64,000 nucleotides of DNA, taken from assembly GCA_016748015.1 (NCBI GenBank), contig JAAOMT010000328.1, positions 450,955-514,954 on the forward strand, given 5' to 3'. The position numbers were made by a program, and so were the translations under genes. Under the pieces are notes generated by a model. The model did not search any database and had not been told where the DNA came from. It worked only from the letters and a program-made list of their open reading frames with translations. Below, piece after piece: positions 1 to 64,000 of this stretch (positions are counted from its first letter, which is position 1; each line of letters opens with the position of its first letter). The DNA is from Geosiphon pyriformis uo1. Lineage: Eukaryota; Fungi; Glomeromycota.

Positions 1-1370
1 AGAACCAAGTAGCAAGAGAGCCTTGGAGATAGCCACCAACAATTTGGAACTTGTATTCATTATCATATTGGTTTGCTGTGGCAGCTCTCTCAAAATCATC
101 TAGCCATTCAATTGGATCTTGGACATCATCTCTGAATAACAGTTATGGGGTGTTGTTTCTTTGCCCTAAAGCAGTCTGTATATCTTGAAGGGTGATCAGA
201 ATGTTTTGTTGTAGAGGGTCTTAAGCCATTGGTTCAGGTGTAACTGTTTGTGTGGAGTGTTCTGATTTACTTGAAAAGAGATCAAAAACAGGAACAGTTT
301 AATAGCTTTCTTCTTCTGTTTTAAGAGAAGTTTCTGTTGATTAATGGGCAGCAATTCAAATGTGGTGTTATAATTGAAACTTATACTTCTTATTAATTAT
401 TACATGTATTAACTACTGATATCACATAAATTAGCCACTCTATTTTTAGTAAGTGATCATTGATCTGATCAATGACCTGACCGTTGACTTAATCATTAAC
501 TTAATTATTGATCTGATCAATGACCTTATTATTAACCTGATTATTGACCTGATCATTGACCTAGTCATTGACCTGATTATTGACCACTTTTGATAGCTAT
601 ATAAGCAATGAATCTCTTAGCTGTAGAAAAACATGAAGAAATAAAGAAATCAAGGAAATCAAATAAATAAAATAACAACTTTTATTTTAATCCTTCTCTT
701 ATTGCTAATTTCCCTTTCCCTACTTTCAAGTATCTGAACATCTTAAAGATAAAAGATTACTTGTTGGTTATTTCTTACTCTTTTTTTGAAATGTGTAATT
801 GCAGCATTTGAAGATTATTAAATAAAACATGACTGAAAAGTACATCTGATACCTGATATTGAATTCTAAAAGCACCAATGTGAGGCATAGAATTGTATCA
901 GGTGTGATCATTTGTTGACAGTATGAACTATCCCTCTACCTTTAGATTCTCTGGTTATTTTTGAAAAGTATAGCAACTGAGATATTTTATGAAACTGATC
1001 TCACATATTGAATCCATACTTATTTAATTCACTCTTTGAAGTTGAATTTTCTTTGATTCCTTTTATCACCCTACAATTCTGTTCTCCCTTGCTATTTGTT
1101 AGCTTGTTACTCCAATCTGTAACAGTGGATTTGATGATTCAGATATTCGAAATCAGGGGGCTGTTGTTTAAAGATTGTAGAATATAAGAGCTGATTGATA
1201 TTATTGTTTCTTTCTTCAAAGTTATCTTCAAAATAAGCTTGGTCAAAATAATAGGTTGTATAAGCTGTGTAGGTTTCAGCTGAATGCTCATTCAGGAACC
1301 AGTTCCAAAAGTCTTGAAATTGTCTACTGGATTGTTTTTTAATGGGGAAGCAAATCAAGCAGAAAGACAA
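1..1370 (-). pseudogene. gag: Degenerate retrotransposon Gag (capsid-like), split by a solo LTR
   Basis: ORF 1370-1125 (...FEYLNHQIH) continues after removing 366-1124 into a WLDDFERAATAN capsid-like motif; in-frame stops. Confidence 0.75.
366..1124 (+). repeat. Solo LTR, family A, 4-bp TSD GTGG
   Basis: TGTTA...TAACA termini; GTGG at 362-365 and 1125-1128; aligns with 2882-3611. Confidence 0.9.
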
Positions 1371-1488
1371 AAGATTGAGTTCAATAAAGTTTAGATCATT
1401 TTTATTGTGTGCTTCAAAGTGTTCCTCTAATTGTTGTGATAAGTATGAATAATCACCTATACAATAAGAAACAAAGTGGAATTTGACA

Positions 1489-1506
1489 ACCTCACAGGGA
1501 GCACCA
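1489..1506 (-). promoter_or_regulatory. Primer-binding site TGGTGCTCCCTGTGAGGT
   Basis: 18 nt starting TGG (complement of tRNA CCA), 6 nt inside the LTR end. Confidence 0.85.
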
Positions 1507-1512
1507 CTTTTA

Positions 1513-2169
1513 TGTTACAGGTTGGAGTAACAAGCTAACAGATAGCAAGGGAGAACAGAATTGTAAGATAATAGAAATAATTAAAGAGCTTTCAACTTCA
1601 ATAAGTAAATTGAATAAGTATAGATTCAATGTGCAAGATCAGTCTCATAAAATATCTTAGTTACTGTATTTTTCAAAAATAATCAGGAGATCTGAAGATA
1701 GAGGGATAGTCTGTACTGTCAACAAATAATTACACTTGGTATAATTCTATGCCTCACATTGGTGCTCTTAGAATTCAATATCAAGTATCAGATGTACTTT
1801 TCAGTCATGTTTTATTCAATAGTCTTCAAATGCTGCAATTACACATTTCAGGAAAAGGATAGGTAAATGCCAATAAGTAGTCTTTTATTTTTAAGATGTT
1901 CAGATACTTGAAGGTAAGAAAAAAGAAATTAGCAATAAAAAAAGGATTAAGATGAAGTTGTTATTTTATTTCTTTAATTCTTATATGCATTTCTACAGCT
2001 AAGAGATTCATCACTTATATAGCTGTCAAAAGTGGTCAATGATTAAATCAATAGTCAGGTTATTAATCAGATTAATGATTACTTTCTAAAAATAGAGTGG
2101 CTAATTTATGTGACATTAATGGCTAATACATGTGATAATTAATAAAAAGTATAAGTTTCAACTGTAATA
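1513..2169 (-). repeat. 5' LTR of A1
   Basis: Reverse complement of family-A LTR, adjacent to PBS. Confidence 0.88.
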
Positions 2170-2566
2170 TTAGGTATCAGATGTACTTTTCAGTCATGTT
2201 TTATTCAATAATCTTCAAATACTATAATTACACATTTCAGGAAAAGGATAAGGAATAACCAACAAGTAATCTTTTATTCCAAAATATTCAGATACTTAAA
2301 AATAGGGAAAGAGAAATTAGTAATAAAAGAATAATTAAAATGAAAGTTGTTATTTTATTTGTTTTTTTTCTTTGATTCTTATATGTTTTTCTACAGCTAA
2401 GAGATTTATTACTTATATAGCTATCAAAAGTGATCAATGATCAGGTCAATAACTAAGTCAATAATCAGATTAATGATCACTATCTAAAAATAGATTGGCT
2501 AATTATATAACATCAATGGCTAATATATATAATAATTAATAAGAAGTATAGGTTTCAACCATAACA
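2170..2566 (-). repeat. 5' half of another family-A LTR, interrupted by A1
   Basis: Repeats the sequence of ~1780-2169; terminus ATAACA at 2561-2566 abuts a pol fragment with no PPT. Confidence 0.8.
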
Positions 2567-2881
2567 ATACTATAGTATGTTCCCTGTCATTTTTATTTTT
2601 TTGTGAAAGGACAGCACCAAATCTATAGCCAGATATATCAGTGTAGAGGATGAAAAATTGGTCTAAATCAGGTTGCTTAAGATAACAAGTCTTTCTTTCA
2701 GAGTTTTAAAAGCTTTTTACTGGTGAGTGTTCCAATGATAATTGACATTTTTTTATAAATTTGCAATTGTAAAAAGCCAAACCAAAAAAAAAGTGTAGTT
2801 TAGAAACATTTATTAGTTGTTTAATGTTCTGGACTTTTTCAACTTTAACTGGGTCAGAAAAGATTCCATTTTTTGTAATAA
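2567..2881 (-). pseudogene. pol: Family-A pol fragment (RT thumb/RNase H) of an older host element A0
   Basis: Reverse complement aligns with ~6483-6852; ITKNGI and FILYTDISGYRFGAVLSQK motifs. Confidence 0.8.
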
Positions 2882-3611
2882 TGTTACAGTTGAAACCTAC
2901 ACTTCTTATTAATTATTACATGTATTAACCACTGATGTCATATAATTAGCCACTCTATTTTTAGATAGTAATCATTAACCTGATCAATGACTTAACTATT
3001 GACTTGATCATTGACCTAATCAATAATCTAATCATTGACCTAATCATTGATCTGATCATTAACCTAGTTGTTAACCTGATCATTAACCACTTTTGATAAC
3101 TATATAAGTGATAAATCTCTTAGCTGTAGAAAAGTATGTAAGAATCAAAGAAATAAAATAACAATTTTTATCTCAATTATTCTCTTATCGCTAATTTCCC
3201 TTTCCCTACCTTCAAGTATTTAAACATCTTGAAATAAAAGATTACTTGTTGGTTATTTTTTACTCTTTTTCTGAAATGTGTAATTGCAGCATTTGAAAAT
3301 TATTGAATAAAATATAACTAAAGAGCACATCTGATACCTAATATTGAATTCTAAGAGTGCTAATATAAAGCATAGAATTATACCAGTGTGTGATTATTTG
3401 TTAACAATATGAACTATTTTTCTATCTTCAAATTCTTTGGTTATCTTTTGAAAAGTATAGTGACTGAGATATTTTATGAGATTGATCTTGCACATTGAAT
3501 CCATATTTATTTAATTCACTCTTTGAAGTTAAATTCTCTTTGATTTTTTTCATCATTTTACAATCTTGTTTTCCCTTGCTATCTGTTAGCTTGTTACTCC
3601 AATCTGTAACA
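2882..3611 (+). repeat. 5' LTR of A2
   Basis: TGTTACAG...CTGTAACA followed by TAAAAG and PBS; 12-bp TGATCATTGACC tandem array inside. Confidence 0.9.
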
Positions 3612-3617
3612 TAAAAG

Positions 3618-3635
3618 TGGTGCTTTCTGTGAGAT
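3618..3635 (+). promoter_or_regulatory. PBS of A2 (transition-mutated)
   Basis: TGGTGCTTTCTGTGAGAT versus consensus TGGTGCTCCCTGTGAGGT. Confidence 0.8.
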
Positions 3636-3787
3636 TGTCAAAATCCACTTTGTTTTCTATTGTATGGGTAATTATTCATATCTGCCATAACAATTAGAAG
3701 AACACTTTGAAGCACACAACAAAAACAATCTAGACTTTATTAAACTCAATTTTTTGCTCTCCTGCTTGATTTGCTTCCTACATTTTT

Positions 3788-3990
3788 TTGAAAAATATTA
3801 GTAAAAAGCTGTCTTTAGTGGCTTCTGGTTTATTTTCTTCACCTTTGGCTAATAGTTTTTCTCCAGTTAAAGTTTCTTTCAAAAGACACACTTGGATTAG
3901 TCCCAGTGTTGTTTCTACTATTTCTAAAAGCCCAAAGATTTTTAATAACAAACCAGTCAACAAGTTGGTTTTCCCCACTCTCACCATTTT

Positions 3991-4028
<38 letters not shown>

Positions 4029-5929
4029 TACAAATGGATGTAAAAGCCAAAAATTCCAAAAAACAGCAGCTAGTACTTGCAACTGCTTTGGTGACACTGA
4101 ATCTCTTTGTGGTTCTAGATAAAATCTTAGATAAGATTTCTATAGCAGCAGCCAGCCCTCTTTCTAATGTGAATGGCAACAACAGCAGTATATCTTCCAA
4201 GATGAACCAAGATCAACTACTGGCTGTGTTGCCTGATGTGATATTCTCCAACAAATCATTACCAATTCCAGTAGCAAAACAGTCCATCATTTCAGATGAT
4301 CTTAAAGATTAGGCTGATCAGATAGAAATGAAATCAACTGCTCTTCTCTTAGTTTCTGGTGTTACTGATGATAATGCTTGGAAAAATGTGAATGGTCATT
4401 AAAGATTCTTTGGTTGGGTGGCCTCCAATCTTGTATCTAGTGCTATATTTAAGATCAAGATAACTCTGCTCAGTTTCTTGTTTCAGTTGCTGTCTGGTTG
4501 CATTGGGCTTAAGTCTGTTTCAAAAAATGCCATTAAGTTGTTCTGTGTAGAATTTGCATTTTAGGAAAGTCTAAATGGTGCCACCAAAGTGGCCATTAAT
4601 AATGAAGTTTTTTTAACTACTCTTAAGATTGTAAAGTTTTCTGGTGTGATCTCTGTTTCTTCTCCTTTTTTGTTGGTTGTACTTTGTAATATATCTTTGG
4701 ATATCTCTTCTAATAACATCAAATCTGCTCTTGACATGTTTGGTGTTGTCATTTCAGTCAAGTTAAAGCCAGCTGGTTTATAGCAATATGCTGTGGTTTA
4801 TTTTAAAGACACTTCTTTTGCTGCTACCACTCTTACTTACTGGTCTGTGTTAATTAGAAAAGACAATATTAGAATTCTCTCTTTTACCAACCAAAATGAT
4901 GTTATTTCTTCAAAAGATACTTTTAAGGCTAAGTTGGTCAATCTTTCTTTTGGCTGTACTGTCTTTGAGATAAGTGATTTGGTCTCCCAAATTAGTGGCC
5001 ATATATGTTTTATTTCTTGCTCTCCTGAATCTTATTGAGATTAATACTTTGCTGTAGTTACCTTTGATTTTTTGGAATCTCTGAATGTTGTTGTGTCAAA
5101 AACTGGTACCTTACATAGTTGCCATATTTAGTAGAAAACTTCTGGATGTTGCCACTGCTATAGGTGTCAAGACTTGAATTATTTGGCTGTAGACTACAAG
5201 AAGTTACCTTCTCTTCCACCCAAACTCTCTTTTAACACTTCTGGTAACCCCAAAGTTTTCAAACTTTTATTTGCTAGATCTAAATTTTATGCCAAAGCTG
5301 CTGCTTTAGTGGTTTTTTTTGTTGCTGCTGTTGCTAATATGAACTTGGATCTTGGTGGTCCTTCTAAAACTACAACATCTATGTTGTCTGTTGTTCTTTC
5401 TGCTTCCAATTTTGCTGTTGAATCTAGGTTGGCTTCTCTGAAATTCCACCTTAGTGAACTGTCTGTGTTGATAAAATTTTTGGTTGAACCTCTTGGTGTT
5501 CTGATTGTATTGGTTACCAAATTGCTGTCTATTCCACTTGCTGTGGATGTATCAATTAAAAAATGTGTGGCTGGGTTGGTTAAGCAAAATAAAGGCTTGG
5601 CTGCTGTTGCTTCCATAATGCAGAAAAGAATAACACATCTTAAGAAAAAATGTGAGCAAGTTTGCTTGAAGAACGTATTTGATAATGATGACATAGTTAA
5701 TAATAATAATAATAATGATAAAAATTTTTCAGTTTATAATAACACCTTTGATGTTATAATGCATTTTTGGAAAGATTAGTCTTCCAGTATCAAATCCAAT
5801 CCTGATCAGACTGTTAAGTAAATGAGTGGTATGGTTAAAAATAGTTATGAGTTTGTTAATATTATAGATAAGATATATGAATAAGATATGTTTAATACAT
5901 TAAGTAGCAAAGGTAGTATTAGTATGTAG
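3788..5929 (+). pseudogene. LINE ORF1-like nucleic-acid-binding protein (RRM-like domains, zinc knuckle, coiled coil)
   Basis: ORFs 3788, 4589, 4793, 5174 share one frame; VLCNISLDISSNNIKSALDMFGVVISVKL..WSVLIRKDNIRI matches VIVKKIPVDLPRSAIESVFSKFGQV..WSVFVDKDSVCV; degenerate knuckle CYRCQDLNYLAVDY. Confidence 0.7.
3992..4027 (+). repeat. (ACT)12 microsatellite encoding poly-Thr
   Basis: Seen directly. Confidence 0.95.
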
Positions 5930-6062
5930 TTAGGACTTTTTACTTGTAATTAGCTGTATCTTGTGATTTGTATTATTGGGTGACCTGGCTTTATGAAAGT
6001 ACTTATTACTGTGGACATAATTAATAAATGACCAGTATGACTACACATTAACAAAAAAAAAA

Positions 6063-7138
6063 TCACTATAAGAGACATGTATTCACTCTCCAAAATTAAT
6101 GCAATGATAAATAAATTCAATAGTACTGCTTTCTTCTTAACCATTAACTTAACTGTTAGATTTTGGCAAATAGAGATGGATCTAGAAAATAGAAAAAAAA
6201 CTGCCTTTATCACCAAATATGACACTTATGAATTTACAATCATGCTTTTTGGTCTTACCAATGTCTCTTCTACTTTTCAATACCTAATGGACAAAGTATT
6301 TGAATCAGTAAAAAAAAACTTTGTTCTGGTTTACTTAGATAACATAATAGTCTACTTAAAAATCATAAATAAACACTTTAAACATTTGTAGAAGGTTTTT
6401 GACTTGTTTAGAAATGCTGGTTTTAAGATCAACCCAATCAAATTTTTTTTTAGACATTAATTCACCCAGTTTCTTGGTCATCTTATTACAAAAGATGGAA
6501 TCTTTCCCGACTCAGTTAAAGTTGAAAAAGTTTAAAACATTAAACAACCAATGAATGTTCTTAAACTATGTTTTTTTCTTGGTTTGGCTTCTTATTATCA
6601 CAAATTTATTAAGGATTTCTCCAAAATCACCTTTTCTTTTAATCAGCTACTCAGAAAAAATGTCAATTATCACTGAGGCATTTATTAACAAAAAGCTTTT
6701 AAAATTCTGAAGGAAAAACTTGTTACTGAACCAATTCTTAAGCAACCTAATCTGAACCAATTTTTCATCCTTTATACTAATACATCTGGCTATTGACTTG
6801 GTGTTGTCTTTTTACAGAAAAATGAAAATGGCAAAGAACATGTTATAGCATATACCAGTAGATTCCTCACACCAGCAAAAAAGAACTATTCAGTTATTAA
6901 ACAAGAATGTTTAGCAGTAGTTTGGGCTACTAGTTACTGGGATCAATATCTTCTTGGTGTAAAATTCTTAGTGGTAACAAATTATCAAGTCTTGGTTTGG
7001 CTGCACAATAAAAAAAAGCTGGAACACAAATGAATAACTCATTAGATTCTCTACTTGGATAAATTTGATTATAATATTTAATACCACAAAAGAGCAAATT
7101 ATTAAAATGCCAACACTTTCTTTAGACTTACCATCTAG
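6063..7138 (+). pseudogene. pol: A2 reverse transcriptase-RNase H, 5'-truncated
   Basis: KTAFITK, MLFGLTN, VYLDNII, FLGH, LYTNTSGY, KQECLAVVWA motifs. Confidence 0.9.
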
Positions 7139-7199
7139 TAATAGTACAACCTCTTAAATTAAACCAACCTAATTATTAGTAACTCTTTCACAAACAAAC

Positions 7200-8024
7200 A
7201 TGATAATAGACTTAGACAACTACTCTGCCTTAATAGAATTTTTGGATAAAGGACAATACCCATCAGAATACACTTAACAGCAAAGAGAACATTTGTGCAA
7301 ACAATTAAATTTTTTATTTAATCTACCAGAACCAATTATATAAAAGAAACAGAAAAGATCCTAACCATCTCCAGAGAGTCATCAAATTTGAAAAAAGAGA
7401 AATTGTAATATACAACATGCATACTGACTCATTAGTTAGACACTTTGGAAAAACAAAAACAATTCAGAAAACTTTAGCTTGCTATTATTGGCCTATCTTG
7501 AGAAAGAACATTGCTGAATACATTAAAACTTGTAACATCTGCCAAAGAAAAAGCAAATCCAATTGCAAAAAAAATATTCATCCAATCTCTGTTAATCAAT
7601 TATTTGACAGAATTGGTATAGATGTTGTTGGATCTTTAATAATAATTTCTGATAGCAACAGATATATTATTACAGCTACTGACTATCTTATAAAGTAGAT
7701 AGAAGCAAGAGCCACTCCAAACCAAATAGCAGTCTCAATACCCAATTTTATTTATAAAAATATCATCTGCTATCATGGCTGCTCCAAAGAACTTTTATCT
7801 GATAGAGGAAAAGCTTTTTTCAGTACACTGGTTAAAGAACTTTGTAGAAAAATAGGAATACATCATAAACTATCTTCTTCTTACCACCCTTAAACAAATA
7901 GCTTAGTGAAACATTTTAATAAAATACTATGTAAAACTCTGGCCAAAACCAGTGAAGAAACAAACTTATGGAACAAAGTACTGCCTTCAGCTTTGTTTGT
8001 TTATAGAACTGTGGATTATAACAT
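7200..8024 (+). pseudogene. A2 integrase, N-terminal part
   Basis: HHCC (MHTDSLVRHFG..CNIC), IGIDVVG, LSDRG, SSYHP motifs; interrupted by B1. Confidence 0.9.
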
Positions 8025-8909
8025 TGTTACAGATTATTATTTGGGATCTCAAATCAAATAACAAATCTGTAACTTGGTGCTCAATATCTTGACAATGCTA
8101 GTAATACTGGTATATTGGTTGTATCTAAAGGTTTTAGAGTTAAGTCCTTTGTATAATGAACAGAGATTCAATAACAATGTAGTTGGTTGGTGAGTTGTGT
8201 TCCCAATTTCTGTCTTCAGCTTGGTGGCTGGTTTATTCTGGCAGTTATATCCTTTTGGTAAGCTATCCATTAATATATATATAATTTTACCCTTATTTCT
8301 GGGTCTTTTACCAGCTATTTGTGACATCAATTACTCAGCACTTTAATCCTTAATCAGTTAGTATATAACAGTAAAAATCAAAGAAAAAAAGAAATAAAAA
8401 AAATAAAGAAATGAGCCAAGGTGATGTGCATATTAGTATCTTGTCAATAGTCATGATCAAGAGCTATTGTTCCAGCATGGTTAGGTATCAATTACTATCA
8501 ACATAAAGTGTTGATAGTGGAGAGTGGATTTGGAATAGTGAATAATTTATTTATTTTAATATTTGTGGATAAAAAATTTCTAACTAAAGGATTCTTATCT
8601 TTCTACTTCTAATGCTATCACTATATATACATAATTGATGTTCTATGAGATCGCTCACATTCCTGAGCAATGTGCTATGATTTCTTGAGCAATGTTCATA
8701 TTGTTGAGCAATATGCTCTAATTTTCTAATATTGCTCCATATTGCTAAGCAATATGCCATGTTTTCTGATATTGCTCCACATTGCTAAGCAATATACTAT
8801 GATTTCTATCATTGCTCTATATTGCTGAGCAATATGCTCACGTGCTATATACTATTTACTCATTGGTCTACTATTCTTCCTATATCTGTTTTTCTTTTTA
8901 TGAGTAATA
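8025..8909 (-). repeat. 3' LTR of B1
   Basis: Matches 18012-18797; preceded on the minus strand by PPT AAAAAGGAGGAGATAA (8910-8925). Confidence 0.92.
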
Positions 8910-8923
8910 TTATCTCCTCCTTT

Positions 8924-9522
8924 TTAATATTGAGCTTCATTGAAATCTTCATTCTGAATTAGTTCTAATACTTCTTTTTCTAGTATTGTTTGTTCAACTT
9001 TATTTTTTATGTCTTCTACTTGTACATTGTTCATTCTTCCTTATTGGTTAATGGTTATGGTTTCTATATCAGAGTGTAACAGTATTTCTGGATAGTTCTA
9101 AAATATATTGTGCAGTTGGTAAATTGTTCTCACATGTAGTGTTGAGTTTGTCTTTTTCCCAATAAATTCTTCAATTTGTTGTATTATGTTTTGATTAAAT
9201 ATCCTCTTAGATTTGTTGATATACAACTTTTAAATATTCGAAGTTGTTTTGTCTATTACTTCCAATTCTTTTTTGTAAGTTCTTCTGTTAGTGCCATAAT
9301 AGATATTTTTCCAAAAGTGTTCTTTACTTTTTCTATTATTTTATCTGACCAGTTTTTATCATTCTTTGGTAACCACTAATATAGTGTATTCTTTGTTTTT
9401 TTTTTGGTGTTTTGATAGCAAATTGTTTGGTTGTTAATGATAATTTCTATGTTTAAAGATTGTTGACTTAAGGCCTGAAATAATTGTTAAGCTATAATGT
9501 GGATATAATCTGGTATTTCTAT
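8924..9522 (-). pseudogene. B1 ORF3, unknown function
   Basis: IIQQIEEFIGK..DFNEAQY*; homologous to 26944-27702; small internal deletion relative to B3/B4. Confidence 0.7.
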
Positions 9523-9542
9523 TTTTTTCTTGGTTGCCTTTG

Positions 9543-10961
9543 TCATGTATACTGTGTCTTTATATACTTTTTTATTGTTTGATTTTACATGTTTGGTCCA
9601 ATAATTATGATTGGTTCCAGATCTCGTAGAATCTCCTCTGATTGAACTAGTATTTGTTGTACTCCTAATTGTGAAATATTATTGGTAGATAATGATGCTA
9701 TTTGGTAATATAGTTTCAGTCGATCACCATGTGCTGCTTTGGTTAAAATTTTGTTGTCCCATTTTAATTTATAAGCTCCATTTCCAAGAATTTCTTCTAT
9801 GTAGAATGGTCTATCTTATTTGGGGTCAAATTTTCCACTCCATTGTTTTTCTGCTTTGGTATAATGTAGAAGTACTTTGTCTCCAATCTTGAATTCAATT
9901 GGTTTATCTGATAATTGGTTATTGTATTGTTTTTTTTGCTTTTCTTGAGACTTTTAAATATTATCAGCTGCTTTTTATTGTCTGTTTTCTAGTGTTTTCA
10001 TTAAGTTATATGTTCTTCTTAACAATGTTTCTTGGAAATTAGCTTCTGTTATTGGTTCAGTTGGATATGTGTTGACCTTTATCTCAACTGGTAATGTTGC
10101 TGTTCTATCATATACTAATTCAAATAGTGTTGCTTGTGTAGTATCTTGTCTTATTGTTCGATAAGCAAATAATACTAATGGTATAAACAAATCCCATTCA
10201 TCTTGGTTTTCTTGACTGATTTTGGCTATTGCTTCACACAATGTTCTATTGAATCTTTCAACTAGTTCATTGGTTTGTGGATGATATGGTGATGATAATA
10301 GTCTTTTTATCCCAAATCTCTGACTTAATTTTGTTAATGTTTTATTTACAAAATGAGTTCTTTGATCTAATAGTAGTTTTTTTGGATATCCATGTTGACA
10401 TATCAAATTTTAATAGATGAATTCAGCAACAGATTTTACATCTGCTTTTTGAATGGCTTTTGCTTCTGGCCATTTTGTAAAATAGTCTATAATCACTGCA
10501 ATATATCTGTTGCCTCTACTGGTAATTGTTAATGGTCCGACTAAGTTAATTCCAATGTGATCAAATGATTGTCCTACTTTGATTAATCTTAATGGTTCAC
10601 TGGGTTTTGTTCCACCTCTTCTTTGACAAACATTACAACTTTGAACATATTGGATGATATCTGGATACATTGATGGCCAATAGTATCTTTTTCTGGTTTT
10701 TTCTATGATTGCTTTTTTATAAAAATGTTCTGTTGTTGGATCTGAATGCATGTTAAACAATATTGTTTCTTTTTCTGATTCTGTAATTACTTTGGTTGGT
10801 TGGTCTGGATTTCTTCTGTTTTTTTGGTAAAGTATATTTTGATGATTGATAAAATATTTTGATTGCTGTTTTATGTTGTTTTGTTCTTTTTGAGATAATT
10901 TCTCTTTGAATGATTAAGTATTTATATACTGCTGGAGTTGTTGGTATTTTTGTGTGTTCAT
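9543..10961 (-). pseudogene. B1 stand-alone integrase
   Basis: Own ATG (MNTQKY); MHSDP..CNVC, SSPYHPQTNELVERFN, GPY/F-like tail. Confidence 0.9.
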
Positions 10962-12814
10962 CTTTTGTTATATTTTTGGGTTGAAATGTTTTTAGATTTG
11001 TCTCATTCACGACAATCTATCAGCATTTCCATTGTCTTTTCTCTTTTTATAATGTACTGTATAATTGAATGGTAAAAGTTCTATTTTCCATCTGGCATAG
11101 CAATTATCTGCAAATTTTTGTTTCTAGATTGAAGTTAATTTTTTGTGATCCATATATATTTCAAACTTTTGGCTTAAGTATTCTCTTCATTTGATGACAG
11201 CCCAATAAATTGCTAAGTGTTCCAATACTGGAGTTCCATAGTTCTTTTCAACTAGACTTAAACTTCTACTGGTGTAAGCTACTGGATGCTTTCTTTCATT
11301 GGGTCTTTTCTGTAATAGTACTGCTCCCAATGCTTGATCTGATGCATCAGTAGTAATGATAAATGGTTTGTTGTGATCTGAATACATCAATACTGGAGCT
11401 TAGATAAGCTTTTTTCTCAATGTGTCAAATGCTTTTTGTTGAGCTTCAGTCCATTCATACTTTACATTCTTGGTTTGTAGATGGTGAAGTGACTGAGCTA
11501 GTTTAGAAAAGCCCTTGATAAAATGATAATAGTAGTCTGTGAATTCCAAAAATGCTCTTAGTTTTGGCAAGTTGGCTGGTACTGAAAAGTTCTTAACTAC
11601 TTTGATCTTGTCTGGATCTGTTTTGATTCCATTTTTGCTTATCACATGTCCCAAAAACTTGAGTTCAGTTTTTCCAAAGAAACATTTGGTTGCATTTAGT
11701 TTCAATCCAGCTCTTCTTAACTTTTCAAATACTTATTGGAAATAATGCAAATGATTATCAAATGTTTTTGAGAATACATTGGTATCATTCAAGTATATGA
11801 CTACTGATTTCCATAGCAATTCAGTATAGACAATTTCCATGAGCCATTGGAATGTTGCTGGAGCATTCATCAAGCCAAATGGCATGACTTCAAACTCAAA
11901 ATTTCCTTCTCTTGTGGTGAATGCTGTTTTTTCTTTGTCAGCTGGATCCATGGCTACTTGCCAGTAACCACTATCTAAGTTCAGTATTGAGAATCATTTA
12001 TTTCTTCCAAAAGCATCAAATAGTTCTTGGATCTTTGGAGTTGGATAGTTATCACCTTTTGTTACTCTATTCAGTTTCTAGTAGTCTACACAAAAACAGA
12101 TTTTTCTATTTTTTTTATGAACTAGTACTACTGGTGATGACCATGAACTCATTGATAGCTGAATTAGCCTGTTGTCAAGCATCCAGTTGATTTCTTGACA
12201 AATGATCTTATAGTTAACTGGTGGTACTCTGTATGTTCTTTGTTTAATTGGCATTGCATCTCCAGTTTTGATCTGATGCTGAATGATATTGGTTTGGCCA
12301 AATTTATTTTTGCTAGCAAAGATGTTATTGAAATTATTAAGTAACATCTTGAGTTGCATCCATTGAAGTGGATCTAGATTCCCTATGTTTATCTGTTCTA
12401 ATTGTTCTGGTTGGAACAAATAATATTTACTTCATCCATAAATAGTTTGTGATGTAATGTCCATATATCTGCAAAGCTGTGGAAAATCTGGAATGTAATT
12501 TGGTGGTTGATCTTCAACTTTAGTGGTCAAATATCCAATAATAGTTCTCTTTGGTATTTCAATGACACTTCTGGTTGTGTTGTAGATAGAAATTTTGATG
12601 TTTTTGGGGCTTTTGGCTGATATATAGAGATTAATAAGTCCAATCTCCTCTGATTCGCAAATGGTGGCTTTTGCTTTAAACAACTGAATCTGATTCTTTA
12701 CTTTTCTTTTTATAGGTAACATATACTGGTCATATGGTAGAATAGAAATTGATTGATGGATTGAGATAATTTCTCTTTTGTCAATAACTTCTTCCTCTGC
12801 CATATTAACTGGTA

Positions 12815-13200
12815 TATTTATTCTACCCATTAATCCAAATTCTTGTATCCCTCTAGCAGTAATCCCTAATTCTTCCCTGTTTCCCACTAACACTAATTGA
12901 GCTATTTTCACCAGAGGTAGGAATATTGCTTGTGCTATCTTTTCATTTGGCTCTATGATATTGGCTTTTTCAAAGTCATTTTGTAGCATAGCAATGATAT
13001 TTTCTACATACTCTGTGTCAATTATTCTTCCTCTGATGTTGATTCCTTTTTTTGCTAGGCTACTCTTAAATGCTAATTGAACTATGGTTGTTGTTGGAAT
13101 TTTCAGAGCTATTTTGAGATCAATACATGTGTGTGAATTTGGTTCCAATTTGATGGCTTCTTTTCCCAGATATTTCAGATCAAACTTTACATCAGTATTA
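12815..13200 (-). pseudogene. dut: dUTPase domain of B1
   Basis: Motifs FDL, KSSLA, GRIIDTEYVEN, KIAQAIF, RGIQEFGLMG. Confidence 0.85.
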
Positions 13201-14704
13201 TGCATGCATTCTGACATGATACCTTCATTATTGTTACTATACTATTTGAGTTCTTGCTCCTTAGATAGATCAAGAAGCACAATATATATTTTGGGGTTTG
13301 AATTGGAGTCTGGATTGCTGATATTTTTGTTGCCATTTTAAGTAGAGCTGGAACTATTATTTTTATCATTATTGTTGTCAGAGTTTGAATTGGGATTGAA
13401 AATTGATTCTGATTCTAATGCACAGTTGCTAATTGGTTTTTCTTTTTCTAGAATTGTGTAGATTATGCGTGGTGGTAAATTGTAAATGAAGTCACACTCA
13501 TTACAATATTGAAAGTCACATGGAATCAAACAGTGATCATATAGTCGAGTGTTGATTTCTTCTAAGTATTGCTTCTGCTCTTCTCTTGTAGGTGCTAGCT
13601 CTTGATAATGTTTGTAAAATTGTTTTGGATCTAGGAGATTTATGACTGGTTTTGGGTTCTAGTCAAGTTCTATAGGTTTAAGTGGGTTATTTTTAATTGT
13701 TTTTATTTCTTCTGGTGTTGCTCCTTTGATTTTGGCAAGTGCTATTTGCCAGATTTCATTATTGTTGTGTAGACATCCATCCAAACATTTGATGGCTCAT
13801 CTCCAGGCAGTGTCTATGAACATTCCTTTTCTCACCCAGTCACTTATGAGAATTGTGTATTAACATGATTTATNNNNNNNNNNNNNNNNNNNNCTCTTAA
13901 ATGCTAATTGAACTATGGTTGTTGTTGGAATTTTCAGAGCTATTTTGAGATCAATACATGTGTGTGAATTTGGTTCCAATTTGATGGCTTCTTTTCCCAG
14001 ATATTTCAGATCAAACTTTACATCAGTATTATGCATGCATTCTGACATGATACCTTCATTATTGTTACTATACTATTTGAGTTCTTGCTCCTTAGATAGA
14101 TCAAGAAGCACAATATATATTTTGGGGTTTGAATTGGAGTCTGGATTGCTGATATTTTTGTTGCCATTTTAAGTAGAGCTGGAACTATTATTTTTATCAT
14201 TATTGTTGTCAGAGTTTGAATTGGGATTGAAAATTGATTCTGATTCTAATGCACAGTTGCTAATTGGTTTTTCTTTTTCTAGAATTGTGTAGATTATGCG
14301 TGGTGGTAAATTGTAAATGAAGTCACACTCATTACAATATTGAAAGTCACATGGAATCAAACAGTGATCATATAGTCGAGTGTTGATTTCTTCTAAGTAT
14401 TGCTTCTGCTCTTCTCTTGTAGGTGCTAGCTCTTGATAATGTTTGTAAAATTGTTTTGGATCTAGGAGATTTATGACTGGTTTTGGGTTCTAGTCAAGTT
14501 CTATAGGTTTAAGTGGGTTATTTTTAATTGTTTTTATTTCTTCTGGTGTTGCTCCTTTGATTTTGGCAAGTGCTATTTGCCAGATTTCATTATTGTTGTG
14601 TAGACATCCATCCAAACATTTGATGGCTCATCTCCAGGCAGTGTCTATGAACATTCCTTTTCTCACCCAGTCACTTATGAGAATTGTGTATTAACATGAT
14701 TTAT
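13063..14704. other. Assembly gap (N 13874-13893) with duplicated flank
   Basis: 13063-13873 appears identical to 13894-14704 (offset 831). Confidence 0.92.
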
Positions 14705-17700
14705 TGCATGTTCCTCTTTACCCAGGAATGTCATTCCACATTCTTTTGTCCAGAAAAATTTCTCCACAAGCCAAGCATGGTTTATTGTTCCATTTTCCAA
14801 TCCATTTTGGCCTTTCAAAGCATTCAATGATGCATAGATGGTAGTAAAATTTTGTTGCCAAAGTGTACTCCTTATTGTTGCCACAACAAGCACTCATTGA
14901 TGACAATTTCTTGCCGCAATCAACACATACCAGTTTTGGGCGGTAATAAGTAGATTGGTGGGGTGTAGTGTAAGAATTATAAGTGGGGTTGCAGTCAGTT
15001 GTTGGTTCTTCTTCCTTCCTCTTTCCTTTTCCTTTTTTGTCTTCTTTCTATTCCCAATTTATTTGTTCTTCCTGATTGTTGTTAGTTTCCCAGGCTTGAT
15101 CGGCTTTCCAGGTAAGTTCTTTGCTCTGTTTTCTTTTGTTGTTGTCATCCCATGAAGGTACTGGCAGCAGTTTGTTGTGTTCAGTGTTGGCCCAAAAAAC
15201 TTGGTAGGCTTCCCAAGTAGATTTTTTCTCCTCTTCCTCAAATTTGATAAGTGAGTTTGTTAAATTGGTGGTCTTGAAATAGCCACACATGGCTGGTATG
15301 CATGTGTGTTAACTGTTCTGGCTAATTTGAAGCTCCTGCATATTCCAATCAAGCAATGCATTGGTTTTGGATAGCCAATCATTTTCAACGAGTGCTTGGT
15401 ATTGGGTGGCTTCTATGACCAGTACTTTGATTGGGACTATGATACCATTAACTTCGATGGGAAAGTCGTCAATCTTACCAATGGGAGTTTTTGTTGCTCC
15501 ATCAGTAGTTATGATCTTGGCACTGGCAGTGTAATCAACTCAGTGACTTAATTGGTCTATGAGTTGTTTTGTAATGATGCTGCCAGCTGATCCACTGTCT
15601 AGGATCAGTTTGATGAAATGGCTATCAACTTTAATATCAGTATATATGGCCATAATAGGGTTTTCTTCCAGAGCAGCTCCACTAAATAATAGTGTGGTCA
15701 ATGGTTCTTTGAATTTAAATGGGAAGATGGTGTCCAGTAATTTATTCTCGGTGATGGTAGCTGGTGGAATGTTGCTGGTAAGTGTTGGTTGTTGGTTGGT
15801 CTCCAGATTATTGAGTTGGGCATCTTCTGTGGTAACCAGGAGACTTAAATAGTTCTGGGAATTTGGGTTTTGGGCATACCCAGTGCCCAAATTTTGTTGT
15901 CAAAATCTTGCTGGTTGTGTGGAAGAACTGGAGATTGGTTGGTGAACTACCATCAACAATCTCCAGCTTTGTTGGGTCAATTTCAGCCTTTGGGTTCCGT
16001 TTTGAGGTAAGTTCTGTGGTGGTATTTGAATTTGTTGGGGTTAATAGATTACCTGAGACTGCAGCTGATAAATGGGTTGTGACTGTGGCTGATAAATTAT
16101 TAATGTTATCGGTTGATAAATTGGTATTTAATATATTGGTGAATGATAAAGTGGCTACTGAGTCATAGGTATGTAATTCTGATGATATGGCTCTGAGTTT
16201 GGTAGGTTATTCGGAATTTGAAACCGGCAATTGGAGTTTCGATATTGCTTTCCTGATCATTGATTATTTAAGTAATGACAGCAATTGATTTGTAGGTGTT
16301 CTTGTTTATCACAATAGTGGCAAATATGCATTTCTTGTTGCCACTGTTGATTGGTCGACGATAATAGATGTGACTAATTTTGGAAACAATTTGCGTTTCC
16401 AGAATTATTGCGTCATTGTGGTGATTGATAAATTGCGCAATTGTCAGCTAAGTATCTCTCTAATTTCTGATTGATAGAATCACTAAATTGTTTCAATTTG
16501 GAATCCAATTCAAATAATCTATTCATTACTAGATTAATGACTTGGGCATGATTAGCTTTGAGTTTAGCAGCTTCAAAATCTTGGGCATTTGTAACAGCTG
16601 CTTGCAGATCAATAGGATACAATAAATGTACGCATTGCAGGATGCTACTGCATAATCCACAAATAAACTGATTTAGGATCTGGGCCACTGTGAAATAATT
16701 GGTATTGATGACTTGGATCTGGCACAGATTCCTGTGGAAGTGTTCTAAGTAAGTAGTGACTGCTTTATTTTCTCTTTGTTTGATGATAGTAAATGTGTTT
16801 GCTAGTCTGTTAATGCTGTTATTATTGCTGAAATATCTTAAGAACTCAATTTTGAATGCATTGAAATCTTGGGGTTTGTTGACCAGGCTTTAGTACCATG
16901 AATTGGCAGTACTCTGGAGAAAATATGGGATGGCTTGCATGGCTCTGGCATTATTCCATCCATTAGCTGCAATGGCTTTCTCTATATCATTTAGCCATAC
17001 TTGAGCATCATCTTTTTTGTTAGTGAATTTTACAAGTTTGGCTATTGATGCATATGTCATTGGATCTAAGTTGGGTTGTGGTTGCTGCTAAATTTATTGT
17101 TAAGGTAGCAGTTGTAACTGTTGTTGCTGTTGAATGTTTGGTAAAGCTGGTGGTAGATTGATCACAATTACTGGAGGTAAGTACTGATTAATTATGTTGG
17201 GTTTTTGATTTTTCTGATTTTCTGAAGTTTGATTAACCAGAGTTTTAATTTCTGAAGTTTTTAGGATCAAGTTTTGCTTATTAACTTTCTGATTACTACT
17301 CTCTTTTTTCTTGGCATCAGTTATTTTCTAAGGATTAATGGCTTTGAAATCTGGTTGTAGTGGTGGTAATCAAATTCTTAATGGCGTTAGGGATTGTGAT
17401 TTAAATCTCTCGAAATAATCACCATATGTTCTTAATAACTTTGCCTTCTTTTGTTTACTTTGGAATGAAATTCTGTTTAGTGGCATTGTTACGCTTGTTG
17501 TAGCTGTGTTTATTATATTGATAGTGCTTCCGGGTGTGTGGTGATATGATGGATTAGCAGGTGAATCAAATCTTTGTTTTTTTCAAGTGGGTAGTTGGAT
17601 TTGCTTTGGTGTTCCTGCTGGTATTTGTAGCCTTCCTTTGTCTTTGTCTGCAAAAGTGATAGGAAATCTCTGTTTGGTGTATTTTTCAATTTCCCTGTTT

Positions 17701-17991
17701 ATTTCTATAATTAAGATAATTTTGTAAAAGGGTGGTGCTTTGAAGTAATTCACTAAAGAAGTTGTTGAAGGTGGATTCTGGATCTCCTTGGCCTCCCAAG
17801 TAATATACTACTCTTTCATTGACATAGCAATTGAAAGCTAATTTGGTTGGCCAATTATTATTTGTTAATCTGAGATGAGTGTGATAGTGTTGGAATAAGA
17901 ATTTTGCAAATCCTAAATGGTTTGTTTCTATTTCTTTGGATTCTGCCACTGTTTGGATGATTATGATTGGTGCTGTTCTCTGTAGAATTAT

Positions 17992-18009
17992 ACCTCACAG
18001 GAAGCACCA
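17992..18009 (-). promoter_or_regulatory. PBS of B1
   Basis: TGGTGCTTCCTGTGAGGT, 2 nt from LTR end. Confidence 0.88.
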
Positions 18010-18011
18010 AA

Positions 18012-18797
18012 TGTTACAAATGATTATTTGGGGTCTCAAATCAAATAACAAATCCGTAACTTGGTGTTCAATATCTTGACAATGCTGGTAATACTAGTAC
18101 ATTGGTTGTATCTGAAGGTTTTAGAGTTGAGTCCTTTGTATAATTGACAGAGATTCAATGACAATGTAGTTGGTTGGTAAGTTGTGTTCCCAATTTCTGT
18201 CTTCAGCTTGGTGGCTGGTTTTTTTTGGCAGTCATGTCCTTTTATTAAGCTATTCATTAATATATATATAATTTTACCTTTATTTCTGGGTCTTTTACCA
18301 GACTATCCATGATGTCAATTATTCAGCACTTTAATCCTTAATTAGTTAGTATATGACAGTAAAAATCAAAGAAAGAAAGAAATAAAAGAAAATAAAAAAA
18401 TGAGCCAAGACGATATGCACATTAGTTTCTCATTAATAGTTATGATCAAGAGCTATTGTTTCAGCATAGTTAGGTATCAATTACTATCAACATAAAGTAT
18501 TAATAGTAGAGAATAGATTTGGGATAGTGAATGATTTATTTATTTTAATATTTGTGGATGGAAGATTTTTAACTAAAAGATTCTTATCTTTTTACTTCTA
18601 ATACTATTGCTATATATACATAATTGATGTTCTACAAGATCACTCACATTTCCGAGTGATGTGCTATAATTTCTTAAGCAATGTGCCATGATTTCTATTA
18701 TTGCTTTACATTGCTGAGCAATATGCTCACATGCTACATACTATTTACTCATTGGTCTACTATTCTCTCTATATCTGTTTTTTTTTTATAAGTAACA
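18012..18797 (-). repeat. 5' LTR of B1
   Basis: Adjacent to PBS; ~100 bp shorter than the 3' LTR in the palindromic array. Confidence 0.92.
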
Positions 18798-18801
18798 ACA
18801 T

Positions 18802-19290
18802 AACAAGTTATGAACCTTTTTATCTGCTCTATAAACACATGGCAACACTACCAATAGAAACTAACATTGAAACAATTCTTTTTGAAGAGATCACAATAAA
18901 AAATTACAAAGAAATTTTGTAAAGAAGACTTGATACCATTCTTAACTCCTTGGTAGAAGTATAAATAATTGCTTTTGAAAAGATAAAACAGTTCCAAGAA
19001 AAGCTCAAAAAAAAAAAACCTATAAAATACTTTCTTTAAGTGTTGGTGACTTGATATTAGAATACTGTTTAAACAGAGACAATGTTTATGGTAATAAATT
19101 TTCTAGCTGGTGGAAAAGATTTTTTATAGTCAACAAAGTTTTGAACAATAGTTCTTATATTCTTTAAAATCAATTTAGAACAATCTTCAATAATTGTTCT
19201 ATTCATAATACACAACTTAAAAAATATCATAAATGACCTGATTGGTTGCCTGTTGTGGTAATACTAACCCAAATAATCAGCAAAAATTAA
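18802..19290 (+). pseudogene. A2 integrase, C-terminal part
   Basis: EPFYLLY..LPIE, VGDLIL, KFSSWW, degenerate GPY/F region. Confidence 0.8.
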
Positions 19291-19955
19291 GTATAAATAA
19301 ATGCATTATTCCCAAAACAGAGGTATTTTCAATTAACATAAACAATTATTTTCTGGATCAAAACATTCAAAATGCCTTTTATACTCTCTATAAATATTGG
19401 ATCAAAAACTATCTAAATACTATTCTGACTATTAAAAGACAAACCACCATAATGGATAACAATAGAACACATACTGTTATTAGATCAAAGAAAACCACTA
19501 TCAAAAGAGAAAAAATTGGTAGCAAAATAGATAAATATCTGTTAAAAAGTATAATAGCAGCTATACTTTTATCTTTTAGCACAATTGGAAAAACAATCCA
19601 AGAAATTTTGCCCATAGACAAAAATTTGTTATATGAAAGGCAATTAGAACTCTATGATTGCCTTGGAAAAATCATAGAAGATATAAAACTTATGAAGAAA
19701 ATAACTTCAGAGATACAGACAGAAATTTTGGGCATTATACAATTAAATATCTCAAGAGTTTTAACTATTGCTAAAAGAGCCAAAACTTTAATACAAAGAT
19801 TTGGTTTCTTGGATACAAAACTCATTTTATCTCAAGTATTATATACCTTATCCACAAAAAACTTCAACAAACTAGTTAGTTTTGAGTTAGATAAAACTTT
19901 TCAAATAGATTACATCATAAATAGCTTGATTTCACCAGAGCTCAATTTTTTTTAA
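19242..19955 (+). CDS. A2 ORF3, unknown function (start uncertain, ~19300)
   Basis: 237-codon open frame between integrase and PPT, same position as ORF3 in B and C. Confidence 0.6.
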   Translation: MVACCGNTNPNNQQKLSINKCIIPKTEVFSININNYFLDQNIQNAFYTLYKYWIKNYLNTILTIKRQTTIMDNNRTHTVIRSKKTTIKREKIGSKIDKYLLKSIIAAILLSFSTIGKTIQEILPIDKNLLYERQLELYDCLGKIIEDIKLMKKITSEIQTEILGIIQLNISRVLTIAKRAKTLIQRFGFLDTKLILSQVLYTLSTKNFNKLVSFELDKTFQIDYIINSLISPELNFF

Positions 19956-19963
19956 AAGGATAA

Positions 19964-20669
19964 TATTATGGTTAAAACCTATACTGTTTATTAATTATTA
20001 CATGTATTAACTATTAATGTCATATAATTAGCCACTCTATTTTTAGATAGTGATCATTGATCTGATTAATAACCTGACTGTTGATCTAATTGTTGACTTG
20101 ATTATTGATTTGATTATTAATTTAGTCGTTAACCTGATTATTGACCACTTTTGATAGCTATATAAGTAATGAATCTTTTAGCTGTAGAAAAGCATATAAA
20201 AATAAAAAAAATAAAATAACAACTTTCATCTTAATTATTCTTTTATTGCTAATTTCTCTTTTCTTACCTTTAAGTATCTAAATATCTTGGGATAAAAGAT
20301 TACTTGTTGGTTATTCCTTACTTTTTTTCTGAAATATGTAATTGTAGTATTTAAAGATTATTAAATAAAATGTGACTGAAGAACACATCTAATATCTGAT
20401 ATTGAATTCTAAGAGTGCTGACATAAGACATAGAATTATACCAGTATGAGATCATTTGTTAACAGTACAGACTATTTTTCTATTTTTAGATTTCTTGGTT
20501 ATATTTTGAAAAATATAGCAACTGAGATATTTTATAAAACTGATCTTACAAATTAAATCCATACTTATTTAATTTGCTCTTTAAAGTTAAATTTTCTTTG
20601 ATTCCTTTTATCACCTTACAATTTTGTTCTCTCTTGCTATCTGTTAGCTTGTTACTTTAACCTGTAATA
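19964..20669 (+). repeat. 3' LTR of A2
   Basis: TATTATGG...CTGTAATA (mutated termini); follows purine tract; aligns with 2882-3611. Confidence 0.88.
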
Positions 20670-20820
20670 ATAGGAAAAGAGAAATTAGTGATAAAAAAAA
20701 AATTAAGATAAAAGTTGTTATTTATTTATTTTATTTTCTTGATTTCTAATATGTATTTCTACAGCTAAAAAATTTATTGCTTATATTGTTATCAAAAGTA
20801 GAAAATCTGATTATTAATGA
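20670..20820 (-). repeat. Internal fragment of a family-A LTR
   Basis: Aligns with ~2302-2440. Confidence 0.75.
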
Positions 20821-23800
20821 CAATAGAAACATAAACAGAACTGAAAATTTTTCCAACAAATTGAGCCAAACAATACCACCAGCAGTTGCCACCGAAGATA
20901 GCAGCCTTACAGCTATTTTTCCTTTTGAATTAGAGGAAAACAAGACTATGTTCAGTGGAGCAGCATTGGACAAAAAATGCTCAATCACTGCTATATATAC
21001 GAAAGCCACTATAAACAATACCCCAATCAAACTTATCTTAGATAGTGGATCCGCTGGAAGCATCATAACACTTCAACTAGTAAACCAACTGGGTTTCAAA
21101 GTTGATCATGTCACAATGTCCCAAATCATAACAGCCAATAGAAGTACAAAGCTGCCTTATAACAAAATCAACTTATTCCCTTTTGAAGTTAATGGCATAG
21201 TAATACCTACAAAAGTATTAGTAATGGATACTACACAATATTAAGTGTTAGTAGGAAATGACTGGCTAATAAAAGCCAACACCACCCTAGACTGGACCAT
21301 CCAAGAGCTTCTGATCAATTATAATGGCCACCAGGCCAGAATTCCAGCCACCTGTGGCCACTTTTAAAAACCCAGCACCAACCAAAGACCTACTTTCGAA
21401 TTTGAAAAAAATCCAGCACTACCAGTCATCGAAACCTATTAGCTCTCTTGGGCTAATGACCAAAGAACAAGACTACCAGCTGTACCAACGTGGACCAGCA
21501 AAAAAAGATCCAAATGGAACCAAATAAGTCCACAAAAAAACCACCAGCGACGCAAACCAAAACTAGAATGCTCAGTTTGCAAGAAGAAACTCTTGTCTAT
21601 GACTGCGTACAGTGCACTAAATGAAGACCCAAGAAACCCCACCCACTACTATTGTAACCATTATAACAAAAAAAAATACAGTTATCCAAAAAGACACAAA
21701 AAATGAGACAAGAAACTGTGCCTTGCTTGTGGAGAACCATTACTAAGAAGGTGCGACTGGAATGACATACCAGACAGAGGAAGAATGTGTGATGCAACTT
21801 GCCAATACACGATCCTTATCTGTGACTGGGTAAGAAGAGGAATGCTGTTCAAAACAGCGTTCAATAGAGTGTTAAAAAGACTACAGTACTACCTACATGA
21901 CAAAAACAAGTTGTACAACACTGCACAGGCCAAAATAAGAGGAGAAACCACTGAAGAAATACAATGTTGGAAAGAGTCAACCAAAGTAGTTGATAAAGTC
22001 ACCAGCTACAACATGTTCAACCCAGTGGACAAATTCCAGGACTATTACCAACAATTATGCCACACTCAACAAGAACAAGAACAATACCTTGCATAAATCA
22101 ACACTTACCTCTACAAAAACTGTCTTATTCCGTGCCAAAATTAGTGCTATAAAGAGTGTCAAGATGAAAGAGACTTAGAAAGAAAAATGGAAATTGAGAA
22201 TCAGCAGTCTCAAAATCAATCAATAAATCAACAAAACTCACTTGATGGTTCCAAGTCAGAAAAATTTGTAGTCTATACTGACCTAAAACAGGTGATTGAC
22301 ATCTGATACTTTGACAACGGGCACTTAGGAATAATACCCAAAAGAGCCCATCCAACCAATGCCGAATTTGATCTATGTTATTTGGAAGACAAATCCACAA
22401 CATTACCACCCAAGAGCATCACCAAAATCGACCTAAAAATAGCAGTTAAAATTCCACCAGGAATAATGATTCAAATAGCATCGCGATCAAGCCTTGCGAA
22501 AAAAGAAATAAGCATTTAAGGAGGAGTAATTAACTCCGGATATACTGGAAATTTGATGGTTTTGCTACAGAACAATTCAAAAAAGCCTTATATCATTGAA
22601 TCTAAAGAAAAAATTGCACAAGCAATTTTCCTACCATTGGTAAAAATTGAAATTCATGCCAGTAGAAAATTGTGAGAAATTGTTACAAACAATGAGAGAA
22701 ACTTTTGGTTTTGGATCAACAGGAAAAGGAATTGAAGTGAATTTTGCTAAAACAATAGAGGAAAAAGGCAAAGTAATTAAAACTGAGCAGTCCATCACAC
22801 TCCTATCATATGGAAAATCAGAAATAAGAATAAAAAGGACAATTAAAGAAAAAGACCTAATATTTAAGCCCTACCCAGAAACTTGCCAACAGTTTCTCAT
22901 AAGACTTACTAACCTTTTTATTCCAGCTAATAAAGCTCAATGGATAAAAATTCTTATTGCAAACACCACAGAAGAACTCATTTACATTTCAAAAGATACC
23001 ATTATTGAATACCTCAACACAGAGCTAAAAAACGCATCAACACCACAAGAAATTCTAAATTTCCCAGAAATTGCCCTCTACTGTAAACTCACTTTAATAA
23101 ATTGGTAACAACCATTGGAATGCTATCAATTTACACCAGAAAAATTGGCCAAATTAAACATTGGAACAATGAATTCTGACCAACAGTGACAATTAAAAGC
23201 ATTAATTTTAAAATATTTTGATATATTTTCACGAAATGACAAATTTGGAAGAACCAACTTGGTTCAATACCAAATCTCCACTGGAAATGCCAGACCTGAA
23301 AAACAATGCACTTACCATGTCTCACCAATGGAGCATAATTTTATCAGAAAAAAAGTCCAAAGCATGTTAGAAAAAGGAATAATTCAACCATCAAAAAGCC
23401 CATGGTTCTTACTAGTTGTTTTAGTAAGAAAAAAGAATAGAAAAATTAGATTTTGTGTTAATTATTACAAACTAAACAGCAAAACAACCAAAAACTCATA
23501 TTCAATACCATTAATTGACAAAATCTTCAACATTTTTGGAGGAGCAAAATGGTTTTTTACACTTGACTTGACTAATGGATATTGACAAGTGGAAATAGAC
23601 CCAAAAGACAGTATTCACAACACAAAATGGCAATTATGAGTTCAATGTAATGTCATTTGGATTAACAAACACTCCTGCGATATTCCAAAGACTAATGGAC
23701 ATAATTTACTCTGGAATTCTGTGGCAATCTGTTGTTGTCTACTTGAACAATACAAATGTTTTCTTGTCAAAATTCACAGATTATCTTCAACATTTGCAAC

Positions 23801-24546
23801 AAGTTTTTGAGAGATTAAGACACACTGGACTTAAACTAAATCTAGAAAAATGTTTTTTTGAGAAAAATGAGCTAGTATTTTTAGGACACGTAGTTGGAAA
23901 AGATAGAATAAAACCAGATCCACCAAAAATAGACAAAGTGAAAAATTTTCCAGTACCTCAAAATGTTTTAGAAGTTAGAAGCTTTTTAGGACTTACATTT
24001 TACTACTGTCACTTTGTAGAAAACTTTTCAAACATTGCCAAATCCCTTAATTACCTACTATCCAAAAATGTGAAATTTGAATAAACTAAAGTATAACAAA
24101 AAGCTTTTGAGTACCTTAGACAAAAGCTCATTGAATTACCAATAATGATTTATTCAAATTTCAACAAGAAATTTATTTTGGCCACAGATGCCTCTAAAAC
24201 TGGACTTGGAGCCATTCTATTACAAAAAAACAATAATGGAAGAGAACATGTAATCACTTATGCCAGCAGAAGTCTCAGTATGGCAGAACAAAACTATGCA
24301 GCACATGAACTTGAATGCTTAACAGTAGTCTGGAATTGTGTTCACTTTGACACATATTTATGGTACCAACCCTTTGAGATTACCACAGATCATAGAGGTT
24401 TGGTCTGGTTAAATAACAAAAAAGCACTAAAAGAAAAATATGCCAGATAGTTACAAACATTAGCACGATATGATTATATTATCAAATACAAAAAAGGTAC
24501 CAAAAATGCTAATGCTAACTGTTTGTTAAGAATAAAACACACATAA
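20821..24546 (+). pseudogene. pol: Family C protease-Cys-rich-dUTPase-RT-RNase H
   Basis: ILDSGSAGSII; MSFGLTNTPAIFQ; ATDAS; ELECL; ends NANCLLRIKHT*. Confidence 0.9.
22345..22722 (+). pseudogene. dut: dUTPase domain of family C
   Basis: AHPTNAEFDL, ASRSSLA, GGVINSGYTGNL, KIAQAIF, FGFGSTG: all five trimeric-dUTPase motifs. Confidence 0.9.
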
Positions 24547-24575
24547 AAATTACCAACCCACCTACCACAACAACA

Positions 24576-26947
24576 ATGAACAATCACCTTTACAAAAACC
24601 TCAGCCAATACTTGGAAACACTACAAATAGATGAAGAAATATCAGTAAAAGAGCTAATTAAGCTTCAAAAATTAGCAAAACACTATTTTATCCAAAATCA
24701 CATACTTTATTACCAGAATTGACAAAATTCAGATAATCTATTAAGAGTTATAACCATGGATGAAAAAAAAACTATCTTATTTAACATGTACTCAGATATT
24801 CATTCAGGCCACTTTGGAAAAACAGGAACCATCTAATGTGCAACTAGCCATTATTATTGGCCAAAAATGAGTTCAAACATAATCCAATACATAAGAAATT
24901 GTGACCCATGTTAATGAAGAGGAGGAGCAAAAACAATGGAATTATTAAGACCAATAAAAGTTGAACAGCCATTTGACAGAATTGGAATTGATTTAGTTGG
25001 ACTCTTACCAATAACAACAAGAAACAACTATTATATTGCAGTAGCTGTGGATTATCTCACCAAATGGCCAGAAGCTAGAGCTATTAAAACAGCTGATGCT
25101 ATTTCCATAGCTCAATTTGTGCATGAAGACTTAATTTGCCAGCATGAATGTCCACAAGAATTGCTATTAGATCAAGGCACACACTTCGTAAACAGCACCT
25201 TAAAAGAACTCAGCCAAAAATTTGGAATTAAGCAACTACTGTCATCACCATACCACCTACAAACAAATGGATTAGTTGAAAGATTTAATTACACATTATG
25301 TGAATCACTGGCAAAAATTAGTAATGAACATGAAAAAGAATAGAATTTATTCATACCAGCAGTACTACTAGCATATAAAACAGTAAAACAAGATACTATA
25401 CAATTCACACCATTTGAACTAGTTTATAGAAGAAAAGCCACATTACCAGTTGAACTTACTATTCCAACTTATCCAAGTGACACTATCATTAAAGCAACAT
25501 TTCAGGAAACACTACTTAAAAGAACATACAAATTAATGGAAACTTTAGAAAACAAAAGAAGAAAAGCAGCACAAAATATTGAACAATCACAAAAACAACA
25601 AAAAGTGAGACATGATAACCAGTGTTACCAAACGAAATTAGAGATATCATTTAGCATGAAACTATCTTATAATTCCTATCATTAATTAGCATATATTATC
25701 GTTTCAAATTATCACTTATTACATTAGCAAAAAATGTCTGAAATTATCATTTAATTAATAACCCAAATTGTACACAACACAAATGTAACCTAATTGCAAT
25801 GATCAATCATGCAATATCCCGAACTATGTAACATTCAAAAGTTCGCTGAAATTTATAGAAATTTGCCGAAATAATTGATAGTTCACCGAAATATCTAATA
25901 AGTTTGCAGAAATAACTTGTAGTTCGCCGAAATGTATCTTTAGTTCAGCAAAATTGTAGAAAATAGCAAAGTTCAAGTTCATAAAATAGTGTTATGACAA
26001 ATTGTATAAAAGAAGAGCTTCTCTCTTCGAAAAAATGTATCTTACTTTAGATTTATTACTTAGAACCAATTTTACACACACAAAAAGAAATAAAATACCA
26101 AATAATTTGAAAAAAAACCAAATTCTTTAATCATTACCCTTGGACAATCCCCAAAAACCAACTAACATTTCGAAATTGATTAGCTACCAATTTCAGTAAA
26201 CTGTTAGTGACTCCAGACCTGGATAGAAAACGTTTTTCTTGATAAAAATCTTATTTCTTTTACATTTTTTTATTTTTCTTTTCTTTTTTTATTACAATCA
26301 TTAGGGTAGCCTACAGATGAGATTCCTGTAGAAGAGTTGACTTTCACAGCAAAGGAACTACACATTTTTAGTGAGCTTCCAGACAAGCAATTCCTGGGAA
26401 AGAGTTGACGTTTACTACAACATAACTACATAAAACAACTGGCACGGAATTGGCCATTCCACTCATAAGTCCAGCAAGTTCAAATTATAGGAGATAATTT
26501 GAAGTTAGAAATTCAGTTACTGGAGGTTCAACCACACCCAGAAAACGTGAATTCACAGCAAATAAGTATCAAAAACATTACAGAAAAGAGACCAAAAACC
26601 TCTGGTAACACCAGTTACCAAATAATATAATTAGCTACAAAATTGGAAATAAAGTATTGTTGCATTGCACAAAAATGGAAAAACAATGGAGTGGAAAATT
26701 TGATCACAAGTGAGATGGACCATTTTATATTCATGAAATACTTAGAAATAGAACATACAAGCTAAGACTAAATGATAAAATATTAAGAAAAGCAGCATAT
26801 GGTAACTGGCTGAAATTCTATTACAGTAAACCAGTAATAACAACAAAGACACCCAGAATTAGAACACAATTATCTTTAATTTTACCAAAACAAATTCTAC
26901 AAGATTTAGAACCAATAGTTTTAATTGAACATTATTTAAAAAGATAA
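24576..26947 (+). pseudogene. Family C stand-alone integrase, interrupted by solo LTR D
   Basis: Own ATG; HSGHFG..CDPC; IGIDLVG; DQG; NGLVERFN; DGPFYI. Confidence 0.9.
25623..26610. repeat. Solo LTR of a fourth family (D), TSD CCAG
   Basis: TGTTACCA...TGGTAACA; CCAG at 25619-25622 and 26611-26614; host frame rejoins. Confidence 0.88.
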
Positions 26948-27702
26948 TTAATCTTAGATCACAGCAAAAATGATTTAACAACCATAAAAACACATGCAAA
27001 AAAAATTCCAAAATAGCAGTCAAAATTAAAACAATAATACTTATCCCAAAAAACATTAACAATATAACTCAATAATTAGTTGAAAGCTTACAACACTTAG
27101 AATTCAATCTGAAAATCACAGTTAATAGCTCCAAAATAACATACATAAAAAAAACAATAGAAAATCCAAAAACAAGAAAAGAACATAATTTTGAACCATA
27201 TAATATTACCAAACATAACAACAAATTTATCAGCAAAGTTATTGAAAAATTAGAGATAGTATTGGGCAATACATTAATAATGGAAGAAATAGAAATAAAT
27301 GAATTAACACCAGACACATTTAGCAACTTGAAAATGAAATTTCCAATTAACTACTGTTATTATCAATTAGGAAAGTACTTGAACATACAAACATTATACT
27401 CAAAAGACTCAACTAGAGTATTTGACAAAACAATTATCCAACTATTAGAACCTTTTATTGGAAAAACCAACATTCCATTCCATTCAAAAACAGTTTACAG
27501 AATTTTCAAAGCATTTGAAAACTGTCACAAACTATTGTTGAACCCAACCATAAACATAATAACAACCAACAGTATTGGACGACTTACCAATTTGCAATTT
27601 CAAGAATTACAACAACAAATTAATAACACAGTATTGAACTACTATAGTAACTTAGAATTTAATAAAGAAATTAACTTCGATTTCAACAAAGCTCAATCTT
27701 GA
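26944..27702 (+). pseudogene. Family C ORF3, unknown function
   Basis: YCYYQLG..LNIQ.LY..RVF..IIQ..E.FIGK..DFNKAQS*; homologous to family-B ORF3; stop overlaps PPT; start uncertain. Confidence 0.75.
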
Positions 27703-27715
27703 AAGGAGGGAATAA

Positions 27716-28590
27716 TGTTATGGTTTAAGAATTTAGCAAAAGAATCATAAAAATAATATAAACTATTCAATCATAATATAGTGCAGTAATAATTTTAGAA
27801 AGGTAATGATTAACATAGTAGCAAAACATCATTTCACAATAGTGGCAAGCACTAGTTCACAATAGCAGCCAATACCAACTGGTAATAGCAGCAAACACCA
27901 GGTTGAAATATTAAAAAGAAAGTATTACAATATGTTTTCTCGTAGAACTACAAACATGTATATATACAATAGCTTTAATATTAAGAAAAGTCAATCAAGT
28001 AATAAAAATCATAACTTATCAAGCAATAGATCCAATTTATCTAACAAACTCCACTTTAAATTGTATCTTTAAATTTAATATCCCAAGAAACCTTTAAATC
28101 AAAAAGAAATGAAAAAGAATATTTAAAACTGAATTATCACAACCCCAAAGTAGTAAAAAACTCACTTGTATTAATTATTGAATGAAACTATCATTCATTA
28201 GTTGAATTCCTTAGAAGAATAATCTCTGATTAAGATTATTCATGTTGTTACTAATTGATAAAAGCTTTATTGTGAGAATTAAGAAAAGCACTAAAGACCA
28301 TTAACATTCTATGTTTCTAGATTAAAGAAACACATCAGGCAATTGCAAGAATAGCCTCAGAGAAGACTCCAGACAGCAGGTAGATTTCAGTTCAGCCTCT
28401 AAGAAGGAGTACATAAACACACACAACAATCAGAAATTGAGAAATAACTTACATTGCAACATTAAAGAGAAAGCTTTCAATATAACAGTGACATTATCAC
28501 ACAAATAGAATTGAAGAATTTACAAGAGACTGATTGCAATTAAAACGGAATATCAGCAATTAAATATACCAAGAAAACCATTCTGTAATA
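27716..28590 (+). repeat. 3' LTR of family C element
   Basis: TGTTATGG after PPT; ends CTGTAATA where LINE ORF1 begins. Confidence 0.8.
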
Positions 28591-29967
28591 CTGGAAAAAC
28601 AAATAATAATAAGTTAATTGCAATCAAAAAAATTTTTATTGAATTGATGATTTTGGAGGAGCTTTTACTTCTTCAAAATTTCCAGGAATTATTAGATCAT
28701 CATTTACATTTGAAATAAATTTAAAAAAGGCTAGAAAAATGGCAATCAGTAAAAAAATTTTGTTAATGGTGATTTTAGAAAAGTAAACAACCAATTAGAT
28801 TGGGAAGTAATTGTTAAGAAAATTCCAGTTAATATTTCTAAATTGGCTGTGAAGTCTGTTTTTTCCAAGTTTGACAAGATTGTATTAATTAAGATACAAC
28901 TGATTGGTTTATGGCAAAAAGCTTTGGTGGAGTTTAATTTATCTAAAATAGCTGATTTGGTTGCAGTTAAGTGGTCTGTTCTTATGGAAAAAGATTTGGT
29001 TTGTGTTACAAAGACAGTTGGAGATAAACAATTATGAGTGTTAAGAGATCTATATTAGACATTGTTTTATATTTTTTTAGTTGGAACTATGGCTCATAAT
29101 TTTTCTGGTTTGTTGGGATCATATGGTGAGAAAACTTGTTTCATTGGCTGTAATATCAGTTTATATGTACATAATAGATGTGTAATAGTGTGGTTTGCTA
29201 ATGAAACATCCAAATTGGCTGCTATTGGTTCGACTTCAGTGTTTAAGAGTGTGAATTTATGCTGGACTGGTTTTTCTTTGGCCTGTTATGCTCAATGTAA
29301 ACAATTTGGTCATGTTTCTATAGTTTGTACAGTGAGTAGAAATCTTGGTAGTCGTGATAAGTGGGTGGTCACTTCTTAAGATTATATCTGCTTGATCAAT
29401 ATTTATAAGAAGAAGCAAGCACTTATTGCTTGTCCAGTTTCTTTCAGTGACAAAACTTGGGCTTGGATTGCTGGTGGTTCTTCTTCTTATATGATTTCAT
29501 CAGACTCTTTTGGTGCTGGTTTGTCTTTGGATATGAAATCCATTTCAATGGTTTTTAATTCTCTTAGTAATCTCTGTTTGGTTGATCATTTGGCTTCTTT
29601 GGAATGTTTTTTAGAGCTTTTGTCAGATTAGGTTTTTGTTATCATAAAAAAACTGAGCTTTGTGGAATTGGTGTTCCTGGTACATGCATCTCATACATCT
29701 TTTCCAGTTGTCTAAGCACTTTTGGCTTCTAATTTAGATTCAAATATGGCTTTGGATGATACATTGATGCTTTCCACCCTCCTTTTTTTAGTTATTGTGA
29801 ATTCAATTGCTGATTTTAGCTCAAGCAGTTCTAAGATTTTGACCACCAAGGTGAGTGAGTTGGAATTTAAGATGGTGGCTTTGGAGATGTTAGTTGAGTC
29901 AATTTTGAAAAGATTGGATTGCTTGTGCTCTGGTTTGGGTTCATCAGCTTCTCTTACCTCTTAATGA
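28591..29967 (+). pseudogene. LINE ORF1 (RRM-like, CCHC knuckle), partial
   Basis: IQLIGLWQKALVEF; CAQCKQFGHVSIVC-type knuckle. Confidence 0.8.
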
Positions 29968-32900
29968 GTGGTTTTGTGTAGAGAATTGCTACATGTAATG
30001 TTTGTGATATCAATATTCCTGCCAAGCAGAAGAATGTTATCTATTGGCATAAAGATTCTGGTAGTTTGGTTTTAATAATTACAGAAACAAAGTTGAGGTC
30101 TAGCTATAGGCCATGAATTAAAGATAAGTTTAATGGAGTTAGAGTTTTTTTATTTGGGTTAGACAAGGGGTTCTTTGGTGCTAAAGTGGCAATTATTATA
30201 AATGCTTCTTTGGCTCGTCATGTATATAAGATTTTTAAAGTGCCTGGCTGGCTTCTCTCTGTTAAGTTGCTTTTTAAGAATAAACTTTCTGTTTCAATTC
30301 TGGGGCTTTATGTTGGTACTTTTCCAGTTGTTCATTTTTTTTAGGCTGGTAATATTAATTTCCTGATAGCTAAGACTGTAAATGAGTCTTTTTTTGTTGT
30401 GTTAGATGGTGATTTCAATGAAAATGGCTCCTGCAGATGTGTAAATTTCAAGAAGTGTCTTGACTTAGAGCTGGTCAATTCTTTGTCAGGGAGTCTATTT
30501 GCAAAGAATCCTACATAGAAAAATTCAAAGAGCACTAAAAAGACAATTAATTACATGTTTATTTCTTCAAATTTGATTAATATAGTAGTGAATTATAATG
30601 TTGTGAATATCAATAAACATTTTAACTCTGATTACTGAGTGGTTTTTATGTCTGTGAGTTTAATAAGCTTTTAAATACACAGTTGAACTCTATTTGTAAG
30701 CAAGCTAATAGGGACTGATAAAAATTTGATTTTAAAAATACTGATATTATGAAGTAAAACAATTTCAAAGATGCCATAGCTGCTAATACAACAATGTTCT
30801 CTGACAAGTTCTCAATTTCTGTGAAGTTTTCAGATCTGGATGTAATATGAAATATTGTTTGCAAAATAATGACTTTTTTGGTTGATAGAATATTCAAAAA
30901 AAAATGATTTAAGGATTATGATAATGTTTTCATCAGAGATTCTTCTAGATTTCACAAACTAGAGCTTTTAATTTCAAGAATTTTTAAGACTTCTTGTGAA
31001 GAATGTCCTAACAAATTTGTGTTCTTTATGGAGCACTGGAATTCTTTGAACAGTGCTAAGACTTTAGTTATTTGAGATCTTGTGGACTTTGATATGAGTT
31101 TTAATTATGTGTATTTGGCTCTTTTCAGTGTAAAGAAATCTTATCATGCCTCCAAGCTTGTTGAATCTTTATAAACTAAGAAGTCAGGAATCAGGTCAGC
31201 CATTGATAAAAAAATAGAAAATTTTGCAGTTGACAAGGATCATACAATTAGGAGTGTACTAAAACATTCTTTTAAAAAGGTGGTTTTAGACCATCTGGTT
31301 GTTGAGAATAAACTGATTCTGAAATCTGAACTGGTTAAGGCTAAAGTGAATTTGATAATAAAGGGCTGGACTAGGAAGTGGGGGGTGGAAGCTAATTTCT
31401 TTGATAAGTGGTCTCATCAATATTAACCTTTGGAGTATGTTTTCAATAGGGCTTTCTTAAAAGTAATGAATCTAATTGGCTTTGATGAGTTGTTTTGTGT
31501 GGTCTCTAATTTGTCTGATAATAAGACTGTGAGTCTTTCCAAGATTCCAAATAAGCTCTGGAAACATTGTGACAAGACAGTTTTGGATATGTTTTTAGTG
31601 TTTTTGAATGCTTGTTTGTTTTGTAAATTGGTGTCTTGTGCTTGGAAGGAAGCTTGGATCTCAATAATCCCTAAGCCTTATGAATAAGAGAGTGTTTTTA
31701 CTAATACTTGGCCAATTGCTTTGATTGAGACAACCCATAAAATCTTTTTCAAGATTCTTTCAAATAGAATCTCATTGGCTTGTAGTATTTTTAACATTTT
31801 GCATGGGGACAATTTTTTAGTTTTAAAAAGTATGACAATGCAATCTTCTATTTTTGCCATTAATTCGGCTATTAAGGATGCTTTAGAGAAGAATTGTGAA
31901 CTCTGACTGGTCTTGTAAGACATGAAAAAAGCCTATAACTCTGTTAGATAGAAACATCTTAAAAAAAGCTTAGTTAGGATAAAAATGTGTGACAAGTTTA
32001 TTAAGTTTTTTGGTGGCATTTACAATGATTGTGTCAATAGAATTATGACAGATTTTGGGTTAACTGTTAAATATTAGGTGCACGACAGTTTAGACCAGGG
32101 AAAAGTGTTTTTATCACTTCTTTGGCACATATTTTATGATTTTCTTTTGTGTAAAATCAAGAGACAGAAAAGTGTATATAAGTACAGGCTAAACTCTTAT
32201 TACATTACCAGAATGGGTCACTTGGAATCTCAAGCTAAATTGACATCTTTTCTTACTGCTGGTGCTTTTGTTGATGACACAATCTGGATTGGTAGCAGCC
32301 AAACTGTAATCCAATACATTCTCAATATTGCTAGTAGATTTTTTCGAATCAATGACATTTTGATCAATAATAACAAGATGGTAGTCATTCTTATTAATTG
32401 CAGAGTTAATTGTACTAGTTTGTTTATCAGTGGTCTACCTATTTCCATTGCTAAAAAGGGCAAGTCCCATCACTATTTGGGTATCTTTTTGTTAACTAAA
32501 GACTTATCAAAGTCTAGCTTGGCCAAGGCCCACTTTGATGTCTATTTTTTTGCCAACCTTGTTCTGAAGAAAGCTGTTTCTGATAAGCAGTTTTCATATT
32601 TTGTGTCAGCAGTTCTCTACTCTATTGTCAGCTACAGAATGCAGTTTAGCTTTGTTCCTATTAATGTATGCAATAAGTAGGATGCTTTAATCCATAAGGA
32701 CTTGAAGTTAAAATCCAGTCTGCTTTTTAATTTTCCCAATAATGTGCTTCATCATCCTTTATTGTATGGTTTGAAAACTTTTGAGCAGGTTTAGGCCAAG
32801 AACAAAGTGGCTTCTGTAGTGTGTTTTGCAAACTCTGTTAGAATTTTGGGTTGTTTGTTTTTGCACCAGTTGCATAACTTACAAGTTCTGTTTTGGAGTT

Positions 32901-34952
32901 TACTTCACTCTTTGGTCTTCCTCATTTATATTAGGATCAGTGCTTCTAATAATTTTTTGGCAGTGTGGTTTGTATTTTTCTTGGGTGTGAATTGTCCTTG
33001 AGTGGTTATATACACAATTCTTTCCATTTTTGTGGTAGGACTCCTATGTTAACAGTTCTTGGCAAGTCTAAATTTTTTAAGTTTTTTTTGTTTCTTTGGC
33101 ACTATAGCATTGCTTTTATAGAGCAGCTTTGTTGTAAAGATGATTCTGTTTTTAATTAAAAGACTTTCAAGCATTAGAAAAAGTTGAATCCACATGACCT
33201 ATTTCTGAATGTTTTAGGTGTTCTGTCAGCTTTTTTAATGGTATGACTTCTTTTCCCATTCACTTGGCTTCTTTGGGTGCTTTTGGATTTTTGAATGTTT
33301 TAAAGACTGGTAAATTCAGGCTTGTATGTAAGTATTTGTTGGATGTCATGAATGACAGTTTTTTTGTCTATACTAATAGATTTTTAAAAAACTTGAGAAA
33401 TGTGGATGTCAGAACTGGTACAGTTATTTATTTTGAGAATATTAACCTGGGTTTGGGAGTTAGGGTTTTAGGTCTGATGTCTTTTACTTTGGCAGAATTG
33501 CAGACTATTGTGCTGGTTCTAAAGTTTGTTTCTTTTTCTAGCTCAGTTTATCTTTTTACTGACAGTCAAACTGCTTTGGATGCATATACATTCTGATTTT
33601 CAGAATTGGTGTTGGGTTGAACATCAGTACATAGTGAACATTGTTTGGAAAAAAAACTTAAATATTAGTTGGCAGAAGGTGAAAAGACATTTGAATGTGT
33701 CAAGTAATGTGCAAGCAGATGTGCTGACTGATGTGGCTTCTCTCTTTTTTTGGTGTCTTTCATCCTAGTTGGATGAACATTACATTANNNNNNNNNNNNN
33801 NNNNNNNTACTTTGGCAGAATTGCAGACTATTGTGCTGGTTCTAAAGTTTGTTTCTTTTTCTAGCTCAGTTTATCTTTTTACTGACAGTCAAACTGCTTT
33901 GGATGCATATACATTCTGATTTTCAGAATTGGTGTTGGGTTGAACATCAGTACATAGTGAACATTGTTTGGAAAAAAAACTTAAATATTAGTTGGCAGAA
34001 GGTGAAAAGACATTTGAATGTGTCAAGTAATGTGCAAGCAGATGTGCTGACTGATGTGGCTTCTCTCTTTTTTTGGTGTCTTTCATCCTAGTTGGATGAA
34101 CATTACATTATGGCTAATAGTGAAATTGTTTTTGGCAATTCTAAGCATTTTGTTTGTGGAATTTTTCGGTCCATTTATTGTGTACATTGGGAAGTTGGTT
34201 TTGGTTCTAGAGTTCTGGATAGTAGTTTGTTGTCAGATGTCAATTGGCCTAGTTCATTTTTAGTGTGGCATCCTAATTTACATATGGCTGCTGGTTTCAC
34301 TAATAAGTCAACTGCTGGTGCTCATATGTATTTTATGAAGACTTTATACTGTCGGCTGCCAGTTGCTGTTTGGAAATGCCTGTATAACAGATGTTATCCC
34401 AATATGTTGTGTCTGTATTATGGTAATATTGAGATCTCAGATCATGTTTTTTCCTGTAAAGTTAATAATTTTGTTTACTGTCAATTGTTGGATACTCATG
34501 TGACTGCTTAGGACATGCTTTTTGGTCTTCTTTATTCTTCTTCATATGTGTTTCAGTTGCTATCCTTCTGTGTTTTAAATATGGCAGTGTATACAGCTTT
34601 TTGCAAAGATTTTGTCTTTAATGATTGGCTACAAAAAGCTGTGTTTGTCTTTGGGAATTCAAAGATTGCAGGTCAGAAGATAGTGGGCTTTGTGCATGAT
34701 TTCTGCTTTGCTTTTAGAGATAAGGTTTGAGCTGTTTATATAAAACATTATGCATTCATAAAAAAAAATGAACTAATATTACATGATAGTTCAGTTTCAA
34801 TCTTGGTCTCTGGGCTGCTTTTAGTGTTTTCTGCTGGTGTGGTTAGATTGTTTGGTATTGTTAAAGTATTTGGTATTAGCTTTGAGTTTTGTAAATTCTG
34901 CTTGTTTTTTTTGAGTATTGGGGATTCTATTTCTGTTTATATAAGTGTATAG
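29964..34952 (+). pseudogene. LINE ORF2: AP endonuclease, RT, RNase H, C-terminal Zn knuckle
   Basis: IATCNV, TETKL, GDFNE; DMKKAYNSV, LDQG, FVDDT; AELQ, FTDSQ; CLYYGNIEISDHVFSC. Confidence 0.9.
33485..34110. other. Assembly gap (N 33788-33807) with duplicated flank
   Basis: 33485-33787 appears identical to 33808-34110 (offset 323). Confidence 0.92.
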
Positions 34953-35084
34953 CATTGTTCTAATCAGTTTGAGTGGCTGGTCACATATAGAAAATGCATG
35001 ATTCACACCTAGTTTAGATTAATTACTTGATGTATTGTACTAGACAGTATTTGGACTTTGCTCATTAAATGTTAATAAAAAAAA

Positions 35085-35990
35085 TATATACTTAAAAGCT
35101 AAAATAATAATTTGTAATTTAATTAATATTAATAATACTAAACCAAAAACTTAAAAATTTATGTTTATTCTTAAATTGTTAAAAAAAACCAAAATATTAC
35201 TTGTAATATTAAATAAATTCAAATCTTTTAAAAAATTATTTATATAAATAATATTTAAATCTGCTTTTATTAAACTTAAATTGTAAATATTTTGATAATT
35301 AATATTTTAAATAACAAAAAAATTAATTGTACATAAATTATTTATCTAAAAATAATTAATAATAATTTTAAACTAATAAAACATAAAATTTCTTGATTTT
35401 AATTTTTTTTAATAATAAAATATTTTTTAATTAAAAATATAATTATATTTAATAATAAGTTAATTATTAAATATTATATCAAACTTTTTCAAAAAATTAA
35501 TTATATTATAATGTAATAAAGTATTTAAAATATTTAATATAAGAATATTACTTATTAAACAAAATGCAATAGACAAATTTTTATGAAAAAAACATTGTAA
35601 TTTTTATTAATTTGATTAAAAAATTGTTTATTAAGTTGATTTTTAACTTAACAAAAAATTATAATAAGTTTTTTAAAGTCTAATTTACAATTTACAAATT
35701 CAAAAACTAATAATTAAACAAATAATTAATAATATTTAAAGTATTTAAAAAAGCCAATAATTTTATTTTTGGCTTATATCTGTTTAAAAACTTTAAATTA
35801 TATAAAAAAAAGTAATATAAAATCTTAATTAAAAATTTTTTAATAAATTAATCTTAAATTTTAAGTTTTTTTTAATTATAATATTTTAATTATAATATAT
35901 ACTTTTAGAAATAAAGCTAAAATTAAAACCTATAACTAATAATAAATTATAAAACAAAAAATACTAAATACAGAAACTGTTTATTCAAAA
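35085..35990. other. Extremely AT-rich non-coding DNA
   Basis: Very few G/C; no ORFs in the track. Confidence 0.8.
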
Positions 35991-36137
35991 TTTTTTTTTT
36001 AAATTTTTTTTTTCTTATTGTTTTACAAGTGAGATCCAAACATTACCTAGTACTATACATCAAAGAAATGACCTAAACTAGGCATGAATTATGCATTTTC
36101 CACATGTGACCAGCCATTCGAGCCAATCAGAACAACA

Positions 36138-39100
36138 CTACACAATTATGTAAACCAAAACTGAGTTACCTATGTCTAAAAAAAATAAACATAATTTGTG
36201 AAAGCCAAAATGAACACCAAAAGCATCAGCAATGCCAAGCAATTTGACCACCCCAGCCAACAACCCTGAAGCCAAACCAGCAACTGAAACAAAAACCAAA
36301 TCATCAAGAGGAATTAACTTATTTTTTTTTATGTAAATACAATGTTTAGCATGAACTGACCAGACATCACTTCTAAAAGCAAGACTAAGAGAGCACACAA
36401 ATTTGACAATTTCCAAACCAGCAACCTTGGAATTGTGAAAAATGGTAACTGTTTCACAAAACCAATCATTAAAAACAAAACCCTTATAAAGTGTTATGGA
36501 CAAAAAGAAGTCAAAAACACACAAAGACAATAGTTGTAGTATACCCAAAAACAAATAGGAATAACCAGAAACTGCTTTCCAGGAGTCTATATAAAATTTC
36601 AACAACTGACTCCGAATGGAATTATCAATCTTACAAGAGAACACATGATCTAAAGCTTCCATATTGCCACAATATAAGCATAACACACTAGGATATGACC
36701 TATTATAAAGGCACTTCTGAATAGCAACTGACAACTGGTAATGCAAAGCCTTCATGAAATAAGTGTGTGTGTTAGCCGAAGATCTGCTGGTAAAACCAGC
36801 AGTCATGTGCAAGTCAGGATGCCATACCAAAGATAAACAGTGCCAGTCAACTTCAAAATGCAAACTGCTCACCAAAAATCTGAAACCAGAACCAACCTCT
36901 CAGTGTGCACGACAAACCAAACAATAAACATCATGGACAAAATGTCTGGAATTGCCAAAAACCACATCACCATCAGCCATTATAAAGTGTTTACCCAAGC
37001 AAGAAAGAAGATACCAATTATAGAGAGAAGTGTTACTAACAATCGCATCAGTGCACTCATTTCCTGAAACATCAAAGTGGCTTTTAACTTTATGCCAGCT
37101 GACCTTCAAATTCTTACTGTGAATAACATTGGTAATATGATGACATTCAATCCAACACTAATTACAAAAGTTGGGATACACCAGACCCAATTCTGACTTA
37201 CAAGCATCCAGAGCAGATTGACTATCTGAAAACAAATTAACAGAGCACAGAAGGGAGACACACTTTAGAGCCAGTGCTATAGCCTGCAACTCTGCCAAAG
37301 TGGATGACATCAAGCCTAACACACCAACACCCAAACCCAAATCAATGTTCTCAAAAAAGGTGGCAGCACCAGCTTTACAGCCAACTGAGCCCAGATTACT
37401 AAGAGACTCATCTGTATATACTGACAAACTATTAGCACCAACCTGTAAGAGATGATTACAAACAGAAACAAAATTCTGAGATTCAAGAATGTTCAAAAAA
37501 CTGACACTATTCAAAACTGAAAGGCAAGTGGAAGATAGACTTCTACCATTTAGAAACACAACAGAAAGCTCAAACCATTTAGAAACAGAACCATGGAAGT
37601 CTAATCTCTTCCAATGCTTGAAAGTATACCAGTCAAAGACAGAACCATGATAATCATGAAGTTGATCCACAAAAGCAATACCATACTGTTGAAGAGAAAA
37701 GAAAAACCTACAAAACTGTGACTTGTCCAGAACAACAGACATAAGAACCCCACTACAAAACAGAAAGAAATTGGCCAAAGAGCCACCCAGGAACAAATTG
37801 CAATCAAGAAGAATGCATACTATGCCTGCCAGAAAATTATCAAAGGCACTGACATGAATATGCACAGGAGAATTTAAAAGATGAACAAGATGCCAGCACA
37901 AAACTTGCAAGTCATGAGACCTGTGAGAAAACAAATGACCCAAGATGCCACTAGAATTCACAAAACTAATGAGAGAGGCCACCTTGTTTTTAGACTGAAT
38001 CTGAATAAAAGACTTCAAACCATAAAAAGAAGAGTGATGGATTGTATTACTAGGAAAATTAAGAGGTAGGCCGGCTTTGAACTTCAAGCCCTTATGAATC
38101 AAAGCATCCCACTTGTTGCACATACTAATGAGAACAAAGCTGAACTGTGTTCTATAACTAACTATAGAATGAAAGACTGCTAATACCAAATATAAGAACT
38201 GCTTATCTAAGACAGCTTTTCTCAAGACCAGATTGGTAAAAAAACCAATGTCCAAATTTGTCTTCACCAAACTAGGCTTTGACAGACCTTCAGTTAATAG
38301 AAAAATACCCAAATATTAATGAGATTCACCCTTTTTGGCAATAAAGATTGGTGAGCCACTAATAGAAAGAGAAGAAATGCTGATTCTGCTATTGATGAGA
38401 ATGGCCACTGTTTTGTTGTTATTGATAGAAATATCATTTATCCGAAAAAGTTCACTTGCAACGTTAAGAATATGTTGAATAGCAGCCTGATTACAGCCAA
38501 CTCAAATTGTATCATTAATAAAAGCACCAGCAGCAAAAAAAGAAGAGAGCCCAGCCCTGGACTCAGCATGATTATTCCTTGAAATAAAATGAGAACTTAA
38601 CTTATAATTACACATGCTTTCCTGTCTCTTGACTTTACATAGCAAAGGATCATAAAATATATACCACAAAAGAGGAGAGAAGATTTCCCCTTGATCCAAA
38701 CTATCATGTACACAATAACCATCTGACAACCCAAAATCTGTTATTACTCTGTTGGTACAATCTCTATGAAGACCACTGAAAAACCAAATGAACCTGCCAT
38801 ATATCTTGATCCTGACCAAACTTTTCTTAAGATGTTCCCAGCCAACTGAATCATATGCTTTCTGCATATCTTGCAAAACCAGCCAGAGCTCTTGATTCTT
38901 TTCTAATGTATCCTCAACCACTGAACCAACTGCAAAAATAGGAGACTGAGTTGTCATGCCTTTCAAAACTGAAAAATTGTCTCCACAAAAAATGCTAAAA
39001 GTGCTGCATGCCAAAGAAATTCTATCAGAGAGTATCTTGGAAAGAATTTTACGAGCCGTTTCAATCAATGCAATAGGGTGGGTATTCATGAAAACACTCT

Positions 39101-40826
39101 TCCATTCATATGGTTTAGGAATCATCAAAACCCAAGCTTCTTTTCAAGATCTGAGCACCAATTCACAAGAAAGACACAAGTTCAAAAGTACCAAAAGCAT
39201 ATCCAAAATTGACTTGTTACAATGTTTCCAAAGCTTATTTGTGATATCTAAAAGACCAGCAGCTTTACCATCAGACAGAACAGAAACCACATTAAGCAGC
39301 TCACTAAACTCAACTGGATGTATTATACCAGAAAAGGCCTCATTAAAAACATAATCCAATGGCCAATATTAATGAAACCAAACATCAGAGACATCAGCAA
39401 CCACACCACATTTCCTGGTCCATTCTTTTATAATAATGTCCACCTTAGATTTAACTGAGCCAGGCTCTAAGATAAGTTTGTCATTAACAACTAGATGGTC
39501 CAGAACCACTTTGTGGAAAGGGAACTCCAGAACACTTTTAATAGTATGACCCTTATTTGTCTCGAAGCTTTCCATTCTCCTATCTATAACAGATTTAATG
39601 TTTGCTTCCTTAGCTGCCAGGGATTCAACAAGCTTGGATGCATGATATGACTTCCTAATGCCAAAGAAAGCAGAATAAACACGATTAGAGTCTGCATCAA
39701 AGTCTATGAAATCCTGAACAACTGAGACTTTGACACTGTCCAAAGAGTCTCAGTACTTTATAAGAGAGATAAAACTGACACCACTTTTCTCACGAGAGGC
39801 CTTGATAATTTTTGAAACCAAAAGTTCTAATCTGTAAAACTTTGAAAAAACTTTGGTAAACACACTGTCAAAATTCTTGAACCACTTCTTTTTAAATATT
39901 TCATTTGCCGAAAGCATCATTATCTTGTATAAAACATCTCACATGGTATTCAGGTCTGAGTGCTTAGCAGCAGTATCAAACTTATTAAAGAACATCCTAG
40001 CATTGGCTAACATGGCATTTTTAAAACTTTTCCACTTGTTGACATCAGCATCTTTAAAATCAAACTTCCACTGATCCTTATTTACTTGCTTGTAAAAAGA
40101 GTTCAACCACATATCTAAAAGTTCATCCAAACTCACAGACACAGAAACAGCCCAATAATCAGTATTAAAGAATTTCCCAACACCACTCACATTGTGATCC
40201 ACTACAGCATTAATCAAGTTTGAGGAGATGAACAAAAAGTCAATTGTTTTAGTTACACCACAAGAGTTGGTCCAAGTAGAAGTCTTAACAAAAGAACTTC
40301 TACCAAAGGAGTTAACCAAACCAAAATCAAGACATTTTTTGAAACTGACACATTTATGAAAACCATTTTCATTGAAATTGCCACCTAGAACAACAAAAAA
40401 AGATTCATTTGCAGCCTTGGCAATCATAGAGTTAATTTCACCAGCTTGAGAGAACTGAACTAACAAAGAAACATTAACATAAAACCCCAAAATTAAAACA
40501 AAAAGTTTGTTTTTGAAAAGTAGCTTAACAGAAAAGAGCTAACCAGAAACCTCAGAAATTTTACACACATGACAAGCCAGAGAAGTGTCCATAATAATGG
40601 TGATACCAGAACCTAAGTTATCAGAGTTTACACCAGAAGTAAAGACTCGAACACCATCAAACCTATTAGCAATCTATGAACAAACCTTACTCCATAACTT
40701 GGTTTTAGTAATAATTAAAATCAAATTGCCCATATCCTTGTGCCAATAAACAATATCCTCCTGTTTTGCAAAATTATTCATACCCCAAACATTGTAAGTA
40801 GCAATTTTCTAAACCAGACCAATCAT
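36138..40826 (-). pseudogene. L2 ORF2: AP endonuclease, RT, RNase H, Zn knuckle
   Basis: GGNFNE, TIDFLF; LQDMQKAYDSV, FINDT; VYTDES, AELQAI, FSDSQ, GNECTD; CLYCGNMEALDHVFSC. Confidence 0.92.
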
Positions 40827-42778
40827 TGAGATAGAGGGGGAGCTAACAAACCCAAACCAGAACACAAAAAGTCCAATCTCTCCAAAACCAAATTGACCAA
40901 AACTTCTAAAGCCAACATCTTTGATTTCAAACCACCTATCTTAGTGGTAAGCATCTTTGAACTGCTTAGACTCAGATCAGGGGCAGTTTTATTGACCAAC
41001 GGAAAAGAAGAAGAAGAGGGCACCACTATATTATCAACAGCCATATTCAAATCCAAAACTGAATCCAAGAGAGAAGCAACAAGAGAGGAGGGAGCACAAG
41101 GCAGCAATGATATCGACACCAAATTTACAAGGCTCAATTTTTTTAAAATATTTGAAACCTGATCCAACAAAAGCTCCAAGGAGTGCTCTAAAGAAGCCAG
41201 ACATTTGGCTAAACCAGAATTATCAAGAGGGTTGAAAGTTATTACCAAGGGTTTTGTACTTAAAAGCGAACTGGCACCAGAGAGAACTAATAAAAACATA
41301 TGAAAAAGAGAACCACCTGCAACTTAAGCCCAAGATTTTTCACCAAAAAATACTGGGCAAGCAACCAAAGTCTGCTTTTTCTTATAAATATTAGCCAAAC
41401 AGACCTGATCTTGGGAAGACATCACTCTCTTATGACAAACTCCAGAATTCCCACCAACTGAACACACATTAGAAATATGACCAAATTGTTTACACTTGGC
41501 ACAGCAAGCCAAAGAAAGACCAGTCCAGCACAAAGCCACACCTCTATAAACCAAAACAAAACCAATAGCAGCCAATTTGGATGCCTCATTATCAAAACAG
41601 ATCATTGCACATCTATTATGAGCATATGAACCAGAATTACGGCCAATAAAACAAGTTTTTCTATTATAAGAATTTACTAAATCCAACAAATCATAGACAG
41701 TAGTACCAACTGGAAGTGTGTACAACAAAGTCCGATAATAATCTCTGGCCATTTATGATTCCTTGTTATTTAATGCCAATACAACACAAACAGAATCCTT
41801 ATCCACGAAAACTGACCATTTGAAAGCAACTGAGCTAACTACATCTGATAACTCAAATTCCACTAATGCTTTTTGCCATAGCCTAATCAGTTGCATCCTA
41901 ATCAAAATTACCTGACCAAATTTAGAGAACACTGATTCAATTGCTGATCTGGGAAGATCCACTGGGATCTTCTTGACTATCACTTCCCAATCTGAGCAGC
42001 TGTTTGGTTTCTTAACATTAATATTTACCAGAATTTTTTTACTGATTACCATTTTCCTGGCCTTGATCAAACTTAACTCAGAAGTAAAAAAAGATCTAAT
42101 AATGTCTGGGAGTTTTGAAAGAGCAGATGTGTTCCCAAAACTGTCAACCCAATAAAAAAATTTTTTCACAGCAATCAACTTGTTACTGATAGTTTTGCTA
42201 AGCAAGACAGAAATTCTAATATCCAATGTGAATGACTTAACAAGATCAAAAATACATTTATCTGATGCATATAACCTGACAGATTGCAATTCTTTAAAGC
42301 CTGCAAATTTAGGAGAGAGAAGAATTGCCATATTATTATTATCACTTAAAATATCAAATGAAGAAGTCTTTGGAAGTTGATCTAACACATATGTGTGAGT
42401 GTGTGTTTTCCTGGGAGTTGTGTCATTCTCCATGTCATTAACCATAGAAGCATCTGAGTCAGCATAACTAGTTTCTTCAGTGACAGTATTTTTCATGTTC
42501 TCTAAGTCTGACAGGCCACTTACACTACTTGTTTTGCTTTCCATTTCACTGTCCTAAGATTTTGAAAACTTACTATTAGCATCACTAATATCGGCCAGGC
42601 CCAGCAGACCAGTAGACAAATCAATTACTTCAATGCTGACTTTGGGATTCTTAAGCTTCTTGTAAGATGCATTACAAGAGTACACATTATTAATCCTCTT
42701 TTTTTTTGCATCAGACTGGGTTCTCAAACCAGCAAAAATAGATTCAGAGCTACCAGCAACAGGACTTGCTAGTTTTAT
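40823..42778 (-). pseudogene. L2 ORF1 (RRM-like, CCHC knuckle, coiled coil)
   Basis: ORFs 42554, 41753, 41324, 40823 in one frame; CAKCKQFGHISNVC; start inferred. Confidence 0.82.
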
Positions 42779-42925
42779 GTTCACAAATAAAAGTACGTCT
42801 AAAAAAATAGTTGAAAATATAAAAGGAAAAGAAAGTAAAAAAAAACTTTTTCTTTGACAATATCCCGCTCTCATTATGACTGGGAGATTAACAAGAGAAA
42901 GATTTTTTAATATGTTTATTTAAAA

Positions 42926-44250
42926 TTATATTGGTAAAAATCTTAATATTAAAATAGATTTTGGTCAAATTAAGCTTAAATAAGCTTTTTATTAATAAAA
43001 AATATCCAAATATTTATGTAATACTTTTTTATTATTTTGATTTATATTTTAAATCTAAAAAATTTGATTTATTAATTAATAAATATAAATATAATTTTGT
43101 TATTATTAATTTTAAAAAACTTATTTATAATATTTAAAATACTTTAAATTATGATCTTGATTATTATTAATCTAAATAGTATTATTAACAAAAGCATTAA
43201 AAGCCAAATAAAATATTAAGTTGACTTAAATTTTAATTTTACTTATTTTGATCACAAATTTAATATTAATTTAATAACTATACAAAGTTTATGCTTTTTG
43301 ATTTTATATAAAAAAGATTATAAAAATTTTTTTATAGTAAAAACAAGAATATTTTTTTTAATTTAGATTATTACGTATCTTGTAGCTATTTATTAAACCA
43401 AAATCTGTTATTAAATACTTAATTTTATTATTATAAATAAAAAATTGTTAAATCGACTTATCTGTAATATGTAATACTAATTTTAGTATTTATTTATTAG
43501 TAATTCTAATAAATATTAGTTTAATTAAAATAAAAAATAACTTTTTTTTATATAAAATTGAATATAGATTATATATTTAATTTTTTATTATGTCTTAGCT
43601 AATTTATAGTGTTTTATAATTAAAAAATACTTCATTATAAACAATTATAATATTTATTAATATTTTTTTATATATAATTAAATATAAAACTATAATGTAA
43701 ATAATATTACTTTATTATCCAAATAGAAAAAACAAATCTAAAAGATATTGAATAAATGTGATTAGAAAACATAATAACATAGAAAAATATAATAACACAA
43801 AATAATACAGAATAATATATTATAACTTAAGATAATATGAAATAACACAAAATAACTAGTCATAATATATAATAACTAGTTACAATGTAAAAAAAATAAA
43901 GCAATAACAGAAATAGTAAGTAATAGCTAATAATAACAAGCAATCAAAAAGCAATCTTATAAAACTAAAAATATGTATAAAAACAAGTAGTTTTAATAGT
44001 AAAAAAAGACAAAAAAAATTGTCAAATAGAAAACATATCTTTTATTCATATCTATTAGATTTATTTTATCTATATATCTATATTATCTTAAATAAAAAAA
44101 ATATTTAAAACCAAAAATTACTTATCCATGATTTATAAATCTTATGTTTAAATTGACTTACTTATTTTCTTACTTTTATTTCTAGTCAAATATTTTTAGT
44201 ATAAAATATTTCAAACAAATAATAATTTGGATTAATTATTTTGATTACAG
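42926..44250. other. Extremely AT-rich non-coding DNA
   Basis: No ORFs; degenerate ~10-bp AATAAC-type repeats at ~43770-43890. Confidence 0.75.
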
Positions 44251-45081
44251 TATTACTCATAAAAAAAAAACAGATATAGAAAATAGCAGACCAATAAGAG
44301 AATAATATTTAGCACATGAGCACATTGCTCAGTAATGTGGAGCAATGTCAGAAAACATGGCACATTGTTCAGCAATGTGGAGCAATACTAGAAAATTAGA
44401 GCACATTGCTTAAGAAATTATAGCACATTGCTCGGAAATGTAAGTAATCTCATAGAATATCAATTATGTATATATAGCAGTAGCATTAGAAGTAAAAAAA
44501 GCAGAATCTTTTAGTTAGAAATCTTCTATCCACAAATATTAAATAAATAAATCATTTATTATTCAAATTCACTCTCCACTATCAACATTTCATGTTAATA
44601 GTAATTGATACTTAACTATACTGGAACAATAGCTTTTGATTACAGCTATTGACAAGATACTAACTTGCACATTGTCATGGCTCATTTCTTTATTTTCTTT
44701 TATTTTTCATTCTTTTTTTGATTTTTCTTGTTGAATACTAACGAATTAAGAATTAAAGTGCTGAGTTATTGACATCACAGATAGCCTGATAAAAGACCCA
44801 GAAATAAGGGTAGAATTATATATATATTATCAGATAGCTTACCAGAAGGGCATGAATGCCAGAATAAATCCAGTTACCAAGCTGAGAAAAAAATTGGGAA
44901 ACAACTTACCAGAAAACTGCAAATAATATCAACAAATAATCTCTGTCTATTATACAAAAGACTCAACTCTAAAACCTTCAGATACAACCAACATATCAGT
45001 ATCACCAGCATTGTCAAGATATTGAGCACTAAGTTATGAATTTGTTATTTGATTTGAGACCCCAAATAATCATCTGTAACA
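44251..45081 (+). repeat. 5' LTR of B2
   Basis: TATTACTC...CTGTAACA followed by TT and TGGTGCTCCCTGTAAGGT. Confidence 0.9.
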
Positions 45082-45277
45082 TTTGGTGCTCCCTGTAAGG
45101 TATAATCTTACAGAGAACCAGCATCATCAACAATCATCCAAAAGTGGCAGAATCAGAAATCATAAGGACAAATCATTTAAGATTCACCAAATCCTTATTT
45201 TAACAGTACAATCAACAATTAGGATTGAACAATAATTATTTCCCAGCAGAATTAGCCTTTAACTTCTACATTAACAA

Positions 45278-46104
45278 TGTTACAGATGATTATTTGGGGT
45301 CTTAATTCAAATAACAAATCCATAACTTGGTGCTCAATATCTTGACAATGTTAGTGATATTGATACGTTGGTTGTATCTGAAAATTTTAGAGTTGAGTCT
45401 TTTGTATAATGGACAAAGATCCTTTAAGGTTGATGGTAGTTGTATTCTCAAGTTGTTTTCCCAATTTCTTTCTCAGCTTGGTGGCTGGATTTATTCTGGC
45501 ATTTGTGCCCTTCTGATAAGCTATCTAATAATATATATATAATTCTATCCTTATTTCTGGGTCTTTTACCAGGCTATCCATGATGTCAATAACTCAGTGC
45601 TTTAATCCTTAATCTGTTAGTATTCAACAAGAAAAATCAAAGAAAAAAAGAAAAATAAAAGAAAATAAAGAAATGAGCCAAGGCAATATGCAAGTTAGTA
45701 TCTCGTCAATAGCCATAATTAAGAGCTATTGTTCCAGCATAGTTAAGTATCAATTACTATTAACATAAAGTGTTGATAATGGAGAGTGAATTTGAATAAT
45801 AAATGATTTATTTATTTAATATTTGTGGATGGAAGATTTCTAACTAAAAGATTCTGCTTTTTCTACTTCTAATACTACTGCTATATATACATAATTGATG
45901 TTCTACGAGATCACTCACATTTCTAAGCAATGCTTACATTGCTGAGTGATATGCTTTAATTTTCTAATATTGCTCCACATTGCTGAGCAATATGCCATGT
46001 TTTCTGACATTGCTCTATATTGCTAAGCAATGTGCTCACATGCTAAATACTATTCTCTTATTGGTCTGCTATTTTTTATAACTGTTTTCTTTTTATGAGT
46101 AAAA
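45278..46104 (-). repeat. 3' LTR of B3
   Basis: Adjacent to degenerate PPT at 46105-46119. Confidence 0.9.
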
Positions 46105-46117
46105 TTATTTCCTTCTT

Positions 46118-46751
46118 TTAATATTGAGCTCCATTAAAATCTTTGTTTTGAATTAATTCTAATACTTTCTTTTCAAGTATTGTTTGTTCAACTCTGTTCT
46201 TTATGTCTTCTACATGTGTATTGTTTATTATTTTTTATTGGTTAATGGTTATGGTTTCTATGTCAGAGTGTAACAGTATTTCTGGATAGTTCTGAAATAT
46301 GTTGTGCAGTCAATAAATTGTTCTCACATGTAGTGTTAAGTTCGTCTTTTTCCCAATAAATTTTTCAATTTGCTGTATTATGTTTTGGTTAAATACTCTC
46401 TTAGATTTGTCAATATACAACTCTTGAATATTCAACTTTCGACCTAACTGGTAGTAACAGTATGATATTGAAAGTTGTTCTGTTCATTGCTTCCAATTCT
46501 CTTTTGTAAGTTCTTCTGTTGGTACCATAATAAGTATTTTTCCAAGTGTTCTTTACTTTTTCTATTATGTTATCTAACCAGTTTTTATTATTCTTTGGTA
46601 ACTACTGATATGGTGTATTCTTTGTCTTTCTTTTGGTGTTTTGATAGCAAATTGTTTGGTTGTTAATAATAATTTCCATGTCTAAAGGTTGTTGACTTAA
46701 GGCCTGGAATAATTGTTGAGCTATAGCGTGAATATAATCTGGTATTTCCAT
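46118..46751 (-). pseudogene. B3 ORF3
   Basis: MEIPDYIHAIAQQLFQ...YCYYQLGRKLNIQELY...; small frameshifts. Confidence 0.72.
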
Positions 46752-46769
46752 TTTTTTTGATTGCCTTTG

Positions 46770-48156
46770 TCACATATACTGTGTTTTTATATACTCTTTT
46801 ATTGTTTGATTTTACATGTTTGGTCTAATGATTATGATTGGTTTTAGATCTTGTGGAATCTCATCTGGTTGAACTAGTATTTGTTGTATTCCTAATTGTG
46901 GAATGTTATGATGCTATTTGGTAATATGGTTTCAGTTGATCATCATGTGCTGCTTTGGCTAAGGTTTTGTTGTCCCATCTTAATTTATAAGCTCCATTTC
47001 CAAGAATTTTTTCTATGTGAAATAGTCTGTTCCATTTGGGATCGAATTTTCCACTCTATTGTTTTTCTGCTTTGGTATAATGTAAAAATACTTTGTCTTC
47101 AATCTTGAATTCAACTGGTTTATCTGGTAATTGGTTATTGTATCATTTTTTTTGCTTTTCTTGAGACTTTTGAATGTTATCAGCTGCTTTTTGTTATCTG
47201 TTTCCTAGTGTTTCTATTAGGTCATATGTTCTTTTCAACAATGTTTCTTGAAAATTAGCTTCTGTTATTGGTTCTGTTGGATATCTGCTGACCTCTTTCT
47301 CAACTGGGAATGTTGCTGTCCTACTATATACCAATTCAAATGGTGTTGCTTGTATAGTATCTTGTCTCATTGTTCGATAAGCAAATAATACTAATGGTAT
47401 AAACAAATCCCATTCATTTTGGTTTTCTTGACTGATTTTGGCAATTGCTTTACACAGTATTCTATTAAACCTTTTGACTAGTCTATTTGTTTGTGGATAA
47501 TATGGTGACAATAATGGTCTTTTTATCCCAAATCTCTGACTTAATTCTGTTAATGTTCTATTCACAAAATGAGTTCTTTGATCTGATAGTAGTTTTTTTG
47601 AACATCTATGTCGACATATTAAATCTTGATGAACAAATTTGGCAATGGATTCTGCATCTGCTCTTTGAATGGCTTTTGCTTCTGGCCATTTTGTGAGATA
47701 GTTTATGGCTACTGCAATATATCTGTTGCCTTTACTGGTGATTGTTAATGGTCTAACTAAGTCAATTCCAATATGATCAAATAGTTGTCTTACTTTGATT
47801 GGTCTTAATGGTTTACTTGGTCTTGTTTCTCTTTTTCTTCACAAGCATCACAATTTTGAACATATTGAATGATGTCTGGGTACATTAATGGCCAATAATA
47901 TCTTTTTCTGGTTCTTTTTATGGTTGCTTCTTTATAAAAATGTTCTGCTGTTGGATCTGAGTGCATGTTGAATAATATTGTCTCTTTCTCTGGTTCTGTG
48001 ATTACTCAGATTGGTTGATCTGGATTTCTTCTGTTCTTCTGATAGAGTATATTTTGATTGTTGTTTTATGTTGTTTTGTTTCTTTTGAGATAATTTTTCC
48101 TTGAACAATTGGGTATTTATATAATGTTAGAGTTGTTGGTATTTTTGTGTGTTCAT
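46770..48156 (-). pseudogene. B3 stand-alone integrase
   Basis: ATG 30 nt after RNase H stop; HHCC and DDE-core motifs. Confidence 0.9.
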
Positions 48157-48186
48157 CTTTTGTTATATTTTTGGGTTGAAATGTTT

Positions 48187-51100
48187 TTAGATTTGTCTCA
48201 TTTGCGACAGTTTATCAGCATTTTTATTGTCTTTTCCTTTTTTATAATGTACTGTATAATTAAATGGTAAAAGTTCTATTTTTCATTTGGCATGGCGATT
48301 GTTTACAAATTTTTGTTTCTGGATTGAAGTCAATCCTTTGTAATCAGTGTACACTTCAAACTTTTGACTCAAGTATTCCTTCCATTTGATAACAGCCCAA
48401 TAGATAGTTAAGTGTTCTAGTGCTGGAGTTTCATAGTTTTTCTCAGCTGGACTTAAGCTTCTACTGGCATAAGCTACTGGATGTTTTCTTCTATCTGAGC
48501 TTTTCTGTAATAGTACTGCTCCCAATGCTTGACCTGATGCATTGGTGGTGATTATAAATGGTTTGCTATAATCTGAATACATCAATACTGGAGCTTGGAT
48601 AAGCTTTCTTTTTAATGTGTCAAATGCTTCTTGTTGAGCTTCAGTCCATTCATACTTCACATTCTTGGTCTGTAGATGGTGAAGTGGCTGAGCCAGTTTT
48701 GAAAAGTTTTTGATGAAACAGCAATAATAGCCTGCAAAACCTAAAAATGCTCTTAGTTTTGTCAAGTTGGTTGGTATTGGAAAGTTCTTAACTACTTCAA
48801 TCTTGTTTGGATCCGTTTTAATTTCATCTTTACTTATTACATGTCCCAAAAACTTGAGTTCAGTTTTTCCAAAGAAACATTTGGTTGCATTTAGTTTCAA
48901 TTCAGCTCTTCTTAATCTTTCAAACACTTGTTGGAAATGATGCAGATGATTATCAAATGTTTTTGAGAACACATTGGTGTCATCCAAGTATATGACTACT
49001 GATTTCCATAGTAATCCAGTATAAACAATTTTTATGAGCCATTGGAATGTTGCTGAAACATTTATCAAGCCAAATGGCATGACTTCAAACTCAAAATTTT
49101 CTTTTCTTGTGGTGAATGCTGTTTTTTTTTGTCAGCTGGATCCATGGCTACTTGCCAGTAACCACTATCTAAATCTAATATTAAGAACTATTTATTTCCT
49201 CCAAAAGCATCGAATAGTTTTTGGATCTTTAGAGTTGGATAGCTATCACTTTTTGTTACTTCATTTAGTTTTCGGTAGTCTACACAAAAACAGATTTTTC
49301 TATTTTTTTTATAGATTAGTACTACTGGTAACGACCATGGACTTATTGATGGCTGAATTAGCTCATTGTCAAGCATCTGGTTGATTTCTTGACAAATGAT
49401 CTCCTGGCTAGCTAGTGGTACTCTGTATGCTTGTTGTTTAATTGGCATTGCATTTCCAGTCTTGATTTGATGCTAGATGATATTGGTTTGGCCAAATTCA
49501 TTTTCACTGGCAAAGACGTCATTGAAATTTCTGAATAACATCTTTAGTTGCATCTGTTAGAGTGGATCTAGATTCTCCATGTTCATCTGTTCCAATTGTT
49601 TTGGTTGGAGCAGATAACATTCACTTCTTCCATAAATGGTTTGTAATGTAATATTCACATATCCGCAAAGCTGTAAAAAATCTGGAATGTGGTTTGGTGG
49701 TTGATCCTCAACTTCAGTGGTTAAATATCCAATAATGGTTTCCTTTGGTATTTTGATGACCTTTTCAGTTGTATTATGGATGGGGATTTTGATGTTTTTA
49801 GGGCTTTTGGCTGATATGTAGAGATTGGTAAGTCCAATCTCTCCTGATTCACAAATAGTGGCTTCTGTTTTAAACAATTGAGCTTGATCTCTTACTTCCT
49901 TTTTTATGACTAACATATACTGGCCATATGGCAGAATGGAAATTGTTTGATGGGTTGAGATAATTTCTTCTTTGTCAACAATTTTTTTTTCTGCTATATT
50001 AACTAGTATATCTATTCTATCCGTTAATTCAAATTTCTGTATTCTTTTTGCTGTTATATCTAATTCTTCCCTTTTTTCCACTGAAACTAATTGAGCTATT
50101 TTCATCAGAGGTAAGAATATTGCCTGTGCTATCTTTTCATTTGGTTCTATAATATAAGTTTTTTCTGAGTCATTTTGTAGCATGGCAATGATATTTTTTA
50201 TATATCTCGCATTAATTATTCCTCCTCTGATGTTGATTTCTTTTTTTGCTAAACTACTCCTAGATGCTAATTGGACCATGATTGTTGCTGGAATTTCCAA
50301 AGCTATTTTGAGATCAATACATGTGCACAAATTTGGTTCCAATTTAATGGCTTCTTTTTCTGGATATCTCAGATCAAACCCTATGTCAGTATCATGTGCA
50401 CATTCTGGCATAATACTTTCATTATTATCACTATACCATTTGAGTTCCTGTTTCTTTGAGAGATCAGGAAGTACAATAAATGTTTTGGGGTTTGAATTGG
50501 AGTTTGACTTGTCATAATTTTTGTTGCTATTTGGAGTGGAGCTGAAACCATTGTTTTTGTCATCATCATTGTCGGAGTTTGAATTGGGATTAAAAGTTGA
50601 TTCTGATTCTAATGCACAGCTGTTGATTGGTTCTTCTTCCTTTGGGATTGTGTAGATCATGTGTGATGGTAGATTGTAAATGAGGTCACACTTATTATAG
50701 TATTGAAAGTTACATAGAATCAAACAGTGATCACATAGTCGAGTGTTTAGCTATGCTAAATGTTGCTCTTGTTTTTCTCTGGTGGGTGCCAAAGTTTAAT
50801 AGTGTTCATGAAATTCTTTTGGTTCCAGGAGATTTATGGCTGGTTTTTCATCTCAGTCAAGTTCTATAGGTTCTGGTGGGTTGTTTTTAATTTTTCTGAT
50901 TTCTTTGGATATTGCTCCTTCTATTTTGGCAGTTGTCATTCTCCAGATCTTGTCGTCATTGTATGAACAACTGTCCAATTGTTGTACTGTTCTTCTCCAA
51001 GCTGCTTCTATTAGTGTCTCTTTCCTTATCCAGTCACTAATTAGAATCGTGTATTGGCACAATTCGTTGCACATTTCTTCTTGCTCTAGAATGTCATTTC

Positions 51101-54100
51101 ACATTTTTTCATCTAAGAGAGTTTCTCTACAAATGAGACAAGATTGGTTGTCCTATTTTCCTTGCCTCTTTGGTCATCCAAAGCATTTTAAAATACATGG
51201 ATGGCAGTAGAATTTAGTGGCTGTGTGTGTTTTTTATTATCACTACAGCATGCATCTATTGACGACAATTTCTTGTCACAATCAACATATACTAGTTTAG
51301 GTCGGTGATAAGAAGAAAGTTGTGGTGTGGCATAGATGTATAGAATATGTGTGGTAGGGGCTTAGGTGGTTTTTTCTTCTTTTTTTCTCCCTTTTCCTTT
51401 ATTCTCTTTTTATTCTCAACTTGAGGTTTCTTCTTGTTCGTTGTTGATCCAAGTCAGATTGTCAGTTTTCCAGGTGGGTTTCTCTTTTTGTTTTCCTTTT
51501 CTGTTGTTGTCCCATAAGAGTATTGGCAGCAGTTTTTTGTATTTGGTGTTGGTCCAGGAAACTTGTTAGGCTTCCCAGGTAGGTTTCTTCTTCTCTTCCT
51601 CAAATTTTATAAGTGGGATTATCGAGTTGGTGGTCTTGAAATGGCCACACATAGCTGGTATGCGTGTGTGTTAACTGTTTTGACTGAGTTGTAATTTTTG
51701 AGTAGTCCAATTGAGTATGACATTAGTTTTGGATAACCAATTGTTGCCTACCAATGCTTAATATTGGGTTGCTTCCATCACTAGAACTTTGATGGGAGTA
51801 ATAATGCCATTGACTTTAAAAGGAAAGTCATTAATTTCACCAATGGGAGTTTTGGTTGCTCCATTGGCGGTTATGATTCTGGCACTGGCAGCGTGATCAA
51901 CTTGGCGACCTAATTGGTCCATGAGTTGTTTTGTAATGATGCTGCCAGCTGATCCACTATTTAGGATTAGTTTTATGAAGTGGCCATCAACTTTGACATT
52001 AGTGTACATGGCAGTAATGGGTTTTTCTTCCAAAGTGGCTCCATTAAATAACAGCATGGTCAACGGTTCTTCGAGTTCAAATAAGAAGATGGCATTTAGT
52101 GATTTATTCTTAGTAATAGTAGCTGGTAGAATGTTGCTAGTAAGTGTTGAGTGTTGGTTGGTTTCCAAGTTATTGGGTTGAGCGTCTTTTGGGGTGACCA
52201 GGAGACTTAAATAGTTCTGAAAATTCGGGTTTTGGGTGTACCCAGTGCCTGAATTCCATTGTCAAGAGCCTAATAATTGTGCCATAAAACTGGGGATCAG
52301 TTGATAGACAATTATTGACAATCTCCAACTTTGTTGGGTCAATTTCGGCATTTAAGTTCTGTTTTGAGGTAAGTTCTGTGGTGGTGTTTGGATTTGTTGG
52401 GGCTGATATATTACCTGGGGCTGTGGCTGATAAATAGATTGTGGTTGCAGCTGATAAATTGCTAGTGTTGTCAGTTGATAAATTAGCATTTGATATACTA
52501 AGAGTTGATAAAGTGGCTGCTATATTATAGATAAGTAATTCTGATGATATGGTTCTGAGTTTGGTAGGTTATTCAGAATATGAAACTGGCAATTGGAGTT
52601 TTGATATTGATTTTCTGATCATTGGTTACTTAAACAATGGTGGCAATTAATTTGTAGGTGTCCTTATTTACCACAATAGTGGCAAATATGCGTTTCCTGT
52701 TGCCACTGTTGATTGGTCAATGATAATAGACACGATTGATTCTGGAAATGATTCACATTTCTGGAATTATTGCGTCATTGTGGTGGTTGATAAATTGCAC
52801 AATTGTTAGCTAAGTATTTTTCTAATTTCTGATTGATGAAATCACTAAATTGTTTCAATTTGGAATCCAATTCAGATAATCCATTCATTACTAGATTAAT
52901 GGCTTGGGCATGATTAGCTTCGAGTTCAATGGCTTCAAAATCTTTGGCATTTGTGACGGCTGCTTACAGATTGATGGAATGCATTGAACGTATGCATTAC
53001 AGGATGCTACTGTATAATCTGTGAATAAACTGATTTAGGATCTGGGCTACTGTGAAATAATTGGGGTCAATGACTTGGATCTGGCACAGATTCCTGTGGA
53101 AGCATTCTAAGTAAGTAGTAACTGCTTTATTTTCTCCTTGTTTAATGATAGTGAAGATGTTTGCTAGTCTGTTAATGCTGTTATTGTTGCTAAAGTATCT
53201 TAAGAATTCTATTTTGAATGCATTAAAATCTTGGGGTTTGTTGACCAGGCTTTGGTACCATGAATCAGCCATATTTTGGAGAAAATATGGGATGGTTTGC
53301 ATGGCTCTGATGTTATTCCAGCCATTAGCTGCAATGGTTTTCTCCATATTATTTAGCCATATTTGGGCGTCATCCTCTTTGCTAGTAAATTTCTTGAGTT
53401 TTGCTATTAGAGTGTAGACTATTGGATACAAGTTTGGTTGTTAAAGTTGTTGTTGTTGTGGCTGTAAAAGCGGCTGCTGTGGTAGTTGTGATGGTTGAAA
53501 TAGTTGTTGTTGCCGTTCATCAATTGGTGGAACTGGGGGTGGATTGATCATGATTACTGGAGGTAAGTGTTATTGATTATTAATGTTGGGGTTTCAATTG
53601 TTTTAATTGTGCTGTGTTTGAAAATTCAGAGTTTTAATTTCCGGGTTTTTTGGGATTGGGTTCTGGTAAGTAAATTCTTGATCTTCAGATTCTTTTTCTT
53701 CTTTCTGTTTCTCTTCCGATTCTGTTAATTCCCAGAGATTTGTGGTTCCAAATCTGGCTGTAGTAGTGGTGATTAGAATCTTGATGGCATTGGCAATCAC
53801 AATTTAAATCTTTCAAAGTAATTACCATATGGTCTTAATAACTCTGCTTTTCGTTATTTACTTTGAAATGGGAAGTGTTCAAAGATTAATATTGCATTTG
53901 ATGTAGACACATCTGTTGATGAGATGTTGATAGCATTTCTAAGTGTATAATGATATAATGGATTAATAGGTGATTCAACTCGGGTTTTTTTCCAATTGGG
54001 TAGTTGGATTTGTTTTGGTGTTACTGCTGGGGTTTGTAATCTTCCTTTGCCTTTATCTGCATAGGTGATGGGGAATTATTGTTGTGTATACCTTTTAATA

Positions 54101-54369
54101 GTTTGATTGATTTCTCTAATAATTGGTGCAAAACTGTAGTTTTTTGGTAAGCTGGTATGTTGAAATAATTCTGTATAGAAGTTTTCTCTTGCTGCTTCAA
54201 TGTTAACTGTTCTTCCTAAGCACTCTGTGATTTTATTGTTAACATAGAAGTTGAAGACTGATTCTGCTGGGAAATGATTATTGTTCAATTCTAATTGTTA
54301 ACTGTATTGTTGAAATAAGAATTTGGCAAATTCTAAATGGTTTGTCTCTATGATTTCTGATTCTGCCAC
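48187..54369 (-). pseudogene. gag-pol: B3 gag-PR-Cys-rich-dUTPase-RT-RNase H polyprotein
   Basis: KLKKFTSKEDDAQIWL capsid; LILNSGSAGS; SRSSLA; YLDDTNV. Confidence 0.92.
50010..50400 (-). pseudogene. dut: dUTPase domain of B3
   Basis: AHDTDIGFDL, ASRSSLA, GGIINARY, KIAQAIF. Confidence 0.87.
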
Positions 54370-54430
54370 TTTGGATAATTGTTAATGGTGCTGGTTCTCT
54401 GTAGGATTAGACCTCATAGGGAGCACCAAA

Positions 54431-55279
54431 TGTTACAGATAATTATTTGGGGTCTCAATTCAAATAACAAATCCATAACTTGGTGTTCAATATCTTGACA
54501 ATATTGGTGATACTAATACGTTGGTTGTATCTGAAGATTTTAGAGTTGAGTCTTTTGTATAATAGACAGAGATCTTTTAAGGTTGATGGTAGTTGTATTC
54601 TCAAGTTGTTTTCCCAATTTTTTTCTCAGCTTGGTGGCTGAATTTATTTTGGTATTTGTGCCCTTCTGGTAAGCTATCTGATAATATATATATAATTCTA
54701 CCCTTATTTCTGGGTTTTTTATCAGGCTATCCATAACGTCAATAACTCAGCACTTTAATCCTTAATCTATTAGTATTCAACAAGAAAAATCAAAGAAAGA
54801 AAGAAAAATAAAAGAAAATAAAGAAATGAGCCAAGGCAATATGCAAGTTAGTATCTTATCAATAGCCATAATTAAGAGCTATTGTTCCAGCATAGTTAAG
54901 TATTAATTACTATTAACATGAAGTGTTGATAGTGGAAAGTGGATTTGAATAGTAGATGATTTATTTATTTAATATTTGTGAATAAAAGATTTTTAACTAA
55001 AAGATTCTGCTTTTTCTACTTCTAATGCTACTGCTATATATACATAATTGATGTTCTATGAGATTGCTCACATTTCTGAGTGATGTGCTATGATTTTTTG
55101 AGCAATGCTCACATTGCTGAACGATGTGCTCTAATTTTCTAATATTGCTCTATATTGCTGAGCAATATGCTGTGTTTTCTGACATTGCTCCACATTGCTG
55201 AGCAATGTGTTTACATGCTAAATACTATTCTCTTATTGGTCTGCTATTTTCTATATCTGTTTTCTTTTTATGAGTAACA
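54431..55279 (-). repeat. 5' LTR of B3
   Basis: Adjacent to PBS 54411-54428. Confidence 0.9.
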
Positions 55280-55283
55280 ACAA

Positions 55284-57260
55284 TAAAATCACAGAGTGCT
55301 TAGGAAGAACAGTTAACATTGAAGCAGCAAGAGAAAACTTCTATACAGAATTATTTCAACATACTAGCTTACCAAGAAACTACAGTTTTGCACCAATTAT
55401 TAGGGAAATCAATCAAACTATTAAAAGGTATACACAACAATAATTCCCCATTACCTATGCAGATAAAGGCAAAGGAAGATTGCAAACCACAGCAGTAACA
55501 CCAAAACAAATCCAACCACCCAATTGGAAAAAAACCCAAGTTGAATTACCCATTAATCCATTATATCATTATACACTTAGAAGTGCTATCAACATCTCAT
55601 TAACAGATGTGTCTACATCAAATGCAACATTAACCTTTGAACACTTCCTATTTCAAAGTAAACAACGAAAAGCAGAGTTATTAGGACCATATGGTGATTA
55701 CTTTGAAGGATTTAAATCGCGATTGTCAATGCCATCAGAATTCCAATCACCACCATTGCAGCCAGATTTTGGAACTACGAGTTCCTGGGAATTAACAGAA
55801 TTGGAAAAAAAACAGGAAGAAGAAAAAGAATCTGAAGATCAACCAAAATCCAATCTCAGAAAACCCAAAAATCAAAACTCCGAATTTTCAAACACAGCAC
55901 AATTAGAACAATTGAAACCCCAACATTAATAATCAACAACACTTACCTTCAGTAATTATGATCAATCCATTCCCAGCTCCACCAATCAACGAATGGCAAC
56001 AACAGCCACTTCAACCACCTCAACTATCACAACAGCCACTTTTACCACCACAACAACAACAATTTCAACAAACCAACTTAGATCCAATGGCATACACACC
56101 AATAGTCAAACTAGAAAAATTCACCAGCAAAGAGAACAATGTCCAAGTATGGCTAAATGATGTGAAGAAAGCCATTGCAGCTAATGACTGGAATAATGCC
56201 AGAGCCATGCAAGCCATCTCATATTTTCTCTAGGATACTGCTAATTTATGATACCAAAGCCTGGTCAACAAATCCCAAGATTTCAATGCATTCAAAATAA
56301 AGTTCTTAAGATACTTTAGCAACAATAACAGCATTAACAGGCTAGCAAACACCTTCACTACCATCAAACAAGGAGAAAATGAAGCAGTCACTACTTACTT
56401 AGGTTGCTTCTACAGGAATCTGTGCCAAATTCAAGTCATCGACCCCAATTATTTCACAGTAGTCCAGATCCTAAATCAGTTTATTCATGGATTATACAGT
56501 AGTATCCTACAACACATATGTCCAATGCATCTCATCAATTTGCAAGCAGCTGTCACAAATGCCAGAGATTTTGAAGCCACTGAACTTAAAGCTAACCATG
56601 CCCAAGCCATTAATCTAGTAATGAATGGATCATCTGAATTGGATTTCAAATTGAAACAATTTAATGATTTCATCAATCAGAAATTAGAGAGATACTTAGC
56701 TGACAATCATGCAATTTATCAACCACCATAACAATACAATAATTCTAGAAACACAAATTGTTTCCAGAATTAGTCGCATCCATCATTGTTGACCAATTAA
56801 CAGTGGTAACAGGAAATGCGTGTTTGCCACTATTGTAGTAAACAAAGACACCTACAAATTAATTGCCGCTATTGCTTAAATAACCAATGATCAGGAAATC
56901 AATATTGAAACTCTGATTGCCAGTTTCACATTCCGAATAACCTACCAAACTCAGAGCCATACCATCAAAATTACTTACCTATAACACAGCAGTCACCTTA
57001 TCAACTACCAATATATCAAATACCAATTTATCAACTGACAATACCAGCAATTTATCAGCCACAGCCACAACCCATTTATCAGCCGCAGCCCCAGATAATA
57101 TATTAGCCCCAACAAATTCAAACACCACCACAGAACTTACTTCAAAATAGAACCTAAAGACCGAGATTGACCCAACAAAGCTGGAGATTGTTGATGGTAG
57201 TCTATCAATCAATCCTCAATTCCATGACACAATCATTAGGCTCTTGACAATGGAATTCAG
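55284..57260 (+). pseudogene. gag: B2 gag (capsid, CCHC knuckle, PIYQ-rich tail)
   Basis: DPMAYTPIVKLEKFT..WLND; CHYCSKQRHLQINC; reverse complement of B3 gag. Confidence 0.88.
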
Positions 57261-58147
57261 TGTTACAGGTAATTATTTGGGGTTTCAAAGCAAATAACAA
57301 ACCCATAACTTGGTGCTCAATTGATTGATAATGCTGGTAATACTAATATGTTAGTTGTATCTGAAGGTTTTGGAGTTGAGTCCTTTGTATAATGAACAGA
57401 GATTCTTTGTTAATGTTATTTGCAGTTAGTTTGTGTAAGTTGTTTCCCAATTTCTTTTTCAGCTTGGTGGCTGGATTTATTCTGGCAGTTATGTCTTTCT
57501 GGTAAGCTATCCGATAATATATATAATGCTACCCTTATCTCTAGATTTTTTACCAGGCTATCCATAATGTCAATAACTCAGTGCTTTTAATCAATTAGTA
57601 TACAACAAAATCAAATAAAAGAAATAAAAGAAAATAAAGAAATGTAGGAAATAAGCCAAGACAATTTGCAAGTTAGTATTCTGTCAATAGCTGTGATTAA
57701 AAGCTATTGTTCCAGTATGGCTAAGTATTAATTACTATTAACATGAAGTGTTGATACTGGAGAGTAAATTGAGATAGTAAATAATTATTTATTGATATTT
57801 GTGATGTAGAAAGTTTCTAACTGATAGATTCTGCTTTTTTTCTACTTTTAACACTACCATTATATATACATAATTGATGTTCTATAAGATCACTCACATT
57901 CCTGAGTGATGTGCTATAATTTCTTGAGCAATGCTCACATTGCTAAGCAATGTGTCATATTTTTTTGACATTGCTCCACATTGCTGAGTGATGTGCCTTG
58001 ATTTCTGACATTGTTCTACATTGCTGAACAATGTGCTATAATTTCTGACATTGCTTCATATTGCTGAGCAATATGCTCATGTACTAACTACTACTTTGTC
58101 TATTGGTCTACTATTTTCTATAACTGTTTTCTTTTTTATAAGTAATA
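57261..58147 (-). repeat. 3' LTR of B4
   Basis: Family-B LTR next to PPT AAAAAGGAGGAGATAA. Confidence 0.9.
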
Positions 58148-58161
58148 TTATCTCCTCCTTT

Positions 58162-58797
58162 TTAATATTGAGCTTCATCAAAATCTTTGTTTTGAATTAA
58201 TTCTAATACTTCTTTTTCAAGTATTGTTTGTTCAACTCTGTTTCTTACGTCTTCTACTTATGTATTGTTCATTCTTCCCCATTGGTTAATGGTTATGGTT
58301 TCCATGTTAGAGTGTAACAGTATTTCCAGATAGTTCCAAAATATGTTGTGTAGTTAGTACATTGTTCTAACATACAGTGTTGAATTTGTTTTCTTTCTGA
58401 TAAATTCTTCAATTTGTTGTATTATATCTTGGTTGAATATTCTCTTGGATTTGTTAATATACAACTCTTGAATATTCAACTTTTGACCTAGCCAGTAATA
58501 GCAATATGACATTGGAAGTTGTTCTGTCCATTGCTTCTAATTTTTTTTTGTAAGCTCTTCTGTTGGTGCCATAATAAGTATTTTCCCAAAAGTGTTCTTC
58601 ACTTTTTTCATTAAGTTATCTGTCCAGTTTTTATTGTTCTTTGTTAATCACTGATATGGTGTATTTTTTGTCTTTCTTTGGGTGTTTCAATAGCAAATTA
58701 TTTGGTTGTTAATAACAATTTCCATATCTAACTGTTGTTCACTTAAGGCTTGGAACAATTGTTGAGCTATAGTGTAGATATGATCTGGTATTTCCAT
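58162..58797 (-). pseudogene. B4 ORF3 (~212 codons)
   Basis: ATG GAA ATA CCA start to DFDEAQY*; nonsense transitions inside. Confidence 0.72.
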
Positions 58798-58815
58798 TTT
58801 TTTTGGTTGCTTCCA

Positions 58816-60235
58816 TTACATATACTGTGTTTTTATATACTTTTTTGCTTGTTCAATTTGACGTGTTTGGTTCAATAACTATGATTAGTTCCAAATCTTG
58901 TGAAATCTCATCTGGTTGAACTAGTATTCTTTGTACTTCCAGTTGTGGAATGTTATTGGTAGACGATGATGTTATCTGGTGATATGGTTTCAGTCGATCA
59001 CCATGTGTTGCTTTTGCTAAGATTTTGTTGTCCTATCTTAGTTTATAAGCTCCATTTCCAAGAATTTCTTCTATGTAAAATGGTCCGTCCCATTTGGGGT
59101 CAAATTTTCTACTCCATTGTTTTTCCACTTTGGTGCAATGTAAAAGTACTTTGTTTCCAATCTTAAATTCAACTGGTTTATCTATTAATTAGTTATTATG
59201 TCATTCTTTTTGCTTTTCTTGTGACTTCTGGATATTGTCAGTTGCCCTTCGTCATTTGTTTTCTAAAGTTTCCATCAAGTCATATGTTCTTCTTAGCAAC
59301 GTTTCTTGAAAATTCTTTTCTGTTATTGGCTCTGTTAAATATATCTTGACTTCTATTTCAACTGGTAATATTGCTGTTCTACCGTATACTAATTTAAATA
59401 GTGTTGCTTGTGTAGTGTTCTGCTTTATTGTTCGATAAGCAAATAGTACTGATGATATAAACAAATTTCATTCATCCTGGTTTTCTTAACTAATCTTGGC
59501 AACTGCTTTACACAATGTTCTATTGAATCTTTCAACTAGTTCATTGGTTTGTGGGTGGTATGGTAATAACAGTAGTCTTTTAACTCAAAATCTTTGACTT
59601 AATTCTGCCAGTGTTTTGTTCACAAAATGAGTTCCTTGATCTGATAGTAGTTCTTTTAGACATCCGTGTTGACAAATCAAATCTTGATGGATGAATTCAG
59701 CAACGGATTCTGCATCTGCTTTTTGAATGACTTTTGCTTCTGGTCATTTAGTGAGATAATCCATAGCTACTACAATATATCTGTTGCCTCTGCTGGTGAT
59801 TGTTAATGGTTCAACTAAGTCAATTCCAATGCAATTGAATGATTGTCCCACTTTGATTGGTCTTAATGGTTCACTGGGTCTTGTTCCTCCTATTCTCTGA
59901 CAAGCATCACAATTTTGAACATATTGAATGATGTCTGGATATATTGATGGCCAATAGTATCTTTTTCTAGTTCTTTCCATGATTGCTTCTTTATGAAAAT
60001 ATCCTACTGTTGGGTCTGAATGCATGTTAAATAATATTGTCTCTTTCTCTGGTTCTGTGATTACTTTAATTGGTTAATCTGAATTTCTTCTGTTCTTTTG
60101 GTAAAGTATATTTTGATGATTAATAAAATATTTTGATTGTTGTTTTATGTTTTTTTGTTTTTTTTGAGATAATTTCTCCTTGAACAATTGGGTATTTATA
60201 TAATGTTGAAGTTGTTGGTATTTTTGTATATTCAT
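58816..60235 (-). pseudogene. B4 stand-alone integrase
   Basis: MHSDP..CDAC, IGIDLV, DQG, DGPFY. Confidence 0.9.
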
Positions 60236-60266
60236 TTTTTTTTTTTATATATTTTTGGGTTGAAAT

Positions 60267-60299
<33 letters not shown>

Positions 60300-60304
<5 letters not shown>

Positions 60305-63300
60305 TTTGTCTCATTCATGACAATCCGTCAGCATTTCTATTGTTTTTTCTCTTTTTATAATGTACTGTATAATTAAATGGTGAAAGTTTTATTTTCCATC
60401 TGGCATAGCAATTGTCTGCAAATTCTTGTTTCTGAATTGAAGTCAATCCTTTGTAATTGGTATAAACATCAAACTTTTGGCTCAAGTATTCTCTCCATTT
60501 TATAACTGCCCAATAGATAGCTAAGTGTTCTAATGCTGGAGTTTCATAGTTCTTCTCAGCTGGACTTAAGTTTCTACTGGCATAAGCTACTGGATGTTCT
60601 CTTCCATCTGGTTCTTTCTGTGACAGCATTGCTCCCAATGCTTGGCCAAATGCATTAGTAGTAATAATGAATGGTTTGCTGTAATCTGAATACATCAATA
60701 CTGGAGCTTGGATAAGTTTTTTTCTTAATATGTCAAAAGCTTTTTGCTGGGTTTCTGTCTATTCATACTTCACATTCTTTGTTTAGAGTTGGTGTAATAG
60801 TTGAGCTATTTTGGAAAAATTGTTGATAAAGCAGCAGTAGTATTTGGCAAATTCCAAAAATGCTCTCAATTATTTGGTACTGGAAAGTTCTTGACAATCT
60901 TTATCTTGTCTGGATCTGTTTTGATTCCATTTTTACTCACTACATGTCCCAAAAACTTGAGTTCAGTTTTTCCAAAGAAACATTTGGTTGCATTTAGTCT
61001 CAATCCGGCTCTTTTTAATCTTTCAAACACTTGTTGAAAATGATGTAGATGATCATCAAATGTTTTTGAGAACACATTAGTGTTATCCAAGTATACAACT
61101 ACTGATTTCCATAGTAGTCTAGTATAGACAATTTTCATGAACCATTGGAATGTTGCTGGGATGTTCATCAAGCCAAATAGCATGACTTCAAATTCAAAAT
61201 TCCCTTTTCTTGTGGTAAATGCTGTTTTCTCTTTGTCGGCTGGATCCATGGCTACTTGCCAGTAACCACTGTCTAGATTTAATGTTGAGAACCATTTATT
61301 TCCTCCAAAAGTGTCAAATAGTTCTTGGATCTTTAGAGTTGGATAGCTATTATCTTTAGTCACTCCATTCAGTTTTCAATAATCCACACAAAAGTGGATT
61401 TTTTCATTTTTTTTCTGGACTAGTACCACTGGTGATGACCATGGATTCATTGATGGCTGAATTAGCCTGTTGTCAAGCATCTGGTTGATTCCTTGACAAA
61501 TGATCTCATAGCTAGCTGGTGGTACTCTGTATGCTCTTTGCTTAATTGGCATTGCATCTCCAGTCTTGATCTGATGCTGGATGATGTTGGTGCAGTCAAA
61601 TTCATTTTCACTTGCAAAGATGTCATTGAAATTGTTGAACAACATTTTGGGCTGCATCTGTTGAAATGGATCTAAGTTGCTCATGTTCATTTGTTCCAAT
61701 TGTTCCAGTTGGAGCAAATAACATTCATTTCATCTGTAGATGGTTTGTGATGTAATGTCCACATATCCACAAAGCTGTGGAAAATCTGGAATATGGTTTG
61801 GCAGTTGGTTCTCAACTTTGGTGGTTAAATATCCAATGATAGTTCTTTTTGGTATTTCAATAATGCATCTCATTGGGTTGTAGATGGGAATTTTGATATT
61901 TTTGGGGCTATTGGCTGATATGTAGAGATTGGTGAGTCCAATTTCTCCTGATTTGCAAATAGTAGCTTCTGCTTCAAACAACTGAGCTTGATTCTTTACT
62001 TCTCTCTTTATGGCTAACATATACTGGTCATATGGTAGAATGAAGATTGATTGATGAGTTGAAATAATTTCTCTTTTGTCAACAATTTCTTTCTTTGCCA
62101 TATTGACTAATATATCTATTCTACCTGTTAATTCAAATCCTTGTATCCCTCTAGCTGTAATCCCTAATTCTTTCCTGTTTTTCACTGATACTAACTGAGC
62201 TATTTTCACCAGAGGTAGGAATATTGCCTGTGCTATTTTTTTGTTTGGGTCTATGGTATATGCTTTTTCTGAATTATTTTGTAGCATAGCAATAATATTC
62301 CCTACATATCCTGCATTAATTATTTCTCCTTTGATGTTTATTCCTTTTTTTGCTAAACTACTTCTGGATGCTAGTTGAATCATTGTTGTTGCTAAGATTT
62401 TTAATGCTACTTTGAAATCAATGCAGATGTGCGAATGTGGTTCCAATTTAATGGGATTTTTCCCTGGATATCTCAGATCAAATCCTGCATCAGTATTGTG
62501 CACATACTCAGGCATGATATCTTCATTATTATCGCTGAATCATTTTAGTTCCTGCTCCTTGGTAAGGTCAGGAAGTGTGATAAATATTTTGGGATATGAA
62601 TCAGATTTTGAATTGTCATAATTTGTGTTGCTAATTGGAGTGGAGCTGGAACCATTGTTTTTATCATCATTGTTGTTGGAGTTTGAATCAGGATTGAAAA
62701 CTGATTTCAATTCTGATGTACAGCTGCTTATTGGTTTGTTTTTTTTTGGGATTGTGTAGATCATGCATGGTGGTGGATTGTAAATGAGGTCACACTCATT
62801 ACAATATTAAAAGTCACAAGGAATTAGGCAGTGTTGACATAGTCAAATATTCAATTGTTCTAAGTGTTGCTCTTGCTCTTCTCTTGTGGGTGCTAACTTC
62901 TGGTAGTGTTCATGAAATTGTTCTGGATCTAGAAGATTTATGACTAGTTCTGGATCCCAGTCAAGTTCTATGAATTCTGATGAGTTGTTTTTGATTTTTC
63001 TGATTTCTTCAGACAATGCTCCTTCTATCTTGGCCATTGTCATTCTCCAGATCTTGTTGTCATTGTATGGACAACTGTCTAATCGCTGCACAGCTCTTCT
63101 CCAAGCGGCTTCTATTGGAGTTTCTTTTTTGACCCAGTCACTGATAAGAATTGTGTATTAACACAAAGTGTTGTACGTTCTTCCTTAACCAGGAATATCA
63201 TTCCACATTCCTTCGTCAAGTAAGGTTTCACCACAAGCTAGGCAAGATTCATTGTTCCATTTTTCTTGTCTTTTCGGTTGTCTAAAGCATTCTATGACAC

Positions 63301-64000
63301 ATGTGCAGTAGTAGAATTTGGTTGCTGTTTGGTATTCCTTATCATTGTCATAGCATACATCTATTGACAACAATTTCTTGTCACAATTGACGTATATTAA
63401 TTTGGGTTGGCAATAGTTTGACTGTTGTGATGGAGCATAAGTGTCTGGAATATAAGTATTGTTGGCTTGGATAGTGTCTTTTTCTTTTCCTTTCTCTTTG
63501 CCTCTTTCTTTTTCTTCTTCCTACCCCCAATTTACTGTCAGTTTGTTGTCGTCATTGTCAGTCCATGTCAGATTGTCAGTTTCTCAGATGAGTTCTTCTC
63601 TTTGTTTTTTTTTTACTGGCTCATCCCATAATAGTATTGGCAGCAGTTTATTGTGGTTATTGTCAGCCCACAACACTTGGTATGCCTCCCAGGTAGGTTT
63701 TGGTTTTTTTTCTTTCAGTTCAATCAATAGTGTAAAGAGATGATTTGATTTAAAGTGACCACAGATGGCTGGTACTCTTGTATGTTGGTTATGCTAACTG
63801 AGTTGAACCTCTTGCATGTTCCAGTCCATAACAGCACTGGCTTTGAACAACTAGTCATTGCCAACAAGGGCCTAGTACTGGGTGGCTTCCATTACCAGTA
63901 CCTTAATTAGTATAATGATGCCATTGACTTCTATGGGTAGATTGTCAATCTCTCCAATGGGTGTTTTGGTCACTTCATCGGCTGTGATAATTCTGATGCT
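60300..64000 (-). pseudogene. pol: B4 PR(part)-Cys-rich-dUTPase-RT-RNase H
   Basis: ORF track 60315-63373 carries RT, RH and dUTPase motifs. Confidence 0.92.
62118..62500 (-). pseudogene. dut: dUTPase domain of B4
   Basis: DAGFDL, ASRSSLA, IINAGYVGN, KIAQAIF, RGIQGF..TG. Confidence 0.9.

Follow-up and report, generated by a model that had tools for sequence, protein, structure and literature searches.

In LTR retroelements the integrase normally reaches the particle as part of Pol; in foamy virus, where an essential enzyme lies outside the main polyprotein, the whole of Pol is expressed separately and not integrase alone. Canonical Ty3/Gypsy elements, fungal chromoviruses and Ylt1-like elements have TG...CA LTRs, a primer-binding site (PBS), a polypurine tract (PPT) and a gag with a CCHC knuckle, and the canonical elements combine the domain order PR-RT-RH-IN with a Ty3-type RT/RNase H and a GPY/F-type integrase (PMC3248453, PMC2864245), all of which are shared by the element described here. 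Gypsy elements bearing a dUTPase are reported from Postia (PosPlaTy3-5), Phanerochaete and Tuber (PMC2864245). The original prediction regarded dUTPase as sporadic in LTR retrotransposons, and it is patchy here. Its location between PR and RT has precedents in published Gypsy elements of fungi (PosPlaTy3-5, PMC2864245), rotifers (Juno/Vesta/TelKA, PMC5408684) and planarians (Burro, PMC6431247); a variable ORF3 is found in the rotifer families as well (PMC5408684). The portions of these papers available to us describe no separate integrase in dUTPase-bearing Gypsy elements and hold no match to the 220-aa Cys domain and ORF3 family of the present element.

Element B3 and related copies

The window, i.e. 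the whole stretch of 64,000 nucleotides analysed, is from Geosiphon pyriformis, a genome with 41.2% LTR elements (PMC11952901). The named sequences that match B3 best are likewise from Geosiphon (Glomeromycota). B3 is a dead, LTR-bounded Ty3/Gypsy-type element that reads on the minus strand, by Pfam and tblastn, gag capsid, zinc knuckle, PR, Cys-rich domain, dUTPase, RT, RH, stop, integrase and ORF3. Its features, and the related elements of the window, are as follows.

45274-45277 and 55280-55283: 4-bp target duplication ACAA of B3, inside gag of element B2
54431..55279, minus: 5' LTR of B3, TG...CA
54411..54428, minus: PBS, TGG two bases past the LTR; B1, B2 and A2 have a PBS of this type
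48187..54369, minus: cistron 1, one ancestral frame, decayed in B3, with TAA 48189-48187 at its end
52997..53440, minus: gag capsid region, PF03732
~52643-52684, minus: CCHC zinc knuckle
51653..52030, minus: aspartic protease (PR); DSG in B1 and C, NSG (decayed) in B3
50685..51310, minus: Cys-rich domain, ~220 aa, a helical core surrounded by several CxxC pairs
50016..50447, minus: dUTPase domain, between Cys domain and RT (PF00692, E 4.8e-17)
48190..49406, minus: reverse transcriptase and RNase H (RT-RH)
48157..48189, minus: RNase H stop TAA and 30-nt A/C-rich spacer; second in-frame TAA at 48165-48163
46812..48156, minus: cistron 2, stand-alone integrase with its own ATG (48154-48156), A at -3
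46118..46751, minus: cistron 3, ORF3, ~210 codons, starting 60 nt past the integrase stop; its end falls on the PPT
46105..46119, minus: PPT
45278..46104, minus: 3' LTR, which starts TT, whereas the 5' LTR starts TG
8025..18797, minus: B1, full-length sister copy with B3-type layout; target duplication ACAT; sits in the A2 integrase
57261..64000, minus: B4, sister copy, same stop and ATG, A-run expansions in the spacer
20800..27715, plus: C, second family, PR-Cys-dUTPase-RT-RH / integrase / ORF3 to 27702, then PPT
2882..20667, plus: A2, third family; its LTRs lie at 2882-3611 and 19966-20667

The LTR pair of B3 is 92.6% identical, with 59 transitions and 2 transversions between the two. Past mobility is evident from the nesting and the target duplications; no tRNA gene was found within the 64-kb window. 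Cistron 1 likely starts at a GTG found in B1, B2 and B3 (54369 in B3).

As predicted, the full order gag-PR-Cys-dUTPase-RT-RH / integrase / ORF3 is complete in both B1 and B3 (Pfam, tblastn), while B4 and C are partial: B4 is without its 5' part because the window ends there, and C, which extends from PR to ORF3, is without gag and 5' LTR and has an RT-RH ~51% identical to that of B. The claim that A2 has the 3' half of the layout stands for RT-RH, integrase and a third ORF (19242-19955), a series interrupted because B1 inserted; this third ORF is only a putative counterpart of ORF3, since 16/500 and 68/500 shuffles score equally high. Nor are the families' LTRs wholly unrelated, as had been supposed: a 54-nt patch at 76% is common to the LTRs of B and C.

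The dUTPase and Cys domain, which the original prediction included in the lineage signature, occur in 2/20 related loci covering the PR-RT region and in 0/98 related loci, respectively, and therefore mark a subfamily; from the sequences compared, the signature of the lineage is separate integrase plus ORF3. The Cys domain is predicted to bind zinc. It has no significant Pfam match, and no family is common to more than 2/19 Cys stretches; its ESM Atlas scores are all <=0.82, and its model (mean pLDDT 66.9) gave weak LIM/GATA-type rows in a fold search, at E 0.14 or worse, the best Z being 4.3 (rmsd 4.6, 70 aligned).

ORF3 of B3 is a distant member of a large all-helical, non-env family of 554 clusters, represented by a confident 148-aa model without fold match. 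A hydrophobic 19-residue Kyte-Doolittle window of >=1.6 is present in only 1/150 proteins of the family (1.17 in ORF3 of C in the window), and the supposition of a virus-like lineage is thereby left unsupported, ORF3 being not env-like. The Pfam scan found no family common to more than 1/148 members, the ESM Atlas gave no usable match, neither PDB nor BFVD yielded a Foldseek match at E 0.001, and the best VIA Z was 4.5 (rmsd 3.4, 70 aligned). One PDB sequence match of ORF3, with a designed cytochrome trimer at E 0.0012, was ascribed to chance. Neither for ORF3 nor for the Cys domain do the blank fold searches amount to proof of a new fold.

The integrase cistron: split or decay

The B3 integrase has H2C2, a DDE core, and a GPY/F-type and SH3-like end, with no chromodomain seen. 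Both the RNase H stop of B3 (48187-48189) and its integrase ATG have counterparts in B1, B4, C and A2, i.e. in three families of the window and in different frames. The B integrase shares the frame of RNase H, with two in-frame TAA codons between; C has TAA at 24544-24546, a 29-nt G-free spacer and an ATG at 24576 in another frame; and in A2 the RT-RH closes at three stops (7136-7144), the integrase ATG following at 7200, again in another frame. Among the 1,294 contigs of run X1, on which the genome-wide evidence rests and which may share the window's own source, neither of the two TAA codons nor the ATG has a variant at >=3%, while 8 nearby positions vary.

The same layout was sought in relatives, and fusion of integrase to RT/RH was found at 0/80 metagenome loci. 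Stand-alone proteins of 383-438 aa make up 48/50 of the nearest integrase homologues; all 38 aligned examples begin with a first Met, at the same column in 36. The chromodomain PF00385 is present in 0/48 stand-alone integrases, whose ends fall shortly after the SH3-like region. Rhizophagus copies of these integrases carry a plain DDE integrase annotation, and those of Rhizophagus irregularis include intact stand-alone proteins of 430 aa. Terminal direct repeats flank loci L013, L033, L066, L067 and L075. Viral contigs searched with the single window integrase gave no match, and an integrase profile search of them gave 18 distant loci.

All of the copies are dead, B3 with private frameshifts near 53753, 51225, 49128, 48059, 47841, 46910 and 46546. 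A rival account takes the split to be an ordinary single Pol broken up by mutation. Among B1, B3 and B4 there are 1,208 transition columns vs 203 others, and three further stops are common to all aligned copies. Gene models of other copies are, however, open at those three stop sites, the RNase H stop is invariant among the contigs, and relatives with long unbroken ORFs have the same split, so that decay has a chance close to nil. The aligned B copies have one frame (54416-46120) with 8 stops common to all, vs 111 and 123 in the other frames. The TGA at 52621 after the zinc knuckle, common to B1, B2 and B3, is probably CpG decay, though it may be a readthrough stop. Classical CpA-specific RIP was rejected as the source of the changes: the hot spot is CpG, with 126 variable vs 6 invariant, and variation in the other contexts is 41-61%. 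The proposal that the split is a lineage trait is borne out by its recurrence across families, contigs and stand-alone homologues, and the layout is, with near certainty, that of a separate integrase which has its own ATG behind the RNase H stop and precedes a helical ORF3.

Possible routes to a free integrase

An upstream ORF is seen at 49/80 loci, with gaps of -20 to +727 nt. The 43 dereplicated junctions comprise 16 overlaps, 21 within 0-100 nt and 6 of >100 nt (up to 727), and all three frames are in use (11/17/15). Exact -1, -4 or -8 stop/start geometry (UAAUG, AUGA, AUGnnUGA-type) is found in 11/49 junctions, and these geometries are listed for proven stop/restart cases (PMC2699510). The integrase ATG has an initiation-type context, with A at -3 in 46/64 integrase starts vs 117/360 internal Met codons (p 7e-9). 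The junctions of the window have spacers of 30, 29 and 61 nt, weak folding and no stop/start overlap, and no reinitiation element was found in them.

The layout together with production of integrase by termination-reinitiation on the same RNA is the reading we somewhat favor. Ribosomes would terminate on gag-pol and restart nearby at the integrase ATG; gag-PR-Cys-dUTPase-RT-RH would be one polyprotein cut by the protease, and restart would yield a small amount of free integrase that may reach the particle or cDNA via binding to RNA or Gag, not within Pol. The dUTPase would exclude uracil from the cDNA, and the protein from ORF3 may be accessory and soluble. Overlaps of the UAAUG/AUGA/AUGnnUGA type behind a long ORF are also a feature of the termination-reinitiation systems CHV1, HvV190S, caliciviruses, influenza B and SART1 (PMC2699510, PMC10275272), and there are fungal precedents. 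Those systems, as far as the cited papers were available, are RNA viruses or a non-LTR element, whereas the downstream cistron here encodes an LTR-element integrase and the window spacers are 29-61 nt. Against reinitiation are the lack of overlap, the weak folding and the lack of a reinitiation element in the window junctions, and the strong scanning-type start context, a strong Kozak context being not expected in TURBS-type restart (PMC10275272).

That same context fits the main rival, in which integrase (and likewise ORF3) comes from its own shorter mRNA, which would be supplied by an internal promoter or by a splice donor close to the 5' LTR. The 6/43 long spacers, which are AT-rich and in some cases contain TATA-like words, fit an internal promoter better than reinitiation, and AAG directly precedes the B integrase ATG. 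A separate mRNA is nonetheless unlikely, given that overlap is kept in 16/43 junctions though the pol C-termini differ greatly, and that AG immediately precedes ATG in only 1/64 integrase starts. No YAG acceptor is present in the B3 or C spacer, which also led to rejection of local splicing of RH onto IN. Internal ribosome entry or RNA cleavage at a structured RNA element before the integrase ATG is suggested by a covarying ~40-nt motif of one sub-lineage, in 21/80 loci, mostly ending a few bases before the ATG, with 98.4% of cells paired, two-sided change in 6/10 pairs and no Rfam match there. This candidate motif fits a restart or packaging signal equally well and is absent from all 16 overlap junctions and from the window, the latter absence also counting against reinitiation; entry or cleavage is accordingly rated as improbable. 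Stop readthrough or frameshifting to an ordinary RT-RH-IN fusion could draw on the in-frame position of the B integrase, and an in-frame stop between PR and RT of another sub-lineage suggests readthrough there; with two in-frame TAA codons in B, all three frames in use among relatives, and first Met and context conserved, it is very improbable for the integrase. Different sub-lineages may use different routes.

Placement of the lineage and comparison with known elements

Separate-integrase elements cluster in a quick RT-RH+IN tree (SH-aLRT 99.6), in which the outgroups are gene models and not named GyDB/REXdb/Repbase elements; the grouping is weaker with RT-RH alone, where the group is not one branch (34/40 together). 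Ty3/Gypsy features comprise LTRs, PBS, PPT, a 4-bp target duplication in B1 and B3, gag capsid and CCHC, the domain order PR-RT-RH-IN, and Pfam matches to PF17917, PF17919, PF17921 and PF00665 (RT/RNase H and integrase). Identity of one relative (P0072) to Gypsy-type gene models from animals, plants and algae is 36-55%. Because the integrase lies outside the Pol polyprotein, the element is Ty3/Gypsy-derived and not a canonical member. The lineage is widespread and diverse, and the literature covered (Repbase, GyDB, most subscription journals and supplements being outside its scope) contains no description of a separate-integrase Gypsy clade.

A lineage with a separately made integrase raises two questions: what lets fungi translate a cistron that lies behind a 6-kb ORF, and by what means an integrase outside Pol reaches the cDNA. 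It also provides an ORF3 family of 554 clusters and a new covarying RNA motif. A broader reading, which we consider rather doubtful as a whole, is that of an old, undescribed tricistronic Ty3/Gypsy clade of arbuscular-mycorrhizal-type fungi, in which integrase would be made by restart or internal entry, signalled in one branch by a structured RNA of a new class; ORF3, of a new helical fold, might act in trans, in the manner of the cauliflower mosaic virus transactivator, by promoting restart or bringing free integrase into the particle, and the free-standing integrase cistron could be a ready precursor of Ginger1-like DNA transposons. Such integrases may be miscounted as DNA transposons.

Compared with canonical Ty3/Gypsy elements, so far as the sources available describe them, B3 differs in an integrase that is a separate ORF with its own ATG outside Pol, in a conserved non-env ORF3, in its 4-bp target duplication and in that no chromodomain is seen. 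Unlike in chromoviruses, a chromodomain was not found at the integrase C-terminus, and unlike in errantivirus-like env-bearing elements, ORF3 is not a membrane glycoprotein. DIRS elements are alike in having an essential enzyme outside the main polyprotein; in the accounts available, they use a tyrosine recombinase. Ginger1 DNA transposons likewise have a stand-alone Gypsy-like integrase with H2C2 and GPY, and TG...CA ends; by their description in the part of PMC6839031 available they are set apart by inverted repeats and no RT, whereas the elements here have direct repeats, gag and RT.

B3 and its surroundings

The window, at ~32% GC, is made up of nested decayed retroelements, and B3 itself interrupts the gag of B2, a sister element. 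The features concerned are:

45278-55279, minus strand: B3, bounded by LTRs of 92.6% identity, with a 4-bp target duplication, PBS and PPT
28596-35090, plus strand: element with RT and RNase H, no LTRs seen
36000-42196, minus strand: inverted partner of the preceding element, ~68% identical to it, with RT and RNase H, no LTRs seen
366-3778, both orientations: nested cluster of family-A LTR copies

The inverted pair is likely LINE-type, and the 5' part of A2, another element family, seems near 4400-5200 to be filled by an ORF1-like stretch related to that pair. Exact duplications of 811 bp (13063-13873 and 13894-14704) and 303 bp (33485-33787 and 33808-34110) flank 20-N gaps and are likely scaffolding artefacts.

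By Pfam and tblastn the domain order of B3 is gag capsid, CCHC knuckle, protease (PR), dUTPase, RT, RNase H (RH) and integrase (IN). In B1, B2 and B3 the long frame that holds gag opens at a GTG (window 54367-54369, minus strand) with A at -3 and G at +4; since this is a strong start context and the first in-frame ATG lies far downstream, a near-cognate codon may start gag in these copies.

All copies in the window are dead. Comparison of B3 with its sister copies B1 and B4 gives 1,208 transition columns versus 203 others, and transversions between LTR pairs are very few. The classical CpA pattern of RIP does not fit these three copies, in which CpG sites are almost always mutated (126 variable, 6 invariant) and C>T and G>A changes reach 41-61% in all non-CpG contexts of the internal regions.

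Separation of integrase from RNase H

The original prediction of three cistrons, with gag through RNase H followed by a separate integrase and then ORF3, is confirmed as an observation; its reading as a lineage trait holds for the RNase H/integrase split, which is not due to decay, and is not supported for the dUTPase, which is patchy among relatives, or for the Cys domain, which marks a subfamily. From just past the PBS to the PPT, one frame of the aligned B copies has only 8 stops common to all, versus 111 and 123 in the other two. Three of the 8 fall inside cistron 1 and are taken as probable parallel decay because an amino acid is encoded there in gene models from other copies; at site 52621 that support is thin (Gln in only two gene models, a gap in one), and a readthrough stop after the zinc knuckle is possible. 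The remaining five comprise the stop that closes RNase H (48189), the TAA following it (48165), and one each within the PBS, in the IN-ORF3 gap and at the end of ORF3. Family C, whose RT-RH is ~51% identical to that of B, and family A2 likewise have a stop after RNase H and then an integrase ATG, each in a different frame. Sequencing run X1, possibly from the same sample as the window, gives 1,294 contigs over this junction, counting only copies 80% alike; variation at 3% or more is confined to 8 positions, always by transition, and spares both TAAs and the integrase ATG. In B4 the spacer (window ~60300-60350, minus strand) contains A-run expansions of 29 and 5 extra bases that begin at the two TAA codons.

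A search of proteins 376-2000 aa long with the B3 integrase core gave 50 homologues. The 48 highest-ranking ones are stand-alone (383-438 aa, one from Rhizophagus irregularis) and begin with Met, which falls in one alignment column for 36 of 38 aligned; the two fused integrases rank last. A profile of the stand-alone integrases yielded 558 confirmed metagenome loci, and in none of the best 80, which being picked by likeness to stand-alone integrases describe nearest kin only, does the integrase ORF include RT or RNase H. An upstream ORF is visible in 49 (with RT/RH matches in 42, and in 7 as an extension of pol or another ORF); of the other 31, 24 have too little upstream DNA or ORF and 7 no Met near the expected start. 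Terminal direct repeats occur in 5/6 long loci checked. Several relatives have an in-frame stop between PR and RT (L030:3292, L037:2884, L049:872, L058:904, L067:3360, L069:1587, L072:931), which suggests programmed readthrough there.

Translation of the integrase

The integrase ATG is judged from conservation and context to be the real start; A stands at -3 in 46/64 cases versus 117/360 internal Met codons. An RT-RH-IN fusion made by readthrough or frameshift is unlikely, since all three frames occur among relatives and two stops separate RNase H from integrase in B. The 43 dereplicated junctions, using all three frames, comprise 16 overlaps, 21 spacings of 0-100 nt and 6 of >100 nt. At 11/49 junctions the overlap is of the UAAUG, AUGA or AUGnnUGA type, which PMC2699510 lists as types of proven stop/restart signals; for this reason termination after cistron 1, with ribosomes reinitiating at the integrase ATG on genomic RNA, is the best single account and somewhat more likely than not. 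Counting against reinitiation are the window spacers, of 29-61 nt with little structure, and the long spacers of six relatives.

Production of the integrase from a separate mRNA is the main rival and less likely. A structured RNA element for ribosome entry or cleavage before the ATG is improbable: a conserved, covarying ~40-nt motif does lie just before the ATG in 21/80 loci (L016:4464-4501, L011:295-331, L025:5193-5230 and 18 more), with 6 of 10 pairs changed on both sides and 0/500 shuffles pairing as well, on a structure drawn by eye from the same sequences and thus biased in its favour versus slid controls, but it is absent from the window. No Rfam match was found in the 15 of 21 motif loci scanned. 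In the motif sub-lineage, pol frequently extends far beyond RNase H.

ORF3, Cys domain, dUTPase and affinities

ORF3 lies between integrase and PPT in B1, B3, B4 and C, is 31-40% identical between families, and matches that of metagenome locus L006 (C versus L006, 30.6%, E 1.6e-12). It occurs in 24/34 loci with at least 600 nt past the integrase, a partly circular count; no match was found in L036, L069 or L072, which have room after the integrase or are close kin of the PR-RT-stop loci. A profile of 20 ORF3s, already containing C and L006, gave 554 clusters at E 0.001, Rhizophagus and Gigaspora proteins among them. The window ORF3s are only weakly linked to the bulk of this family: when the matches were built into an HMM, C ORF3 (15 bits) was its only window match under E 1 and the B copies were missed, and hhalign gives E 0.0012 and 19% probability. 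The model of the related P0257 ORF3 is all-helical (mean pLDDT 97.2); it has no fold match. ORF3 is not env-like, and we infer a soluble accessory factor. Extra ORFs follow the integrase in L013:7404-8258 (284 aa, coiled-coil-like, before ORF3) and L062:2942-5367 (198 and 612 aa, no Pfam match).

Elements B1, B3, B4 and C carry the Cys-rich domain of 220 aa, as do many Geosiphon models and protein P0067, but 0/98 fetched loci have it; a shorter cluster of Cys residues stands at this position in several relatives. Its model is middling (pLDDT 66.9), with weak zinc-finger-like fold matches only. Of 86 long homologues found for the dUTPase region, 82 are Geosiphon pyriformis gene models and one is the window's own, which makes this Glomeromycota fungus or a close relative the likely host. 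dUTPase is found in 2/20 loci covering PR-RT and in P0067, P0072 and P0081. P0072 terminates directly past RNase H and shares its C-terminus with L014, whose integrase begins 75 nt on.

With RT-RH alone, FastTree places all candidates together except L066 and L073 (support 0.86), and IQ-TREE, after 11 near-duplicate or long chimeric outgroup rows were dropped, groups 34/40 (SH-aLRT 90), a grouping that needs three changes, none forced by strong branches. A quick RT-RH + IN tree without bootstrap, omitting four rows lacking integrase plus L010, puts all 37 candidates on one side of a branch and 29 others opposite (SH-aLRT 99.6), with B and C sisters and L006 adjoining them. Animal, plant and algal gene models served as outgroups; many are multi-copy chimeras, and their presumed fused state is that of the models. 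The trees include no fused fungal element or named clade.

A Gypsy clade with separate integrase is not described in the literature searched, Repbase and subscription papers being outside its scope, nor in the available portions of PMC5408684, PMC11952901, PMC5751038, PMC6431247, PMC3248453, PMC2699510, PMC10275272, PMC2774666, PMC10508981, PMC6839031, PMC2864245, 10.1101/2021.03.30.436303 and 10.64898/2026.05.21.726589; the lineage is probably undescribed. The dUTPase between PR and RT is in an already published position. B3-type elements have Ty3/Gypsy enzymes and ends, no single Pol, and an uncharacterised ORF3 family.
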